Origin: Hugenholtzia roseola DSM 9546
GTDB lineage: Bacteria > Bacteroidota > Bacteroidia > Cytophagales > Bernardetiaceae
DNA length: 61,298 nucleotides
Direction: 5' to 3'
Assembly (NCBI RefSeq): GCF_000422585.1
Contig: NZ_KE383880.1
Location: 128,001 to 189,298 of the forward strand
Shown: in pieces, positions 1 to 61,298 of the stretch
Layout of the letters: each line of letters opens with the position of its first letter
How positions within the stretch are numbered: position 1 is the first letter of the stretch
Program-made: the position numbers and the translations under genes
The notes under the pieces: model-generated
The model's database searches: none
Told to the model about the DNA's origin: nothing
The model's input: only the letters and a program-made list of their open reading frames with translations

Positions 1-387
1 GTGCGACATACGCGCCTCAAGCTGCTGTGCAATGTTTTCACCCACCAAACGCGCGTCTAATTCAGGGCGTTTGATTTCGAAAATGTTGATTTGAATATCC
101 TTTGAAGTAAGTTTTTGAAGCTCATTTTTCAAAGCCTCTACCTCTTTGCCTTCACGACCGATAACAACGCCAGGGCGCGAGGTGTGAATGGTAATGGTTA
201 CACGCTTCAAAGTACGCTCGATAACAATCTTAGAGATGCTACCACGTGGGATACGAGTACGAATATATTTGCGAATCTTTTCGTCTTCTACCAACTTATC
301 GCCAAAATTCTTACCCCCGTACCAGCTCGACTCCCAGCCTCTGACGATGCCCAGGCGAAGTCCTATCGGATTTACTTTTTGTCCCAT
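1..387 (-). CDS. rpsC: 30S ribosomal protein S3, N-terminal part only; the gene runs off the window start
   Basis: Minus-strand ATG at 385-387. Translating gives [24 protein letters not shown]..., a typical S3 N-terminus with KH domain. It lies 5 bp downstream of the rplV stop, in the canonical gene order. Confidence 0.85.
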
Positions 388-392
388 GTTGC

Positions 393-845
393 TTAGTTGT
401 TTTTAGAGTTTTGGTCTGATTCTAATTTTGAAGCGGCATCTTCTACTTGCGTAGCGGCTTCATTTAAAATTTTCTCCGTCATAGAAGAAAGCGAAGTAGC
501 TCCTTCTTTTGGCACATCAACAACGAGCGTAACATGGTTGGAGCATTTGAGGATACGGTGTGCGCGTCCTTGTGGAGCGGGCTGAATACGCTTGAGCATT
601 TTACCACCATCTACAAAAACACGACTTACGATAAGATTGCCAATTTCTGAGGTGTCTTCATTTTTTGCCTCCCAATTAGCGACTGCTGAAAGGAGCAATT
701 TAGACATATAGCTGGCACCGATTTTACGCTCGAATTTGAGCATATCGAGGGCTTTGCTTACTTTCTGCCCACGAATCATATCGGCGACCAGACGCATTTT
801 GCGAGGCGACATGCGCACGTTTCGCAACTTAGCTACTGCTTCCAT
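393..845 (-). CDS. rplV: 50S ribosomal protein L22 with a C-terminal extension
   Basis: ORF-track protein [29 protein letters not shown]... matches the L22 family. It sits between rpsS and rpsC. Confidence 0.9.
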
Positions 846-914
846 ATTGTAATGAAATAATTAAAGCCTTACAAAAGATTAGAGAACGAGGTCGTCAAGA
901 CGTGTCAGGGGCGA

Positions 915-1196
915 TTAACGCTTGCCTTTCTTGTCTTTTTTCGCGATATGACCTCTAAAGTTGCGCGTAGGCGCAAATTCGCCTAAACGGTGTCCGACCA
1001 TGTTGTCGGTAACATAGACGGGGATAAACTTATTGCCGTTATGGACGGCAAAAGTATGTCCGATAAAATCAGGCGCAATCATCGAGCGGCGCGACCAAGT
1101 TTTGATAACCCCTTTTTTGCCAGAGGCTTCCATGGCAGCGACTTTGGCTGCTAATTTGGCATCAATATAAGGACCTTTACGGAGTGAACGAGCCAT
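915..1196 (-). CDS. rpsS: 30S ribosomal protein S19
   Basis: 93 aa: [12 protein letters not shown]...[37 protein letters not shown], the S19 signature. Confidence 0.95.
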
Positions 1197-1203
1197 AGAT
1201 TAC

Positions 1204-2028
1204 TTATTTGTTACGTTTGCTAATGATGTACTTGTTAGAATGTTTAGTACGGCTACGGGTCTTCTTACCTTTTGAGTACAAGCCCTTGCGTGAGCGAGGG
1301 TGTCCGCCAGAAGAACGACCTTCACCACCACCCATAGGGTGGTCAACGGGGTTCATCGCTACGCCACGAACGCGCGGACGATTACCCAACCAGCGGTTAC
1401 GACCTGCTTTCCCTACCTGAACGTTCAAGTGGTCTGCATTCGAAACCGAACCAACAGTAGCATAACAAATAGCCAATACCATGCGCGTTTCGCCAGAAGG
1501 CAATTTCAAGATGGCATATTTGCCGTCACGCGCAACAAGCTGTGCATACGCTCCTGCACTACGCGCCATCACACCGCCACCGTTAGGGCGCATCTCGATG
1601 TTATGAACGATAGTACCTAATGGGATTTCGCTCATCGGTAGGGCATTGCCTACTTCAGGGGCGATTCCCGAACCCGACAACAGGGTCTGTCCTGCTTGTA
1701 AGCCTTGTGGCGCGATAATATAACGCTTCTCGCCGTCGGCATAGTAAAGCAAAGCCAAACGCGCAGTGCGGATTGGGTCGTATTCGATGGCTTTCACCGT
1801 AGCGGGAACGCCATGCTTGTCGCGTTTGAAGTCGATGACACGGTAGCGTTTTTTATGACCTCCGCCGCGATTGCGGACGGTCATTTTACCTTGCTCGTTT
1901 CTACCGCCTGTTCTTTTGTAAGGAGCTAAGAGCGATTTTTCGGGCGTTCCCTTCGTGATTTCGTCGAAAGAAGGTGCAATGCGAAAACGCGAACTTGGCG
2001 TTACAGGTTTGAGTTTTTTAACTGCCAT
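1204..2028 (-). CDS. rplB: 50S ribosomal protein L2
   Basis: ORF 1204..2070 contains [16 protein letters not shown]... from the internal Met at 2026-2028, a typical L2 start. The C-terminus [17 protein letters not shown] fits L2. Confidence 0.95.
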
Positions 2029-2207
2029 AAAACAGAAATAGATTAGTGCGCCTACGGCTTTTCCGCACAATTCCTGCCCTTTGCTCTACGGGCAAGGGCT
2101 TTGCTGCACGCTAACTGCACAATAGGCTGCGATTTTGATTAAAAATCAAATAAAGAGAGAAAGCGTAAGGGACAAAGGCGGACAAGTTGCCGCCCCGTCG
2201 GGAAAGG

Positions 2208-2513
2208 TTAGCCTTGCGCCTGTGCTTCGTCGTAGATGTCAATCATCTGACCTTCGGCTAATTGGACGAAGGCTTTTTTGTAGGTCGCGGTGCGCCCTAC
2301 AGAAACTCCTGACTTGGTCTGACGAAACTTAGGCTTTCCAATGATAATGGCTGTGCGTACCGCCTTTACTTCCACGTCGGGAAACATGGCTTCTACGGCA
2401 GCCTTAATCTGGGGCTTAGTCGCTTTCTTATTCACAACGAAGGCATATACGCCTTGTTCGTTGAGCTTGGTAGCCTTTTCGGTGATGAGTGGCTTTTGAA
2501 GTATATTTTTCAT
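2208..2513 (-). CDS. rplW: 50S ribosomal protein L23
   Basis: 101 aa MKNILQKPLITEKATKLNEQGVYAFVV..., L23 family. Operon position is between rplD and rplB. Confidence 0.9.
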   Translation of the reverse strand: MKNILQKPLITEKATKLNEQGVYAFVVNKKATKPQIKAAVEAMFPDVEVKAVRTAIIIGKPKFRQTKSGVSVGRTATYKKAFVQLAEGQMIDIYDEAQAQG

Positions 2514-2579
2514 AAGAATTACAGAAGAAAGGGCAGCCTTACCGCCTTGCAGGGCAGAGCGCGTAAGTCTGCAAGATGG

Positions 2580-3197
2580 TTAGGCGTTGATTTTTTCCAA
2601 AGAGCTTTCTGCCAAAATAATCGTATCGGCATTGACGATATGATAGGTAGAGATTTCGTCTAAGGTAATCACTTTTGCCTTCGGAAGGTTGCGTGCCGAA
2701 AGGTAGAGATTGCTATTGGCAGAGCCTAAGATGAGCAAAGTCTTTTGCCCGCCTGCGTTCAGGTTTTGCAAAAACTGCTCGTAGGCTTTGGTTTTAGGCG
2801 CGTCCATTTGGAAATCTTCTAAGACAACAAGCTTGTTTTCTTTCGCTTTATAGCTCAAAGCCGACTTGCGGGCTAATTGCTTTACTTTTCTATTGAGTTT
2901 GAAAGAATAGTCGCGAGGTTCGGGTCCGAAGATACGACCACCACCGCGAATGGTAGGCGACTTGATGCTACCTGCACGCGCACCGCCTGTACCTTTTTGG
3001 CGTTTGATTTTGCGCGTAGAGCCAGAAACTTCGCCTCTGTGCTTGGCTTTGTGCGTACCCTGACGCTGATTTGCCAAGTATTGCTTTACGTCTAAATAGA
3101 TGGCATGGTCGTTTGGCTCGATGGCAAAGACAGCATCATTCAATTCCGCTTGTCTGCCGGTTTCTTTGCCTTCTTTATTTAAAATGGAGAGTTGCAT
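2580..3197 (-). CDS. rplD: 50S ribosomal protein L4
   Basis: ORF 2580..3230. The likely start is the internal Met at 3195-3197 (MQLSILNKEGKETG...). The L4/L1e family motif ...GGGRIFGPEPRDY... is present. Confidence 0.9.
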   Translation of the reverse strand: MQLSILNKEGKETGRQAELNDAVFAIEPNDHAIYLDVKQYLANQRQGTHKAKHRGEVSGSTRKIKRQKGTGGARAGSIKSPTIRGGGRIFGPEPRDYSFKLNRKVKQLARKSALSYKAKENKLVVLEDFQMDAPKTKAYEQFLQNLNAGGQKTLLILGSANSNLYLSARNLPKAKVITLDEISTYHIVNADTIILAESSLEKINA

Positions 3198-3296
3198 GAT
3201 TCTTTTTCGTTGGAATGAGGGTGAAAACAAAACGCATCAAAAGGAGAGAGCTACCAAAAAAAGAAAATTCCCAAAGGGTCTCTTGCGGCTTGCTCG

Positions 3297-3932
3297 TTAT
3301 TTCTCAATGCGGACAAAAGAATTGATAGCACCAGGGATTGCACCTGCTACTACAATTAGATGTGATTCAGGAATCACTTTCATCACACGCAAGTTCTTGA
3401 CCTTGACACGTTTTCCGCCCATACGACCCGCCATGCGCTGTCCTTTGAAGACGCGCGAAGGGAAAGACGAAGCACCTACCGAACCGGGCGCACGCATACG
3501 GTTGTGCTGACCGTGAGTACTCTGCCCCACACCGCCAAAGCCATGACGCTTCACTACGCCTTGAAAGCCTTTGCCTTTGCTTGTACCGATAACATCTACG
3601 AAGTCGCCTTCGGCGAAGAAGTCGGAAGCGGTAACTTCCTGTCCTAATTCGAAGGTACGCTCGGCGGCGGCACGCATGGCTTTAAATTCTGCCACCTTGC
3701 GCTTAGGGGTAGTACCTGCTTTTTTGAAGTGTCCTTTCATTGCTTCGGGCGTGTTTTTCTCTTTGGCTTCACCAAAGGCGAGCTGAACCGCGCGATAGCC
3801 ATCTGTGTCTTCTGACTTTACTTGTGTAACCACACAAGGACCAGCTTGTATAACTGTGCATGCGAGATTGCGTCCATCGGCACCAAATACGCTAGTCATT
3901 CCTATTTTTTTCCCAATTAAACCTAATGGCAT
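3297..3932 (-). CDS. rplC: 50S ribosomal protein L3
   Basis: 211 aa [21 protein letters not shown]..., the canonical L3 N-terminus. Confidence 0.95.
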
Positions 3933-4407
3933 GGTTTTGAATGGTTTTACTAATAAGTCAATTTGTTTGTACCCTCTTTTTCGCTTCTGCGTCTTATCAA
4001 ACTAAGAAAACACAAAAAGAGAAAGTACGCTTTTTCCAGCTTTCTGAAAAAAGAGCAAATCGCTTATTCTATCTGTGGTAAAATGATTTTGAAAGCCTTA
4101 GCGAGGCTACTTTGGAAGTAGGCTATTTTCTATGCACAATAAAATAAAGCACCTTGCAGTCTATTTTTCAAATAGTACCTAATCAAGATGCTCCATTTTC
4201 GCCTTTTAAAAGCCTATAATTAGCTCAAAATAAGGGACAAGAGAAGGGCTACCTCTTCTAAGGGACTGCAAAGTTAGGCATTTGCTTTCATTCTACCAAA
4301 CCTTTGCCCAACTTTTCTGCCTTTTTTTCAGCAGGTTGTAAAAAAAAGTTCCCCTTGTCGGGATAAATTTGAGATAACAATTTGGCAGTGCTGTTTTCTA
4401 AAAAAAA

Positions 4408-6495
4408 CTACCATTTCAGACCCAAAATCAAAACGTCATCTATTTGGGCTTCGCCGCCCTGCTCACGCCAACTTTCGAAGGCTTGGTCTAAAAGGTGGGC
4501 TTGGGTAGTGAGCTTTTCTGTCGCAATTTCCTCTAATAATTTTTTAAGCCTTGCGATACCAAATTTTCGGTTGTTTTCGCCCCCAAATTGGTCTTGAAAG
4601 CCGTCGGAAAGGAGATAGAAAACAGTGGGCGAAGTCGTATCGATGCTTTTTTTGGTAAAAAGGCGTTCCTGCTCGCGCTGCTCGCCGCCGATAGGCATCT
4701 TGTCGCCTTTGAGCAAATGCAGCCCTGTATGATTGAAATAGAGAAGCGGATTTTTAGCTCCTGCAAATTCTATTTTTTGGGTCAGGGTATCTATGACTAT
4801 CAGACTCAAATCCATGCCGTCGCGATTGGCAGTATGAGCCTGTTGGAGAGCCTCTCGCACGCCTTTGTGGAGGGCGTTGAGAATCAGGTCGGGGCTTGTT
4901 TGGCGGTCTTGACGGACAATTTTGTGTAAAATTTCGTTGCCCAAAACGGTCATGAAAGCCCCCGAAACGCCATGTCCTGTGCAATCTATGGCGGCAACGA
5001 CGATTTTTTCGCCTACTTTTTCTACAAAATAAAAATCGCCTGAAACGATGTCGCGCGGCTTGAAAAGGATAAAAAATTCGGGCAATAGGCTTTCAATGGC
5101 TTCTCTTTTGGGCAGAAAAGCCTCCTGAATCCGTCTTGCGTAGTTGATGTTTTGCGTAATGTGCAGGTTTTGTTCTTCTAAGGCGCGTTTCTGTATTTGC
5201 AACTCTTGGGTGCGCTGCTCTACTTTTTCTTCCAAAACCAAATTTTGCTGGGCTATGATGCGGCGATTTTCCTCCGCAATCACTAATTTTTCGCGCTCGG
5301 CTTCTTTGCTGCGATAGCCCAAACCCAACGAAAAAACAATCAATTCTACCAAAACGCCCACCTGCACGACAACGCCATCAGTATCAGGATTGGCACTTGA
5401 AAAAATAACTTCTTTGAGAATTGCAAAAAATAGGGGCAGCGTCATTGCCAAATAGCCCAAGACGATATAAGTTGTCAAAACTTTGCTAACTTTCCACGTT
5501 GCGCCGATAAGCACCAAGCCGCCCAAAATATCTATCAGAAAAAGAACCTGAATCCCTGCATTTTCCAAAATGAGGCGAGGCGTGTCGTGATAATACAAAA
5601 GCGCAAGCACAATCGTAAGCAGGCGAAAATAGACCCAAAAGCGAAAATAGCGATTGAGTTGGGGTCTGATTTGTGGAATGTGTAAAAAATAGCGAATAAA
5701 TTGGGTGTAAAGCAAGGTTACAAAAAGTGCTGCAAAATTGGTAAAAACAGTGAGCAAGATAGGCTCTTCCCAAACAAAAAGAAAGGTATCTTCAAGCCCA
5801 ACGATTGCCATGCCCAAGATATAAAATGCGTAGTAAAAATAAGCCTTGTCGCGGACAATAAAAAAGAAGAAAAGATTATAGAAAAACATCAGCAGAAAAG
5901 CTCCCCGAAAAAATAGCTGTCGTCCTCGCTGTTGCGCTTGTTGTGCCAGAGCCACTTCGGGAATTTGAACGATAAAGCCTTCATTTTCAAGGTCTTGATA
6001 CGAATTTCGCGCCCTTAAAAGAAGCGTAAGGGTATCGGCAGCAGGAATTTCGAGCAACAGGGCAGGCGATTTGTCTTGCCAATTTCGCTTGGAAAGTGGC
6101 ACGTGCAGCCCCGTTTGGAGCGATTGCAAAACCTTTTGTTTGCTATCAAAAAGTAGGGCTTCGAGGCTATCAAAAGGGGGAACGGTGAGCAGATAGCGCG
6201 TTTGGGTAGGGTTTTGGTTGAGGAGTTTGATTTTAAAAAAATAAGAAACACGCGGTTTGAAGTGGGCAGGCAGGGTTTGATTTTTTGCCCAAAGGGAATC
6301 CTGCAAAAAATAGGCAGGCGAAAAATCTTGTAGCGCGGTGCTTTCATAAAAGGCTACCCAATCGGGCGCAAGCCGTTTTTCTAAGGGTGCATTTTTTTCT
6401 AAAATTAGCGTTTTTTCTTGCGCCCAAAGCGCATTCGAACCTAAAAATCCTACCAAAAAAATAAAAACATTGGCTAAAAAAATGCGAAAAGCCAT
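4408..6495 (-). CDS. 7TM receptor (7TMR-DISM-like extracellular domain plus multi-pass membrane region) fused to a SpoIIE/PP2C-type serine phosphatase
   Basis: ORF 4408..6663. A signal-peptide-like Met (MAFRIFLANVFIFLVGFLGSNALWAQEK) sits at 6493-6495. There are many hydrophobic helices in the middle, then a coiled coil. The C-terminus carries NINYARRIQEAFLP, DIVSGDFYF and AAIDCTGHGVSGAFM, hallmarks of the SpoIIE/PP2C phosphatase domain. Confidence 0.8.
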   Translation of the reverse strand: MAFRIFLANVFIFLVGFLGSNALWAQEKTLILEKNAPLEKRLAPDWVAFYESTALQDFSPAYFLQDSLWAKNQTLPAHFKPRVSYFFKIKLLNQNPTQTRYLLTVPPFDSLEALLFDSKQKVLQSLQTGLHVPLSKRNWQDKSPALLLEIPAADTLTLLLRARNSYQDLENEGFIVQIPEVALAQQAQQRGRQLFFRGAFLLMFFYNLFFFFIVRDKAYFYYAFYILGMAIVGLEDTFLFVWEEPILLTVFTNFAALFVTLLYTQFIRYFLHIPQIRPQLNRYFRFWVYFRLLTIVLALLYYHDTPRLILENAGIQVLFLIDILGGLVLIGATWKVSKVLTTYIVLGYLAMTLPLFFAILKEVIFSSANPDTDGVVVQVGVLVELIVFSLGLGYRSKEAEREKLVIAEENRRIIAQQNLVLEEKVEQRTQELQIQKRALEEQNLHITQNINYARRIQEAFLPKREAIESLLPEFFILFKPRDIVSGDFYFVEKVGEKIVVAAIDCTGHGVSGAFMTVLGNEILHKIVRQDRQTSPDLILNALHKGVREALQQAHTANRDGMDLSLIVIDTLTQKIEFAGAKNPLLYFNHTGLHLLKGDKMPIGGEQREQERLFTKKSIDTTSPTVFYLLSDGFQDQFGGENNRKFGIARLKKLLEEIATEKLTTQAHLLDQAFESWREQGGEAQIDDVLILGLKW

Positions 6496-6659
6496 TTCAG
6501 ACACAAACTTTTTGGTATCTAAAAAATGGCTTCTCTGAAAATAGCTCTCCTGCCGCATGCGCTTTATTTGTTGTCTTTTTTTGTTTTGTAAAAAACGCAA
6601 GGTAGCCATCTTTCGCTGCAAAAGCAAATTTGCGGCATCGAGGATTTTCCAACAGCTTT

Positions 6660-7319
6660 TCAAAAATCTTTGCCTTGCGAAAAATAATCTGCTCCCCCTT
6701 CCTGCGGCTCTATGGCGATAAGACGCGCCAAGGTCATCTTGACCAAAATGGCGGAGGCTTCGGGTATGGAAATGGCGGCAAGTTTGGCGAAATTTTCTAC
6801 ATTGATGCGCTTATGACTCCCCAAATATTTGAGTAGCCACTGCTCTTTTTCGCCATAATTGACAAAGGTATCTTTGGGATTGCTTTCGGCTTTCAAAATC
6901 TTGCGCATCTCACGACTGGCTTGTAGGCTTTTATCCAAACTGCGAATGTAGGCGCGACCGATTTTGCCCTTCGAGTCGTGCAAGAGAAAGACGGGCTTTT
7001 GGGTGTGGGGTTTGATGTCGAAGACCAAGACCTCTTTTCCCTCTGTGCGCGGCACTTCGATTCGATGGAGTTGGTATTCTATCTGCGGCTTGCAAAACTT
7101 TTGCAGGGTAGTGGCAAGTGCGTAAAGTTCCTCGTCGGGGTGTTTGAGTCCATTGATAGTGCCATCATCGGAAACGCCAATAATAAGTTTGCCACCTTTG
7201 GTATTGGCAAAGGCAACGGCTTCACGCGCAATTTTATGCGGATAATAGACTTTGCGTTTAAATTCTATTTCCAAACCTTCGCCTTGTGCAACAAAACGGC
7301 GTAGTTCTTTGAAGGTCAT
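6660..7319 (-). CDS. AlbA_2 (divergent AAA-4 / Schlafen-like) putative DNA-binding domain protein
   Basis: N-terminal ELRRFVAQGEGLEIEFKRKV...REAVAFANTKGGKLIIGVSDDGTINGL is the typical AlbA_2 motif set. Confidence 0.55.
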   Translation of the reverse strand: MTFKELRRFVAQGEGLEIEFKRKVYYPHKIAREAVAFANTKGGKLIIGVSDDGTINGLKHPDEELYALATTLQKFCKPQIEYQLHRIEVPRTEGKEVLVFDIKPHTQKPVFLLHDSKGKIGRAYIRSLDKSLQASREMRKILKAESNPKDTFVNYGEKEQWLLKYLGSHKRINVENFAKLAAISIPEASAILVKMTLARLIAIEPQEGGADYFSQGKDF

Positions 7320-7381
7320 GGGTGCAAAGGATTTGAGTGGGCAAAAGGGCGATACCGAAGTAGTCTTTTTTAGGTAGGGGC

Positions 7382-7963
7382 TTATAGGTCGGAAACGACA
7401 TAGAGGCTATCTAAGTTCCGTCCGTAGCCATCATAGTCCAGACCGTAGCCGACGACAAATTGGTTTTCAATTTCAAAGCCTACATATTTGACTGAAATAT
7501 CGTGCTGCAAGGCAGTAGGTTTGACCAAAAGGGCAGCAATTTCAACATCTTCTACGCCTTTTTCGCGCAGATAAGCCAAAATCTTGACCATCGTATTGCC
7601 CGTATCTACAATGTCTTCTATCACCACGACGCGGCGATTGCTTAGGTTTTCATTCAAACCAATTAGCTCCTGCACCACACCGCTGCTCTGCATCTTATCC
7701 TGATAGGAGGCATATTTGACAAAAGAAAAGTGGCAGGGAATGGCGATATAGCGCACCAAATCGGCAGCAAAAACAAAGGAACCGTTTAGCACGCCAATAA
7801 AAAGCGGCAAATCGTTTTGATAATCCGCCTCTATGCGTTTTCCCAAATGCGCCAAACGCTGGGCAATCGCCTCTTTGGAAAGTAGGGGCTTGAAATAACG
7901 GTCTTTGACCAAAATAGGCGCGGCGTGGTCGGCAGGGTCGGACGAGGCAGTAGAAAGCGTCAT
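7382..7963 (-). CDS. hpt: hypoxanthine-guanine phosphoribosyltransferase
   Basis: PRPP-binding motif VVVIEDIVDTGNTM. Overall length and similarity fit HPRT. The ORF track begins at 7999; the internal Met at 7963 is an equally plausible start. Confidence 0.85.
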   Translation of the reverse strand: MTLSTASSDPADHAAPILVKDRYFKPLLSKEAIAQRLAHLGKRIEADYQNDLPLFIGVLNGSFVFAADLVRYIAIPCHFSFVKYASYQDKMQSSGVVQELIGLNENLSNRRVVVIEDIVDTGNTMVKILAYLREKGVEDVEIAALLVKPTALQHDISVKYVGFEIENQFVVGYGLDYDGYGRNLDSLYVVSDL

Positions 7964-8355
7964 GGGCAGAAAGGCGTTTTGTTTTTTTAGAAACAACAAA
8001 AAAAAGGCTTTTTCTGTTTAATTCAAAATCTTGACAAAAAAAGCACCCCAAACAAGCAAAATCCGCCAACAAACGACGAAAAAGTAAGTAGGATTTACTT
8101 AGCCGACTTAATAGAATCAAAGGGCTATTTTATCGAAAATAAACGCCTTTTGAAGGGCTGTGGCGCAACTTTTGGTAAGAAGGATAACAAAAAAAGCGAC
8201 CTTATTGTCTTCTATCCGAAAAAGACATAAAGCCAAAATCTTACATGCCTTTTTTTTCCTTTTGGCAGCAAAGCGACAATTTTACCAAATATTCTCTTGT
8301 TTGTTTGGTAGAAAAAAATTATCTTTGATTAGGAATAAAACCCCATTCGCCCTGC

Positions 8356-10347
8356 TTGGCTTTCCGAAAAGCCTTTTCAAACTATTCATCTTTTGTCTTC
8401 TCTCTCATGACGCGCATCAAGCCCTCGATTTTGGAACTATTGGAAAAGGAAGAGTCCATTTTTTTGAAAATGGATAAATATACGGAGGTGAAAGAAATCA
8501 TCACAACCGACCCCCTTTTCAAAGCCACCTCTTGGGCAGGCTACCGCTTTTTGGCGCAAATGCCCCCTGAATTAGAGCCTATTATCGCCGAATTGGTCTT
8601 CAAGACCATACAAAAGCAAACCCTACAAAGCCTCACACTCAACCAGACGCTGCACCCTTTGTTGCCTTTTTCTATCAAAATTAAGTTCTTTCCTACCGAT
8701 AAAAATACCATAGGCGCAACCCTAACACGATACAAAGAAGATTATATCGCCACTAAATTTTACGAGCGCGTGCCTGTCATGACGCTTTATCTAAATGAAA
8801 CCGACGAGGTAATTTGGGCAAATCAGCAGTTTTATAGGAAAGCAGCCTTCGAGCCTACGCAACTTATTTCAGAAAATGCACGTGATTTTTTGAAAATAAA
8901 TCCCAAAATCTTACAACATGATGCCTTAGCCATCAAAGAGCCGCACCTGCGCACAGAATACAAACTTTTAAAAGGCGATGGAGGCTTTTTGCACGTTATC
9001 CTGACGGCAACGCGCCAATACGACGACGAAGGGCGATTTATTTGTACGGTAGTGGTTTTGCGCGATATTACCGAAATGAAGCTCACCCAAATAGAATTAG
9101 AGTACCAAAAACTTTCTATTGATGAGGCGGCGATTGTGGCGGCTACTGATGCAAAAGGCGATATTATTTATGTCAATAACAAATTTTGTAAGATATCGAA
9201 ATATTCGCGCGAAGAACTGATTGGGCAAAATCACCGCTTGCTCAAATCGGGCTATCATGAGCCTTCTTTTTTTGTAGAGATGTGGAAAACTATCGCTTCG
9301 GGCAAGGTCTGGCGCGGCGAAGTCTGCAACAAAGCCAAAGACGGTTCGCTATATTGGGTCTATACGACGATTATCCCCTTTTTAGACGAAAAAGGAAAGC
9401 CCTACCGCTATCAGTCTATCCGCTTCGAAATTACGAAAAGAAAAGAATTAGAGGACGAAATCAAACACTATACCGAGCATCTGGAAGAAGTAGTAGAGGA
9501 GCGCACACAGGAATTAAAGTTCAAAAGCGATTTGCTTTTTGAAATGAATGAAGAACTGCTGTCGCAAAACGAAAGATTAGAAACTAAAAATAAGTACATT
9601 CAACAAAGCATCAACTATGCCCAACGCATACAAGATGCGATTTTACCCAAAGAGGCACATCTGCCTGCTTTTGTCAAAGATTACTTCCTGCTTTATCAGC
9701 CAAAGGACATTGTTTCGGGCGATTTTTATTGGTGGTATCAAGATGCAGAAACACAGCGTTTTGTGTGGGTCATTGCCGACTGCACAGGGCATGGCGTACC
9801 CGGTGCTTTTATGTCTATGATTGGCATGACGCTTTTAGATGAAATTGTCAAGACCAAAAATATCTTTGCGCCTGCCGAAATTCTCAATCAGATGCGCGTA
9901 GAAATTGGGCGAGCCTTGCAGCAGGATATTACACAAAATCGCGACGGCATGGATATGAGCGTAGTCTGTTTTGAGGGAAAGACCCAAAAAATCCACTTTG
10001 CAGGAGCGCGAAACCCCATTTTATTGATTCAACAAGGGCGTTCTTATTGGCTAAAAGGCGATAAAATGAGCATTGGAGGCAGACTGGTGCGCAACGAACC
10101 TTTCCAAGAACAGACCTTTGATTGGCTCGAAGACACACAAATCTATGCCTTTTCAGATGGCTACGCCGACCAGTTCGGCGGCGAAGACCTGCGCAAATTT
10201 TTGAGTGCCAATTTCCGTAGCCTGCTTCTTTCGCAAGCGCACCTCCCTATGAGCGAACAGAAAGCCGCTATCCAAGCCGCCCACAAAGCATGGAAAGCAG
10301 GGCAAGACCAAATCGACGACATCTTAGTGATGGGCTTGCGGGTGTGA
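8356..10347 (+). CDS. PAS/PAC sensor fused to a SpoIIE/PP2C-type serine phosphatase
   Basis: Two PAS-like blocks (for example IIYVNNKFCKISKYSREELIGQNHRLLKSGYH...GEVCNKAKDGSLYWVYTTIIPFLDEKGKPYRYQSIRFEITKRK). Then a coiled coil, then SINYAQRIQDAILP, DIVSGDFYWW, ADCTGHGVPGAFMSMIG and SDGYADQFGG. The start is ambiguous between 8356, 8407 and 8470. Confidence 0.8.
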   Translation: MAFRKAFSNYSSFVFSLMTRIKPSILELLEKEESIFLKMDKYTEVKEIITTDPLFKATSWAGYRFLAQMPPELEPIIAELVFKTIQKQTLQSLTLNQTLHPLLPFSIKIKFFPTDKNTIGATLTRYKEDYIATKFYERVPVMTLYLNETDEVIWANQQFYRKAAFEPTQLISENARDFLKINPKILQHDALAIKEPHLRTEYKLLKGDGGFLHVILTATRQYDDEGRFICTVVVLRDITEMKLTQIELEYQKLSIDEAAIVAATDAKGDIIYVNNKFCKISKYSREELIGQNHRLLKSGYHEPSFFVEMWKTIASGKVWRGEVCNKAKDGSLYWVYTTIIPFLDEKGKPYRYQSIRFEITKRKELEDEIKHYTEHLEEVVEERTQELKFKSDLLFEMNEELLSQNERLETKNKYIQQSINYAQRIQDAILPKEAHLPAFVKDYFLLYQPKDIVSGDFYWWYQDAETQRFVWVIADCTGHGVPGAFMSMIGMTLLDEIVKTKNIFAPAEILNQMRVEIGRALQQDITQNRDGMDMSVVCFEGKTQKIHFAGARNPILLIQQGRSYWLKGDKMSIGGRLVRNEPFQEQTFDWLEDTQIYAFSDGYADQFGGEDLRKFLSANFRSLLLSQAHLPMSEQKAAIQAAHKAWKAGQDQIDDILVMGLRV

Positions 10348-10530
10348 GGAGGGAGTTTGTAAATGGTTTATGCCACAAAAATTTTCTTTGCTTTTTTCTA
10401 AAAGCCTTGTGAGGTGATGCCAAACCTTGCGAGGTTTTTACTTTTTCAGACAGGAAGGATTTTCTAAAAATTTCCTCTACTAACAAGTACACAAAAAAAG
10501 TGCCTTGTAGCAAGCTACAAGGCACTTTTG

Positions 10531-10615
10531 CAGAGAGAGAGGGATTCGAACCCCCGGTACCTTTCAGTACAACGGTTTTCAAGACCGCCGCTTTAAACCA
10601 CTCAGCCATCTCTCT
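10531..10615 (-). tRNA. tRNA-Ser (anticodon UGA) with a long variable arm
   Basis: Reverse complement reads AGAGAGA-TG-GCTGAGTGGTTTAAAGC-G-GCGGT CTTGAAA ACCGT-TGTACTGAAAGGTACC-GGGGG TTCGAAT CCCTC-TCTCTCT-G. It has a 7-bp acceptor, 3-bp D-stem, anticodon loop CTTGAAA, 16-nt variable arm and T-loop TTCGAAT. Confidence 0.8.
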
Positions 10616-10953
10616 ATTTTTATAGAAGGCAAACAAGTTGCTTAAATCGCATTGCCTACAAACTTTTGAAGTGTTATAGGTCTTTTTTGTTTTCAAGTCC
10701 TTTTGTCTTGAATTGTGATGCAAAGGTAGAGCTTTTTTCAATGCCTGTCAAGTCTTGGGGGCTTTTTTTTTGAAAAATTTTACAAAAAAATCACAACCTA
10801 CTCATTTTCAAGGATTTTCTTTATGTTAAGAAATGATGAACACAAAAAAAGTACGGCTGCGGTTTTTATCTGCCCGAAAAGAACTTGTAAGGAGCGAAAA
10901 ACTTTCCGACCTTTGTCCTACCTTTGCTCGCCTTTATTTCTAAATTTGCCACT

Positions 10954-11793
10954 ATGTCGCTCGAAATGCTCGCCTCTTTCTTGGGTTTTCTTTGGGATTC
11001 GAAAAACCAACACGCCCTTCAAGCCCCTTTTCTCTACCATCTCTACCTCGATACCATTCGCAAACCCAAACACTACTATCCTTTTGAAGCCTTAGATGCG
11101 CTGCGTGCCAAACTTGCTACCCAAAAAGAAGCAATTAGGGTGCAAGACTTTGGTGCAGGCGAAAAAGGGAAAAAGGCAAAAACAGCACAAGGCGAAAAAC
11201 GAAAGATTAACCAAATTTTGAAACGTTCTACCCTTTCGCCTTATTGGGCGAAATTTTTATTCCGCTTAGTGGCAGAGCGCAACCCAAAAGGTATTCTCGA
11301 ATTGGGTACGTCTTTGGGGCTTACAACCCTGCATCTGGCTCTGGCAAGCACCGCCGCAAAGGTCGTTACCTTCGAAGGTTGCCCCAATATTGCCGCCTTA
11401 GCACGCCAAAACTTTGCACAAATAAAAGAGCAGCCCACTTTCAATCCCGACAATATTCACCTCGAAGTAGGAAATATAGACCAAACTTTGCCCCTTTTTT
11501 TAGAAAAAAACCAAAAAAGTGCGTCCCCGCTGCCCTTAGATTTTGTCCTGATAGATGCCAACCATACCGAAGCGGCAACGCTACACTATTTCGAGCTACT
11601 GCTGCCTTATCTGAACCAAAAAAGTTGGGTTGTCTTTGACGATATTTATTGGTCTAAGGGCATGCAAAGGGCTTGGACGCAAATTAGGCAGCACCCAAAG
11701 GTGCGCTTACAGGTAGATTTATTTAAGATGGGGATTCTTTTTTTCAACCCCGAATTAAGTCGAGAGCATTTCAAACTTAGAACTTTTTTATGA
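10954..11793 (+). CDS. class I SAM-dependent methyltransferase (O-methyltransferase-like)
   Basis: ILELGTSLGLTTLHLA...VVTFEG (motif I-like), then ...VLIDANHTEAATLHYFELLLPYLNQKSWVVFDDIYW, typical of small-molecule O-MTases. ORF from 10924; Met at 10954 is the likely start. Confidence 0.55.
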   Translation: MSLEMLASFLGFLWDSKNQHALQAPFLYHLYLDTIRKPKHYYPFEALDALRAKLATQKEAIRVQDFGAGEKGKKAKTAQGEKRKINQILKRSTLSPYWAKFLFRLVAERNPKGILELGTSLGLTTLHLALASTAAKVVTFEGCPNIAALARQNFAQIKEQPTFNPDNIHLEVGNIDQTLPLFLEKNQKSASPLPLDFVLIDANHTEAATLHYFELLLPYLNQKSWVVFDDIYWSKGMQRAWTQIRQHPKVRLQVDLFKMGILFFNPELSREHFKLRTFL

Positions 11794-11795
11794 TT

Positions 11796-12296
11796 TTATT
11801 TTTCAAAAATTATTTTATCTTTCTTATCTACCTTTTTCACAAATATTTTTGTTTTTTCAATCCTGACGATTTCTACTTCCGAACCTGCATCTACCCATTC
11901 GCCCAAAGGGCTAACCTCATACACTTGCTGGTGAAAAATAGCGTTGCCCATCGGACGCAAAGCCGACTGCGCCTTGCCCTTTTCGCCTACATTCAACAAA
12001 CTAACAGAAAGTAAATGCTCGTCATTAAATTTGCCTTGCAGGGTTTGTTTCAAACTCAAACGCTCCCAAGTTTTGGCTTTCAGACCATAAAACAAAGCCC
12101 CCAAGCCCAATGCCACACCTGCCCCCAAAACAGCAACACTTGCCGTCAGACCAAATGAAAAAAAGGCTATAACGGCACTCAAAAGGGCTAAAAATGCACC
12201 CAATAGCCCCAATTTACCCGAAGGCAGGAGAAATAACTCGCCTATTAAAAAGGCAACTGCCGAAAGCATCAAAAAAATAATAATGAAAGTTTCCAA
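11796..12296 (-). CDS. NfeD-like membrane protein (N-terminal TM helices plus C-terminal OB-fold domain)
   Basis: Hydrophobic N-terminal half (LLGAFLALLSAVIAFFSFGLTASVAVLGAGVALGLGALF). The C-terminal ...GEKGKAQSALRPMGNAIFHQQVYEVSPLGEWVDAGSEVEIVRIEKTKIFVK resembles the NfeD C-terminal domain. Confidence 0.55.
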   Translation of the reverse strand: METFIIIFLMLSAVAFLIGELFLLPSGKLGLLGAFLALLSAVIAFFSFGLTASVAVLGAGVALGLGALFYGLKAKTWERLSLKQTLQGKFNDEHLLSVSLLNVGEKGKAQSALRPMGNAIFHQQVYEVSPLGEWVDAGSEVEIVRIEKTKIFVKKVDKKDKIIFEK

Positions 12297-12359
12297 ATTG
12301 CTGCCTTAAAATATGATTTTGCTATGATTGATAGATTTTATCCCTGCTTGTGTTCTCAA

Positions 12360-12485
12360 AATTTGAGCGAAATAAAATTTGGATTGAACCTTTTTCGGGT
12401 CTGAAACGCCTTTGTGTTTCAATCAAACTTAGGACAAGGCAATGCCTTGTCCCTACATTTGAAAATGATTTTTTTAGAACCAAAC
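12360..12485 (+). repeat. MITE-like hairpin repeat, copy 1
   Basis: gaaataaaatttggattgaacc...tttcaatcaaacttaggacaaggcaatgccttgtccctacatttgaa...tttttagaac. Confidence 0.75.
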
Positions 12486-12516
12486 GCGATGGCAGCGAAT
12501 AGGGTCGGAAAACGCC

Positions 12517-13800
12517 CTACTTGCGCACCACTACTTGAAAATCCTTTCCGCCTCTTTGTACGAAGACAGCATTGCCTAAGTTGGTAAAGTTTTGTAGCAT
12601 TTCAGCATCATAGTTTTTTACCGTAATTAACTCTAAGTTAGATTCGAGGGTAAAATCTAATTGACTGCCCATGCTGGCTTGCAATGCCTCCAACTTTCTT
12701 TCGTCCGTATCCAAACAGACATAAAAAGCCGTTGCAGAAGTCTGTAAGAGGTTGATTTTGAGATTGAAACGGGCAAGCTCGTTGTGAATATACGCTAAGG
12801 TATTCTTTTCATTGATGGAAGCCAAATCGCGCTGCTGAAAAGTACAGAGCGTCTGATTGCCTTTTACGATAATGGCAGGCAGGGCAGGTTGTGTAGGGAA
12901 ATTTCCAATGACAGTGCCTTCTTGGTCGTAATTGATAAAAGAACGCACATAGAGCGGAATGTTTTTCGCCGCTAAGGGTCTGATGGTTTTGGGGTGAATG
13001 ACCGTCGCGCCGTAATAGGTCATTTCGGCAGCGTCTGAATAGTTGATGTGAGTGAAAAGACGGGTGCTTTTGATGCGTTTGGGGTCGGCATTTAAAATTC
13101 CTGCTACATCTTTCCAAATCGTAACCGACTCGGCTTGCAGGCAATAGGCAAAGATGGCAGCGGTAAAATCTGACCCTTCTCTGCCCAAAGTCGTTGTTTT
13201 GCCGCCTATCGTTCCGCCCAAAAAGCCTTGTGTGAGGATAAAACGCACATCTAAAATAGGCAGCAATTCGGATTTGATGAGCTGTTCCGACCATTCCCAA
13301 TCCACTTGCCCTTCGCGCCAACGCTCGTTGGTCTGGACAAACCTACGGGCATCTACCCAAAGGCATTTGTCGTTATAGACCGTTTTTAGATATTCAGCGA
13401 CAATGGCAGTAGAGATAAGTTCGCCAAAACAGATGATTTGGTCGTAGTGTTTGTCCCAAATGGGTTCTTGCTCCTCCAAAGTGGCTTCTAATTGGAAGAA
13501 ATACTTTTTGAGGGTACGAAAAATAACCGCCTCTTCATTTCCTTCGAAAAGGTCGAGGGCAATTTGTTGGTGATAGGCTTCTAATTCCTTCAAGACCTGT
13601 TTATAGACTTGCGGCTGCCCCTTTCGCGCGGCATGAAAAAGGTCTTCTAAGTGGTTGGTAGTCTTTCCCATAGCCGAAACGACGACGACAAGTTTGTCGC
13701 CCCTTTCGAGGTAGGTTTTAAGAATTTGGCTCACATTTCGAACCGCAGCGGCATCTTTAACCGATGCGCCGCCGAATTTGAATACTTTGATGGGATTCAA
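12517..13800 (-). CDS. lysC: aspartate kinase
   Basis: N-terminal MNPIKVFKFGGASVKDAAAVRNV... (amino-acid kinase fold). 427 aa, with ACT-like C-terminus. Confidence 0.9.
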   Translation of the reverse strand: MNPIKVFKFGGASVKDAAAVRNVSQILKTYLERGDKLVVVVSAMGKTTNHLEDLFHAARKGQPQVYKQVLKELEAYHQQIALDLFEGNEEAVIFRTLKKYFFQLEATLEEQEPIWDKHYDQIICFGELISTAIVAEYLKTVYNDKCLWVDARRFVQTNERWREGQVDWEWSEQLIKSELLPILDVRFILTQGFLGGTIGGKTTTLGREGSDFTAAIFAYCLQAESVTIWKDVAGILNADPKRIKSTRLFTHINYSDAAEMTYYGATVIHPKTIRPLAAKNIPLYVRSFINYDQEGTVIGNFPTQPALPAIIVKGNQTLCTFQQRDLASINEKNTLAYIHNELARFNLKINLLQTSATAFYVCLDTDERKLEALQASMGSQLDFTLESNLELITVKNYDAEMLQNFTNLGNAVFVQRGGKDFQVVVRK

Positions 13801-14174
13801 GCCGATAAAGAAATTAGAGGGGTGAATAATACGCTACAAGTCAATAAAATGGGCTTTTCGCCCAAGAAAAGAGAAGAATCTCGCTGCAAAGGTAGGCGAT
13901 TGTCGGGACATGAAAAATCAAATGCTTGTTAAATTTCTGTATTTGAAAGGGTAGTGAGCAGAAAAAAACGTCGACTTATTGCCTTTTGTGTATCTTTGTT
14001 TGGCAGATAGGGTTTTGAAACCAAATAGGCAGCCTCGCTGGGCAGTATCGAAAACCATCATAGCCGAAAGAAAGTTATGAACAGACCCACCTATTTGGAA
14101 TTTTAGCCTTTTACACACGAGATACGACTAAAAAATTTTACTACCTACAAGATTTATCACCTAATTTTCTTACC

Positions 14175-15149
14175 ATGACTTGGTACCGTTATCTTAGCTT
14201 AGGCGAATATATCCTCATTACGCTTTTTATTGCCTTTTATGCCTTTTATGTGTATCGTACCTATCAGAAAGCGCGTTTTTTAGGCACTTCGGCAGGTAGT
14301 GTTTGGATAAAAGTAGCCCTACGGACATGCTATTTTGTCCTGCTTATTATGGCACTTTTAGGACCTTCTTTCGGCGAGGTACAAAAAGAGGTCAAAGCCG
14401 TAGGAAAAGACATTTTCCTTTTGGTAGATGTTTCGCGCTCTATGGACGCAAACGACGTGCAGCCTACCCGCATCGAGCGCGTGAAGCACGAACTAAAAGA
14501 ATTGGTCAATTCCTTTCGCGCCGAGCGCATTGGGCTTATCATCTTCACAACTGATGCCTACATGCAATGTCCGCTCACCTACGACCCCAGTGCCATCACC
14601 CTTTCGCTCGAAACGCTCAACACAGGGCTTATCTCCGATTCTGGAACAGACTTAGCCCCTTCTTTTCGTTTGGCGTTGGAAAAATTCAAACAAGAAGAAA
14701 CGACAGCAAAAAATGGCGGCAAGCAATCTAAAATCATGGTCTTAATCACCGACGGCGAAGACTTTGGCGAAGAAGCCGAAGATGCCGTTAGTGAAGCCTT
14801 AGAAGCAGGGATTCGCGTCTTTGCCTTAGGCGTAGGCACAGAAGAGGGCGGCAGAATCCCCAACGGCACAGACTACAAACGCGACCGCTTAGGTGATGAA
14901 GTCGTTACCAAACTCAATAAAAATGCCCTTAAAGACATTGCCGACAAAGCTGACGGGCGTTATTTCGAAATCACCAATACGCGCAGCGACATGAACCGCC
15001 TTATTTCGGCTATCCAAGAAATTGAAGGCGAAGTGCGCGATATTCGCAAGATGGACGCTTCGGCAAACAAATACTACTATTTTCTGTATGCTGCCTTAGC
15101 CCTAATTTTAGTAGATTTGCTTCTAACGGTTCGCCTGCTAAAAATATAG
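14175..15149 (+). CDS. VWA domain membrane protein, BatA-like
   Basis: Two N-terminal TM helices. DIFLLVDVSRSMDANDVQPTRIERVK (MIDAS motif DxSxS). A C-terminal TM helix. This is the typical BatA/BatB architecture. Confidence 0.7.
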   Translation: MTWYRYLSLGEYILITLFIAFYAFYVYRTYQKARFLGTSAGSVWIKVALRTCYFVLLIMALLGPSFGEVQKEVKAVGKDIFLLVDVSRSMDANDVQPTRIERVKHELKELVNSFRAERIGLIIFTTDAYMQCPLTYDPSAITLSLETLNTGLISDSGTDLAPSFRLALEKFKQEETTAKNGGKQSKIMVLITDGEDFGEEAEDAVSEALEAGIRVFALGVGTEEGGRIPNGTDYKRDRLGDEVVTKLNKNALKDIADKADGRYFEITNTRSDMNRLISAIQEIEGEVRDIRKMDASANKYYYFLYAALALILVDLLLTVRLLKI

Positions 15150-15253
15150 CCCCTAAAAATATTACCACTCACAACAGACCGTCTGACCGCTAACTTTTCC
15201 CAACACCACCTTGAATTGTCCTATCTTTTAGCAACTATCTTTACCTATTACTT

Positions 15254-16420
15254 ATGAGAATTATACTTTTTACGGGAAAAGGCGGAACAGGCAAAACCAC
15301 CTGCGCCGCTGCTACCGCTTATCAAGCGGCGCAAGAGGGTAAAAAAACACTTATCATCTCTACCGACCCCGCACATAGCCTCTCTGATGCCTTAGACATT
15401 AAATTGGGCGCAGAGCCTACCAAAATTGCCCCTAATTTATACGCGCAAGAGTTAGACGTGTATTATTCTATGCGAAAATATTGGGGCAATATTCGCAATT
15501 TGATGCTACAAGTTTTTAAATGGCAGGGCGTAGATAGCATCTTGGCAGAGGAACTTTCCGCCATTCCGGGCATGGAAGAGGGTTCGGCATTTCTTTGGAT
15601 TGAAAAATATTACACCGAAAAAGCATACGATGTCATTATCATCGATAGCGCACCGACAGGCGAAACGCTTACTTTTCTTTCCCTGCCGCAAGTAACAAAA
15701 TGGTGGACTACCAAAGCCTTTCCCTTTCAAAAAACAGCACTCAAATTTGTAGGCGGCGCGGTCAATCTCACCACAGGGATTCCCTTAGATAAAGGTTTTG
15801 ACGAATTAGAAAACCTTTTCGATAAGCTCGAGCGCGTGCAGAAGATTTTTTCAAAACCCGACATTTGCTCCATTCGCATCATTTGTAACCCCGAAAAGAT
15901 GGTCATTCAGGAGGCAAAACGCGCCTATACTTACCTACAACTTTATGGTTACAACATCGATGCCGTTATCGTCAATCGCCTTTTGCCCCAAGAGGAGCAG
16001 GGCAGTTTTTTTGCGCACTATCTCAAATCGCAAAAGGCTTATTTAGAAGAAATTGAAGACATCTTCGCGCCGCTGCCCATTCTAAAAGTGCCACATTTGG
16101 GCGAAGAGGTCTTTGGGCAGAAGCTGCTTGCCAAAATTTCGCAAGCCATTTACAAGGATAGAAACGCCACAGATGTTTTTTATAGAGAAAGCCCCTTCGA
16201 AATTGAGCAAATTACGGGCGGCTATCGCGTCCGGCTGCGGTTGCCTTTTTTAGAAAAAGACCAAATCAAAATCACCCAATTTGGCGACGAATTGGTGATA
16301 GATATTCAAAACAAACGCCGCAATCTCTTCCTACCCAAATTTTTTAGCTTCTATCAAATCAAAAACTATGAATATAGTGAGCCTTGGCTGCGCGTCAATT
16401 TTGTAAAGAAAGCCGTTTAG
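15254..16420 (+). CDS. ArsA/GET3-family anion-transporting ATPase-like protein
   Basis: Walker A/P-loop FTGKGGTGKTTCAAATA followed by STDPAHSLSDAL, the ArsA signature. Confidence 0.8.
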   Translation: MRIILFTGKGGTGKTTCAAATAYQAAQEGKKTLIISTDPAHSLSDALDIKLGAEPTKIAPNLYAQELDVYYSMRKYWGNIRNLMLQVFKWQGVDSILAEELSAIPGMEEGSAFLWIEKYYTEKAYDVIIIDSAPTGETLTFLSLPQVTKWWTTKAFPFQKTALKFVGGAVNLTTGIPLDKGFDELENLFDKLERVQKIFSKPDICSIRIICNPEKMVIQEAKRAYTYLQLYGYNIDAVIVNRLLPQEEQGSFFAHYLKSQKAYLEEIEDIFAPLPILKVPHLGEEVFGQKLLAKISQAIYKDRNATDVFYRESPFEIEQITGGYRVRLRLPFLEKDQIKITQFGDELVIDIQNKRRNLFLPKFFSFYQIKNYEYSEPWLRVNFVKKAV

Positions 16421-16517
16421 AAGAGAAAAGTAGTAAAAAAATAATAAAAAAGCGACAAGGATTTAAAATCTTTGTCGCTTTTTTTGTAGGAAAATAAAAC
16501 TTTGCCTTAAAATAGAT

Positions 16518-18626
16518 TTACTTCGTCTTTTTGAAAACCAAAACCGTATTTTCAAAACTACGCGCCGCCTCATAAATGCGATTGCGCTCACGCTCACTGA
16601 CATCGGCTTTGTAGTATTCCTGAATTTCTAACCTAATTTTGCGCCCAATGGCGATAAAATCGGTGCGAAAGAGGCACTGCATACGGTCTTTTTCTACCGC
16701 CCACACGTTTTTGCGCAAATCCTCGATGTTGCGAATGGCGTAGTTTTCGGGAATTTCAAATTCTATGACGGTATAAAACGATTCGGGATACAATTTATCG
16801 GGCTGCTGGGCTTGCATCTGCAAGAGCGAACCCACATTGAAAAGATAAGTGTCCGAAGCCTGTTCGAGGAGCGAAGGCGAATGAAGTGCGCCCTCGATGG
16901 AAAAGGAGTCGGTGGCTTGAAAGTAGGTGCTGGCAAAAGTATTCACCTGTGAGATGTGCAGAATGTCGGTCTGGCGATTTTGTGTCGCAATTTCAAAATG
17001 GCGGGCAATGTACTTTTCAGGCGTATCGCTTTGTGCATATTGTGCCTGCAAATCAGCCGCCTTATAGCCTACTAATTGACATTTTAGATTCAGATGTGTG
17101 GTCTGATTTTTTTTATCAAAGGATACTTGATACAAACTTCTAACTAAATTTTTATCGGTATGAGGGATAAGCTGCACAAAAGAGCGTCCTGCCCAATTTT
17201 GCCCCATGGCTACCTTTTGCATAAAAATCCCCTTCTGCCCTGTTAAATAGGCAGGCACCAGTCCGTAGCGAAAATGCGGTTCGGTGGGCGAAAGAAAAGC
17301 ATCTTCTTGTGGAAAATAGAAAAGATAGTGTTGTAAAAAATCCCAAGAAGGAAAATGCTCGTCCAATTCATAAAAACGCTTATCCGAAGTCATGACCAAG
17401 CGGTAGTCTATTTTGGCTTCTTCTAAAAGCAGAGCAAAAAGACGCACCAAGCCCAATTCGTTCGCTACGCCTTGTTCAAGAATGTAGGCAAGGTGGCTGT
17501 ATTCGTTTTCATAACGCTCTTCCTTTCTTATGTAAGTTTTGATGTAATTTTCTATGCTGCGAATGGCAATAGGAAGGCTACCTTTCTGTCTGTTTTGGGC
17601 TTCTGTGGGCAAAATTTGTTGGAGCAGGTCGCGCAAGTGCGCCTTATTTTCACCTTCGCGTTCCAAATAAACGTGCTTGACGATAGAAGTAGAAAGGTCG
17701 TTCCAAGTAAAGATACTTTGCGCCTGCATGTCGGCATAATGCGAAATTTTGTGATGCACACGCGGCAGGGCGGCAAAATCAAGATGCTGCGTTTGTAGGT
17801 GTCGTGCCTGCGCCTGTAAGATATTTTTGTTCTCTAATTCATCATAAAAAGCCGTAATAGAAGGAAACTGTTGGTAGGCTTTAGCTTCAAAAACTACCTC
17901 TTGGGGCGAAATAATCTCAAACGTATAATTTTCTATAACCGCATTTTCAGGAATTTGATGATAGCCACAGACCATATTTTCGCGCTCTATCAGATAAAAA
18001 AACTCCAACTCTCCGCCAAGTTCTGCACCCTCGATGGCAAAGACTTTCATAGCTTGCGAAGCCTCGAATTGTAGCTCCTTGATGGCTTCAAAGGGCAACT
18101 CTTTTACCTGCCCTTCGGCACTAATAAAACGCGCTTTGAGTTTTAGAAGTTCGCCCTCTTGTAGGGGCAGATAAATTTGACTATAACGCGCAAGGGCTTC
18201 ATTATCAGTCAGATAGACGCTTTGGTGATAAAGCTCCAAGACTCGCAAATTTTCGTTTAGGTCGTAAAAATGCTCTATCTTGTGTGTGTATTGGCGAAAA
18301 AAGGTAGGATTGACTTCCCCTTTTCGTGGGATAGGCTGCTTGTTTATAGTGGGATTGCTTTCCCAATCGTAGCGCAAAAGTAGGATAGAGGCAGGGGGCG
18401 GCGAAACCAAACTTTGCGCAAGTAGGTCGGCGGGAATACCCAAAAGCGTAAAACCCAAAAATGCTAAAAAAGGATAGTCGGAAAAAGAAGCTACCTTGCG
18501 CTGTTGATTTTGTCTTTGTATCGTTTTTAATACCAAAATTCCAACCATAAGCCACTGTATTGCACCCTTTCCAAAGGAGAAAGGAGGCGCAAAAGAGGCT
18601 GTATTTTTTGAAGTGTTCAAAGTCAT
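16518..18626 (-). CDS. hypothetical protein, possibly DUF3857/transglutaminase-like fold (tentative)
   Basis: 702 aa with a hydrophobic N-terminus. The central segment GVANELGLVRLFALLLEEAKIDYRLVMTS resembles the transglutaminase-like core motif G-C-x-x-FA...GIPAR, but with Leu where the catalytic Cys would be. No other family signature was recognised. Confidence 0.35.
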   Translation of the reverse strand: MTLNTSKNTASFAPPFSFGKGAIQWLMVGILVLKTIQRQNQQRKVASFSDYPFLAFLGFTLLGIPADLLAQSLVSPPPASILLLRYDWESNPTINKQPIPRKGEVNPTFFRQYTHKIEHFYDLNENLRVLELYHQSVYLTDNEALARYSQIYLPLQEGELLKLKARFISAEGQVKELPFEAIKELQFEASQAMKVFAIEGAELGGELEFFYLIERENMVCGYHQIPENAVIENYTFEIISPQEVVFEAKAYQQFPSITAFYDELENKNILQAQARHLQTQHLDFAALPRVHHKISHYADMQAQSIFTWNDLSTSIVKHVYLEREGENKAHLRDLLQQILPTEAQNRQKGSLPIAIRSIENYIKTYIRKEERYENEYSHLAYILEQGVANELGLVRLFALLLEEAKIDYRLVMTSDKRFYELDEHFPSWDFLQHYLFYFPQEDAFLSPTEPHFRYGLVPAYLTGQKGIFMQKVAMGQNWAGRSFVQLIPHTDKNLVRSLYQVSFDKKNQTTHLNLKCQLVGYKAADLQAQYAQSDTPEKYIARHFEIATQNRQTDILHISQVNTFASTYFQATDSFSIEGALHSPSLLEQASDTYLFNVGSLLQMQAQQPDKLYPESFYTVIEFEIPENYAIRNIEDLRKNVWAVEKDRMQCLFRTDFIAIGRKIRLEIQEYYKADVSERERNRIYEAARSFENTVLVFKKTK

Positions 18627-19194
18627 AGATTTTTTAGAATAGATTGGGTAGGTTTCGTAGTGGGGAGCAGAGGGGCGGCAAATTTTCTTCTGCCAACATT
18701 TAGTACGCGAAGGAACTAAGCAGAAAACTTATATCAGAATTGCGTTTCTTTGTAACGAAAAACCCTTTATAGAGTTGGGTCGGAGCTGCATTTTGTCCCG
18801 CTTTCGGCGACAAAAAAGAAGGGTCTATGCCTTCAAATAGGCTTATGAAAAGCCTTTCCTCTTTTCTACTGCTGCAAATATGATACAGAATCGCGGTTTT
18901 TTATGAAAATTTGAAGAAAGAAAATAAAAAAACTCGAAAAGGCGCGTGCTTTTTGGTGGGAAATGCGGAAATAAGGGAAGAATGTAGTGCCTTTGAAGCG
19001 ATTTGGGTCGGAAGTAGTAATTTTTGAGAATCGTAAAGAAGAAGAATATCCGCTATTGGAAGGGTAAGATACGCAAAAAAACAGCGTCTTTCCCTACCAT
19101 AACTAAAAAAGGCGAAAAATAGGTTTTTTATTTTTGAAAAAAGCCCAAAAACAGAATTTAGGCACAAATAAAAAGCCTTACACAAAATTTTATA

Positions 19195-19292
19195 CCAAAG
19201 ACTAAGAGCCAACCCTAATTACTATCAACATAACATCATCTATTTATTTGAGGTTTCCTTTTCAATTTTCTAAGTCTGCTGCAAGTTTTGTG
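19195..19292 (-). pseudogene. decayed remnant of the 3' end of a SpoIIE/PP2C sensor gene, paralogous to 20900-20990
   Basis: About 85% nucleotide identity to 20899-20990 (the C-terminal coding end of the 1165-aa phosphatase). Its reverse complement encodes ...QNLQQT*KIEKETSNK*MM...DDVMLIVIRVGS*, aligning with ...QNLQQTLENWKGNLKQIDDITLIGIRIDP*. Two in-frame stops are present. Confidence 0.5.
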
Positions 19293-19564
19293 CTTGCAGG
19301 ATAGGCAGTTGCAAAGAGAATTTTGTGGCTTCAAAGTGGGATTATTTTTTTGCTAATATTTTTCTATTTTACTATCTTTGTAGTATCTTACAATGCAAAG
19401 CCAAGGTTTCGTTATTCGTAGTGTTCCCATAACCAGAAAATAGCCCAAATAGTAGTATTGTCAATAGTGCAAATCTCAAATAGCGGATACAAAAAGGCAT
19501 AAAAAAATAGTAATCTCTAAAAAAAGCGTATCTTCACACTCTAATTTAGCGCATAAAGCCCTTT
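19293..19564. repeat. about 280-bp Rpn-flanking repeat R, copy 1 (immediately upstream of rpn-1)
   Basis: About 90% identical to 20438-20722. It contains the block aaaagcataaaaaaat(a/g)gtaatctctaaaaaaa(g/t)cgta(t/c)cttcacactctaatt(t)agcgcataaag directly before the rpn start codon. Confidence 0.85.
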
Positions 19565-20413
19565 ATGGAAAACGAAAAACCTAATCAAAAAGAACAAAAT
19601 CTTTACGATAAAATTTTAAAGGAAAATATCTTATCGTATGTCTTACAATTTTCAGAAAAACAGTTGGGATTTCGCATCAAAAAGCACGCTTTATTAAAAG
19701 ATAAATTACAAACTACCTTAGAACGAGAGGCGGATTTTCTAATTTTTATCACCACCCAAGACGAAAAAGAATTTATCCTACAATTAGAGTTTCAAGCAAG
19801 AGATGAACCTAATATGGTGCTTCGTATGCAAGAATATCATGCCATTTTACAAAAAAAATACCAAATACCTGTTATTCAAATCGTTTATTACTTAGGCGAA
19901 ACGCCCAGCAATATGCGTGCTACCCTTGCGCCATCAGAGGTTTTCACAGGCTTTCAATTAAAATCTTTTAGAGATTATTCCTACAAAGAGTTTATCGAAT
20001 CTGAAAATGCCGAAGAGGTCATTATGGCAGTTTTGGCGGATTTCGAAAAGGAAAAGCAGGAAGAAGTGATTAGTAAAATTTTATTCCGCCTTTCGCAACT
20101 AAAAACAGATATTACTGCGTTAAATAAGTATGTCAAGCAGTTGCTTGTTTTGGCGCGTTTGCGCAATAAACTTCCAAAAATCATTCAAAACCAATTAGGC
20201 AATATGGGAACGATAGGATACGACATCGAAAAAGATGACTTTTATTTGCAAGGCTTAGAAAAGGGCAAAATAGAAGGTGAACGCGCTGGCGAGTTGAAGG
20301 CTCGTCATGAATTAGCGATTTCTTGCTTACAAGATGGGCTTTCTGTGGAGAAAACTGCTAAACTTACAAAATTATCCATCGAGGAAGTTCGGAAGTTGAG
20401 TAAAGAGTTGTAA
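19565..20413 (+). CDS. Rpn-family (YhgA-like) PD-(D/E)XK recombination-promoting nuclease / putative transposase
   Basis: N-terminal ...LEREADFLIFITTQDEKEFILQLEFQ... carries a D...E-x-Q core as in YhgA/Rpn nucleases. The C-terminal tail has GLEKGKIEGE repeats and an HTH-like end LSVEKTAKLTKLSIEEVRKL. Confidence 0.75.
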   Translation: MENEKPNQKEQNLYDKILKENILSYVLQFSEKQLGFRIKKHALLKDKLQTTLEREADFLIFITTQDEKEFILQLEFQARDEPNMVLRMQEYHAILQKKYQIPVIQIVYYLGETPSNMRATLAPSEVFTGFQLKSFRDYSYKEFIESENAEEVIMAVLADFEKEKQEEVISKILFRLSQLKTDITALNKYVKQLLVLARLRNKLPKIIQNQLGNMGTIGYDIEKDDFYLQGLEKGKIEGERAGELKARHELAISCLQDGLSVEKTAKLTKLSIEEVRKLSKEL

Positions 20414-20437
20414 GCCTGTTAGTCGTCTTCGGCTGTT

Positions 20438-20722
20438 GTTTGTGCAGGATAGTCAGCGGCAAAGAGAATTTTATGGCTCCAAAGTGGGGTTATTTTTTTG
20501 CTAATATTTTTCTATTTTGTTATCTTTGTAGTATCTTACAACGCAAATCCAAGGTTTCGTTATTCGTAGTGTCCCAGTGACCAAAAAGTAACCCGAATAG
20601 TAGTATTGTCAATAGTGCAAAGCTCAAATAACACATACAAAAAAGCATAAAAAAATGGTAATCTCTAAAAAAATCGTACCTTCACACTCTAATTAGCGCA
20701 TAAAGTCTTGTCTTTTCAAATT
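20438..20722. repeat. about 280-bp Rpn-flanking repeat R, copy 2 (downstream of rpn-1), with an orphan promoter-like block not followed by an rpn gene
   Basis: Direct repeat of 19293-19564. It is followed by a MITE-like element and then the 3' end of the phosphatase gene. Confidence 0.85.
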
Positions 20723-20857
20723 TAAAACAAAATAAAATTTGGGCAGAACCCTATTTTTGGGTACTAAAACCCTTTTTTGTTTCAATCTCACTTCGGACAA
20801 GGCAATGCCTTGTCCCTACATTTGAATCTGTTTTTTTAGAATTTAACATCACTGCCC
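20703..20857 (+). repeat. MITE-like hairpin repeat, copy 2
   Basis: Shares aaataaaatttgg ... tttcaatctcacttcggacaaggcaatgccttgtccctacatttgaa ... tttttagaatttaacatcactgcc with the other copies. Confidence 0.75.
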
Positions 20858-20899
20858 TTATAAGGCTTAGTCGCAGACGATAAGCCTTAGCCACGAAGA

Positions 20900-23800
20900 C
20901 TAAGGGTCAATCCTAATTCCTATCAAGGTAATATCATCTATTTGTTTGAGATTTCCCTTCCAATTTTCCAAAGTCTGCTGCAAGTTTTGTTTTTGCGCCT
21001 CTGTTGGCAGTAGAGGCAAAGTAGTGAGTAGATTTTTCAGGTTTGTTACCATAAACTTGCGCCCTCGCTCGCCGCCAAATTGGTCTTGGAAACCGTCAGT
21101 AAGAAGGTAGAAAAAAGTAGGCACTTGAATACTGCCCTGATGTAGCTCAAATTGGCGCGGTTTGTCCTTTTCCAACTGCCCTTGCTGCCCACCGATAGCC
21201 CTTTTCGTACCTTTAAGAATTTGTAGCGTAGGGGTTTGCTCGGCTTCGAGTGGCAAAAAATAAAGCGGATTCATCGCTCCTGCATAAGAAAAGGCAGAAT
21301 AACGCGGTCTTTGAGGTTCAAAATTCGCACTTTTTTCCAATGTTAGCACGACAATGTCCATGCCGTCGCGCACCTGTGAATCTTTTTGTTTGAGTGCTTC
21401 CATAATGCCCTGATGCAGTTGTGTCAGGATTTGAGCAGGCTCGATTATCTTTTCTAAATTGATAATTTTATTTAAAAGTTCGTTTCCTATCATAGACATA
21501 AAAGCACCGGGTACGCCATGCCCTGTGCAATCAGCAACGGCGATAAGTGTATGATTTTCAAGCTCTTGCAAGAAATAAAAATCACCTGAAACGATGTCTT
21601 TGGGCTGATATAAAATAAAGAAGTTTTCCTTTCCAAATGCCTTTTCGAAGCGGCTTTCGAAGGGCAAAATTGCCTCTTGTATGCGTTTGGCGTAATTGAT
21701 GCTGGCAGTGATGTTGTTATTTTTTTCTTCGAGGTCGTCTTTTTGTAGATTGACTAAATCTAAGGTTTGTCGCATTTCCTCATTAAGCTGTTTGAGATTT
21801 TCAGCCTGCACTTCTATTTCTTCTTTTTGCTGCTCTAATTCTAAATTTTTGAGTTGAATTTCCTCTGTTCTTTCCTTAACAAGGCGTTCCAAACGCAGCT
21901 TTGAAGCACGCAGGCGATAGGTATAAGCACGCACAAAGGCATAAAGAAGCCCAAATCCGAGCAATAAGAAAAGTCCATACGCCCACAAACGACGATACCA
22001 AGGCGGTGCAATCGTAAAAGCAACTTTTGTAGGCAAACTTTCTATTTTCTGGCTATTTCGCGCCTGCACCCAAAAAGTATAGTGTCCTTCGGGCAAGTTG
22101 GTGTATTCCTTGCGCCTTTGCTCTGTCCAATCCGACCAAGTTTCTTCATAACCTTCCAACCAATAGCGATAACGATTTTGGTCTTCCTGATAAAAAGAAG
22201 GCGCGGCATAGGTAAAAACAAGCGCATTGAAGCGGTAAGGTAGTTCGAAGGGAGCGATTTGACCACCACTTTCACCTCCAAACAGTAGGCTATCGCGATA
22301 CGCCAAACTGACTTTGCGAATCAAAGTCTGATAAGGGACAGACTTGCCCAAATCGTGTTCGGGTTTGTAGCGAAAAACGCCCAGTGCGGTAGCAAACCAA
22401 AATGTAGGCGATTCGGATTGAGTATCGTAATAAAAGCGCGAAAGATAGTCGGGCAGAGGTGCAAGGGTAAGGGTATCTTGTACCCAAGTGTCGGCTTGAT
22501 TGCCCTGCCCTTTTGTAGGCACTTGTTCAGATTTGAACAACAAAGTCTTAGCCGAGGGCATCACCCAGTAGGAGGGCTTCGAATCGGCGATTTCTTGCAA
22601 AGGCAATAGATAAGGATAGGCAAAACGCGGATTCTGCCAATCCAGACCCCAAGGATTGTAAGACTTAAAAGATTGACTTTTTTCATCAAAAGTATAAATA
22701 CCTGATGCAGTAGAAAAAAGAATTTGGTTCTGCCAAGCGATAATTTTACAACTCTCTATTTTTTCCAAGCCCTTTGTATGGAGTTGTACCTTTGCTGTTT
22801 CTACGCCTTTTTTTGAACCTCTATCTTCCTGAAAATCAATAGAATAGAAACCTTCCTTAGGCGACCCCACCCACACTCTACCATCTGCCTGCTCCTGCAC
22901 AGAGCGCGAAATGACCTGCTCGAAGGCGGGAATCTTGCCCACACGCAAAAATTTATCTTCTTCTGCCTGATAGCGCAGCACCTCAAAGCCTTGATAGTTG
23001 GCTTTATAGACAATGTTGCTATCTATTTTAGAACGCCCAATCGCCATATTTGCCCATTCGCCATCTATATTTTGTGCAATTTTTTTGTTTTTGATGTAAT
23101 AAAACCCATAATTTCCACCTGCCACAATTAGGTCATCTTGAAAAGGCAGGAGCTGCCAACATTGTGTAGAAGGCAAGTTTGCTATGCGTTTGAATAGCTC
23201 TGCTTCCAGATAAAAAAGTCCATCGTTGGCGGAAACATATAAGGTTTGGTCGGCACTACGACAAATATCTGTCGTATAACTTTTCAAATTTTGTGGCTCT
23301 TTGTAGGCTGTAAAAGGTAGATGAATCGCAATTTGACTCAAACCCTTATCGGTTGCTACCCAAAGTGCCTGATTTTTATCTACAAAAACATAGTTAATGC
23401 TATTACTAATTAGACCAGAAGCCTCGTCTATGTGGTACAAAGTTTTCCCTGCGGCATTAAAAATTAGCACCCCTCTATCTTTAATGCCTAATACATAAAT
23501 ATCCTCGCCTTTTTTATCCTTTAAATGCGTGGCTACATAAACGCCCCTATCTTTGAGCAAATGCTGGTCTTCGAGCGGAAAAGCACTCACTTGTTTGCTT
23601 TCAATATCATACAAAAAAAGAGAGTCTATATTAAGCGGACAAAATAAAATTTTCTTCTGACCATAAGGCAGAGCCGCACGCAGGCTTAGGCTATGCGTAA
23701 AGATGTAATGCTCGCTTTCTAAAATCCATTTTTGATTTTCGAATCGGTACAAGCCCTTGCTGGTTTCATTTTTCCAAAAACCTGTACCTACTTCAAAGAT

Positions 23801-24397
23801 GTCTATTTTATCCGTTTCTGCCTCTACCTGATGATAAGAAAAGGTGCTATCTTGGGTATGAAAAATGTAGAGCCTATCTTCGCTCGAAAAGTAAAGGTCT
23901 TTTTCTATTTGATGCACCTCGGTAATAAAGGGCGTTTTCTCGATGCTATCAGGCAGGTACGGACGTAGAGAATGGTACTGCCATTTCCCTAAGGCGTTGA
24001 TTTTGAGATAGCCAAGGTCGTCATCATTGGCGACATAAGCAAGTGTAGGGTCTTTTTTATCAAAAAGCAAATGCCGAACTACGCCCCCACCTGTCTGCAT
24101 CTGCTGCCACTCTGCACCATCATAGACGAGCAAAGCGTCGCGATTGCCTACATATAATTTGCCTTGTGCGTCTTGCGCAAGCGTCCAGAGAACGGACGAG
24201 GCTTGATAGATTTTCTTGTCATAATTCTGAATAAAAGGCGTTCCCCAGCGTAAAGTAGGAGCGAGAGTCTGCTTTGCATTTGAAAGTTCTTTTTTTTGGC
24301 TCTTTGCCTCAAATGTACAAAAAAACGCAAGCCCAAGCAAAAAAACAACTTTGAGCCAATATCTAAAAAAAATGTGTGTGAAAAAGAAAGGAGTCAT
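20900..24397 (-). CDS. sensor protein: signal peptide, two-component-regulator-propeller (Reg_prop) repeats, Y_Y_Y domain, TM helix, coiled coil, SpoIIE/PP2C phosphatase
   Basis: 1165 aa. The long N-terminal beta-propeller-like region is followed by YRYWLEGYEETWSDWTEQRRKEYTNLPEGHYTFWVQARNS (Y_Y_Y) and the TM helix WAYGLFLLLGFGLLYAFV. Then SINYAKRIQEAILP, DIVSGDFYF, ADCTGHGVPGAFMSMIG and TDGFQDQFGG. Confidence 0.8.
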   Translation of the reverse strand: MTPFFFTHIFFRYWLKVVFLLGLAFFCTFEAKSQKKELSNAKQTLAPTLRWGTPFIQNYDKKIYQASSVLWTLAQDAQGKLYVGNRDALLVYDGAEWQQMQTGGGVVRHLLFDKKDPTLAYVANDDDLGYLKINALGKWQYHSLRPYLPDSIEKTPFITEVHQIEKDLYFSSEDRLYIFHTQDSTFSYHQVEAETDKIDIFEVGTGFWKNETSKGLYRFENQKWILESEHYIFTHSLSLRAALPYGQKKILFCPLNIDSLFLYDIESKQVSAFPLEDQHLLKDRGVYVATHLKDKKGEDIYVLGIKDRGVLIFNAAGKTLYHIDEASGLISNSINYVFVDKNQALWVATDKGLSQIAIHLPFTAYKEPQNLKSYTTDICRSADQTLYVSANDGLFYLEAELFKRIANLPSTQCWQLLPFQDDLIVAGGNYGFYYIKNKKIAQNIDGEWANMAIGRSKIDSNIVYKANYQGFEVLRYQAEEDKFLRVGKIPAFEQVISRSVQEQADGRVWVGSPKEGFYSIDFQEDRGSKKGVETAKVQLHTKGLEKIESCKIIAWQNQILFSTASGIYTFDEKSQSFKSYNPWGLDWQNPRFAYPYLLPLQEIADSKPSYWVMPSAKTLLFKSEQVPTKGQGNQADTWVQDTLTLAPLPDYLSRFYYDTQSESPTFWFATALGVFRYKPEHDLGKSVPYQTLIRKVSLAYRDSLLFGGESGGQIAPFELPYRFNALVFTYAAPSFYQEDQNRYRYWLEGYEETWSDWTEQRRKEYTNLPEGHYTFWVQARNSQKIESLPTKVAFTIAPPWYRRLWAYGLFLLLGFGLLYAFVRAYTYRLRASKLRLERLVKERTEEIQLKNLELEQQKEEIEVQAENLKQLNEEMRQTLDLVNLQKDDLEEKNNNITASINYAKRIQEAILPFESRFEKAFGKENFFILYQPKDIVSGDFYFLQELENHTLIAVADCTGHGVPGAFMSMIGNELLNKIINLEKIIEPAQILTQLHQGIMEALKQKDSQVRDGMDIVVLTLEKSANFEPQRPRYSAFSYAGAMNPLYFLPLEAEQTPTLQILKGTKRAIGGQQGQLEKDKPRQFELHQGSIQVPTFFYLLTDGFQDQFGGERGRKFMVTNLKNLLTTLPLLPTEAQKQNLQQTLENWKGNLKQIDDITLIGIRIDP

Positions 24398-24780
24398 ATC
24401 GTGCCAATGCTATTTTTGGGTAGCCCCTGAAAGGCGCAAGAAAGGAGCGCGGTGAGAAAAACTATTTTTTGCCTACCAATAAGATGCTTTTCAGCGCATT
24501 TTACACATTTTTCGCCACAAAAAAGCTATTTTTTTGTTTTTTTTAGAAAAAAAGCTCTCAATAGCAAGCCCTACGATAGTTATTTCTGGAAATAAGTAAG
24601 GAAGAATAGGCTTAAACTCTGCTTTATCCGTATTCAAAAAAACACGCCTTTGGTCTTGTTCCACGACTACAACCTACCTTTTCAGCAAAGCTCAAATAAA
24701 ACGTACAAAAAAGCATAAAAAATGTAGTCGTATCCAAAAAAATTGTACCTTCACACTCTAATTAGCGCATAAAATCTTTT

Positions 24781-25641
24781 ATGGAAGACAAAAAACCTAA
24801 TCAAAAAGAACAAAACCTTTACGATAAAATTTTAAAAGAAAATATCTTATCGTATGTCTTGCAATTTTCAGAAAGGCAGTTGGGATTTTACATTAAAAAA
24901 CACGCTTTATTAAAAGATAAACTACAAACCACCTTAGAACGAGAAGCCGACTTTTTAGTTCTTATCACCACCCAAGACGAAAAAGAATTTATCCTGCAAT
25001 TAGAATTTCAGGCAAGAGATGAGCCAAATATGGTACTTCGCATGCAAGAGTATCATGCTATCTTACAAAAGAAGTATCAAAAACCTATTATTCAAATCGT
25101 ATATTACTTAGGTGAAACGCCCAGTAATATGCGTGCTACCCTTGCGCCTTCGGAGGTTTTTACAGGCTTTCAATTAAAATCTTTTAGAGATTATTCTTAC
25201 AAAGAATTTATCGAATCTGAAAATGCCGAAGAGGTCATTATGGCAGTTTTGGCGGATTTCGGAAAGGAAAAACAGGAAGAAGTCGTCAGTAAAATTTTAT
25301 TCCGCCTTTCGCAACTAAAAAGCGACGTTACTGCGTTAAATAAGTATGTCAAGCAGTTGCTTGTTTTAGCGCGTTTGCGCAATAAACTTCCAAAAATCAT
25401 TCAAAACCAATTAGGCGATATGGGAACGATAGGATACGACATCGAAAAAGATGACCTTTATTTACAAGGTTTGCAAAAGGGCGAGTTAAGAGGCTTAGAG
25501 AAAGGCTTAGAGAAAGGAAAGCTCGAAGCTCGCCGTGAATTAGCAATTTCTTGCTTACAAGACGGGCTTTCTGTAGAGAAAACTGCTAAACTTACAAAAC
25601 TATCCATCGAGGAAGTTCGCAAGTTGAGTGAGGAATTGTAA
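24781..25641 (+). CDS. Rpn-family PD-(D/E)XK nuclease, paralog of 19565-20413
   Basis: About 93% aa identity to rpn-1. It carries an 11-aa insertion (LRGLEKGLEKG) in the EKG-repeat tail. The same upstream promoter-like block lies at 24700-24780. Confidence 0.75.
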   Translation: MEDKKPNQKEQNLYDKILKENILSYVLQFSERQLGFYIKKHALLKDKLQTTLEREADFLVLITTQDEKEFILQLEFQARDEPNMVLRMQEYHAILQKKYQKPIIQIVYYLGETPSNMRATLAPSEVFTGFQLKSFRDYSYKEFIESENAEEVIMAVLADFGKEKQEEVVSKILFRLSQLKSDVTALNKYVKQLLVLARLRNKLPKIIQNQLGDMGTIGYDIEKDDLYLQGLQKGELRGLEKGLEKGKLEARRELAISCLQDGLSVEKTAKLTKLSIEEVRKLSEEL

Positions 25642-25728
25642 GTTTATTAGGTGTACTTCGTCGTTACTTGTGCAGGATAGTGAGTGGCAAAAACAATTTT
25701 GTAGCTTCAAAGGGTGTTTTTTGCTATT

Positions 25729-25790
25729 TTTGTAGTATCTTACAGCGCAAATCAAAGATTTGCCGCACTGATAGGTCGTAGTCGGAGACT
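25729..25790. repeat. inverted-repeat element IR-a (left arm)
   Basis: tttttgtagtatcttacagcgcaaatcaaagatttgccgcactgatagg is the reverse complement, with few mismatches, of 26826-26877 and 27243-27294. It contains the internal hairpin gcaaatc-aaa-gatttgc. Confidence 0.7.
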
Positions 25791-25883
25791 ACGCCCAACG
25801 GGGGCTTATCCCACTGGCGTTAAAAGCGTGGATTGGTACGTAAATGATAAAAAAGGAAACAAAGTAATAATTCAAAAAATAAA

Positions 25884-26303
25884 ATGAAAAAATTTTTTTT
25901 ATATTTAATAGCTATTTTTACGTTACTTTCTAGTAATAGTGCAAAAAACACAAGCGTGGTTTTAGACAGTAATACGCAATACTACATAAAAAAAGTAAAA
26001 AAAGTAAAAAAATGGTATATTATTTACGCAATGAAAAACAAAGTATTATATAAAATAGTTTCAAAAGATGACAATACTTTTAACAAAAACTGCAATAAAA
26101 TAACTATTGGAAAACAATATGATTTAATTTTGAAATCGCACAAAGAGTCTGCACCAGTCATTAATGGAGTTCTTATTGCTCCTGTTGGATATAGTGGATG
26201 TTATCATTTTGATAGTGAAACGACTATATGTTTAGAACCTAATAAAGATATTTATGATTTATTTTATACAAATAACTTAAAAGGAATTTGCTATGTTAAA
26301 TAA
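25884..26303 (+). CDS. hypothetical secreted/lipoprotein-like small protein, very low GC (possible orphan immunity protein)
   Basis: N-terminal signal peptide MKKFFLYLIAIFTLLSSNSA. GC is visibly far lower than the about 46% surroundings. It lies immediately upstream of, and overlaps, the RHS C-terminal fragment. Confidence 0.4.
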   Translation: MKKFFLYLIAIFTLLSSNSAKNTSVVLDSNTQYYIKKVKKVKKWYIIYAMKNKVLYKIVSKDDNTFNKNCNKITIGKQYDLILKSHKESAPVINGVLIAPVGYSGCYHFDSETTICLEPNKDIYDLFYTNNLKGICYVK

Positions 26304-26787
26304 AAACTTCTGGCAATACAACGGCAAGGAGAAGGAGACGTTTTTGGGGCTGCACCTCACCGACTACGGCTGGCGACAACAAGACCCACAACTTTGTAGG
26401 TTTTGGGGTATAAACCCGCTGGCAGAGAAGTATTACAGCCTCACGCCCTTTGCCTATGTAGCCAATAATCCTATCAATGCGATTGACCCTGATGGGAGGG
26501 AGATAACCTACACTTTTTCTGAAGATATGACAGGTGAAGAAAAAATGGAATTTTTACAAGGTCTTTCTAAATTATACGAAGATTCTAATACTTTTCAAAC
26601 AATGTTTGATGATTTAGCTTCTTCCAAACATGAACATAAAATACAAATATTTGGATATAACTCAAAAGACGTAAACAACCGCGAACATACGACTAACCCT
26701 GATGACAAAATTGGTAGGGGTAGCCAGATGAACTTGGGGCTTGGTGGCTCCCCCGTTGTCCGCAGTGTTCCCATAACCAAAGAATAA
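26293..26787 (+). CDS. orphan RHS-repeat-associated core C-terminal fragment plus variable C-terminal (putative toxin) domain
   Basis: NFWQYNGKEKETFLGLHLTDYGWRQQDPQLCRFWGINPLAEKYYSLTPFAYVANNPINAIDPDGRE is the conserved RHS/YD core end (NGKEKD...YDYGARxYDPxLGRF...DPL...Y.YV.NNP...DPDG). Beyond it lies a divergent, AT-rich 95-aa tail. There is no upstream RHS repeat body. Confidence 0.7.
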   Translation: MLNKNFWQYNGKEKETFLGLHLTDYGWRQQDPQLCRFWGINPLAEKYYSLTPFAYVANNPINAIDPDGREITYTFSEDMTGEEKMEFLQGLSKLYEDSNTFQTMFDDLASSKHEHKIQIFGYNSKDVNNREHTTNPDDKIGRGSQMNLGLGGSPVVRSVPITKE

Positions 26788-26825
26788 ACCAAAAGTTTGG
26801 CGTAGCCTCCGACTACGACCTATCA

Positions 26826-26877
26826 GTGCGGCAAATCTTAGATTTGCGTTGTAAGATACTGCAAAAATAGTCTTTAC
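26826..26877. repeat. inverted-repeat element IR-b (right arm, copy 1)
   Basis: cctatcagtgcggcaaatcttagatttgcgttgtaagatactgcaaaaatag is identical over about 52 bp to 27243-27294 and inverted relative to 25729-25790. Confidence 0.75.
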
Positions 26878-26959
26878 TTTGAAAAAACAAAATAATCTTT
26901 ACCACTTTTGCAGTTCTCATTTTTGGTAAGGGACAAAATGTCCTCTACCACTTTTATTC

Positions 26960-27187
26960 CTACAACATCTTCTTGATAAGGGCAAGCAAGTTTTTTTTAA
27001 GTGTTTGCTTGTCCGTTTTAGAAATTGAATCAGGAATAAGCGATAGTAAAGACCCAAATTCTTCTACTATTGATTTTCCTTCTTGTGTTAGTAGGTCTTG
27101 ACCTTCTTTGACTTTATTCTTTTTACTTGACTTCAAAAAAGAAATAAAAGACTCTACATTCTCAAAAAAAGGAGCTTCTTCCTTCAT
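26960..27187 (-). CDS. small hypothetical protein (weak call)
   Basis: ORF 26960..27310. Its 5' part is encoded by the IR-b copy, so the likely start is the internal Met at 27187. No family was recognised. Confidence 0.25.
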   Translation of the reverse strand: MKEEAPFFENVESFISFLKSSKKNKVKEGQDLLTQEGKSIVEEFGSLLSLIPDSISKTDKQTLKKNLLALIKKML

Positions 27188-27242
27188 TTGTGCCAAGTTT
27201 TGAATTTGTGTTTTTGTAACACTCACACGACCTCTTAAAATC

Positions 27243-27294
27243 CCTATCAGTGCGGCAAATCTTAGATTTGCGTTGTAAGATACTGCAAAAATAG
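27243..27294. repeat. inverted-repeat element IR-b (copy 2, direct with 26826-26877)
   Basis: Exact 52-bp repeat of 26826-26877. Confidence 0.75.
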
Positions 27295-27424
27295 CAAAAA
27301 ACAAATACAAAATGCTATTTTTTAGATGTTTTGATAGCAGCAGCCCTGCAAAGCGAAGATTTAGTTTTATTTTTTGTATTCAGAAGACTTTGCCGAATGG
27401 GGAGTAGCAATATCAAGTCTTGCG

Positions 27425-27545
27425 AAAAGCCTTATCTTATTAAATTGGAAACAAAATAAAATTAGGCTCAAACCTTGTTTTGAGCCTAAAAACTCTTTTT
27501 ATTTCAATCTCACTTCGGACAAGGCAGTGCCTTGTCCCTACTCAC
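27425..27545 (+). repeat. MITE-like hairpin repeat, copy 3
   Basis: ...ttggaaacaaaataaaattaggctcaaaccttgttttgagcct...tttcaatctcacttcggacaaggcagtgccttgtccctac. Confidence 0.75.
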
Positions 27546-27755
27546 GCATAAACAAAAATAGGCAGGCTTGTGCCTTGGGTCTGTCTTCTTCAAAAAGAGG
27601 CTACTCAACCGCTTCTTAACACAAACCTAAATAGTAGGCTCATAAAAAGGCTATTTTTTCCTTTTTCAAGAAAAAAACAGCCAATTTTAAAATTTATCCA
27701 AATAAATGAGCCTTTGCGAGTCGCTTGTTGTGGTCTGCCCACGATTTAGAGGAGG

Positions 27756-28607
27756 CTATTTGGGTGCAATGACCCCTAATTTTTTCTGCAACTGATTCAA
27801 GACCTGCTTGATTTCGTCGAGCGAAGTTTCCGCCTCTGGCGTTTTTTTGCTGATGTAGGCAGCGAATTTCCAAATCTCCTTGACCTGACGCGCAGGGAGT
27901 TCGTAGGGGCGATACTGCAAGTTGGTAGATTCTAATAAAAAAGTACCCTTTTCTTTGACCTGATTATGAACTCTTTTAAAGACAATTCCCTCGTCTTGGG
28001 CTACTAAGACGCAAAATTCGCCTTCTTTCAGGTCGTTCCAATCGGCAACATACTCACCAATCACAATCGTACCCGATTCAAGCGGTAGCATCGAGTCGCC
28101 CGAAATTTCGAAGGAGCGGTAGGTGCGCTCGGCAGGGAGAAAAGGCAATTTAAACTTGGGTAGCTCTTTGATATATTCCAAATCGGCATACCCTTTGGCA
28201 TACCCTGCGGCAGCTTTCTGTGGCACTAATTCGATGTTTTCGTTGTTTAGCTCATCTACCGAAATAGCCAAAACACGCACATTTGTACCTGCTACGTAAT
28301 TCCCCACTTGTAGGCGGTGGTAGGCACTCCAATAAGGGGTATTGACTCTTTGTCGGAATTTGCGCTCCTCTAAATTTTCGTTGAGCAGTTCATCTACAGT
28401 AACTTCAAAATAATTTGCCATAGCGACAAGCGTATCGAGGCGCGGTTCGGCTCTGCCCTCCTCGTAGGAAGAATAAGCCCCGCGCGTGATGCCTAATTTA
28501 TCGGCAATGACTTCCTGACTCTTTTTGCGTGTGTTGCGGGTGCGTAAAAAGCGAAGATTATTGCTAAGATGCATAGTTTTGAAATTTTTTACTAAGGAAA
28601 TTTGCAA
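27756..28607 (-). CDS. HTH-XRE DNA-binding domain fused to an S24 (LexA/CI-like) self-cleaving peptidase domain; repressor-like
   Basis: N-terminal LRFLRTRNTRKKSQEVIADKLGITRGAYSSYEEGRAEP (HTH_3). C-terminal FEISGDSMLPLESGTIVIGEYV...FKRV, an S24 Ser-Lys dyad context. Confidence 0.8.
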   Translation of the reverse strand: MQISLVKNFKTMHLSNNLRFLRTRNTRKKSQEVIADKLGITRGAYSSYEEGRAEPRLDTLVAMANYFEVTVDELLNENLEERKFRQRVNTPYWSAYHRLQVGNYVAGTNVRVLAISVDELNNENIELVPQKAAAGYAKGYADLEYIKELPKFKLPFLPAERTYRSFEISGDSMLPLESGTIVIGEYVADWNDLKEGEFCVLVAQDEGIVFKRVHNQVKEKGTFLLESTNLQYRPYELPARQVKEIWKFAAYISKKTPEAETSLDEIKQVLNQLQKKLGVIAPK

Positions 28608-28821
28608 TTTTTGTTTTCTTGCCCTAACTTAGCATCTGATAAAACTACAAATAACCGTTTTGACGCTTTCAAGTCTTTGTAAAGGCAGAGCGTATGCTAT
28701 TTGTGTTATTGGGTAGTATTTTAGTAGGGCAGCTGGCAAGGCTAAATTTGAAATAAAGGGGGCTAAATTCGAGCTAAACCAACGCGCTGGTTTTGGTCTT
28801 GCTACTTGTCTTAGCGTGTTA

Positions 28822-28854
28822 TCAGATTGTTGGTCAGATTGTCTGTCAGATTGT
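28822..28854. promoter_or_regulatory. three perfect 9-bp direct repeats TCAGATTGT at 12-bp spacing, with further TTGTCAG motifs downstream; candidate operator/iteron array for the adjacent XRE-S24 repressor
   Basis: tcagattgt at 28822, 28834 and 28846, with additional ttgtcag copies to about 28895. They lie 215-250 bp upstream of the repressor start, in the divergent intergenic region shared with the GH73 gene. Confidence 0.35.
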
Positions 28855-29203
28855 CTTTTGAGTTGTCTTGAAAAGTTTGTCAGTTTTGGCACTTTGTCAG
28901 ACCCGACTTGCTAATATTCTGACAATATACCATCATAAACAGAGGTAAAGATACAAAAAAAATTGACACTCGCCAAATATTTTAAACCATTTCTAAAAAA
29001 AGACCCTAAAAATAAGCGAAATTTCCCAAAAAATGAGGGAAATTCCCTCGAAATCGCACTCAAAATCGTGATAAAACAACCGCCTTTCAAAACCTACCCC
29101 CAAGATTAACGCTGCATCTTCGGCTTTTTTTCCTAACTTCGCCTACGGCTATCGCGCCTGCCTTATCTCCACTCTTAGGTTTCATTTATTTACTTTTTTT
29201 GCC

Positions 29204-30193
29204 ATGCTTCCTTCTCTACAAAGATTCGAGTACAAGCCCTTATTTCAGAAAGAATTTAACTTTCACATTCCATACGGCAGTAGGCGGTATGATTTTAAGG
29301 TCATTATCAATGACATCCGCCTGCTTACGCTTTTTATAATTGTGGTGCTTTTTGTAGGAATCGTCCAATTTTTCGGGACATACTACGCCTCCCTTATGTT
29401 TTTTAATGGCTTTCAGGAAGACCCGCAAGGGGCTGTCATTGCCCAATTAGAAAACAAAGATTTGGATAAGTACGCCTTAGACCCCGAAGCAGAGGAAGAT
29501 TTTGTGGTAAAAAAGCAGCGTCTTATTGCAGCAGTGCTTATTAAAGCCAAAGCCTCGCGTTTAGACCAGCTTAGTGATAAAGAAATCGTACAATTAAACC
29601 ACCAAATTGCAAAACTTTTTATAGAAGAAGCCCTCCCCCTTGCCAAACCCGAGCCACACGTCAAGCAATTTTTTACAGACACCTCCGACCTCAATAAAAT
29701 CGTTACTGCCCTAACCGAGCAGACGAAATACCACGTGCCTGCCTCCATCAAATTGGCACAGGCAGCCTTAGAAACGGCATACGGCAAGCGAGTAGTAGAA
29801 AATAATTATTTCGGCATCAAAGATAGAAAACAAAAAACTACGCCCATTACCACCACCGAATACTACACCGAAGCCGAGTATCAGATGAATAAAAGCAAAG
29901 TCGTGAGCAAGGAAGTGCTACAAAAGGCGGGCAAAGTTTTGTATAAATGCAAAATCAAGGATAGCTTTTCCGCCTACCAAACCCCTTGGGAGTCTTTTCG
30001 CGCCCATTCCCTTTTCCTTTCCACACAGCCGCGCTATGCACCACTTTTTACAAAAGGCAAGCGATACGACGAATGGGCAAACCTCATCGGCTCTACCAAA
30101 TATGGCGGCGTAGGCTATGCCACTTCGCCTCATTATGGCGAAATGCTCAAAAAAATTATCAAGCGATACCACCTCGACCTTTTAGACCATTAA
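29204..30193 (+). CDS. membrane-anchored glucosaminidase (GH73, FlgJ/lysin-like) domain protein
   Basis: N-terminal TM helix LLTLFIIVVLFVGIVQFFG. SIKLAQAALETAYGKRVVENNYFGIKD matches the mannosyl-glycoprotein endo-beta-N-acetylglucosaminidase motif. Confidence 0.75.
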   Translation: MLPSLQRFEYKPLFQKEFNFHIPYGSRRYDFKVIINDIRLLTLFIIVVLFVGIVQFFGTYYASLMFFNGFQEDPQGAVIAQLENKDLDKYALDPEAEEDFVVKKQRLIAAVLIKAKASRLDQLSDKEIVQLNHQIAKLFIEEALPLAKPEPHVKQFFTDTSDLNKIVTALTEQTKYHVPASIKLAQAALETAYGKRVVENNYFGIKDRKQKTTPITTTEYYTEAEYQMNKSKVVSKEVLQKAGKVLYKCKIKDSFSAYQTPWESFRAHSLFLSTQPRYAPLFTKGKRYDEWANLIGSTKYGGVGYATSPHYGEMLKKIIKRYHLDLLDH

Positions 30194-30514
30194 AATCTTG
30201 TCTTAGCCTTTAAAAGGCAGGTCTTTTGATAGGTAGAAAGTTTGGGCAGCATCTTATCAAAATAAGCATTTCAGAACAAAATTTCAAAAAAACAGAAAAC
30301 AATTCCTTTTTATTTTGAAAAAACAGCCAAAAACAGAAAGCGCGTCTTTTTTTTGAAAAAAAAAAGCCTTTGCTTCAAAAGACAGGTTAATTTTTCTTAA
30401 TATTACGCTAACAAGTAACAAAGCCTTCGAGGGTCTATCAAAAGTTCGCCTCCAAGAGTAGAAACCGTTACGATTTTACACTTTATTCCTCATTAAAAAC
30501 ACTACATTCAGACC

Positions 30515-31588
30515 ATGAAAAAAAATTTCCACACGTGGTATTTCTGGGTAATTGCTCTCTTCCTTTCCCTTGCCGTAGTTGGTTGTAAAGACAAAGAAGA
30601 CCCTGCACCAAAGCCCGTAGCGAATTTCAACTTCACCCCTGACGCACCCGAAGCAGGGCAAGCCGTTATTTTCACCAACCTTAGCACAGATGCTGAAACC
30701 TACGAATGGACATTTGGCGACGGCGGCACTTCTACCGATAGAAACCCCTCACATACTTACGCTACCGCTGGCTCTTTCACCATCAAATTGGTAGCAAAAG
30801 GCAAAGGTGGCGAAGCGGAAGTAACCAAAAACATCACCGTTACTTCTTCTGAACCCGACCCCGTAGCAGACTTTACTTTCGCGCCACAGACAGACATCAA
30901 AGTAGGCGACCAAGTTACTTTCACCAACCGCAGCTCGAATGCCGCTACTTATGAGTGGAACTTTGGCGACGGTGGCACTTCTACCTCACCAAGCCCACGC
31001 TACCGTTTCACCGAACAAGGCACTTTCACAGTAACCTTGACAGCGAAAAGCCCAAGCGGTGCAAAAACAAGCACTAAAACCGCTACCATCACCGTACAAG
31101 GCGTAACCCTTGTAACCTTAGAAACTGTAACCGTTACAGGCTACGACTTCGATGCGATGAGAGAGTGGTTCGGCGACGAAGATGGCAACCCTGCCGACAT
31201 CAGCGAATTGAACCTTTCACTTCTTATCTATGAAGCTCCCCTTCCTGAACGCTTGACTATCGCCGACGCACTTTGGTCGCCTATTGCCAACAACACCATC
31301 TTAGTAGTGCCTCTTACAGAAGGTTCGCTTCCTGCCAGCCCATTTGGGTTGTCAAGCACCAATTTGGGCATCACAGCACCACGCATTGATAGCAATACTG
31401 CCCTTTCTTTTGTATTCCTTCACTTCGACTCTGACGGTCAGTTTGGCGACGCAGGCGGTCTTTACATTGCCGACGTAATCGAAGAGGTAGATTTATCACC
31501 TTTCGCACAAAGCCAGCCAAGTGAAGTAACCTTAGATGCCTTAGGCGTAGTAGCGGGCATTGAAGTAAGTTTAGGACTTACTTGGTAA
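30515..31588 (+). CDS. lipoprotein with two PKD domains
   Basis: Signal peptide plus lipobox (LSLAVVGC). Two repeats of F.F.P......G..V.FTN.S.....YEW.FGDGGTST...P.H.Y...G.FTV.L.A. Confidence 0.7.
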   Translation: MKKNFHTWYFWVIALFLSLAVVGCKDKEDPAPKPVANFNFTPDAPEAGQAVIFTNLSTDAETYEWTFGDGGTSTDRNPSHTYATAGSFTIKLVAKGKGGEAEVTKNITVTSSEPDPVADFTFAPQTDIKVGDQVTFTNRSSNAATYEWNFGDGGTSTSPSPRYRFTEQGTFTVTLTAKSPSGAKTSTKTATITVQGVTLVTLETVTVTGYDFDAMREWFGDEDGNPADISELNLSLLIYEAPLPERLTIADALWSPIANNTILVVPLTEGSLPASPFGLSSTNLGITAPRIDSNTALSFVFLHFDSDGQFGDAGGLYIADVIEEVDLSPFAQSQPSEVTLDALGVVAGIEVSLGLTW

Positions 31589-31767
31589 GCCTTCATCTCG
31601 TTTTACTTTTTTTGAAAAATACCCTTGTTGTCAAGACAAGGGTATTTTTTTTGGATTCCTTTCGGATTTTTTTTGGATTCCTTTTGGCGCGTATTTTTTG
31701 GCAGGGTTTGATAAAAATGCTTATCTTGCTGCTCATATTTGGTAGGATACACTTTTTAATGAATTTT

Positions 31768-33084
31768 ATGTCGGAAACAGAAAACTTTTTGTACGGGAAA
31801 AAAATTTTAGTGGGCGTTAGTGGTAGCATTGCCGCCTACAAATCAGCCCTTTTGGTGCGGCTTTTGGTAAAGGCGGGTGCGCAGGTTCGTGTTTTGATGA
31901 GCGAGGCGGCACAAAGTTTTATCACCCCCCTGACGTTGGCTACACTTTCGAAAAATGAAGTCCTGACCAGTTGGGCAAACGAGCAAAATGGCGTTTGGCA
32001 CAATCACGTAGAGCTTGGGCTTTGGGCAGATGTGCTGCTTTTTTACCCTGCCTCTGCCCATACAGTTGCAAAGATGGCAAATGGGCTTTGCGATAATTTG
32101 CTTGTCGCGACTTATCTTTCAGCGCGTTGCCCTGTTTGGTTTGCCCCTGCTATGGATTTGGATATGTATGCGCACCCTTCTTTTAGGCGCAATGTTGCCT
32201 CGCTTATCAGTTTTGGCAATCACCTCATTGAAGCCGAGGAGGGCGAATTGGCAAGCGGTTTAGAAGGAAAAGGCAGAGTGGCAGAGCCAGAAAAAGTAGT
32301 GGCTTTGCTATCCCATTTTTTTGAGAAACAAGCGATTCAAGACGAACAAAAAAAGAAAATTACGCAACATTTGGCAGGGAAAAAAGTGCTTATCAGCGCA
32401 GGCGCAACCAAAGAAGCCCTCGACCCTGTGCGCTATCTTAGCAATCATTCCACAGGCAAGATGGGTTTTGCCTTAGCAAAGGCAGCACAGCAGGCAGGAG
32501 CAGAAGTTTTTGTCGTCAGCGGTGCTACACAACTGCATGCGCAATTTGCCAATATGCCGCGTTTTCACCTTTTTGCCGTAGAAAGTGCCGCCCAGATGCT
32601 TGCTCGCATGCAGGAGATTGCTCCACAAGCCGATGTCGTTATCTTTGCAGCAGCCGTTTCCGATTATCGCCCTGCCGAAATTGCACCTACAAAAATCAAA
32701 AAGAACGAAGAAACGCTAACTTTACAGCTGATTAAAAATCCTGATATTGCCTTTCTTTTGGGTCAGAAAAAAAAGAGCCATCAATTTCATGTCGGTTTTG
32801 CCCTCGAAACCAATAACGAAATCCAGCATGCAAAAGAAAAGCTGCACAAGAAAAATTTTGACCTTATCGTACTCAATTCCCTACAAGAAGAAGGGGCAGG
32901 CTTCGGACACGACACCAATAAAATTTATATTCTTGATGGGCAAAGTACCAAAGAGTTTAAACTCAAAACCAAACAAGCCGTAGCCGACGATATTTGGCAG
33001 GAAGTAGTCTTTCGTTTGGAACAAAAAGGCAGGCGAAAGAAGTTTGAAATCGGACAAAACCCTAACTTTGCAGAGGAGGACTAA
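31768..33084 (+). CDS. coaBC: bifunctional phosphopantothenoylcysteine decarboxylase / phosphopantothenate-cysteine ligase
   Basis: From Met at 31768: MSETENFLYGKKILVGVSGSIAAYKSALLVRLLVKAGAQVRVLMSEAAQSFITPLTLATLS (flavoprotein domain). Then the DFP ligase domain (...NHSTGKMGFALA...). Confidence 0.9.
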   Translation: MSETENFLYGKKILVGVSGSIAAYKSALLVRLLVKAGAQVRVLMSEAAQSFITPLTLATLSKNEVLTSWANEQNGVWHNHVELGLWADVLLFYPASAHTVAKMANGLCDNLLVATYLSARCPVWFAPAMDLDMYAHPSFRRNVASLISFGNHLIEAEEGELASGLEGKGRVAEPEKVVALLSHFFEKQAIQDEQKKKITQHLAGKKVLISAGATKEALDPVRYLSNHSTGKMGFALAKAAQQAGAEVFVVSGATQLHAQFANMPRFHLFAVESAAQMLARMQEIAPQADVVIFAAAVSDYRPAEIAPTKIKKNEETLTLQLIKNPDIAFLLGQKKKSHQFHVGFALETNNEIQHAKEKLHKKNFDLIVLNSLQEEGAGFGHDTNKIYILDGQSTKEFKLKTKQAVADDIWQEVVFRLEQKGRRKKFEIGQNPNFAEED

Positions 33085-33168
33085 ACTTTGCAATGCCCCA
33101 AAGACCGTTTAAAAACCCTTTAAACACAAATTAAACGCAATTTAGACAGTCTTTGCAGGGTACTTAAA

Positions 33169-34407
33169 TTGTATCGTCTTTATCTTTGCCTCTTTTTTTA
33201 TTTTAAACCCTATCTATCCTCTTTGATGCGTATGCTTTTCTCTTTTGTACGATTTTGCCTCCCCCCCACTTTTCGTGTAGCGACGGTGGTCTTTTTGGGC
33301 AGCAGCCTAATAGCTTGTGGTGGCAAAGGTGAGAAAGGAGGGACTGCCCCTCTTGTTACCGATTCGGTTGTGGTGGAAAAAACAGCCCCTCTAAATGAAG
33401 ATTACAGCACTTTTGAGCCGTTGATAAACTATGCAGCCGCTCAAAATCCCGTCTTGGCTGCCGAAATTCGGAGTTTGGCAAAAAAAGTGCTAAATCCACA
33501 GCTACTCACCAATGAGCAAGATTTTGAGGTCTTTTTTGCCGAGCGCGATACCCTTTCTAATCGCCTTTCGGAAGCCCTTTCCAATTTGGAAGATGTAGAT
33601 GCTACCTTGATAATGCAACAAGATAGTGTCAAAACAATGCCTATTATCAAGGCACTTTCCGAATTAGGCATGCAGCCCACAGGTGCAGAAGGCATGTTTG
33701 GCGGACTTGTGGTCGCGCCTACACTTCTCGAACGCCTTGCAGCCGTAACCTCTGCCGAATACGTCCTCTTTCAGCAGATACGCGCCAAAGAAGGCGAATC
33801 TATTGGGGGCGAATATCCTTATTTGGGCTTGGAAGCCGAAGCCGAACTTATCCCTTTGGCAGAGCAGTATTTACGCGAATATCCTACTTCTACGCGCCTC
33901 AAAGCGGTGCGCCAGATGCTCTATCGCGCCCTAATTCCATTTATAGACTTCAACAAAGGCACTGCAACGGGCGGCGAGGATAGCTATTTTGTAGGTGGCA
34001 CTTGTTTTGAAGCCTACCCCTGCATGACCGAAATTGGGGAGCATCAGAATTTTATCAAAAACAACCCCCAATCTATTTTTACGCCCCTTATCAAAAACGC
34101 GCTCAAAAATCCTTCTACGGCAGATTTAGAAACAAATCCATTCCGCCTCCATGCGATTGTGATACGCACCGAAGCCGATTTGGAAACCGCACAAGAACGC
34201 CACCTCGATGCCCTTTTGGAAGGAAAAGATTGGCTGCACCAATTTCAATATACCTCCGCTTCGGGCAAAACCCTGCAAGCAATCGTTTATCGCGTCTTTA
34301 CAAACAAAAGCAAAGCCGAAGCCGCTCGCAAAAACCTCAATGTGGCAGATGCTAAAATTGTCGTTTTGGAGCGTGATAACGATAGTTACGAATGGGTGCA
34401 AAAATAA
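33169..34407 (+). CDS. hypothetical lipoprotein
   Basis: Signal peptide with lipobox-like SSLIACGG. 412 aa; no recognised family. Confidence 0.4.
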   Translation: MYRLYLCLFFYFKPYLSSLMRMLFSFVRFCLPPTFRVATVVFLGSSLIACGGKGEKGGTAPLVTDSVVVEKTAPLNEDYSTFEPLINYAAAQNPVLAAEIRSLAKKVLNPQLLTNEQDFEVFFAERDTLSNRLSEALSNLEDVDATLIMQQDSVKTMPIIKALSELGMQPTGAEGMFGGLVVAPTLLERLAAVTSAEYVLFQQIRAKEGESIGGEYPYLGLEAEAELIPLAEQYLREYPTSTRLKAVRQMLYRALIPFIDFNKGTATGGEDSYFVGGTCFEAYPCMTEIGEHQNFIKNNPQSIFTPLIKNALKNPSTADLETNPFRLHAIVIRTEADLETAQERHLDALLEGKDWLHQFQYTSASGKTLQAIVYRVFTNKSKAEAARKNLNVADAKIVVLERDNDSYEWVQK

Positions 34408-34642
34408 AGCAGCCGCCTTTGGTGCTGATACATTGCAGAAGCGCGAAAAAAATGTTATCTTCGTTTTTGGGCTTCATTTTGGGGCTTCATTTTGAGCTTC
34501 GTTTTGGAAGAAAGAACAACCTTTTTCCTTTCATTCCGTAAAAAATAGTATAAGGCAAACACTTTGTACTAAACAAGTTCTCAAAAAGTTTTTAAAAAGA
34601 ACTTATTTATCAGGTTCATTCAACACAAAACCCTCTTTTTTT

Positions 34643-34948
34643 ATGGCAAATAATTCAGATAACACAAATCTTATCACCTTTATCGCAGGTTTGGCAGTGG
34701 GCGCATTAGTAGGCGTTTTGCTTGCACCCGATTCGGGCGAGCGCACACGCGGCAAAATCGCTAAAAAATCCAACGAACTTTTAGAAGACTTAGAAGGACA
34801 GTTGGAAATTGCCAAGCACAAAGTCAATCAATTTAGTGATGTAGTACGCGAAAAGGCAGGCACAGTAGCCGACGATGTCAAGTCGCGTGCAGGCTCATTG
34901 CGCACTCGTGTCAATGGCACAGCGGTAAGCGAAGAGCAAGAGGCTTAG
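34643..34948 (+). CDS. YtxH-like protein
   Basis: MANNSDNTNLITFIAGLAVGALVGVLLAPDSGERTRGKI..., the typical YtxH N-terminal helix plus charged tail. Confidence 0.5.
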   Translation: MANNSDNTNLITFIAGLAVGALVGVLLAPDSGERTRGKIAKKSNELLEDLEGQLEIAKHKVNQFSDVVREKAGTVADDVKSRAGSLRTRVNGTAVSEEQEA

Positions 34949-35053
34949 TCCTTTTTTGTCTTCTCTTTCAAAACCCACGACCTAAAATCGTGGGTTTTGT
35001 TTTGTAGCATCAAAAAATTTTTGTTTTGGTATTTTATCAAAAATAGTAGAAAA

Positions 35054-35413
35054 ATGACGCTTTCCCAATTCAAAGCCTTTTGCCTACAATTCAAAGGCGT
35101 AACGGAAGAATACCCTTTCGATGAAACGACCTTAGCCTTTAAGGTAGGAGGTAAAATTTTTGCACTCGCCGACACAGCCCAATTTAGCAGCCTCAATCTC
35201 AAATGCGACCCCGAAAAAGCACTCGAACTGCGCGCGCGAACCGAATCGGTGCGCGGGGGCTACCACATGAACAAAAAGCATTGGAATACGATTGATGTAG
35301 TAGGAGAATTAGATGATACGGAACTCAAATTTTGGATAAGCCATGCCTACGATTTAGTCTTCAAGGGGCTTCCCAAAAAAAGGCAAGCCGAAATTTTGGA
35401 AAGCCAACCTTAG
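35054..35413 (+). CDS. MmcQ/YjbR-family DNA-binding protein
   Basis: MTLSQFKAFCLQFKGVTEEYPFDETTLAFKVGGKIFAL...HMNKKHWNTI... fits the YjbR family. ORF 34997..35413 with an internal start. Confidence 0.6.
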   Translation: MTLSQFKAFCLQFKGVTEEYPFDETTLAFKVGGKIFALADTAQFSSLNLKCDPEKALELRARTESVRGGYHMNKKHWNTIDVVGELDDTELKFWISHAYDLVFKGLPKKRQAEILESQP

Positions 35414-35478
35414 AGAAGGTATTTTTTAGAAGCAGCGACTTATCGTGCTAAATTATTGTACCAAATTATCTTACCAAA

Positions 35479-38400
35479 TTATCGTATCAAACTAATAAAG
35501 CCCTGATGCTTGCGCCTTTGCTCGAAGGGCGTACCCAAATCTACCTGATAAAAATAAGTGCCTTCGGGCAGGGGCTTGCCCTCGAAAGTGCCGTCCCAAG
35601 CCTCGAAGCCTTGTGGAGCGTCAAAAAGCAATGTGCCATTTCTATCAAAAATTTGCAGGTGCAAGGCAGGATAAGCCTCGAAGAGTGGCACTTCCCACGT
35701 TTCATTGACCCCATCACCATTGGGCGAAAAAGTGTTGGGAATAGTATTGAAACAGCCCTCGAAGATAGCCACCGTAACGGCACTTTCCGAACAATCGTTG
35801 GCGCGATAACGGATAAGATACTCCCCTACGGGCGTTTCATCGAGCCTAATTTCACCTGTGAGAGAATTAAGGCGCAAGTCGGGCGAATCAGAGAAAAAGC
35901 GTCCGCCTTGTTGCCCTAAAATTTGTGGCTTCGGATAGGGTTCTTCCCTACAAAAATCTACTTTTTCATAGGCAAATTCTGCCGAAACAGGTTGCGTGCG
36001 TTGGAGCAAAATTGCCTTTTCTACCTTCTGGCAGCCACGCGCATCTGTTACGACTAAGCGGTAGGGCAAAGTCTGCGAAGGCGCAAGGTTTTCCCATAAA
36101 GACGCACCCGTTTTTTCCTCCGTAAAAGATTCGCCTTCTTCCTCGCCTGCCCATTCTTCGCTGCTCAACCATTCATAACGATAGGGCGCAATACCACCGC
36201 TTGCCTTAGCGCGGATTGCACCATCGGCGGCAGCTGTGCCACAAGAAGCCTGCTGTACCTCGATTTCAATTTGTAGAAGTTCCGTTTTAGGAATTTCGAT
36301 AGAAAAAACCTCTTCACAACCCAAACTATCGCGCACCCAAAGCGTGTAAGTGCCTGCGGCAAGGTTTGTACGATTCAAAGTAGCGGTGCTATCGTCTGCC
36401 CAAATTGCGGAAAAATTGCCTGCCGTCTGTGAAATCAAAACGCGAATTTCGCCATCACGCCCTTCGGGGCAGGAAGGTTGTACCACTTGCGCATCAAAGG
36501 CAATATCTACAACACTAATCTTGACCACATTGCTGGGCAGCGGCGGACAGCTATCGGTAAGCACCAAACGGCGATAATACTGCGTTTTGGCAAGCGAGGG
36601 CGGCTGATAGAAAAGCGTGCTATCTTCATTGCGCCAATCTACGCCGTTATCCGAACTTTGCCAAAGGTAGCCATGTTCGGGGTCGGATTCGCCCCCTATG
36701 AGTTGGGCAGGCTGCTCGCCATTGCAGATGAGTTGGTCGGCAGAGATGATATTGTTTTTGCCCCCCCTATAAATAATTTTGATGGTATCGCTATTTTGGC
36801 AGGTATTGGCAAAAACGCGCACACTGTACTCGCCTTCTTCGGTTACGGTGATAAAGCGCGTTGTTTCGCCTGTACTCCATTCGTATCGTTGTCCGTTTTC
36901 GCCGCCATCTAAAACGTATTCAAAAGGAGCGCAAAAGATGCTATCTTGTTTGGGTATGAAAGGCACTAAAAAATTGGGCATCACGATTTCGCTTTCCAAA
37001 ATCAATTCCCTTACGCTATCATTCGCAATTAGACACTGATAAGAGCCTGACTGATAGGCATTTATAAAGGAAAGCGTATCAAAAAGCAGCGTATCGCCCT
37101 CGAAAAGCCATTGGTAGCGATTGTACCTACCGCCCACTTCTACACTCAACTGACAATTTTGCTCCATCGGGACATTCGCCTGTGGGCTGTATCGAAATTC
37201 CCTTTTGGCAGCATAGAGATTGTCCTCTAAATCTTCAAAGGTGAGGCGATTGTTTTGTACGTGTAAAATTTCTAAGGTATCGATGGTAAAAATAGGCAAA
37301 TCTTGAAATAAATTGTCATTCAAATACAAACGCTGCAAGGCAGGGAGCGTATTGAGTTGTGAAGGTGGCGATTCCAAAAATAAGTTATGAGAAAGGTTTA
37401 GTTCCGTAGCTTGTTGTAGCCCCCCCAACTCTTTGGGCAAAATTCCTGTCAGCCGATTGTTGGATAGGTTCAGAGTACGGATTTGGCGCAAGTTTTCTAC
37501 ATTCACGCTCACCGATTCGCTAAGGCGATTGTGGCTTACATTGAGTTGTTCTAATTTGGCAAGACTATAAAAACCATTGATTATCAGCGAATTAAGGGCG
37601 TTGTATGAAATATCGAATACAACTAAATTTCGCAAAAGACTAAATGCCATAGGTTCGTCTTGGTCGGAAATTTCGTTGTGGGAAGCAATAAGCGTATGCA
37701 ATACAGGCGTAATCCCCAAATCGCCGATGGCTAAATAAGTCAGGTTGTTGTTTGAAATATTCAGCACCCGAAGCGTAGGAGAGGCAAAAAAGCCCGCAGG
37801 TGCAGTATCTTGAAAGAGGTTATTGGAAAGATTGACATTTTCTAATTTGGGTAAAGTAGCAAAAGTATTTGGAATTTGCCCTGAAAGTTGGTTATTAGAA
37901 AGATTGCAGATGCGCAATTCGCGCAAAGCCGTCAGGGTTGGAATTTCGCCAAAAAGTTGGTTGCGGCTCATGTTCCATTCTTGCAGTTGGGAAAGGTTAT
38001 TAAAAGAAGGACTAATTTCTTCTTTTATTTTGTTATTGTTTGCTATCAAAAATTGTAAATTGCGAAGCCCAACAATTACTTCCATTACCTTTTCAAATTC
38101 ATTGTTGGCAATATTGAGCGAGCGCAAACGCGAAAGGCTACGCCAATTAGCAGGCAAATCGCCCGAAAAGGCATTATTAGAAAGGTTAAGGCTTTCCAAA
38201 GTAGCAGCTAAGGCAACCAAATTTTCAGCCCCCGTTTCCAAGCCCAAATTAGAAAGGGTCAGGTTGCGGATTTGGGCTAACTGCAAAATCGGACTATTCG
38301 AGTCCAGATTGGGAACAAGTTGGGTGCAAGCCGACACATTTAGCGTCTGTAAATTAGGGATATTAAGCAAATTGACCGCTCCACCAGAAAGCGAATTCGA

Positions 38401-38751
38401 CGATAAGTCCAATTCGCGCAAAAGCGGAAGCCCTGCAAGCGCATTCGAAAGCGCACCTGCCATACGACGATTGCCAAGCCGCAAAGCCACTACGCGCCCA
38501 TTTTCTACAACAACCCCCTGCCAACGGCTAACAGGTTCGTTCAATCGCCAAGGATTTGTCCAAGTACCTCCAAAATTTGCCGTATAAAAATTCACCAAAG
38601 CCAGCGAATCTGCACTATTGACCTGTGCTTGCAACAAGGCACTCGAAAAAAAGAGCGGTAGCCCCCAAATGAGTGCCGAAAGGAAAAAGATTTTGTAGGT
38701 AATGCTCAAAAGCGTCATTTTTTTCATAAGATTTGATTTTTTTGTAGCCAA
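35479..38751 (-). CDS. T9SS-secreted surface protein: N-terminal leucine-rich repeats, Ig-like/beta-sandwich region, C-terminal type-B T9SS sorting domain
   Basis: Many LxxLxLxxNxL LRR units (LDLSSNSLSG, LNLSNNAFSG, LNISNNNLT ...). C-terminus FSPNGDGVNETWEVP...IFDRNGTLLFDA...WDGTFEGKPLPEGTYFYQV is the gliding-motility-associated CTD (type B). Confidence 0.8.
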   Translation of the reverse strand: MATKKSNLMKKMTLLSITYKIFFLSALIWGLPLFFSSALLQAQVNSADSLALVNFYTANFGGTWTNPWRLNEPVSRWQGVVVENGRVVALRLGNRRMAGALSNALAGLPLLRELDLSSNSLSGGAVNLLNIPNLQTLNVSACTQLVPNLDSNSPILQLAQIRNLTLSNLGLETGAENLVALAATLESLNLSNNAFSGDLPANWRSLSRLRSLNIANNEFEKVMEVIVGLRNLQFLIANNNKIKEEISPSFNNLSQLQEWNMSRNQLFGEIPTLTALRELRICNLSNNQLSGQIPNTFATLPKLENVNLSNNLFQDTAPAGFFASPTLRVLNISNNNLTYLAIGDLGITPVLHTLIASHNEISDQDEPMAFSLLRNLVVFDISYNALNSLIINGFYSLAKLEQLNVSHNRLSESVSVNVENLRQIRTLNLSNNRLTGILPKELGGLQQATELNLSHNLFLESPPSQLNTLPALQRLYLNDNLFQDLPIFTIDTLEILHVQNNRLTFEDLEDNLYAAKREFRYSPQANVPMEQNCQLSVEVGGRYNRYQWLFEGDTLLFDTLSFINAYQSGSYQCLIANDSVRELILESEIVMPNFLVPFIPKQDSIFCAPFEYVLDGGENGQRYEWSTGETTRFITVTEEGEYSVRVFANTCQNSDTIKIIYRGGKNNIISADQLICNGEQPAQLIGGESDPEHGYLWQSSDNGVDWRNEDSTLFYQPPSLAKTQYYRRLVLTDSCPPLPSNVVKISVVDIAFDAQVVQPSCPEGRDGEIRVLISQTAGNFSAIWADDSTATLNRTNLAAGTYTLWVRDSLGCEEVFSIEIPKTELLQIEIEVQQASCGTAAADGAIRAKASGGIAPYRYEWLSSEEWAGEEEGESFTEEKTGASLWENLAPSQTLPYRLVVTDARGCQKVEKAILLQRTQPVSAEFAYEKVDFCREEPYPKPQILGQQGGRFFSDSPDLRLNSLTGEIRLDETPVGEYLIRYRANDCSESAVTVAIFEGCFNTIPNTFSPNGDGVNETWEVPLFEAYPALHLQIFDRNGTLLFDAPQGFEAWDGTFEGKPLPEGTYFYQVDLGTPFEQRRKHQGFISLIR

Positions 38752-38754
38752 AAA

Positions 38755-39729
38755 TTAAAAAAACTGATATAAAATTGCAACTTCATGGCTATTGCGAAAG
38801 ACCTGCCACTGTGCCGAAGTTGCGTAATCGTAGTAATAAAAACAGGAGAGTTTTTTCCAAACCTGCCCCCCCAAAAAAGCCTGCCACGCTCTTTTGTGGC
38901 GATAAGAAGTGCCGATTTGCCATCTTTCCCATAGGTGCAGTGCCAAATTGATATCTACTAAAAGCGGCGTAGCGCGAATTTTTTGCACAAAAAAAGACGG
39001 CGAGAGTTTAAATTTTTCATTGATTTTAAAATGATAACCGCCCATCAGTCCGTAGTGGCGGCGCAGGCGTGTGGCTTGTGCAAAATTGAGGCGATTTTCT
39101 ATGACTTGAAAAAGGGTTGTGCCTACAAAAAAGCGGTCGTCGTGCAGCCAAAGTCCGACGTTGAGGTCAGGCGACCAAGCCCTTTGCTGACTCTCGATGG
39201 CATTGTCGTTGGGGTTGAGCAAAATTGCCTCCTGACTGCGAAAGCCAATATTGAGGATACCGAGCGAAGCCCCCATAGAAAGTTGTAGGCGCGTACTTTC
39301 CAGATAAAGGTTGCGTTGTGAAAGGGTTAGATGGTAGGCGTATTGGGCATAAAAGCCGCTTCTGCTAAAAAGTCCTGCCTTATCGGTATGTGCAGAAAAC
39401 GCCAAACTGTGTCCGTTTTCAGGCAGGGCAGCGTCTTTGTCTTTGAGTAATTCGAGGGGCGTTTCTATCAAAAAATAAGCCGTTTGGGGTGCGCTTTCCC
39501 AGCCGCTCCATTGGGCGCGAAAGCCTGTGGTAAAGCGAAAATGTGGCGCAATGCCTATAGCGGCAGGGTTTAGGAGTGCAAAGTTTTGGTTATATTGGCT
39601 CTGAAAACTCGCCTGCTGTGCCTGCAAAGCCAGCGAACTCAATAAGAGATAAGATAGACAAAGGCTATAAAAAAGCCTTCGCCTGCTCCTTTTTTGAGGC
39701 AATAACGAAAAAAAAGTAAGACTGAACAT
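38755..39729 (-). CDS. PorP/SprF-family T9SS outer-membrane beta-barrel protein
   Basis: Signal peptide then QQASFQSQYNQNFALLNPAAIG (PorP/SprF N-terminal signature). C-terminal aromatic end ...AILYQFF. Immediately adjacent to a type-B CTD cargo gene. Confidence 0.7.
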   Translation of the reverse strand: MFSLTFFSLLPQKRSRRRLFYSLCLSYLLLSSLALQAQQASFQSQYNQNFALLNPAAIGIAPHFRFTTGFRAQWSGWESAPQTAYFLIETPLELLKDKDAALPENGHSLAFSAHTDKAGLFSRSGFYAQYAYHLTLSQRNLYLESTRLQLSMGASLGILNIGFRSQEAILLNPNDNAIESQQRAWSPDLNVGLWLHDDRFFVGTTLFQVIENRLNFAQATRLRRHYGLMGGYHFKINEKFKLSPSFFVQKIRATPLLVDINLALHLWERWQIGTSYRHKRAWQAFLGGQVWKKLSCFYYYDYATSAQWQVFRNSHEVAILYQFF

Positions 39730-40411
39730 AGAAGCGCGTATTAGAAAGAGGGCAATAGGGTAGAGAACTGCCTACAAACGTTGGCAGGAAAAGAATTTTT
39801 ATGTTTTTTTGGGAAAGCGTTTCAAAAAATAGACCAATGTAAGTTTTGGGCGCGTTTTTCTATCTAAAATTTATAGAAACAAACTTTCATAGCATTTTAA
39901 GGCAAAGAGGTTGTCCTTTTTTTATGTTTTAAAAAGGAACAGGTAGAAGAAGTACGATTTTTTTAGACGATAGAAAGACAAAATCGGCTTATTTCGGAAA
40001 GCATCAATCTATTTTTTACTTGCTATGTTGTGTCTTGTCGTGAGGTAAAGCAAAAATAAGCATTTTTTTTGTTTTTTGCACCTGAAAATCAGAAGTTTAG
40101 AAAAAAAAGAGAAGCACTTAGACCAACGCCCTTTTTAGGACTGTCAAAGTGTTTTTCGCACCGACAAATCTTTTTTTTACAAGCCCTTTTTGAGGCTTGA
40201 AAGTAAGTTTTAGCTTATTTTCCTACTTTCAAGCAAAAAATAAAATAAAAAGTGTGCAAGAGAGCTGTCTTTACTAACATTCCAGCTATAAACTAAGCAG
40301 GAAGATAGACAAAGGCAGTGAGTAAGAAGTGATATTTTTTCATTTTAAAAAAAACTAAAAAAAAAGAATGTATTTTATACAGTGGATATAAAAAATTGAT
40401 AGCGTACTAAG

Positions 40412-40450
40412 AAACAAACCTTCAAGAGGCGCACCTCTCGAAGGTTTTTC
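40412..40450. terminator. hairpin plus T-tract, probable intrinsic terminator downstream of the M16 peptidase gene
   Basis: ccttcaagaggcgcacctctcgaagg followed by tttttcttgttt, about 65 bp beyond the peptidase stop. Confidence 0.35.
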
Positions 40451-40514
40451 TTGTTTCCATCAGCCTTACTTGGGAGGCTCGATTTGGGTTTGTTTTAAAT
40501 CAGAAAATTCGCTT

Positions 40515-41846
40515 TTAGCCTTTTTTAGGCACATAATAAAGGACAACGCGATTTTCTTTGTTGAGGTATTTTTGTGCAACACGCTGAATATCTTGGCGCG
40601 TAACCTTTCTATACTTTTCTATTTCCGTATTGATAAGGTCTGCATCTCCGTAATAAACGTGATAGTTGGCTAAATTTTCAGCAATTCCCGCCATAGAGCT
40701 ATTTTGCGAATAGAATTGCGTTTCGATTTGGTTGATGAGCTTTTCATGTTCGCGCTCGGAAATAAGCTCATTTTTCACCTTTTCATACTCCTCGTCCATC
40801 GCCGCCTCTAAGGTTTCGGGGGTAGTTCCCGAACCTAAGTTTGCCAAAGCAAAGACCATCGACATGCTGGGCGAATCTTCCAATCCGAAGGGGAACGCAC
40901 CGATAAAAAGTGCCTTATTTTGCTTGTCTTGAATAGATTTGCGAAGGCGTGAGCTTTGTCCTTCTGAAAGCAGCGTCATGAGCATGCTTACGGCATAATA
41001 GTCGTCTTGGCGAATAGAAGGCGTTTTGTAGGCATGAATGACGGCAGGAAGCTGGATATTGTCTTCAATTACGCCTCTGCGCTCGGCAGTTTGCGGCTCT
41101 TCGGTTACGTTAGGGCGCGGAATTTCACCTTTTCCTTTTGGAATACTACCAAAATAAAGTTCGATTTTCTTTTTGGTTTCTTCAATATCAATATCGCCTG
41201 CAATAGAGAGTGTCGCATTGTTAGGGACATAGAAAGTTTCGTAGAAAGTCTTGTAGTCATTTTCTTGGGCGGCATCTAAATGCTCCATGTACCCGATAAC
41301 AGGCCACTTGTAGGGGTGCTTTTCATACGCCAACTTAAAGACGTTTTCCATCATCGTACCATAGGGCTGATTGTCGATGCGCTGACGGCGTTCTTCCTTT
41401 ACCACCTGACGCTGCGTTTCAATCCCGATATTATCCACTTTGGCATGCAGCATGCGCTCCGATTCGAGCCACAAGCCCAATTCAAGCTGATTCGAGGGCA
41501 ATAGTTCATAGTAGAAAGTGCGGTCAAAACTTGTATTGGCATTGAGCGTACCCCCTGCGCGTTCCACGTAATCGTCAAATTCGCCTCTGCCGATATTTTG
41601 AGAGCCTTCAAATAAAAGGTGTTCGAAGAAATGCGCAAAGCCTGTGCGGTCGGGGTTTTCATTTTTCGAACCCACGTGATACAAGACCGTAACAGCGACC
41701 AGCGGCACACTTTTATCTTGGTGCAAAATCACGTGTAAGCCGTTTTCGAGGGTGTATTCCGTAAATTCGACCTTTTTGGGAGTCTGTGCCAAAAGTGGCG
41801 AGCCTAACCAAAAAAGCAACAAAAGGAATGAAAATATTTTTTTCAT
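40515..41846 (-). CDS. M16-family zinc peptidase (pitrilysin/insulinase-like)
   Basis: Signal peptide. HFFEHLLFEGS (inverted zinc motif HxxEH). Confidence 0.85.
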   Translation of the reverse strand: MKKIFSFLLLLFWLGSPLLAQTPKKVEFTEYTLENGLHVILHQDKSVPLVAVTVLYHVGSKNENPDRTGFAHFFEHLLFEGSQNIGRGEFDDYVERAGGTLNANTSFDRTFYYELLPSNQLELGLWLESERMLHAKVDNIGIETQRQVVKEERRQRIDNQPYGTMMENVFKLAYEKHPYKWPVIGYMEHLDAAQENDYKTFYETFYVPNNATLSIAGDIDIEETKKKIELYFGSIPKGKGEIPRPNVTEEPQTAERRGVIEDNIQLPAVIHAYKTPSIRQDDYYAVSMLMTLLSEGQSSRLRKSIQDKQNKALFIGAFPFGLEDSPSMSMVFALANLGSGTTPETLEAAMDEEYEKVKNELISEREHEKLINQIETQFYSQNSSMAGIAENLANYHVYYGDADLINTEIEKYRKVTRQDIQRVAQKYLNKENRVVLYYVPKKG

Positions 41847-42046
41847 CGTTGCGAAAGGATTAAAGAAAGATTAGATTTGGGGATTGATATTTCAAAACTT
41901 GAAACCGACACCTCTTGATAGACAAGCAAAAGGCACTTGCCCCTTACCACTAAGTAAGATTTTCGCTATCAGTAGCCTTTTTTTAGTTTTTATTACAAGG
42001 CTGCACACAACTTTATCTAACCAACTCTTTATTTTTCGCTCTCTGA

Positions 42047-42739
42047 ATGGAAAAAAACACTGCCTCCGCTGCCATTTGGGATAAAATCGCGCATCTTTAC
42101 CAAAATGCCTTTTTTCACCTCGAATTGTACCAAGATTCCTATCTTTTGTTTTGCGATTTGCTACAAAATGCCTTTCCTACACAAGGGCAAAGCCTCCACT
42201 TGCTCGAAATGGGCTGTGGAATTGGCAACATTTCCCACCAAATTGCTACAATCCTAACCCAAAAAAAGATAGATTTCAGCATAGAAGCCTACGATTTTGC
42301 CCCCAACATGCTCGAATGGGCGCGAAAAAATAACGCCCACTTCCCACAAATTCATTTTGAGGTAGGCGAAGCCCAAGAGCTTTTACAACTGCCCAAACGC
42401 CAAAAAGCCTATCACGGACTTATTTCAGGGTTCTGCCTGCCTTATCTAAGCCCTAAGGAAACGCGCAAATTGGTAGAAGATAGTCATTTTCTTTTACAAC
42501 CAAATGGCTTACTTTACCTTAGTTTTATCGAGGGCGACCCACAACTTTCTGGTTGGCAGGAAAATGGGCAGGGCGATAAGTTCTTGATTTATTACTATCA
42601 AAGCTCTTTTTTTGAAAATTTATTTCAGGAAATTGGTCTTTTTTCTGTTTCAAAAATAGAAAAAAGCTACCCAAGAAAAGGCAGTACAGAAATTCATATC
42701 TTGCTCATTGCACAAAAAATTGCACAAAAAAAAGATTAG
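42047..42739 (+). CDS. class I SAM-dependent methyltransferase
   Basis: LLEMGCGIGNIS (motif I GxGxG). Confidence 0.6.
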   Translation: MEKNTASAAIWDKIAHLYQNAFFHLELYQDSYLLFCDLLQNAFPTQGQSLHLLEMGCGIGNISHQIATILTQKKIDFSIEAYDFAPNMLEWARKNNAHFPQIHFEVGEAQELLQLPKRQKAYHGLISGFCLPYLSPKETRKLVEDSHFLLQPNGLLYLSFIEGDPQLSGWQENGQGDKFLIYYYQSSFFENLFQEIGLFSVSKIEKSYPRKGSTEIHILLIAQKIAQKKD

Positions 42740-42823
42740 GAAATTAAAAATGTTTTTTTTGATTCTTCCAAAAATAACTCCCCCTTACGCCGCTTGTATC
42801 GCGCAAGCGACGCATTGAAAAAA

Positions 42824-43393
42824 TTAAAATGCCTCTCCAAATTCAATAAACGAAGGCGGCACTTCCTCTGCCAACCAAACGCCATTTTGGGCGCGATAAA
42901 AAGAGTGTCCTGCCTTTTGCATCTCTAAAGCCTTGATAATCAAGATTCTAACATTACCTTTTCGGCTTCCTACCTTCGTTGCCGTTTCTACATCAGCAGA
43001 AAGATGCACATATTGGCGCGTCTTTTTTTGTAGCCCTTCTTTTTTGATGCTATCCAAAAAATTGCGGCTTGTGCCATGGTACAAAATCGAGGGCGGCGTT
43101 TGGGGCAGCAAGCCCAAATCGAGGGTTTCTTTTGCAATAGAATGTCCCTGATTGGCGCGAATTTTTGTCCCACTTGCATCAAAGCTAAAACGCTGTTTGT
43201 CATTTTCCGCCACAAGTTGCGCCAGCGTAGGCAAATCGAGGGCAAAATCGGGCTTGTGTGCCTTCACTTTCAAAAGCAAATCCGCTACCCTTGCCCAACC
43301 CGCTTGGTCTAATTCCAAACCGACCACTTCGGGGCGATGACGCAAAAGCAGGCTCAAAAATTTACTTATTTTCTTAAAATTTTTGGTTTCCAT
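42824..43393 (-). CDS. kptA: RNA 2'-phosphotransferase (Tpt1/KptA)
   Basis: KISKFLSLLLRHRPEVVGLELDQAGWARVADLL...ILYHGTS...VHLSAD..., the KptA family. Confidence 0.8.
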   Translation of the reverse strand: METKNFKKISKFLSLLLRHRPEVVGLELDQAGWARVADLLLKVKAHKPDFALDLPTLAQLVAENDKQRFSFDASGTKIRANQGHSIAKETLDLGLLPQTPPSILYHGTSRNFLDSIKKEGLQKKTRQYVHLSADVETATKVGSRKGNVRILIIKALEMQKAGHSFYRAQNGVWLAEEVPPSFIEFGEAF

Positions 43394-43467
43394 TTGATTT
43401 TTCTGTTTTGTTTTTTCTATTTTGCAGGCACAAGCCTATCGCTTTTTCCAACAAAACTTTCTTTTTT

Positions 43468-44421
43468 ATGATTCCCGCCTTTCTAAAACCAAATGACAAA
43501 GTCTATCTTGTTGCACCTTCGGGAAAAATAGAATCTGAAAAAGTGCAATTTGCCCTTCATTTATTACAAAACGAATGGCATTTAAAACCTATCTTGGGGG
43601 CAGGGGTAGGGAAAAATCATTTTCGCTTTGCTGCCACAGACTCCCTTCGCCTTGCCGACCTGCAAATGGCACTAAACGATTTGGAGGCAAAGGCTATCTT
43701 CTGTTTGCGCGGCGGCTATGGCGTAAGTCGGATAATAGAAGATTTAGATTTTACCCTTTTTGCAAAAAATCCGAAGTGGCTCATTGGTTTTAGCGATATT
43801 ACTTTTTTACATTTAAAAATTGCTACTTTAAAAATTAGCTCTTTACACGCCATCATGCCATCGCAATGGCAATGGGAAGGTATAGAAAATAGCTTAGAAA
43901 ATTTGAAACAAGTTCTTTTTAAAAATTTTAATTTTGCACAAAAATACGAAGTTTTAGGTCAGTATTCGCCCTTACAAAGTGAAGGAAAAGTGCAGGGGCT
44001 TACGCTGGGCGGCAATTTGGCAGTCCTACAACATAGCTTAGGCACAGGCTATGAGCCTGATTTTGAGGGCAAAATTTTATTTTTAGAAGATATAGGCGAA
44101 AATTTGTATCGCATTGATAGAATGTTGGTGCAATTTGAAAGTGCAGGAATTTTATCAAAAATTGCAGGCTTAGTCGTCGGTAATTTTACAGGCAGTACAG
44201 AAACCGAAGAAGATTTTGGCGAAAATATTACACAAATTTTTCATAGGCATTGGAAAAAATATGCCGCTCATAAACCCTTGGGTTTTGGCTTTCCTATCGG
44301 ACATACTGCCGAAAACTACGCCATCTTCCACCACGCGCCCGCCCTGCTAACGGTAGATAAAGAAGGCGCAAGGCTTTGTTTTGAATTAGAAAATCAACAA
44401 AATAAATCGTCTTTTTTTTAG
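43468..44421 (+). CDS. ldcA: LD-carboxypeptidase (S66, muramoyltetrapeptide carboxypeptidase-like)
   Basis: LKPNDKVYLVAPSG...LQMALNDLEAKAIFCLRGGYGVSRII... ORF from 43408; Met at 43468 preferred. Confidence 0.75.
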   Translation: MIPAFLKPNDKVYLVAPSGKIESEKVQFALHLLQNEWHLKPILGAGVGKNHFRFAATDSLRLADLQMALNDLEAKAIFCLRGGYGVSRIIEDLDFTLFAKNPKWLIGFSDITFLHLKIATLKISSLHAIMPSQWQWEGIENSLENLKQVLFKNFNFAQKYEVLGQYSPLQSEGKVQGLTLGGNLAVLQHSLGTGYEPDFEGKILFLEDIGENLYRIDRMLVQFESAGILSKIAGLVVGNFTGSTETEEDFGENITQIFHRHWKKYAAHKPLGFGFPIGHTAENYAIFHHAPALLTVDKEGARLCFELENQQNKSSFF

Positions 44422-44428
44422 AAAAAAG

Positions 44429-45547
44429 TTAAAAAGGCTTTGCTATCACACCGCAAGAATGGTCAGTTTTTGCACCCGTAACAGAAGCCAACGCATTGGG
44501 GCGTTCCAAATAGCGCAGCAAACCTAAAAAGGCAAAGATAAGGGCTTCTTTGAAATCGGTAAGTTCTTGTGTCGCAATTTCTATTTGTACTTCGGGCAGT
44601 CGCAGAGCAAGTCTTTGAATAAGAAAACGATTCCACGCGCCGCCCCCTGTGATAAGCAAAGTTGTTTTATGATTTTTATCTATTTTTTCAATAATTTCGC
44701 TAATTTGATAGGCAATATGCTCGCAAAAAGTGTGCAGCAAGTCGGAAATAAGGTTTTCTTTCGATTTAAAAGTTTCATTTTGCGCTAAATAATTTTCTAA
44801 AATTGGAAAAATCTGACTTTCTACCCATTCCGCTCCCAAAGACTTAGGGTAGGGCGCGGCATAAAACGGCAGTTTAGAAAGCTCTTCAAAAAGGGCGGGC
44901 AAAAAGTTGCCACTTGCCGCCATTTTGCCCTCTGCATCATAGGGTTTATCGAGTTTTTGAGCCAAAAAATTCAAAACCATATTGGCAGGGCAGACATCAA
45001 AAGCAAGCCTTTTTCCTGCTATTTCAAAAGAAATATTCGCAATTCCTCCCAAATTCAGACAAAAATCTATGTCAGAAAAAAGTAATTTATCACCCATTGG
45101 CACTAAGGGTGCGCCCTGACCGCCCAAAGCTACATCTTGGCGGCGAAAATCATACACAACCGAAAGCCCCGTCTGTGCCGCCAAAAGCGAACCATTACCC
45201 ATTTGCAAAGTAAGCCCTTTTGCTGGTTGATGAAAAACGGTATGCCCATGAAAAGCGACTAAAAGCGGTATTTCCGACGATATTTCTGCTAAAAAATGAT
45301 TTACTTTTTCGGCTACCCACTGCGTCCATTCATTTTCATACATAAAAAAATCAAGTGCCGAAGCCGCTTTCAAAGCCGCCAAATGCCCCTTTTGCACCTC
45401 CGAATAAGGAAAAGTTTGCGTTTTCACCAATTCATAACGCCAAGCAAGCGAGTTTTTTGTACCCTTTACTTCCTCAAAACGAACTGCCGCCACATCTAAA
45501 CCATCAAGGGACGTTCCCGACATCAAACCTATGACCAAATAGACCAT
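44429..45547 (-). CDS. anmK: anhydro-N-acetylmuramic acid kinase
   Basis: VIGLMSGTSLDGLDVAAV..., the AnmK N-terminus. 372 aa. Confidence 0.85.
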   Translation of the reverse strand: MVYLVIGLMSGTSLDGLDVAAVRFEEVKGTKNSLAWRYELVKTQTFPYSEVQKGHLAALKAASALDFFMYENEWTQWVAEKVNHFLAEISSEIPLLVAFHGHTVFHQPAKGLTLQMGNGSLLAAQTGLSVVYDFRRQDVALGGQGAPLVPMGDKLLFSDIDFCLNLGGIANISFEIAGKRLAFDVCPANMVLNFLAQKLDKPYDAEGKMAASGNFLPALFEELSKLPFYAAPYPKSLGAEWVESQIFPILENYLAQNETFKSKENLISDLLHTFCEHIAYQISEIIEKIDKNHKTTLLITGGGAWNRFLIQRLALRLPEVQIEIATQELTDFKEALIFAFLGLLRYLERPNALASVTGAKTDHSCGVIAKPF

Positions 45548-45582
45548 ATTTTTTGCTACAATTTGGTTTTAATCTTTTATTT

Positions 45583-47520
45583 TTATAGCTTTATTCCCAC
45601 AATCGTAACGTCGTCGCGTTGGGGTTCTTTTTGTTTATGTGCCTCGAAGAACCGCTCCAAAATTTCTTTCTGGCGGCTCAAACTCTGCCTATGCACCTGT
45701 TCGAGGGTTTGGGCAAAGCGCAGACTGCCAAATTTTTCGCGAGCCGCATTGTTTTGGTCGGCAAAACCGTCAGTGGTGAGGTAGAGGATTTCGCCCTTGC
45801 GTAGGCTCAATACTTGGTTGTTAAAAGGCTGATTTTCAGACTTTTGTCTGCCTCCGATACCGCGCTTGTCCCCTTTTAGCAAGTGGAGTTTGCCATTTTT
45901 GGTGTAATAAAGCGTGCGTTTTGCACCTGCAAAGGTAACGATTTTCTGGTCTGTGCCATCATCGATGCAACAAAGACAAATATCCATGCCGTCGCTATTT
46001 TTGCCTTCTTGTTGGTGCAATGCGTTTTTGATTTCAATATGCAGCACTTCTAAAATCATGGCAGGGTCATAAATTTTGCTCTGCCCCACAATTTTATTGA
46101 GCAAAGTATGCCCAATCATAGACATAAAAGCACCGGGTACGCCATGCCCTGTGCAATCGACAACGGCAATAAAAGTGCGCCTTTTTTTGCGAAACAACCA
46201 ATAAAAATCGCCCGACACCAATTTTTGGGGCTTGTAAATCACGAAACTATCCTCGAAAAAAGCATTTAATTCCTCCTCGGTAGGCAAAACGGCTTCTTGA
46301 ATTTGCTGCCCATAGCGGATACTATCCATAATTTTTTCTTGCGAATGAGCAATTTGGTCAGATTGAAGTTGAATTTGAGCAATATTATTTTGTACTGTTT
46401 CAAGCATTTTAGCAAAATCATTAGAGAGCCAACCTATTTCATCATTGCTTTTTACTTGTTCTAATTTAATACTTTCTGAAAAATTATTTTTAATGACTTT
46501 ATGAATAGAATTAGATAATTTTCGTACAGGTTTGCTCAAATATTGTGTAACGAAAAGACTTAGTAAAATATTAGACACAATGCAAAGCAGCACTACGCCT
46601 ATAAGCGTGAGTTTGATGCGCTCTTTAAGTGCCAAACTTTTCTCGGTCGCCTCCTTCTGAATGTGGTCTATTGATTTTTGTATCTCCAAAGAAAGCACCG
46701 AAAACTCTTGCAACAAGCCATCACCTTTTTTAAGTCCTATTTTTTCTTCATAAGTTACTAATTGAGTAAAAGTATCGCGATAACTCGTGAGCAAAGCAAT
46801 CATTTTATCGCGCTCTTCTGGATTGCGCACCGAAAGGGCAATGTCCCTTCGCAGGCTATCTACCATGACTAAAAGTTTGGCGATATAAATTTTTTCTTTT
46901 CTAATAATAAAATCTTTTTCATAACGACGAATCATTAACATTTTTTCCTTGTCGAAAGGAAAAGGCGAAGATTCTATCCGATGGATATAACGCCTCATTC
47001 TGCCCTCTACACCAAAATCTTTGAAACCGCGCAAATTGATAAGCAAAATGAGGCTATCAAAGCGCGTTTCGTAGCGCACCAAAAGCCGCCTAATGTCTGC
47101 AATATCCATCTGAATAGCCAAATTGCTAATCTCTTTTCTATTTTCTAAGGTTTGAAGTTGCTGCAAAACCTCGCGCAACCTTTTTTTGCGCTCTTTCAAA
47201 TAAGGGCTATCTCCTTTCCGATAATATTCGGGGTTGATAGTTTCATTGCTAAAAAAATCTTTTTCTAAGGATTGTATTTTTACGACATTAAAATTGATTT
47301 TTCCTACCAAGCTCATAAACTCATCTATTTCGCTGCGGCGATAGTCAAACCAAAAAGTAACCATGATGATACAGCCCATCAAAAGCAAAAAGCTAAGAAA
47401 GGTAACTTCTAATTTGAACTTTAAACTCCTAAATTTCGAGGGCGTATCAGTAGGCATGCGCTTGGGTGCATTTTTTTGCTGCAAAGGTAAAGGCTTGCTT
47501 CTATGTTTTGATTGCCTCAA
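45583..47520 (-). CDS. membrane sensor: TM1, periplasmic domain, TM2, HAMP, coiled coil, SpoIIE/PP2C phosphatase
   Basis: Two TM helices (FLSFLLLMGCIIMVTFWF and LIGVVLLCIVSNILLSLFV). HAMP-like KPVRKLSNSIHKV...DEIGWLSNDFAKML. Then IRYGQQIQEAVLP, LVSGDFYW, VDCTGHGVPGAFMSMIG and TDGFADQ. Confidence 0.8.
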   Translation of the reverse strand: MRQSKHRSKPLPLQQKNAPKRMPTDTPSKFRSLKFKLEVTFLSFLLLMGCIIMVTFWFDYRRSEIDEFMSLVGKINFNVVKIQSLEKDFFSNETINPEYYRKGDSPYLKERKKRLREVLQQLQTLENRKEISNLAIQMDIADIRRLLVRYETRFDSLILLINLRGFKDFGVEGRMRRYIHRIESSPFPFDKEKMLMIRRYEKDFIIRKEKIYIAKLLVMVDSLRRDIALSVRNPEERDKMIALLTSYRDTFTQLVTYEEKIGLKKGDGLLQEFSVLSLEIQKSIDHIQKEATEKSLALKERIKLTLIGVVLLCIVSNILLSLFVTQYLSKPVRKLSNSIHKVIKNNFSESIKLEQVKSNDEIGWLSNDFAKMLETVQNNIAQIQLQSDQIAHSQEKIMDSIRYGQQIQEAVLPTEEELNAFFEDSFVIYKPQKLVSGDFYWLFRKKRRTFIAVVDCTGHGVPGAFMSMIGHTLLNKIVGQSKIYDPAMILEVLHIEIKNALHQQEGKNSDGMDICLCCIDDGTDQKIVTFAGAKRTLYYTKNGKLHLLKGDKRGIGGRQKSENQPFNNQVLSLRKGEILYLTTDGFADQNNAAREKFGSLRFAQTLEQVHRQSLSRQKEILERFFEAHKQKEPQRDDVTIVGIKL

Positions 47521-47847
47521 TATTACCTTTTTGAGAAAGTTTCCCTAAAAAAACTCAAAAATTGCCCCTTTTCAAAAGACAATAGAAAGCCCATTGGCTG
47601 CCTTTTTTTCGCATTTTTTCTCAAAAATTTACTATTTTTTCACTTTTTCGCCGCTTTTTCAGAAAAAGACAAACTAAGCCTTTCTTTTCTGCGTTGTGTT
47701 ACAAAAAATTAACCGTATGCTAACCGAGCTTTTTGTGCTGATGCGCTACAAAATCCCTAACTTGCACACGTTTAGCCCCGACCTTTCCAAACGCACATTT
47801 TTTGCCTTTATCCTACCCGATTGATTTAACTTCTAAACCGCTTTTTT

Positions 47848-48090
47848 ATGCCCACAATCCGCATTTCTACCCCCCAAGAAGAGCCAACGCTTTATGAGCA
47901 GCAAATGGAGCGTTTGATGCAAAATCTACAAGAAGATTACGAGCAACTTCTAAAACAGACCTTTTTTAGCAACCAACAACCTGTTAATCCCCTGAATTTG
48001 AGAAAGTTACGCGACATGACGCGCCGTATCAACGAGCATTGTAGCGCACTTTTGGCATATCGTGAGAAGATAGAACATTTGAAAAAATAA
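47848..48090 (+). CDS. small hypothetical protein (80 aa)
   Basis: ORF with ordinary composition upstream of recF; no recognised family. Confidence 0.3.
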   Translation: MPTIRISTPQEEPTLYEQQMERLMQNLQEDYEQLLKQTFFSNQQPVNPLNLRKLRDMTRRINEHCSALLAYREKIEHLKK

Positions 48091-48289
48091 GCCCTTTCAA
48101 TATCATAAAAAACGGCTATGTTTATAGACTTTTACGGAACTAATCGGAAAACTGGTTAGTTCTATTTTTTATTTTTATATTTTTTTCGTATTTTTTAAAT
48201 CTAAAAATTTATACCTCCCCTATCCTGCAAGACTTTTTTTCACAAAAATCAAAGCCCTGCTGCTTTCCCCGTTGATGTTAAGTTCTGGA

Positions 48290-48456
48290 AAAAGTCTTGT
48301 TTTTCGAATGAGAAACAAAATAAAATTTGGGCTGAACCTTATTTTTTGGCAGGAAAACTCTTTTTTATTTCAATCTCACGACAGGTAGGGCAGTAGCTTA
48401 TCCCTATCTTTCCACCTACTAACTTTTAGAATTTAATACCACTGCCGCTTTCCCTC
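48290..48456 (+). repeat. MITE-like hairpin repeat, copy 4 (variant central hairpin)
   Basis: ...cgaatgagaaacaaaataaaatttgggctgaacc...tttcaatctcacgacaggtagggcagtagcttatccctatc...tttagaatttaataccactgcc. Confidence 0.7.
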
Positions 48457-48539
48457 CATTTTGTAGAGTGGCTTCTTTATTTTTGTTGTAATTTTGGCAC
48501 ACTTTCCACTACCTATTACTCACCGCTACGCGCCCTCCT

Positions 48540-49655
48540 ATGAATTTTGACGAGAGTTCTGAAAAAAACATTCAAACTTTATGGCTTAAAGAAATTCACT
48601 TACATAACTTTAAAAGTTATGAAGAAAAAAAGTATGCTTTTTCATCTAAAATAAACTGTATCGTAGGTGAAAATGGCGTAGGCAAGACCAATCTATTAGA
48701 TGCCATTCACTACCTCTGTATCGGAAAAAGTGCTTTTTTGGGTACAGAAAGCCAACAAATTAGGCAGGGAGCTAATTTTTTCGCCCTCAAAGGCAAATTC
48801 GAACAAGAAAAAAGAGAAGAAGTCGTACTTTGCAGTTTGGAAAAAGGAAAGAAAAAAGAGCTAAAACTAAACAAAATACCCTACAAAAAAATTAGCGAGC
48901 ATGTAGGAAAACTGCCCTGTGTGCTTCTACAACCGCAGGATACCGACCTGATTCGTGAGAGTAGCGAATTTAGGCGTAGTTTTTTCGACAATTTGCTTTC
49001 CCAAACCAGTCAGCCCTACCTGCAAGCCCTTATTTTATACCAACATACGCTCAAACAACGCAACAGTCTTTTGAAACAGTGTCATGAATTAGGAAAAAAA
49101 GTAGATAAAAATTTGATAAAAATATACGATTCTATTTTGGTTGAGAAAGGAAACTTTATTTTCGAGATGCGGCGCAAGATGATACAAAAATTTAATGTTT
49201 TTTTTCAAAAATATTATCAAGATTTGGCACAAGAAAAGGAAGCCGTTTCGTTGGAATACCGTTCTGAATTAGACAAAGAACCCTTAGCGCAGTTGCTCAA
49301 AGATAGCCAAGCGGACGATTTGCGGCTTTTGCGTACTACCAAAGGGGTTCATAAGGACGATTATGTTTTCTTACTTCATACAAAAAGTTTAAAAATTTAT
49401 GGTTCGCAAGGACAACAAAAAACCTTTGTCATTGCCCTACAATTTGCCAAAAGCGACTATCTCTATGCGGAAAAAAACTGTCCGCCTTTGTTGCTCTTAG
49501 ACGATATCTTCGATAAACTCGATGATAGCAGAATTGAAAAATTAGCGGAAATCTTACATCAGGAAAGAATGGGTCAAGCCTTTATTTCTGATGCACGCCC
49601 CGAACGCAGTCAGGCTATTTTTCAAACAGGTCATTTTATTTCTATTCCCTCCTAA
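48540..49655 (+). CDS. recF: DNA replication and repair protein RecF
   Basis: LKEIHLHNFKSYEEKKYAFSSKINCIVGENGVGKTNLLDAI (Walker A), typical RecF. Confidence 0.9.
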   Translation: MNFDESSEKNIQTLWLKEIHLHNFKSYEEKKYAFSSKINCIVGENGVGKTNLLDAIHYLCIGKSAFLGTESQQIRQGANFFALKGKFEQEKREEVVLCSLEKGKKKELKLNKIPYKKISEHVGKLPCVLLQPQDTDLIRESSEFRRSFFDNLLSQTSQPYLQALILYQHTLKQRNSLLKQCHELGKKVDKNLIKIYDSILVEKGNFIFEMRRKMIQKFNVFFQKYYQDLAQEKEAVSLEYRSELDKEPLAQLLKDSQADDLRLLRTTKGVHKDDYVFLLHTKSLKIYGSQGQQKTFVIALQFAKSDYLYAEKNCPPLLLLDDIFDKLDDSRIEKLAEILHQERMGQAFISDARPERSQAIFQTGHFISIPS

Positions 49656-49667
49656 TTTTTTTTTAAG

Positions 49668-50414
49668 ATGAAAAAAACAACTTATGGCGTTCCCAAAAAA
49701 CGCGAAGCCGTCATAGAAGCCTTGCAAAATGCTTTCAGCAATCAGAATTTAGACGAAGAAGAGTACATCAACCGTTTAGATGAAGCCATGAAAGCAACCA
49801 GCATAGAAGAGCTTGAATTGGTCTTGTTTGATTTTCCTACCGAGGTAAAAGCAGCCATCTTTCAAGCCTCAACCCCCCAAGAGGGACAAAATGCCCTTGC
49901 GGGAAATGAGTGGGCAGATGTTTCAAGTATGAAACCATATCAAAGTCAGATGCCTGACTATCAGAATGTTATGCCAAAAGATGTAAAAGATATTCTTAGC
50001 TCGAATCGCCACCAAATCGAGCTTTTAGATGGGAAGGGCTTGCAGGTGAGCAATTTTTTTAGTAGCCAAAAAATAGATTTAAGACGGGCGCAAATGGTGG
50101 GCAATCGCCTGCGCCTTGAAGTAGAATGTGTAATGGGCGAAACGGTAGTAGATTTGAGAAGCGAAGCCTTACAAGGGAAAACCATCGATTTGCATATCGG
50201 CGGTGCTATGGGTGAGGTTAAGATTTTGCTACCACGTGGCGGCGAAATCGTAAAACAAATGCAGCTTTATTTAGGCGATTTTAAAGTCAAAGATAAGCGC
50301 AAGGGCTGGCTGGCACGCCTAACGGGTACGCAATCGCAGGAAATCAATACGCTCAATTTCAAGATAATCTTACATGGCTCTTTTTGGTTAGGCGAAGTTT
50401 CAGTGGTCTATTAA
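49668..50414 (+). CDS. DUF1707-like N-terminal domain plus toastrack/LiaF-like C-terminal domain protein
   Basis: N-terminal KREAVIEALQNAFSNQNLDEEEYINRLDEAMKATSIEELELVLFDFP resembles DUF1707. C-terminal repetitive beta-strand region ...GKGLQVSNFFSSQKIDLRRAQMVGNRLRLEVECVMGETVVDLRSE... Confidence 0.4.
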   Translation: MKKTTYGVPKKREAVIEALQNAFSNQNLDEEEYINRLDEAMKATSIEELELVLFDFPTEVKAAIFQASTPQEGQNALAGNEWADVSSMKPYQSQMPDYQNVMPKDVKDILSSNRHQIELLDGKGLQVSNFFSSQKIDLRRAQMVGNRLRLEVECVMGETVVDLRSEALQGKTIDLHIGGAMGEVKILLPRGGEIVKQMQLYLGDFKVKDKRKGWLARLTGTQSQEINTLNFKIILHGSFWLGEVSVVY

Positions 50415-50512
50415 AATTTGAAAAAGCCCCCATAAACGCAGGCTTTTGCGTACCTTTGCGCTTTCCAAGTGAAAGAATTTATTTCTTTGTAAAACCGTTT
50501 TTCAACTAAATC

Positions 50513-51394
50513 ATGAACTGGATAGAAGCCATTTTATTGGGCATCATACAAGGACTCACCGAATTTCTGCCCGTCAGTAGCAGCGGACATTTGGAGTTAG
50601 GCAAATATTTTTTAGGCGTAGAAGATGGGGGCTTGCTCTTTTCTATTGTCGTGCATGCGGCTACGGCATTGGCTACTGTGGTGGTCTTTCGCAAAGATAT
50701 AGGTCTGATAATCAAAGGCTTAGTAGGGGGCTTGCGCCGTTTTGAGTGGAACGTAGAGGTACAATTTTCAACCAAAATCCTCATTTCGATGCTCCCTGTG
50801 GGCATAGTGGGCGTATTTTTTAAAGATTGGGTAGAGGAACTCTTTGAAGGCAAAATCGGTTTTGTGAGTTTGATGTTGGCACTGACAGGCTTATTCCTAC
50901 TCTTTACTCATTTACAAAGTAAATCAAAAGAAAGCGAAAAAAATCAAACTCAATCCGCTATTGGCGAAAGTGCAGAGAGTTTGCAAGCCCTTAACGCTTC
51001 TATCGGGTATAGGCAGGCGTTTGCGATTGGACTTATGCAGGCGTTTGCGGTGCTACCCGGCATTTCGCGCTCTGGGAGTACGATTGCGATAGGGCTGCTT
51101 TTGGGGGTGCATCGCGCACAGGTGGCGCGTTTTTCGTTTCTGATGGTGCTGCCGCCGATTGTAGGCGCAACGCTGCTCGAACTTCGCAGTTATTTCAAAC
51201 TTTTGCAGGCAGGCACTACGCCTACTTTGGGTCTTGATGTGTTGGGTTTGGGCTTTTTGGCAGCCTTTCTCTTTGGCTGGTTGGCGTGTATGGGCATGCT
51301 CGAATTGGTACGTCGTCAGAAATTGATTTATTTTGCGATTTATTGTTTACTAATATCTGTGGGCGTAGGTTTGTCATTTGTTCTAAAAAATTAG
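50513..51394 (+). CDS. uppP: undecaprenyl-diphosphate phosphatase
   Basis: MNWIEAILLGIIQGLTEFLPVSSSGHL..., the canonical BacA/UppP N-terminus. Confidence 0.9.
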   Translation: MNWIEAILLGIIQGLTEFLPVSSSGHLELGKYFLGVEDGGLLFSIVVHAATALATVVVFRKDIGLIIKGLVGGLRRFEWNVEVQFSTKILISMLPVGIVGVFFKDWVEELFEGKIGFVSLMLALTGLFLLFTHLQSKSKESEKNQTQSAIGESAESLQALNASIGYRQAFAIGLMQAFAVLPGISRSGSTIAIGLLLGVHRAQVARFSFLMVLPPIVGATLLELRSYFKLLQAGTTPTLGLDVLGLGFLAAFLFGWLACMGMLELVRRQKLIYFAIYCLLISVGVGLSFVLKN

Positions 51395-51465
51395 ACAAAA
51401 ATTAGGCAAAATCAGACTTCATCAGCCTTGCACAGGCTTCCCTTCATTTCTATCCCTTTCTTCCC

Positions 51466-52830
51466 ATGCGGCTCTCTCGGTTTTATTTCTATCGCACACA
51501 ACTGCGGCTTTCCCTTCCGATAATGTTGGGTCAGATTTCGACGATTCTCATCTCGATTTCGGATACTTTGATGGTAGGAAAGTATAATAGCATTGATTTG
51601 GCAGGTGTGGCGTTTGCCAATAGCCTTTTTTATAGTGCTTTTGTCTTGGGTATAGGCATCTGTTTCGCGCTCAAACCCTTAGTTGCGAATGCTGATGCAG
51701 CCAAAAATCAGACTTTGGTGCAGATTTTTCTCCGCAATAGTGTGAGTTTGGGCATCTTATTGGGTGTGCTTTCTTGCCTTGCACTACTGTTGCTAACGCT
51801 TTTCGCGCCCTATATGGGGCAGGAAGAAGTGGTCTTGAAAGCGGCTCTACCTTACTTGCAAGTGATTGCCCTATCGATGATTCCGCTCTTTATGTTTGCG
51901 GTTCTTAAAGAGTTTAGCGAAGCCCTGCGGCTTCCCAAAATAGGCATGACGGTCAATATTTTAGGGAGTATCTTCAATATTTTGCTAAACTACTTACTTA
52001 TTTTTGGAAACTACGGCTTTCCCGAAATGGGTCTGATGGGTGCGGCTTGGGCAACTTTCATTTCGCGCGTCTTGATGCTTTTGATAATGGTAGTGGTATT
52101 TTTTCTAAATAAAAATCTATTCCCTTATGCAGCCAATTTATTTCGTCCGCTTTTTGATGGCGAAATTATAAGAAAAATCATCAACTTGGGTTTTCCTATC
52201 GGCATACAACTTTTTTCGGAAACTACTGCCTTTTCTGTGGCGGGGATTTTGGTAGGTATGATAAGCAAAGAGGCGATGGCGGCTCACCAAATTGTTCTCA
52301 ATGTGGCATCGGCGACCTTCCTGACGGCTCTGGGGCTTGCACAAGGCACGACGGTAAATGTAGCCAATTTGATGGGGAAAAAGCAGGCGCGTTTTGTAAG
52401 TCAGATGGGAAATTCCGCCCTCTTTTTAGCCTTAGGATTTATGTCGGTAACGGCTGCCTTGTTATTGATTTTTCGCCATGAAATCCCTTGGCTTTTTCTC
52501 AATGAAAACGACGTTTTAGCTCCACAAATTGCCCTAATTGCCAGTCATCTTTTTATTGCAGCAGGCTTTTTCCAACTTTCAGATGGCGCACAGGTGGTAT
52601 CAGCAGGCAATCTTAGAGGCTTAGAAGACACCAAAATTCCTACCTACATCACCCTTTTTGCCTATTGGGGCGTTGCCATTCCAGTAGGCTACCTCATGGC
52701 TTTTGGTCTTGATTGGGGCGCAATGGGCATTTGGATAGGCTTGTCCTTAGGACTTACGATTGCTGCCATTCTACTACTCCTTCGCTTTTGGCGATTGACA
52801 AGGCAAATAAATTTGAAAGAAGCAGAATAA
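51466..52830 (+). CDS. MATE-family efflux transporter
   Basis: 454 aa with 12 predicted TM segments and a NorM-like pattern. Confidence 0.8.
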   Translation: MRLSRFYFYRTQLRLSLPIMLGQISTILISISDTLMVGKYNSIDLAGVAFANSLFYSAFVLGIGICFALKPLVANADAAKNQTLVQIFLRNSVSLGILLGVLSCLALLLLTLFAPYMGQEEVVLKAALPYLQVIALSMIPLFMFAVLKEFSEALRLPKIGMTVNILGSIFNILLNYLLIFGNYGFPEMGLMGAAWATFISRVLMLLIMVVVFFLNKNLFPYAANLFRPLFDGEIIRKIINLGFPIGIQLFSETTAFSVAGILVGMISKEAMAAHQIVLNVASATFLTALGLAQGTTVNVANLMGKKQARFVSQMGNSALFLALGFMSVTAALLLIFRHEIPWLFLNENDVLAPQIALIASHLFIAAGFFQLSDGAQVVSAGNLRGLEDTKIPTYITLFAYWGVAIPVGYLMAFGLDWGAMGIWIGLSLGLTIAAILLLLRFWRLTRQINLKEAE

Positions 52831-52945
52831 AATTTGGACTTAAACCCTAAGGGTCTTGAAGACCCTTAGGGTTTGGGGTATAGGACAAGGCATGCTTTGT
52901 CCCTGCCTTAGTATAAAATTTTAGAACTTAACACTGATACGCTAA
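52826..52945 (+). repeat. MITE-like hairpin repeat, copy 5; overlaps the MATE stop codon
   Basis: aataaaatttggacttaaaccctaagggtcttgaagacccttagggttt...ggacaaggcatgctttgtccc...tttagaacttaacactg. It also carries an extra perfect 14-bp hairpin. Confidence 0.7.
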
Positions 52946-53100
52946 TAAGCGTTTTTGATATTTGCTTTTTCAAAGATAATATTTTAACTTTGCTACTGTA
53001 TCGAAGACAAAATCCTCTCTTTTTTTTGGTTTGTCAAATGCAGATATTTTGGATTTTGAATAGATTTCTTTTTTATTTGTAATTTATTAAAATTAAAAAC

Positions 53101-54684
53101 ATGACACCGAAAAATAAACTTTTTTATGGCGACAACTTAGAAGTTTTGAGAAAGCATGTCAAGGACGAAAGTGTAGATTTATGCTACATAGACCCGCCTT
53201 TTAATTCTAAACGAAATTACAACCAAATTTATAATAATATCGGAAAAGAAGACAAAGCACAGGCGCAGGCTTTTGTAGATACTTGGACTTGGAATGGTAT
53301 CGCAAATGAGGGTTTTGATGAAATTGTGAGCAATAAAAATGGTGTTTTTACAAAACAAAGTATCAACCTTATTTTGGGGCTTGAAAAAGTGCTGGGACGA
53401 GGAAGCCTCTTGTCTTATTTGGTGAGCATGACGCAGCGCATAGCCGAAATTTATCGAGTTTTGAAGCCGACAGGTTCATTTTACCTGCATTGCGACCCAA
53501 CGGCAAGCCATTATCTAAAATTGGTCTTAGATGCTATCTTCTGTTCACAAGGTGGAGATTTTAGAAACGAAATTGTTTGGCACTATCGAAGATGGACAAA
53601 TGTGCAGCAGCAGTTTCAAAGCATGCATGATATTATTCTTTTCTACTCGAAATCAAACAACTCAACTTTTAATTTTACGGAAGTTGATATGTCAGAAAAT
53701 CAAAAGAAAAAAGTTGCCAGAGGTTGGGATAGTAATGTTATTTCGTCAGATAAAGAGAAATATTCGCAGCTAATTGTCTATAATAAAGAAAAGTTTGAAA
53801 GTGCAGTAGAAAGTGGAAAATTAAATCCAGAAAAATATAAAAATATAATTTTTAGAGAAAAAGCAACAGTAGCAGCTTCTGACGTAATTATCCTGCCTTC
53901 TCTAAATTCACAAGCCAAAGAAAGATTAGGCTACCCTACTCAAAAACCTGAACAGTTATTAGAAAAAATTATCCAAGCCAGTTCAAACGAAGGCGATGTC
54001 ATTTTAGACTGTTATTGTGGCTGTGGCACAACGATAGCCGTTGCCGAAAGGCTCAATAGGCAGTGGGTAGGAATAGATATTACGTATCAATCTATTTCGC
54101 TGATAATGAAGCGTTTAGAAGATAGTTTTGGCAAGTCTGTGTTAGAAAAAATCACCTTATCGGGTATTCCCGAAGACATGGAGAGTGCCATAGCGTTAGC
54201 CAATAAACAAGACGACCGAACACGCAAAGAATTTGAAAAGTGGATAGTGCTGACCTACTCAAACAACCGCGCCGTCATTAACGACAAAAAAGGAGGCGAC
54301 GGCGGCATCGACGGAACAGCCTTTATCATAGATTACAACGAGGCGCAGGAGCAAGAATTTCAGCAAGTTCTCTTTTCTGTAAAATCCAACAAAAGCCTTT
54401 CGCCGACGGTCATTCGCGACTTGTATGGCACAGTAGAAAGAGAAAAAGCCGTTATGGGCTTTTTTCTAACCTTATACCCAATGCCCAACTTGGTAAAGGA
54501 AGCCGAAAAGTATGGCAATTATCAAAACAAAATGCTCGGTCAGACGTATCCGAAAATAACCGTTGTGAGTGTGCAGGAAATCTTGGCAGGCAAGCGCATG
54601 CATCTGCCCACAAGCGTAGAAGTTCTCAAAAAGGCTGTGCGAAAAGCACAAGATAACAATAACAAAGGATTTTTTAATGAATAA
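53101..54684 (+). CDS. beta-class N6-adenine/N4-cytosine DNA methyltransferase fused to a C-terminal Mrr-like PD-(D/E)XK nuclease domain
   Basis: Motif IV DLCYIDPPFNSK near the N-terminus. Motif I ILDCYCGCGTTIAV about 270 aa later (beta permutation). The C-terminal about 180 aa carries KKGGDGGIDGTAFIIDY...VLFSVKS, resembling the Mrr_cat core. Low GC. Confidence 0.7.
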   Translation: MTPKNKLFYGDNLEVLRKHVKDESVDLCYIDPPFNSKRNYNQIYNNIGKEDKAQAQAFVDTWTWNGIANEGFDEIVSNKNGVFTKQSINLILGLEKVLGRGSLLSYLVSMTQRIAEIYRVLKPTGSFYLHCDPTASHYLKLVLDAIFCSQGGDFRNEIVWHYRRWTNVQQQFQSMHDIILFYSKSNNSTFNFTEVDMSENQKKKVARGWDSNVISSDKEKYSQLIVYNKEKFESAVESGKLNPEKYKNIIFREKATVAASDVIILPSLNSQAKERLGYPTQKPEQLLEKIIQASSNEGDVILDCYCGCGTTIAVAERLNRQWVGIDITYQSISLIMKRLEDSFGKSVLEKITLSGIPEDMESAIALANKQDDRTRKEFEKWIVLTYSNNRAVINDKKGGDGGIDGTAFIIDYNEAQEQEFQQVLFSVKSNKSLSPTVIRDLYGTVEREKAVMGFFLTLYPMPNLVKEAEKYGNYQNKMLGQTYPKITVVSVQEILAGKRMHLPTSVEVLKKAVRKAQDNNNKGFFNE

Positions 54685-54761
54685 AACCTATGAATGTGGA
54701 AACTAATAGAAAAAACAGTTAAAAAATATTTTATATTCAATTAAATTCTGTTACGTTTTAT

Positions 54762-54868
54762 GAAAAGCCTTGTCTTTTCGAATTGGAAACGAAATAAAAT
54801 TTGGGTCTGAAAGCCTTTTTTATTTCAATCTCACTTCGGACAAGGCAGTGCCTTGTCCCTACAAAAGC
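54762..54868 (+). repeat. MITE-like hairpin repeat, copy 6
   Basis: gccttgtcttttcgaattggaaacgaaataaaatttgggtctgaaagcc...tttcaatctcacttcggacaaggcagtgccttgtccctac. Confidence 0.75.
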
Positions 54869-54904
54869 AAACGATTTTTTGGTGTAAAACAAGCCTCCTG
54901 AACC

Positions 54905-55026
54905 CCCACCCTGCCCTCCCCCCATAGGGGAGGGTTCGAAATACAAATCATTTTTTTGCATTTATGCAAAAAAATGATACCATATCAAAGCCCCTCCCTT
55001 TGGGGGAGGGGTTTGGGGCGGGGTGT
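54905..55026. repeat. composite palindromic element: two G/C-rich hairpins with G-quadruplex-type G-runs on both strands, flanking a perfect A/T palindrome
   Basis: ccctccccccataggggaggg (54914-54934), tttttttgcatttatgcaaaaaaa (54951-54974), cccctccctttgggggaggggtttggggcggggtg (54991-55025). The outer caccctgcc / ggcggggtg arms are also complementary. Confidence 0.5.
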
Positions 55027-55072
55027 ATTTGAAGCATCTGTCGCAGCCCTTTAAAGGGCGTTTAAAGCCTCT

Positions 55073-55897
55073 TTATTCAAATCGCATGTGCTTCATCGAT
55101 TGCCCTGTGCTTTCTATGCGTTTGAGCGTATCGATGCCAACAGAAAGGTGCTGCTCGGCAAATTTTGAAGTAACAATTTTATCACTTTTTGAAGTCTTGA
55201 TGCCTTCGGGAATCATGGGGTTGTCTGAAACCATCAAAAGCGCACCACGTGGGATTTCGTTGATAAATCCGACACTAAAAATAGTAGCCGTTTCCATGTC
55301 TATCGCCATGGCGCGTGTGCCACGTAGGTAGTTTTTAAAAGCCTCGTCGTGTTCCCAAACACGCCTATTGGTGGTATAAACTGTGCCTGTGAGGTAGTCC
55401 AGTTCTTTTTCACGAATGATAATGGAGGTTGTTTTATGGATACGGAACGAAGGCAGCGCAGGCACTTCCTGTGGCATATAGTCGTTGCTTGTCCCCTCGC
55501 CACGAATGGCAGCAATAGGTAGGATAAAATCGCCTAAATTTGTTTTTTTCTTCAAGCCGCCACATTTGCCCAAAAAAAGCAGGGCTTCGGGCTTAATCGC
55601 CATGAGCAAGTCCATGACGGTGGCAGCCATCGCGCTGCCCATGCCAAAATTGATGATGGTGATATTATCCGCCGTTGCCGTCTGCATGGGCTTATCGCGC
55701 CCCACTACTTCAACGCCAAATCGCTCGGCGAACATTTCTACATAGTTGATAAAATTGGTGAGCAAGACAAATTTCCCAAATTGTTCTAAGGGTTTGCCCG
55801 TATAACGCGGTAACCAATCCTGAACGATAGCAAGTTTCTGTTCTACATGGATTTGGTTGAAGTCGTCAGAAGAGAAGTTCGAGGGTGTGGTGTGCAT
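55073..55897 (-). CDS. short AMP-nucleosidase-like / PNP_UDP_1-family nucleosidase
   Basis: AIDMETATIFSVGFINEIPRGALLMVSDNP aligns with the E. coli Amn catalytic C-terminus (AIDMESATIA...GTLLCVSDKP). LFLGKCGG aligns with MIGHCGG. 274 aa. Confidence 0.7.
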   Translation of the reverse strand: MHTTPSNFSSDDFNQIHVEQKLAIVQDWLPRYTGKPLEQFGKFVLLTNFINYVEMFAERFGVEVVGRDKPMQTATADNITIINFGMGSAMAATVMDLLMAIKPEALLFLGKCGGLKKKTNLGDFILPIAAIRGEGTSNDYMPQEVPALPSFRIHKTTSIIIREKELDYLTGTVYTTNRRVWEHDEAFKNYLRGTRAMAIDMETATIFSVGFINEIPRGALLMVSDNPMIPEGIKTSKSDKIVTSKFAEQHLSVGIDTLKRIESTGQSMKHMRFE

Positions 55898-56049
55898 AAG
55901 ATAATTTTTAGGTTTTTGATTTTTAAAATTGTATAATTTTGACTTTTTAGGGCGCAGCAGCTACTACCTGCCCTTATAATACAAGAAAAGCCACCTTAAA
56001 AAGGCAGCCTGAAAGGGGGGTAGCACGCTTTTCTGGTGCAGCAGAAGGG

Positions 56050-57549
56050 TTAAAAAAAGGTCGGCTGGTCTTCTTCATACTTGATGATTTTTTTTATTTT
56101 TCCCGGTTGCGCCCAATTCATTGTACCTTCCATTTTTAAAGATAGCAAATAATTTTCGATTTTCTTATCCGCTAAGGCAGTTTGTATTCTTTTCGCTTCT
56201 GTCATTGACCTAATAGGAATAAAAGCCTGCAAAGATTGATTTGCCTGCCAATGTCCCTCGAAAATTGTTGGGTTGAATACCGTTTTACCGTAGGCTTCCC
56301 AAACGACTTTATAGGGGAAAAAGTTATATTCGCCCACCCCCAACATTGCCCACCAATACCCACGATTGAGCATCGCATTTAGCATCACCCCTTTTCGGGC
56401 TTTTAAAGTTTCTATGTTGTTTTCAAGGTAGCGTTGAAGTTTGGGGAAGGCTTGAATTTGCTTCCACTCCATTGGTTTTCCGTTGCTATTATAGGGCAGG
56501 AGTACCCATTTTGAAGGTGTAGGCGACTGATTTTTAAATGCTTTTGAGGTGAGTAGTGGAAATACAAACTTTTTAGGCAACTCAATATTTTTCTTATTTT
56601 TGTTAGAAAGGCTTACAAAATCTTTGTCTATTTCATTGAAAGTATCAAAAAAATAAACATCATTCGCACCACAGGTATTCACCCCTTGTCTGGGACTTGA
56701 TTCTCTTTTTACAAAGATAGGACTAAGCATCTCAAAATGCTTATCTTCTTCTTTGGAAAGAATACTCAAAGGGTCTGTTTGTTCAAAAAGTGGTTTTGCA
56801 ATATACTCATTCCAAAAACCTTTCTCATTTCTGAAATAAGGGATTGGAAAAGATGACTTTGTATCCCTGACAAAGTGTGCCAGCCCATAGCGCGTCGCGA
56901 CCCCTCCAAACACATCTTGGTCATTAAAATCAAAGATAGAATGAACACAATATTTGACTTCGCCAATTCGATAAGTTCTAAAACTTTTATTCGCGCCTTC
57001 ATTTAAAAACAGTGAAAGCGGTAAAAATACAATCGCTTCTCCTTTCTCTTTTAGAAAGTCTTTGATGGAAACTTGAACAATAAGGGCTGCTATATCAATT
57101 CTACTTCCCCCCAATAATAGATTTTGACTATTTCCTACTAAATCAAACTTAAAAAAGTAACTTTTTATTTGCTCTTTATAGCTTTCAGGTAAATCTACAA
57201 AATTTTGCCAAGGTGGATTACCAAATATTATATCATATCTTTTAGGAGTTAGCTTTAAAAAGTCTTCGTTGGTGAAATTTTGGGTCATATCTAAGCCATA
57301 TTTCTCTCTAAACTTATGCAGAGCTTGTGTGAAATAAACAGTATTTAATTCATTCCCAAAGAGTTTATTTATAGGAAGGCTTTCGAGAGAAAAACCCTTA
57401 GCCAAACCATAAGTAATAAGGGCTTCGAGCAGATTACCTTCACCCATAGTTGGGTCAAATACAGATGCACCTGCAAGCCATTTTGAAAATATATCGAACT
57501 TATCAATCGCAAACTCCCCCCATTTGAGCGGAGTAAAAACATCACCCAT
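56050..57549 (-). CDS. gamma-class N6-adenine DNA methyltransferase (Eco57I/TaqI-like)
   Basis: GDVFTP near the N-terminus. Motif I DPTMGEGNLL. Catalytic motif IV IIFGNPPWQ. The ORF track extends to 57666 and overlaps the upstream ORF; Met at 57549 (MGDVFTP) avoids the overlap. Confidence 0.7.
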   Translation of the reverse strand: MGDVFTPLKWGEFAIDKFDIFSKWLAGASVFDPTMGEGNLLEALITYGLAKGFSLESLPINKLFGNELNTVYFTQALHKFREKYGLDMTQNFTNEDFLKLTPKRYDIIFGNPPWQNFVDLPESYKEQIKSYFFKFDLVGNSQNLLLGGSRIDIAALIVQVSIKDFLKEKGEAIVFLPLSLFLNEGANKSFRTYRIGEVKYCVHSIFDFNDQDVFGGVATRYGLAHFVRDTKSSFPIPYFRNEKGFWNEYIAKPLFEQTDPLSILSKEEDKHFEMLSPIFVKRESSPRQGVNTCGANDVYFFDTFNEIDKDFVSLSNKNKKNIELPKKFVFPLLTSKAFKNQSPTPSKWVLLPYNSNGKPMEWKQIQAFPKLQRYLENNIETLKARKGVMLNAMLNRGYWWAMLGVGEYNFFPYKVVWEAYGKTVFNPTIFEGHWQANQSLQAFIPIRSMTEAKRIQTALADKKIENYLLSLKMEGTMNWAQPGKIKKIIKYEEDQPTFF

Positions 57550-57559
57550 GCGCAAGGCT

Positions 57560-58228
57560 TTATCTGACAAATCGGAAGTTCTGATATCCGCCATCTCTAA
57601 ATTGTTCAATTGATTTAATTCGTTTGTCTGCATCTGCCTTAACTCGTTTATAGTGGATTGTAGCAAGGTCGCAAAAAATATTAAAGAAATCTTGATAAGA
57701 CCTATTCCATTCTATCTCATCCCAGACCTGATTTATTGTATAATTAAGCCTCACTTGTCCTGTCCCCAAGTTTTCAATGCGATACATGTTTTGGGGCAAG
57801 CAGTGAAAAGGGGCAACACAGATGTACTCGATTTCTCTACTATTGTTTTTTGCAGTCGACCTATCATGTCCAAATTCGACAATCATAAAAATCCCTCTAT
57901 CATTTGCAAGAAATTTAAGAAGATTTCCGATAGCACATACACCACCGTCCGAATAACTTTTCGAATCCAAATCCTTGGTTTTAACATCAAACCCAAAAAG
58001 TTTGTTTTCAATGTTGCAAGCAAAATCAAAGATGGTTCTTCGTCCTGGTATATCAACCGTCTGATAACCTAAATTCGAACAAATCTTGTCCCAACTATCG
58101 GTTATTCTTTTTTCAATCATTGCACCAAACGCCCTGCTATCTTCTCTTGCGGAGATTCCTGACCGCATTTCTTCAAAAAGCGTTTCTATTTCAAGTTCAA
58201 TTCTCTTTGCTATTTTCTCGTAATCCAT
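57560..58228 (-). CDS. hypothetical protein, candidate PD-(D/E)XK restriction endonuclease partner of the adjacent MTase
   Basis: 222 aa, AT-rich, immediately upstream and co-oriented with the N6A MTase. IFDFACNIENKLFGFDVKTKD offers a D...(D)VK pattern compatible with a PD-DxK core. There is no recognisable family match by eye. Confidence 0.35.
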   Translation of the reverse strand: MDYEKIAKRIELEIETLFEEMRSGISAREDSRAFGAMIEKRITDSWDKICSNLGYQTVDIPGRRTIFDFACNIENKLFGFDVKTKDLDSKSYSDGGVCAIGNLLKFLANDRGIFMIVEFGHDRSTAKNNSREIEYICVAPFHCLPQNMYRIENLGTGQVRLNYTINQVWDEIEWNRSYQDFFNIFCDLATIHYKRVKADADKRIKSIEQFRDGGYQNFRFVR

Positions 58229-58400
58229 AGTCTAAGATTTAGCAAGGCGGGGAAAACAAAGGATAAGTCGTTATAAGGCTTTCTAAAAGCAAAGTCTAAA
58301 AAAAATTAAAGGTAGGTGTGTAAATTTCTGTTCAATAAGCCAAAATGGGAAAGTGATGGAAAATAGGAAGTCATAAAGAACAATCGGAAAGCTCGCCAAG

Positions 58401-58739
58401 CTAAGAGGCTGCCGTTTCACCGAAATTAGAAAGGAGTTGGCTTTGCCTCTGTTGCGATTTGGCATATTGTAAGATTCTTTCCACTACGCCTGCGCTGGGC
58501 GCGGGCATCTGCTTCAACTGTTTTTCTGTGCAGGCATCGAGCTGCTTTTTCATTTCTATCATCTCAAAAAATTCTTGACTTAGACTCTCCTCTTGTAGAA
58601 GTTCGATTCTGATTTGCTCGGCTTTTTGTTCGGACACTTCTCCATACACATAGGCAAGTAGGCTATTGGCGGCAGCGTTTTGGGCGGCGTTTTTAGTGTT
58701 GGAAGGAACGTTTTTTAGATTGGTTTTTATTGTTGACAT
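58401..58739 (-). CDS. putative anti-sigma factor (small protein downstream of the ECF sigma)
   Basis: 112 aa. Position and overlap with the sigma-factor stop; no conserved motif recognised. Confidence 0.35.
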   Translation of the reverse strand: MSTIKTNLKNVPSNTKNAAQNAAANSLLAYVYGEVSEQKAEQIRIELLQEESLSQEFFEMIEMKKQLDACTEKQLKQMPAPSAGVVERILQYAKSQQRQSQLLSNFGETAAS

Positions 58740-59358
58740 ACGTTTCGTTGCTTTGGTTCATCAGTTTTCGGAGATTGATAAGTGCGTAACGCATTCTTCC
58801 CAAAGCCGTATTGATACTCACTCCCGTAGTTTCTGCAATTTCTTGGAAGCTCATATTGAAATAGTGGCGCATCATCAAGACTTCTTTTTGCGGTTTGGGC
58901 AGTTTTTTGATATATTCGCGCAAAGTTGCGCAGGTTTCTTCTTTTATTTTCACTGCTTCAAACGAGGGAACGGCATGCTCGATGGTATTCAAGACAGGGC
59001 TGCCCTCTTCCATGATGACGGTAGGATAGCGTTTTTGCTTACGAAAATGGTCGATGGCGAGGTTGTGTGCGATACGCGAAACCCAAGGCAGAAATTTGCC
59101 CTCTTCGTTGTATCTACCAGAGCGAATGGTATCAATGACTTTAATAAAGGTTTCTTGTAAGATGTCCTCCGCTACATACGCATCTTTGACGATTAGATAC
59201 ACCGCCCCGTAAATGCGCGTCTTGTGGCGTTCTACCAAAGTTACAAAAGCTCCTTCCGAGCCGTTTTGGTAAAGTTTGATGAGTTCGCTATCGCTGACCT
59301 CGTTTTTCTTGGTTTTCGTTTGCATAACTAACGTAGCTTTAAAAAGTGTATTGTTCAA
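58693..59358 (-). CDS. ECF-subfamily RNA polymerase sigma-70 factor
   Basis: LIKLYQNGSEGAFVTLVERHKTRIYGAVYLIV...FLPWVSRIAHNLAIDHFRKQ (region 2). C-terminal region 4 HTH ...SFQEIAETTGVSINTALGRMRYALINLRK. Confidence 0.85.
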   Translation of the reverse strand: MNNTLFKATLVMQTKTKKNEVSDSELIKLYQNGSEGAFVTLVERHKTRIYGAVYLIVKDAYVAEDILQETFIKVIDTIRSGRYNEEGKFLPWVSRIAHNLAIDHFRKQKRYPTVIMEEGSPVLNTIEHAVPSFEAVKIKEETCATLREYIKKLPKPQKEVLMMRHYFNMSFQEIAETTGVSINTALGRMRYALINLRKLMNQSNETYVNNKNQSKKRSFQH

Positions 59359-59670
59359 TTTGAGCGATTGAGGGAGTAGGAAAGCTGCTTGCTATCTTTT
59401 GCCTGCCGTAACTTTTACAAATATAACGACGTTTTTCTGAAAAAAAAAAGAGTACAACAATTTTTTTCCGAAGCCTCGAAAAAAAATTGTCAAAGCAAGT
59501 GCCAAATTCGATAAACAGAGGGTTTTTATCGGCAAAAAAACGTTTTTTATCGACGAAACTTGCAAAAAAAGCGACTAACTTTCCTTTGAAAACCCTTTTT
59601 AAAGCCCGTTTTCTACAAAAAAAAGAAAAACTTACGTGATGTAAGTTCTGACCCTAAAAAACACAAAACT

Positions 59671-60117
59671 ATGACCCTCGAAGACAAAAATTTTTTCATG
59701 CGCCTTGCCCTTTTGGAGGCGCAAAAAGCCTTTGAAAGGGGCGAAATTCCTGTGGGCGCATTGGTAGTACAAGAAAATAAAATCTTAGCACGCGGCTATA
59801 ATCTGACCGAAGCCCTACAAGATGTAACGGCGCATGCGGAAATGATTGCCCTTAGTGCTGCCGCTAACACACTCAATTTCAAGTATTTAGCAGGGGCAAG
59901 TATTTTCGTAACCTTAGAACCCTGCCTGATGTGTGCAGGTGCTTTGGCGTGGTCGCAGGTGTCGGCTCTCTACTTTGGGGCTGCCGACGAAAAGCGCGGC
60001 TTCGTGCGTTTGGGCGAAGGCACTGTTTTCCCGAAAAAGGTAAAAATAGAAGGCGGCATTTTGGCGCAAGAATGTCAAGATTTGTTAAGAACCTTCTTTG
60101 AAAAATTGAGGAAGTAG
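59671..60117 (+). CDS. tadA: tRNA-specific adenosine deaminase
   Basis: HAEMIAL...TLEPCLMCAGAL, CDA-fold zinc motifs. Confidence 0.9.
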   Translation: MTLEDKNFFMRLALLEAQKAFERGEIPVGALVVQENKILARGYNLTEALQDVTAHAEMIALSAAANTLNFKYLAGASIFVTLEPCLMCAGALAWSQVSALYFGAADEKRGFVRLGEGTVFPKKVKIEGGILAQECQDLLRTFFEKLRK

Positions 60118-60241
60118 GTCAAAAGGCTTAGGCGCAGCAAAGCATTTCGCAACTTTTGAGGAAGGGCATGGGAGGATTAAGAAAATACCACGCTAAAAAT
60201 CTAAATTGCTTTCAAACCTGACAGCGGAATAGCTGCTTGAT

Positions 60242-60847
60242 TTAGTTATTTTTATCGTATTTTTTGTTAAATATAGCCCTTAAATCTGTTTGTCTGCACC
60301 AAAGAATAATGCTAATTGTAAGAAGCAATAATAAGTGGTTTAAAAAAGAATTACTACAATCATTAGTATAGTTTGAACCAGAATAATCGTGTAAATGCCA
60401 AGGAAATATTTTATCAAGTATTGGCAAATTGAATCCAAGTTGTTTATTGATAATACTGGGTGAAAGGTCTACTAAGTCGGGAAAAATACTGCCTAAAAAG
60501 GAAAGTCCCATAATAAACTGATATTTTTTATTTGTTAACCAAACTGTAATCAATATCATAGCCAAACCAGCAAACACGTCAAGTTTAGAGTTTATTGGAT
60601 AACAATGTGGAATATAGTCTAATGCGCCATGTGAAATAACACCTACGATAAATGCCAAAATACTTGTCCAAATGGTATCTTTAAGGGTTCTTGCTTGTTC
60701 AATCCTTTTTGTGTCGGTCAATAAAATGGCGACTCCAACTGCGGTTGTGGTATGGAATATTACGTTCATACTAAGTGTTGTCTTAATAAATTTAGAAAAA
60801 TTACGCCAAAGCAAAGGCTTAACAAGACTTTCTACATTAGCACACAA
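60242..60847 (-). CDS. hypothetical polytopic membrane protein (possibly YdjM/DUF457-like membrane-bound hydrolase), low GC
   Basis: Several hydrophobic segments. His-rich loops (HTTTAV, HGALDYIPHCYP). AT-rich codon usage. Confidence 0.35.
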   Translation of the reverse strand: MCANVESLVKPLLWRNFSKFIKTTLSMNVIFHTTTAVGVAILLTDTKRIEQARTLKDTIWTSILAFIVGVISHGALDYIPHCYPINSKLDVFAGLAMILITVWLTNKKYQFIMGLSFLGSIFPDLVDLSPSIINKQLGFNLPILDKIFPWHLHDYSGSNYTNDCSNSFLNHLLLLLTISIILWCRQTDLRAIFNKKYDKNN

Positions 60848-60902
60848 AGATAAGAAAAAATACTAAAAACGATTGAAAATTAGTAACAACTTAAGCAGCA
60901 TT

Positions 60903-61298
60903 TCATTTTTTTTCCTTGCGCAGTGCCTCTATTTGTTCAAAAGTCAAGCCTGTCAGTTTTGAAATGATTGCGTTATTAAAACCTTCTAAAATAGCATTTT
61001 TCGCAATTTCAATCGCCTTTTCTTTTTTGAGTTCCAACTCCTTCTGTTCGAGGTCTCGCTTTGTCTGCTCGATTTCTCGCTTTTTCTGTTCGAGTTCCAA
61101 CTCTTTCTGTTTGAGTTCCAACTCTTTTGTGTAGGCTACGCTTATTTCTATTCGGCGATTTTCTACCGAACGGTCATACATTTTCTTTTCTAAATCTGTA
61201 AGACTTTCATAGCGCAATTTTTCCTTTGCTTTATCCAAGCCTTTCGCCCTAAAAGTATCTTTTACTTCGCTATTTTTTAAAAAATAAATCCATTCGTC
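60903..61298 (-). CDS. Rpn-family PD-(D/E)XK nuclease, third and more divergent paralog; C-terminal part only, the gene continues beyond the window end
   Basis: The reading frame is open from 61298. It encodes ...GRMDLFLKNSEVKDTFRAKGLDKAKEKLRYESLTDLEKKMYDRSVENRRIEI...EIAKNAILEGFNNAIISKLTGLTFEQIEALRKEKK. The charged coiled tail and terminal HTH-like LTGLTFEQIEAL are typical of Bacteroidota Rpn/YhgA-like proteins. Confidence 0.5.
   Translation of the reverse strand, partial: DEWIYFLKNSEVKDTFRAKGLDKAKEKLRYESLTDLEKKMYDRSVENRRIEISVAYTKELELKQKELELEQKKREIEQTKRDLEQKELELKKEKAIEIAKNAILEGFNNAIISKLTGLTFEQIEALRKEKK

Follow-up and report, generated by a model that had tools for sequence, protein, structure and literature searches.

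Does the short stretch of AT-rich DNA beside an Rpn-like nuclease gene of Hugenholtzia roseola represent a mobile toxin/immunity cassette, or has it been assembled there in another way? An initial annotation had described a displaced RHS toxin tip, preceded by a low-GC secreted protein and bracketed by inverted repeats. We examined the locus within the whole stretch of DNA analysed, 61,298 nucleotides with a GC content of 41.8% (the window). Every element listed in that annotation was found in the sequence, with small coordinate corrections only. The reading that we consider likely is a different one: positions 25804-26749 would be a relic of about 950 bp from a polymorphic-toxin (RHS) orphan array, lying in the repeat-rich 3' flank of the nuclease gene Rpn-2. 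The relic is best read not as a mobile toxin cassette but as genomic debris in which one gene at most still works. Its parts and surroundings are as follows.

19273-20705, plus strand: Rpn-1 reference unit, consisting of U (19273-19558), Rpn-1 (19565-20413) and U' (20421-20705)
24781-25641, plus strand: Rpn-2, gene for an Rpn-like PD-(D/E)XK nuclease of 286 aa, WP_027002855.1 (TIGR01784, E=3.1e-9)
25642-25714, plus strand: segment D, conserved 3' flank of the Rpn genes, identified by DNA match to the Rpn-1 flank
25715-25803, plus strand: repeat copy A, left inverted-repeat arm, identified by repeat matches; UL (25715-25761, holding a promoter consensus) and H (25762-25803, with two hairpins)
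25804-25887, plus strand: toxin-1 3' stub, 27 codons and stop of a deleted RHS C-terminal toxin, matching contigs L002 and L003
25884-26303, plus strand: imm-1, intact AT-rich ORF of 139 aa, WP_027002856.1, in the immunity position after toxin-1
26293-26787, plus strand: tip-2 ORF, 164 aa, WP_027002857.1, RHS core end and tail; core fragment 26304-26502 (TIGR03696), unique tail 26503-26749 (no relatives), last approximately 12 codons and stop 26750-26787 (resembling Rpn-flank segment X)
26795-26906, minus strand: repeat copy B, right inverted-repeat arm, with H, UL and part of D inverted
26960-27187, minus strand: small helical ORF, 75 aa from an internal Met; NCBI gives a 114-aa protein, WP_027002858.1, starting inside repeat copy C
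27243-27305, minus strand: repeat copy C, the first 14 nt of H and UL, oriented as copy B

Integrity and surroundings of the locus

The layout of the relic is not an assembly artefact, because contig L001 of the Logan assembly (run SRR896243) matches 25775-26829 as an exact substring of the window, and this independent assembly crosses all internal junctions of the relic. The absence of an RHS repeat body, pointed out at the outset, was borne out. No YD or RHS motif occurs outside the tip-2 ORF in the 61-kb window, and no RHS gene lies in the 25 kb upstream or the 34 kb downstream of the relic. The site lies between a SpoIIE/Y_Y_Y gene and a LexA-like gene. No integrase or transposase was found in the window. 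Recombinase domains were absent from the 37 window ORFs scanned, which take in all but six of the window ORFs of at least 150 aa. An Rfam search of 25600-27450 at a permissive threshold gave no match.

The AT-rich gene and the remnant of toxin-1

The ORF before the tip had been described as secreted, of roughly 25% GC and overlapping the tip. This description holds: imm-1 has a GC content of 23.8% and a hydrophobic, signal-like N-terminus, and overlaps the tip-2 ORF by 11 nt. Its frame was stop-free in 0 of 20000 mononucleotide shuffles. Homologs of imm-1 are P0018 (57% identity over the full length) and P0019. In the metagenome contigs L002, L003 and L004, imm-1 homologs lie directly downstream of, and co-oriented with, toxin-1-type RHS genes; these contigs represent two lineages whose toxin-1 tails are 81% identical, and the arrays reside in Bacteroidota-like contigs. 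The RHS tail of toxin-1 ends in ...YPAGVKSADWYVNDKKGNKVVIQAIK, and its imm-1-type partner is a lipoprotein of approximately 139 aa. L002 has the order main RHS gene, imm-1 homolog and then a further orphan tip.

DNA homology to these toxin-1/imm-1 loci spans exactly 25803-26301. It covers the short frame before imm-1, whose peptide AYPTGVKSVDWYVNDKKGNKVIIQKIK, followed by the stop, is identical at 22 of 26 positions to the C-terminal ends of the RHS proteins in L002 and L003 (blastx E about 1e-14). Because the homologs follow toxin-1-type RHS genes and the last 27 codons of toxin-1 remain upstream, imm-1 is a candidate orphan immunity-position gene of the deleted toxin-1, not the partner of tip-2. 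The pairing of the AT-rich ORF with the tip as toxin and immunity protein has to be given up, as the homologs follow a different RHS toxin. Conserved gene position, by itself, suggests the immunity role.

Four cysteines are conserved between imm-1 and its homologs. The lipobox reads LHSC or LSSC in the homologs and LSSN in imm-1; the lipobox cysteine has been lost and this could mean decay. The search of the AT-rich ORF against profile libraries, proposed as a check in the initial annotation, was run and recognised no family, the imm-1 protein being unrelated to the profiled ones. PDB sequence searches with imm-1 and the toxin-1 tail returned nothing, and a structure model of imm-1 from a three-sequence alignment gave a pLDDT of 47 and no usable fold. 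The UL promoter consensus in copy A would read into the toxin-1 stub and imm-1, and imm-1 is therefore probably expressed. It would then serve as an orphan immunity gene, probably protecting the cell against toxin-1-armed competitors, and is plausibly the sole functional gene of the relic.

The displaced tip

Residues 4-68 of tip-2 match model positions 14-75 of the 76 in TIGR03696 (Rhs_assc_core; E=2e-11, 44.2 bits, cutoff 32.5), and the core-end motif, of the ...DPxG type, reads NNPINAIDPDGRE. The ORF has the core end and divergent tail of an orphan RHS C-terminal tip, so that the displaced toxin tip without an RHS body, as first proposed, is upheld by the TIGR03696 match. It had also been stated that the ORF starts exactly at the RHS core end and carries a 95-aa tail. 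The core end is there; the start is borrowed, with the ATG and first three codons deriving from the imm-1 3' end, and the tail after the core is 94 aa (26503-26784, about 35% GC). The N-terminal delivery region and the YD-repeat shell are missing (the model match starts at position 14), and the 61-kb window has no full-length main rhs gene upstream of tip-2. The tail had been assigned to no recognisable family. Profile searches in Pfam, NCBIfam and PADLOC were likewise empty (in Pfam even at E<=10), the PDB held no relative, and among 1.84 billion representatives the tail found only itself.

The end of the ORF is not typical of an RHS tip. Positions 26754-26793 match 19410-19449, which is segment X of the Rpn-1 flank, with 82.5% identity (33 of 40 nt, including a 16-nt exact core) and a local alignment score of 54 vs a shuffle maximum of 36. 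Because the ORF end resembles segment X, tip-2 appears to be truncated at its 3' end, and it is probably cut at both ends. The RHS-derived part of the tail would then be approximately 82 aa long, compared with 140-212 aa in nearly all other retrieved tips; one is 85 aa. Should the short X similarity have arisen by chance, the tail of 94 aa could represent a small but complete toxin.

The tip-2 core is substituted at positions conserved in its relatives (YGWR, QQDP, CRF and INPL). Its best non-self match among 5.8 billion clusters is 54% identical, and those clusters hold no H. roseola core besides tip-2 itself. Identity to the cores of the arrays carrying imm-1 homologs is only 36-43%. No co-oriented immunity ORF follows tip-2, the next ORF lying on the opposite strand. 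Tip-2 lacks both a delivery shell and a downstream immunity gene, takes its start codon from imm-1 and ends in what is probably repeat sequence; it is therefore most likely a remnant without activity.

We regard it as very improbable that tip-2 is a functional stand-alone intracellular toxin, translated in coupling with imm-1 and comparable to the orphan Rhs of Salmonella. Its ATG at 26293 overlaps the imm-1 end by 11 nt, its tail frame is open beyond chance (stop-free in only 0.14% of shuffles), and there is a precedent in Salmonella Typhimurium, where an orphan rhs behaves as a toxin-antitoxin module (PMC7043789). These points are set against the lack of a same-strand immunity or antitoxin ORF downstream, the probably repeat-derived C-terminus, the substitutions at conserved core positions, and a structure model of the ORF with a pLDDT of 33 and no confident fold.

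Among the other retrieved tips, which have the closest cores, the majority end in HExxH tails. A truncated M91-like (Tox-MPTase) toxin was considered as the source of the tip-2 tail and is not supported: comparison with the HExxH tails was not significant by BLASTP and phmmer, and hhalign gave a probability of 1%.

The repeats are copies of an Rpn flank module

The inverted repeats are real, as first reported. Their arms at 25724-25799 and 26795-26870 extend over 76 nt with 93% complementarity, and it was only the right arm that had been misplaced, at 26826-26877. Weaker similarity stretches the arms to about 25682-25803 and 26795-26906, and copy B reaches into segment D (z=5.3). The additional direct copy at 27243-27294 was also correctly placed and is 100% identical to 26819-26870; copy C is 95% identical to copy A. 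The 51-mer had no match in any of 100 shuffles. The hairpin seen in the element from the start, GCAAATC-NNN-GATTTGC, was confirmed, and a second one, CGTAGTC-GGA-GACTACG, is present in copies A and B. A hairpin match count as high as that observed was reached in 0 of 100 shuffles. The DNA of copy A folds with -14.9 kcal/mol (z=-3.05).

The gene adjacent to the relic is indeed Rpn-like, as had been noted. The Rpn-like genes match TIGR01784 with E=3.1e-9 and 2.3e-7, at 37 and 31 bits and thus below the curated cutoff of 52.1, and have no Pfam match at E<0.1. Rpn-2 is 90% identical to Rpn-1 (19565-20413). Three Rpn paralogs vary in their number of KGLE/KGIE/KGLQ tetrapeptide units, which begin about 18 aa after an internal Met, M214. 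According to the excerpt of PMC10400941, tetrapeptide repeats of varying number after an internal start (RpnS) are a hallmark of Rpn genes; the H. roseola paralogs have both traits, RpnS being here a prediction.

The similarity between the two Rpn loci does not end with the genes. Positions 24685-25722 match 19469-20494 with 86.5% identity through the Rpn gene and its flank D. The Rpn-1 unit is bracketed by a duplication of approximately 140 bp, and its flanks U and U' are 87% identical over 286 nt. Both contain a UL segment (19361-19409 and 20509-20557; nhmmer E=3e-8 and 1e-9) and an X segment. A promoter consensus of the Bacteroidetes type falls in four UL copies. In copy A the pattern TTTG-N23-TATTTTTG is at 25698-25732; in copy B the consensus is at 26891-26862 on the minus strand, antisense into tip-2; around Rpn-1 it is at 19349-19380 and 20497-20528. 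The five repeat copies in the window are all found at most about 2 kb from the two Rpn genes. At least one further UL-H copy is located outside the window, beside unrelated DNA. By these DNA matches, the UL-H repeats are identified as copies of a D-UL-H module, the normal 3' flank or intergenic region of a multi-copy Rpn family.

Because copy A is Rpn-2's own flank, and copies B and C are inverted partial copies, the inverted repeats are best read as products of rearrangement among Rpn flanks, not as the ends of a toxin cassette. The initial annotation had taken the repeats to bracket such a cassette, and had named as contrary to it the case of repeats unrelated to the cargo. In spirit this is the case found here, copy A continuing the Rpn-2 flank and a further copy lying outside the window.

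It is thus quite unlikely that the locus is a mobile or recombination-competent toxin/immunity cassette bounded by inverted repeats, whose tip is exchangeable onto a full-length RHS gene or which moves as a unit. A 76-nt inverted repeat of 93% complementarity does enclose the ORFs and an Rpn-like nuclease gene is adjacent, but discrete outer ends are absent: because copy A is continuous with the native flank of Rpn-2, its outer side is Rpn flank and gene, and neither a discrete outer terminus nor a target-site duplication could be identified around the unit of copy A, relic and copy B. The core-end fragment could in principle offer homology for exchange; with the closest non-self core retrieved from any organism 54% identical, there is therefore no visible partner. 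Moreover, imm-1 and tip-2 are not a cognate pair, tip-2 has no immunity gene following it, and its ORF ends in repeat-derived sequence. The 5.8 billion clusters and the 1.84 billion representatives contain no further copy of the cargo, whose proteins are unique there except for two distant imm-1 homologs in RHS arrays. With no target-site duplication, no second unit among those sequences and no cognate pair, the mobility first proposed was not borne out.

An invertible, phase-variable segment, in which recombination between copies A and B flips 1 kb and switches expression, is extremely improbable. The arms are long (76 to about 112 nt) and 93% identical, and both contain promoter-like sequences. 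However, the same inward-facing promoter in both arms would give one sense and one antisense transcript either way, so that a switch would have no logic. The neighbourhood contains neither an invertase nor a tyrosine/serine recombinase gene, and the window and the Logan contig, the latter ending inside the repeats, show the same orientation.

Searches for the repeat in other collections were also made. No match was found in the viral contig collection, nor in metagenome contigs scanned with the H pattern. A degenerate UL pattern gave five matches in metagenome contigs, none of them a true copy: they are chance matches in coding regions or a 36-42-nt similarity beside a terminator in an unrelated organism. 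Within the locus, we considered whether H could have arisen from the start of UR, as an inverted copy produced by a small inversion between GCAAATC motifs; the local alignment was only 8 nt and not significant.

Origin of the present layout

The relic would consist of three pieces: (a) the last 27 codons of toxin-1, the rest of which would have been deleted; (b) imm-1, the intact immunity-position gene of toxin-1, encoding an AT-rich exported protein of 139 aa; and (c) tip-2, with 66 aa of RHS core end and about 82 aa of the tail of a second toxin. This fragment of an RHS array, cut at both ends, may have been joined to copies of D-UL-H by illegitimate recombination, possibly through microhomology or template switching. 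At the left junction, the element end CCAACGGGG aligns to the toxin-1 coding sequence CCATCGGG in L003, an alignment compatible with microhomology joining. Capture into an Rpn flank and decay in place would account equally well for the collinear order of UL(A) and X' around the relic.

Capture has a specific form that has to be weighed. UL-H may be the active joining site of a mobile or recombinogenic Rpn unit, with D-UL-H as its active end; nuclease cleavage and template switching at the hairpins would have enclosed a piece of foreign DNA from an RHS array between UL-H and X, where the outward promoter of UL would now drive the captured immunity gene. We consider this unlikely, though a number of observations point to it. 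Copy A and the out-of-window copy, which encodes the N-terminus of P0021 at a locus next to the Rpn paralog WP_027003191.1, share the last nucleotide of UL-H (the right boundary at 25803), and in both cases the DNA that follows is unrelated and AT-rich and has an ORF reading outward. Beyond the relic, X' has the orientation of UL(A), in agreement with the UL-X order of U. The left junction may involve microhomology, UL contains the promoter consensus, and the approximately 140-bp duplication around the Rpn-1 unit suggests a non-transpositional insertion. A precedent exists in E. coli RpnA, which according to the excerpt of PMC5350276 promotes RecA-independent recombination, with a template-switch mechanism proposed.

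Against capture, only two informative junctions are known and both are without ancestral sequences. H itself is in the repeated module, and the UL-H junction is thus older than the relic event. Serial deletions and inversions among the repeats give the same layout, and the locus has no array of several immunity genes. The rpn genes are, moreover, regarded as not autonomously mobile in the excerpt of PMC10400941. A decayed piece of an RHS array among rearranged Rpn flanks remains our preferred reading.

Comparison with known systems

Orphan rhs-CT/immunity modules are the closest in tip structure (PMC7043789; PMC10539506, which describes Serratia Rhs effectors with exchangeable immunity genes). 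As in those modules, tip-2 starts inside the core end, lacks a YD shell, has an AT-rich divergent tail and follows the immunity gene of the module before it, as in L002. Unlike them, the relic has no main rhs gene within the 61 kb, and tip-2 is not followed by an immunity gene; of the upstream toxin only 27 codons are left, and the fragment borders on Rpn-flank repeats at either end. The arrays bearing imm-1 homologs are in Bacteroidota-like metagenome contigs and not in Enterobacteria.

The Bacteroidales AID and rAID-1 clusters (Ross et al., bioRxiv 10.1101/471110) also feature a low-GC immunity-type gene without its toxin in Bacteroidota, and the relic adjoins repetitive intergenic sequence and the gene of a DNA-active enzyme, as they do. 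In contrast to rAID-1, the relic lacks a XerD-like tyrosine recombinase and an array in which two or more immunity genes point the same way: the 37 ORFs scanned contain no recombinase domain and only one immunity-type gene is present. Its repeats belong to Rpn flanks, and its immunity protein is unrelated to the profiled families.

The H. roseola nuclease genes resemble the Rpn (YhgA-like) genes in the excerpts of PMC5350276 and PMC10400941 in matching TIGR01784, in having near-identical paralogs and in their variable KGLE/KGIE repeats. They differ in scoring below the curated cutoff and in having no Pfam match; a flank module with promoter, hairpins and a discrete end is not part of those two excerpts. 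MITEs, composite transposons and REP-like repeats share with this locus short hairpin repeats that occur in both orientations and bracket a DNA segment. The relic differs from them in lacking a target-site duplication and a transposase; its repeats are tied to Rpn genes, and outward of copy A the Rpn flank continues without a break.

The present finding mainly corrects an over-reading, in which a decayed piece of a polymorphic-toxin array was taken for a cassette and an orphan immunity-type gene of a different toxin for its secreted cargo. Orphan immunity genes and orphan RHS tips are already well known, and the relic will therefore not surprise a specialist. No described family accommodates the toxin-1/imm-1 pair or the tip-2 tail. 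In H. roseola, the flank module of the Rpn-like genes is well defined, has a discrete end and contains promoter-like sequence; it lies beside rearranged, truncated and foreign-looking DNA. H. roseola could be a tractable organism in which to study how rpn genes spread. If the capture described above did take place, it would be an Rpn-based counterpart of the integron-like immunity capture of rAID, the orphan-immunity islands of Bacteroidales, and a first trace, at the level of sequence, of the way in which Rpn genes move and rearrange genomes.

Two further features lie downstream of the relic. The frame of the small ORF at 26960-27187 was stop-free in only 0.12% of shuffles. It has no homologs beyond its repeat-encoded N-terminus, and only a weak match to Csm2 in PADLOC (E=1.3e-4). 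Repeat Y (27426-27541, similar to 20702-20819) was considered as a sign that the relic lies inside an Rpn unit and proved to be independent; it is a REP-like sequence with five copies in the window, unrelated to the UL-H repeats.

Composition of the locus

The RHS core end, low-GC ORF, inverted repeats and extra repeat copy of the initial annotation are all present. The features are as follows.

25804-25887, plus strand: 3' stub of toxin-1, the deleted upstream RHS toxin
25884-26303, plus strand: imm-1, AT-rich ORF of 139 aa (23.8% GC vs 41.8% in the window)
26293-26787, plus strand: tip-2 ORF of 164 aa, a TIGR03696 core with a 94-aa tail
26960-27310, minus strand: small helical ORF (WP_027002858.1), between repeat copies B and C

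The NCBI entries WP_027002856.1, WP_027002857.1 and WP_027002858.1, which share one 288-kb contig, are identical to the products of imm-1, tip-2 and the small helical ORF. The whole of L001, a Logan contig from an independent assembly, matches 25775-26829 exactly. Because L001 is an exact substring of the window, the internal junctions are not an assembly chimera. The Logan assembly stops within the repeats, where multi-copy sequence would be expected to break it.

The other genes of the window are those of an ordinary chromosome, including rplB, aspartokinase, CoaBC, RecF, UppP and T9SS PorP/SprF. Elsewhere in the 61-kb window there are neither YD repeats nor integrase, transposase or T6SS genes, in line with the absence of an RHS body. 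Four large sensor proteins (4408-6663, 8356-10347, 20900-24397 and 45583-47520) carry a C-terminal SpoIIE (PP2C phosphatase) domain, with 7TMR-DISM, PAS and Y_Y_Y/Reg_prop sensor modules. An N6_N4 DNA methylase and an Eco57I-like restriction-modification methylase (53101-54684 and 56050-57666) share the window with the Rpn-like genes, and a LexA/CI-like repressor (HTH_3 and Peptidase_S24, 27756-28607) lies directly right of the repeat region.

The tip-2 ORF

TIGR03696 matches residues 4-68 of tip-2 over model positions 14-75 of 76 (E=2e-11, over the curated cutoff). The tip-2 ORF and imm-1 overlap by 11 nt, and direct reading shows that tip-2 takes its ATG and its first three codons from the 3' end of imm-1, read in a different frame; RHS-derived sequence starts at about 26304, at the imm-1 stop codon. 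In the core, residues conserved among its relatives are replaced (YGWR for YGAR, QQDP for YYDP, CRF for GRF and INPL for VDPL). The closest non-self core end in the protein database search was 54% identical, and no other protein of that database had a closely related one, which argues against a candidate in-genome partner for tip exchange.

The tail belongs to no recognisable family, as first proposed: a phmmer search of 1.84 billion representatives yielded nothing but the protein itself, and Pfam, NCBIfam, PADLOC and PDB searches gave nothing. Most other retrieved tips with the closest cores have HExxH metallopeptidase tails of 140-212 aa; direct comparison with these gave no support for a metallopeptidase relationship. 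The tail is probably truncated, with about 82 toxin-derived residues left, because the end of the ORF resembles segment X from the region upstream of Rpn. The similarity covers 26750-26793 (X', the last ~12 codons and stop), with 33/40 nt identical in the same orientation and a local alignment score of 54 vs a shuffle maximum of 36. X' and X share an exact 16-nt core, found elsewhere in the window in U alone, one of two direct repeats around the gene Rpn-1. No co-oriented ORF that could serve as an immunity gene follows tip-2.

By sequence, tip-2 qualifies as an orphan rhs-CT, with its core end present and its shell absent. The proposal of a displaced RHS tip stands to this extent; the complete toxin domain and downstream immunity gene typical of such a context are missing, as is a main rhs gene within the window.

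imm-1 and the lost toxin-1

The AT-rich ORF had been read as cargo of the tip that follows it, or as its partner; the ORF's homologs and the stub tie it instead to toxin-1. Among 5.8 billion protein clusters it has two relatives, P0018 with 57% identity over the full length and P0019 with 63%, and all four of its Cys are kept in them. In 3/3 metagenome contigs (L002, L003 and L004; toxin-1 loci at 1-1890, 3-881 and 2-811, respectively) a homolog lies directly 3' of an RHS gene whose TIGR03696 core leads into a tail of ~215 aa with the C-terminus ...YPAGVKSADWYVNDKKGNKVVIQAIK*. L002 has a further orphan RHS tip beyond the homolog, the classical layout of main RHS, immunity gene and orphan tip. 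The stub reads AYPTGVKSVDWYVNDKKGNKVIIQKIK*, 22/26 identical to the toxin-1 end, and its stop codon overlaps the ATG of imm-1. DNA homology to the three contigs (25803-26301, ~69% identity) is limited by the edge of repeat copy A and the imm-1 stop codon. Since the homologs follow toxin-1-type RHS genes and the toxin-1 end survives here, imm-1 is, judged from sequence, the immunity-position gene of a lost upstream toxin-1. We infer its putative immunity function from gene position only.

Lipoprotein signals in the homologs (LHSC, LSSC) suggest a toxin-1 that acts in the periplasm. The window copy reads LSSN and has lost the lipidated cysteine. The ~215-aa tail, which contains ...AHGKPG.DILHEVTEAYQG..., had no match in Pfam, NCBIfam or PDB. 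Toxin-1 and its lipoprotein partner look like an undescribed toxin/immunity family, presumably periplasmic.

Rpn-like genes and the inverted repeats

The window has two Rpn-like genes, Rpn-1 (19565-20413) and Rpn-2 (24781-25641), with 90% protein identity; a third paralog, P0024 (WP_027003191.1), is on another contig, and the three are at least 90% identical. The TIGR01784 match of the two window genes is significant, yet under the curated cutoff. All three paralogs vary almost only in the number (roughly 2 to 7) of KGLE/KGIE/KGLQ tetrapeptide repeats, which begin ~18 residues past an internal Met (M214). According to PMC10400941, such repeats after an internal Met are the hallmark of RpnL/RpnS, a "gene within a gene" in E. 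coli, B. fragilis and others. Because the pattern fits, an intragenic antitoxin is likely in H. roseola by analogy.

A 76-nt inverted repeat (25724-25799 and 26795-26870, 93% complementary) lies on either side of imm-1 and tip-2, and a third copy (27243-27294) is 100% identical to 26819-26870; shuffled sequence gave no matches. Copies A (25715-25803) and B (26795-26906) have two hairpins each and copy C (27243-27305) has one. Rpn-1 and Rpn-2 loci are 86.5% similar in DNA over a stretch that begins ~95 nt before the gene and reaches ~80 nt past the stop, and the similarity continues into UL, the left half of the repeat element. Copy A is thus the continuation of the normal 3' flank of Rpn-2. 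Copy B repeats part of this flank in inverted orientation and reaches into the 3' flank segment D, and copy C is a shorter copy. Rpn-1 lies between 286-nt direct repeats U and U' (87% identical), each containing UL and X. H, the right half with its two hairpins, stops at 25803; another copy, beyond the window, has the identical boundary and encodes the first 30 residues of protein P0021, with unrelated sequence beyond. This comparison with the Rpn-1 locus identifies the repeats as Rpn-flank sequence and not as cassette ends. The element was not found in viral and metagenome collections and so appears lineage-specific.

A ~140-bp direct duplication (19157-19297 vs 20866-20996) encloses the whole Rpn-1 unit (~1.57 kb); its upstream copy holds a duplicate of the last ~23 codons of the SpoIIE/Y_Y_Y sensor-phosphatase gene (20900-24397, minus), now decayed and containing in-frame stops. 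This is unusually long for a "target duplication" and suggests insertion by a non-transposase route.

We scanned for TTTG-N17-23-TAnnTTTG, the Bacteroidetes promoter consensus known from Bacteroides and Flavobacterium. Of 12 matches in the window, where 5.3 are expected by chance, four lie within UL, one each in U, U', copy A and copy B. The copy A site points to the toxin-1 stub and imm-1, and that of copy B antisense into tip-2. Copy C has a promoter-like sequence outside the spacing criterion, facing the small minus-strand ORF. This small helical ORF has 75 aa from an internal Met (114 aa in the NCBI annotation, with a start inside copy C) and no homologs were found. It is stop-free beyond chance and its frame is open as far as the junction with the repeat, as though it were what remained of the C-terminus of a gene that the element had truncated. 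A weak PADLOC match to Csm2 (E=1.3e-4) is probably compositional.

Origin of the locus

The locus is an orphan RHS/immunity remnant, a known kind. Lacking both a XerD recombinase and an array, it is not a rAID-1 cluster. Nor is it a transposon or MITE, because target-site duplication, a discrete outer end and other copies in the collections searched were all absent. These last three absences also speak against the mobile cassette bounded by inverted repeats that had been envisaged. In the best-supported reading, 25804-26749 would be what is left of an RHS orphan array that was truncated on both sides and, through illegitimate recombination, became joined to repeats of the Rpn flanks. At the left junction, ~8 nt of possible microhomology were seen between the element end CCAACGGGG and toxin-1 CCATCGGG in L003.

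Alternatively, an Rpn flank may have taken up a foreign fragment. The layout of UL-H, relic and X' is compatible with such capture, as is the RecA-independent recombination of E. coli RpnA, for which PMC5350276 proposes template switching; we consider it improbable, since the informative junctions number only two.

In the best-supported reading, the predicted UL promoter would drive imm-1 to give an orphan immunity protein, like the expressed orphan immunity genes of Bacteroidales AID clusters (10.1101/471110). It is plausibly the sole functional product of the relic, and tip-2 is most likely inert. The toxin and immunity families of the locus are undescribed, and the setting among Rpn-flank repeats is of mild interest.

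A dispersed intergenic REP-like repeat, Y (~118 nt), unrelated to the Rpn-flank repeats, occurs in five copies in 61 kb, all on the plus strand (12370-12456, 20702-20819, 27426-27541, 48290-48406 and 54762-54862). One hairpin in it resembles a terminator and another, GGACAAGGCANTGCCTTGTCC, is perfect.

Follow-up and report, generated by a model that had tools for sequence, protein, structure and literature searches.

What does a protein do that joins a DNA methyltransferase and a nuclease-fold domain in one chain? This question is raised by a gene of Hugenholtzia roseola DSM 9546 (contig NZ_KE383880.1), which the earlier note on this DNA had read as a methyltransferase fused to an Mrr-like, modification-dependent nuclease domain, a combination that it considered paradoxical unless the two halves read different marks. 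The gene lies in a window of 61,298 nucleotides, by which we mean the whole stretch of DNA that was analysed.

The locus and the methyltransferase half

The gene and its parts, in window coordinates and with the residues of the product, are as follows.

52955 to 52983, forward strand: promoter-like hexamers from a consensus scan (weak evidence)
53101 to 54684, forward strand: whole gene of the methyltransferase-nuclease fusion, 527 aa (open reading frame list), ATG start
53173 to 54105, forward strand: beta-class N6_N4 DNA methyltransferase region, residues 25-335, with a helical insertion that is also present in Type III Mod subunits
53191 to 53202, forward strand: catalytic motif IV, DPPF, residues 31-34 (translation; invariant in alignment A1)
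53572 to 53916, forward strand: central target-recognition domain, residues 158-272 (from the drop in identity and from clustering)
54007 to 54030, forward strand: AdoMet-binding motif I, DCYCGCGT, residues 303-310 (translation, alignment A1)
54121 to 54213, forward strand: helical linker between methyltransferase and nuclease fold, residues 341-371 (alignments A1 and A2; helices in both models)
54214 to 54600, forward strand: Mrr-type PD-(D/E)XK nuclease-fold domain, residues 372-500
54232 to 54237, forward strand: nuclease motif I, F378-E379, in the first helix (as defined in PMC2790908)
54298 to 54312, forward strand: nuclease motif II, D400-G-G-I-D404, the Mrr-specific double-aspartate signature, with an extra aspartate four residues N-terminal to the catalytic one
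54376 to 54384, forward strand: nuclease motif III, S426-V-K428, with serine where Mrr has glutamine
54415 to 54420, forward strand: R439-D440 in the helix after motif III, a candidate replacement carboxylate that corresponds in position to Mrr E231 and Cfr10I E204

The gene product is 100% identical to the H. roseola database entry named 'DNA-methyltransferase' (P0001). In the window, the gene is flanked by genes for a MATE transporter and a PNP_UDP_1 phosphorylase (open reading frame list and Pfam) and a second methyltransferase-containing pair lies 1.4 kb away, while the open reading frame list of the window contains no res-like gene adjoining the fusion gene. The gene is preceded by an AT-rich spacer of 270 nt (GC 0.30), and the consensus scan of the upstream region gave 8 promoter-like sites where 5.5 ± 2.3 were expected. 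The GC content of the gene is 0.388, compared with 0.418 for the whole window, 0.44-0.46 for the immediate neighbours and 0.366 for recF in the same window; the minimum within the gene, and its only clearly low part, is the recognition segment (0.319). The low GC content had previously been taken as a sign of acquisition. It is only weakly low, and since the fusion gene is no outlier within the window we rejected this argument, although acquisition itself holds up on other grounds: the cyanobacterial homologues are 66-68% identical to the fusion protein, an identity that supports horizontal acquisition of the gene. Direct repeats flanking the gene were also considered as insertion scars and were rejected, because the element that they have in common is palindromic and recurs at scattered places in the window.

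Residues 25-335 match Pfam N6_N4_Mtase (PF01555) with 152.1 bits against a cut-off of 26.7 (E 2.8e-44), and the motifs follow one another in the order IV (DPPF), variable recognition segment, I (DCYCGCGT), which is the beta-class order and agrees with the earlier reading of DPPF ahead of the AdoMet motif. Among 151 full-length members (at least 450 aa), motif IV reads DPPF in 144 and DPPY in one; the other six have no motif IV match in the first 140 residues and are mostly truncated or extended at the N-terminus. Motif I was found in 149 of the same 151. Structural matches show that this part has a fold in common with solved beta-class methyltransferases. The N-terminal two thirds of the protein are, most likely, a beta-class N6-adenine methyltransferase that is arranged like a Type III Mod and has M.MboIIA and M.RsrI among its relatives, and the DPPF motif predicts AdoMet-dependent N6-adenine methylation of a specific DNA site. 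The linker that follows contains five residues that are invariant in alignments A1 and A2 (G355, P357, D359, L366 and A367).

The C-terminal nuclease-fold domain

A profile search of the C-terminal domain, as the earlier note had proposed, gave a match of residues 375-459 to Pfam Mrr_cat (PF04471) with 25.4 bits, above the curated cut-off of 21 (E 1.7e-5), and the match is more than chance because the motifs are kept across 244 homologues. The strings on which the Mrr-like assignment had been based, GGDGGIDG and FSVKS, lie within KKGGDGGIDG (residues 396-405) and LFSVKS (residues 424-429), and the call of a PD-(D/E)XK domain was right. The acidic catalytic residues, whose absence the earlier note had named as grounds for refuting that call, are present: D400 is kept in 241 and D404 in 243 of the 244 homologues, with G402 in 242. 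K428 of motif III is found in all 244, and F378 of motif I in 242. The Pfam family NA-iREase1, which collects inactive restriction-fold domains, also scores here, with 20.9 bits against a cut-off of 27.

The variation within these motifs can be compared with the mutational analysis of the Mrr-type nuclease of LlaGI, from which the authors conclude that the Mrr motif forms a conventional sub-family of PD-(D/E)XK (PMC2790908; Smith et al. 2009). In LlaGI, alanine at D74, D78 or K94 abolishes cleavage, while Q92A retains partial activity (PMC2790908). The equivalents of the three essential residues in the fusion protein are D400, D404 and K428. Two positions vary: E379 is glutamate in 207 and glutamine in 36 homologues (15%), and position 426 is serine in 168, glutamine in 74 and glutamate in 2. 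These are the two positions whose LlaGI mutants stay partly active (PMC2790908). An R-(D/E) pair follows motif III in 160 of the 168 homologues with S426, and an acidic residue is found there in only 32 of the 74 with Q426. Substitute carboxylates are known from Cfr10I, NgoMIV and Mrr (E231; PMC2790908), and by analogy D440 is a candidate for such a role, although the covariation may reflect two clades and not compensation.

The folds that match the C-terminal domain best are without exception cleavage modules, taken from enzymes whose cuts fall at a distance from the site they recognise. The matches include MspJI, AspBHI, FokI, BspD6I and LlaBIII, in each case the catalytic domain only. These relationships are visible only through fold comparison: a sequence search of the PDB with the C-terminal part gave nothing meaningful, either with the single sequence (GAPDH, E 0.77) or with the family profile (TFIID subunit 7, E 0.013). 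PHROGs holds no family for the C-terminal domain alone, and a viral fold search returned methyltransferases and generic restriction endonucleases only. The C-terminal third is most likely a non-specific cleavage module of the Mrr/FokI type of PD-(D/E)XK nucleases, for which Mg2+-dependent activity would be expected.

The recognition domain and the spread of the family

The segment between motifs IV and I is by far the most variable part of the protein. The mean pairwise identity is 23% in the recognition domain, compared with 76% in the N-terminal core, 84% in the AdoMet part and 66% in the C-terminal domain. The recognition domain forms about 40 clusters, or types, among the 120 closest homologues, its length ranges from 79 to 147 aa among homologues, and its identity between relatives is uncorrelated with that of the core (r = 0.08). 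These comparisons indicate that the recognition domain is swapped between relatives as a specificity cassette. Defence enzymes under diversifying selection typically show such turnover of specificity, whereas housekeeping orphan methylases retain one specificity.

The family is present in at least 596 species-level genomes from many phyla as well as on plasmids and in temperate phages; clustered at 50% identity, its sequences fall into more than 1000 groups. Almost every full-length member keeps the motifs of both halves, methyltransferase and nuclease, and D400, D404 and K428 are kept across phyla down to about 36% overall identity. When the neighbouring genes at 80 loci, each from a different species, were clustered, no gene family occurred at more than five of the 80 and no res gene was present, and inspection of loci by hand likewise gave no conserved partner; the missing shared neighbour indicates that the fusion protein acts alone, whatever its function. 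A 1415-aa open reading frame at locus L002 and a small methyltransferase at locus L006 were considered as partner genes and rejected as one-offs.

In the temperate phages Hippo, Amgine and MPV1, full-length homologues adjoin integrase or repressor genes, and further homologues adjoin transposase, Abi or toxin-antitoxin genes, while many copies of the family sit among housekeeping genes. In mycobacteriophage Panchino, the position of the Amgine homologue, gp37, is occupied by an unrelated single-subunit restriction enzyme, gp28. We rejected the possibility that the family is the Panchino gp28 system, since gp28 consists of HSDR_N_2 and a gamma-class N6_Mtase and has no detectable similarity to the fusion protein (BLASTP E 0.33); the likeness is one of analogy. 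Every database source annotates the family as a plain methyltransferase, and the best 25 of 68 PADLOC matches contain methyltransferase models only and no IIG model. In the searched literature, this architecture is not described, and cleavage, methylation or phage resistance is not reported for any member. Haloferax HVO_A0006, the Asgard mobile elements and Iyer/Aravind 2016 were considered as descriptions of the architecture and rejected because they concern other subjects.

A proposed single-chain restriction-modification enzyme and its rivals

The reading that we favour, to which we would give an even chance, is that the gene product is a self-contained, single-polypeptide restriction-modification enzyme, in which a Mod-like methylase is tethered to a non-specific nuclease and neither a motor nor a partner is needed. 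The domain composition, the fold, the kept catalytic residues, the lack of a conserved partner, the cassette swapping and the distribution are results of this analysis, while we infer nuclease activity, its guidance by the recognition domain that serves the methyltransferase, its block by methylation and the geometry of cutting. The recognition domain would bind a short specific site; in host DNA, the methyltransferase would mark an adenine of the site using AdoMet, while unmarked incoming DNA would be cut at or near the site by the tethered nuclease, probably only once two enzyme molecules or two sites meet, as for FokI, MmeI and MspJI. For an asymmetric site that is methylated on one strand only, the host would stay protected after replication only under a further rule, for instance that two sites are needed, and we assume such a rule here. 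A single recognition domain would set the specificity of both activities, so that swapping it would create a new system that is self-consistent at once. We propose that, because one swap resets both activities, the family shows cassette-like diversity and a wide horizontal spread that includes prophage immunity regions. As an alternative, the earlier note had offered a single-chain R-M or Type IIG-like enzyme whose domains come in an unusual order; the single chain and the unusual order are retained in the best-supported reading, but the canonical IIG order and the gamma class are not found.

Several observations count against a restriction-modification enzyme and speak for an orphan adenine methyltransferase, the main rival, in which the nuclease-fold domain would not cut but would serve as a DNA-binding, dimerisation or processivity module, with the non-catalytic C-terminal domain of CcrM as a parallel. 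Motif III has a serine where an acid or glutamine is usual, glutamine replaces the motif I glutamate in 36 of 244 homologues, NA-iREase1 scores 20.9 bits, the annotation is methyltransferase alone in every source, and many loci lie amid housekeeping genes outside any defence context; a restricting family this common might also have drawn notice already. Phage-borne methyltransferases are commonly anti-restriction devices, and the phage copies would then shield the phage genome from host restriction. However, when a nuclease fold becomes inactive its metal ligands are normally lost, and here D400, D404 and K428 are kept in 241 to 244 of 244 homologues, NA-iREase1 stays below its cut-off while Mrr_cat exceeds its own, and the positions that do vary are those that are non-essential in LlaGI (PMC2790908). 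In addition, cassette-like turnover is not expected of a regulatory orphan, and the phage copies lie in lysogeny or immunity regions, not in early lytic modules. We therefore regard an orphan methylase as unlikely, though it deserves serious consideration.

A modification-dependent Type IV enzyme of the Mrr kind, which would attack DNA with a foreign mark and leave the writing of another mark to the methyltransferase half, would account for the Mrr_cat match and for the presence of the modification-dependent MspJI and AspBHI among the best fold matches. In Mrr, MspJI and their relatives, however, modification is sensed in a DNA-binding domain apart from the Mrr_cat module, and for Mrr, MspJI and AspBHI this reader of the modified base is a separate domain at the N-terminus. 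In the fusion protein, the region N-terminal to the nuclease fold gives methyltransferase matches only, in Pfam and in structure, plus the linker, so that the methyltransferase's own recognition domain is the sole sequence-reading module. The fold matches concern catalytic domains and extend equally to FokI, BspD6I and LlaBIII, which cut unmodified DNA, and LlaGI carries Mrr motifs yet is not directed to methylated DNA (PMC2790908). Since Mrr_cat is only catalytic, a reader is absent, LlaGI employs these motifs on unmethylated DNA and the glutamine of motif III is missing (S426), the fusion, in contrast to the earlier note, is not paradoxical, and we consider a Type IV function very improbable. 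It is also improbable, if less so, that the protein belongs to a larger system with a Res-like motor or another nuclease subunit encoded elsewhere, or that the nuclease forms a selfish addiction module acting by post-segregational killing. Horizontally mobile defence genes seldom depend on an obligate partner that is unlinked to them, no neighbour family recurs at more than five of the 80 different-species loci, and no res-like gene adjoins the fusion gene in the window; addiction, which would still require an active nuclease, is a special form of the restriction-modification explanation.

The single-chain restriction-modification reading can also be compared with known systems. Type III Mod subunits (EcoP15I Mod, H. 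pylori Mod 6k0w and Mbo45V Mod) likewise have a variable recognition domain in the middle of a beta-class adenine methyltransferase but partner a separate adjacent Res with an SF2 ATPase and nuclease, whereas the fusion protein has its nuclease in the same chain. Type IIG/IIC enzymes (MmeI, BpuSI, Eco57I and Panchino gp28) share the logic of one nuclease, one methyltransferase and one recognition domain per chain, and exchange of the recognition domain alters their specificity as proposed here; their order is N-terminal nuclease, gamma-class N6_Mtase and C-terminal recognition domain, while the fusion protein has the reverse order, a beta-class methyltransferase and an internal recognition domain. 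The likeness to Type ISP enzymes (LlaGI and LlaBIII) lies in the nuclease motifs only: LlaGI, of about 1500 aa, begins with its nuclease (QxK) and further carries an SF2 helicase motor and a gamma-class methyltransferase, in contrast to the motor-less, beta-class fusion protein of 527 aa with a C-terminal nuclease and SVK. E. coli Mrr, the Type IV Mrr_cat enzymes and MspJI/AspBHI have a dedicated modified-DNA reader, no methyltransferase and QxK, where the fusion protein has a methyltransferase instead of the reader, and SVK. Finally, Type IIS systems (FokI, BspD6I; M.MboIIA) divide nuclease and methyltransferase between two proteins, each with its own recognition domain, whereas the nuclease of the fusion protein shares a chain with the methyltransferase and lacks such a domain for itself.

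Somewhat more tentatively, with the balance tipped slightly against it, we suggest that the family is an unrecognised and very widespread class of restriction-modification systems, a motor-less chimera of about 500 aa in which cassettes reprogram cutting and protection together. Such a design would fill a gap among the known combinations, in that a nuclease would be fused to a beta-class or Mod-like methyltransferase in the absence of a motor. If the nuclease is inactive, a nuclease fold with intact metal ligands would have been recruited to a non-cutting role in a methyltransferase, which would also be worth knowing. If it is active, many genes now counted as solitary methyltransferases would be complete defence systems that escape PADLOC-type annotation, and estimates of restriction-modification content would change, most of all in Bacteroidota, Cyanobacteria, Chloroflexota, Acidobacteriota and temperate phages. 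Thousands of proteins named 'DNA methyltransferase' in many phyla, plasmids and prophages would then be active restriction enzymes, and their dozens of natural recognition cassettes would be a ready library of new specificities, while the small size and naturally modular recognition domain would make the family attractive for engineering cutting specificities.

Methyltransferase and nuclease fold in one chain

The 527-aa protein joins a beta-class DNA methyltransferase to an Mrr-like C-terminal domain, as the earlier note had read it. The catalytic motif precedes the AdoMet-binding motif, which is the beta-class order, and both strings quoted for the C-terminal domain are present in the translation.

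Features of the fusion gene and its product
53101..54684, + strand: methyltransferase-nuclease fusion ORF, ATG start, 527 aa
residues 31-34: catalytic motif DPPF
residues 303-310: AdoMet-binding motif DCYCGCGT
residues 396-405: KKGGDGGIDG
residues 424-429: LFSVKS

The protein is 100% identical to a Hugenholtzia roseola (Cytophagales) protein annotated only as "DNA-methyltransferase". In Pfam, N6_N4_Mtase covers residues 25-335 (E 2.8e-44) and the catalytic module Mrr_cat (PF04471), the profile that the earlier note proposed as a check, matches residues 375-459 with 25.4 bits, above the curated cut-off of 21; a model of inactive nuclease folds also matches, below threshold. By sequence, the nearest solved methyltransferases are M.MboIIA, CcrM, M.RsrI and Type III Mod subunits, while neither the single sequence nor the family profile found a PDB sequence relative of the C-terminal part. 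The fold of this domain matches MspJI (9.2), AspBHI (8.8), the BspD6I small subunit (8.6), AF1548 (8.4), LlaBIII (8.2) and FokI (7.5), and FokI, BspD6I and LlaBIII are cutters of unmodified DNA. We found no modified-DNA reader domain in the protein, the region upstream of the nuclease fold being methyltransferase and linker throughout.

Conserved nuclease site and variable recognition segment

Smith, Josephsen and Szczelkun defined three Mrr nuclease motifs: F-E in the first helix (I), D-x-G-h-D, whose first aspartate is a marker exclusive to Mrr-type enzymes (II), and Q-x-K (III) (PMC2790908). In the Type ISP enzyme LlaGI, alanine at D74, D78 or K94 abolished cleavage, while E38A and Q92A merely reduced it (PMC2790908). 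The translation of our protein contains F378-E379 (I), D400-G-G-I-D404 (II) and S426-V-K428 (III).

Residue counts in 244 family members aligned to the profile of the nuclease domain
F378: F 242/244
E379: E 207/244, Q 36/244
D400: D 241/244
G402: G 242/244
D404: D 243/244
426 (S in this protein): S 168/244, Q 74/244, E 2/244
K428: K 244/244

The acidic catalytic residues anticipated by the earlier note are thus present on alignment, and D400, D404 and K428, the equivalents of the essential LlaGI residues, are almost invariant. The only variable positions, 379 and 426, are the two whose substitution LlaGI tolerates. Phage homologues with 36-41% identity conform to this, motif III being SVK in Hippo and Amgine and QVK in MPV1, and nearly all full-length members keep the methyltransferase and nuclease motifs together. 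Serine at 426 (nt 54376-54378) is accompanied by R-(D/E) at 439-440 in the following helix (nt 54415-54420) in 160 of 168 sequences, and glutamine by D/E in that helix in just 32 of 74. Substitute carboxylates occur in Cfr10I and NgoMIV, and one was proposed for Mrr as E231 (PMC2790908). The covariation hints at a similar substitution here, but is suggestive only, because the counts take no account of phylogeny and the two residue-426 groups may be clades.

Across the 120 nearest homologues, pairwise identity averages 76% in the N-terminal catalytic core, 84% in the AdoMet part and 66% in the nuclease domain, and only 23% in the central recognition segment (residues 160-268), which falls into ~40 clusters. 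Identity of this segment is uncorrelated with that of the core (r = 0.08), while the nuclease domain and core diverge in step (r = 0.63); the recognition domain is therefore swapped as a cassette within a conserved scaffold. The cassette of our protein is common to 18 other homologues, cyanobacterial proteins included.

Spread of the family and its surroundings

A database search returned at least 8000 matches, of which the best 120 are all full-length with 58-89% identity, cyanobacterial proteins (66-68%) among them. The C-terminal profile found 2410 clusters (50% identity) at E up to 0.001 and 1092 at E up to 1e-10, with the nuclease-fold domain always C-terminal-most. A rare architecture, P0253 (452 aa), has the family linker and nuclease-fold domain on a non-methyltransferase N-terminal region. 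Scanning a single genome for each species found relatives in at least 596 genomes from Bacteroidota, Cyanobacteria, Alpha-, Beta-, Gamma- and Deltaproteobacteria, Acidobacteriota, Chloroflexota, Planctomycetota, Spirochaetota, Aquificota, Saccharibacteria and others, some with two copies. Paralogous pairs were seen in Chromatium okenii (loci L026/L028) and the Dehalococcoidia MAG OZ247431 (L064/L079). Plasmids also bear full-length homologues, and those of Streptomyces phage Hippo, Mycobacterium phage Amgine and Marinitoga phage MPV1 adjoin integrase or repressor genes. The sole annotation of the family everywhere is methyltransferase.

The gene is flanked in the window by MATE transporter and PNP_UDP_1 phosphorylase genes, with AT-rich spacers on both sides. 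Locus-by-locus inspection found no partner gene common to the homologous loci, and no neighbour family recurred in more than 5 of 80 species-level loci (ORFs within 2.5 kb); the protein acts without a partner. Some loci have mobile or defence surroundings (IS1-like transposase, AbiE, toxin-antitoxin genes, SieB).

Two loci have close neighbours of their own. In metagenome contig JGI 3300045532 (L002), whose homologue is QVK-type like the cyanobacterial ones, a 1415-aa ORF (3752-7999) lies downstream of an LSDAT/SLATT gene and stops 1 nt ahead of the homologue start; it matches nothing in Pfam or PADLOC and may be a defence partner peculiar to that locus. In L006, a second N6_N4 methyltransferase gene (7173-7994, 273 aa), seen once, lies directly 5' of the homologue with a 6-nt gap; its product could methylate the opposite strand where the site is asymmetric, like the second enzyme of two-methylase Type IIS systems.

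Other features of the window
56050-58228, - strand, 1.4 kb downstream: second putative restriction-modification pair, GC 0.365-0.369
12432-12453, 20795-20816, 27517-27538, 54838-54859: perfect palindrome GGACAAGGCAnTGCCTTGTCC; degenerate copy near 52884
54914-55010: G/C-rich hairpins CCCTCCCCCCATAGGGGAGGG and CCCCTCCCTTTGGGGGAGGGG
54947-54978: A/T palindrome
54758-54961, - strand: 67-aa ORF with a GGGQGGGSGG run, probably spurious

In the low-GC pair, one ORF encodes an Eco57I-like adenine methyltransferase of the gamma class (538 aa) that is hit by PADLOC Type IIG models in their methyltransferase part. Its annotated TTG start overlaps the second ORF, of 222 aa, which has no Pfam, PADLOC or significant PDB match (best E 0.28) and may be the restriction enzyme. 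GGACAAGGCAnTGCCTTGTCC has 8 strand-matches in the window where chance predicts 0.07, and resembles a REP-like intergenic hairpin of the host genome; one copy lies just 3' of the fusion gene and the degenerate copy just 5'. The hairpins and A/T palindrome, between this gene and the convergent phosphorylase gene, are probably terminators.

Restriction-modification and its alternatives

The earlier note took the C-terminal domain for a modification-dependent nuclease and found its fusion to a methylase paradoxical unless the two halves read different marks. LlaGI has the same motifs, yet methylated DNA is not its target, and its authors concluded that the Mrr motif marks a conventional PD-(D/E)XK sub-family (PMC2790908). 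An Mrr-like core therefore does not imply modification-dependent cutting. With the fold matches to FokI, BspD6I and LlaBIII and the lack of a reader domain, this makes modification dependence highly improbable; without a reader the fusion is not paradoxical, and Type ISP enzymes, in which an adenine methyltransferase is likewise fused to an Mrr-type nuclease, are a precedent. We favour as the most economical reading, with about even confidence, a motor-less single-chain restriction-modification enzyme with predicted nuclease activity. Our reserve comes from the motif III serine, the sub-threshold inactive-fold match, the methyltransferase-only annotation and a literature search that found no experimental report on the family. 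The main rival, that the protein is an orphan methyltransferase whose nuclease-fold domain is a non-catalytic accessory, is possible but doubtful, and an unlinked partner that has stayed hidden, or a role that is purely selfish, is unlikely.

As a single-chain enzyme, the protein would use the internal recognition domain of its Mod-like beta-class adenine methyltransferase to steer both activities. The methyltransferase half would methylate the site in self DNA, while the tethered non-specific Mrr/FokI-type nuclease would cleave unmarked DNA, probably close to the site rather than within it; two molecules would probably be needed. The protein would resemble Type IIG/IIC and Type ISP enzymes in its mode of working but belongs to neither, in that its methyltransferase is beta-class rather than gamma-class, its domain order is reversed and it has no helicase. 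It is not Type III because it lacks Res, nor a Type IV Mrr because it has a methyltransferase and no reader domain. The domain combination itself is no discovery, since the two-domain architecture is already in precomputed Pfam annotations; the functional class appears uncharacterised within the literature searched. The single-chain restriction-modification reading would account for the invariance of the catalytic residues, the joint conservation of both halves and the cassette-like turnover of specificity. It would also account for the lack of a partner, the wide horizontal spread and the position in prophage immunity regions, where mycobacteriophage Panchino carries, at the same prophage position, its own single-subunit restriction enzyme of unrelated sequence.
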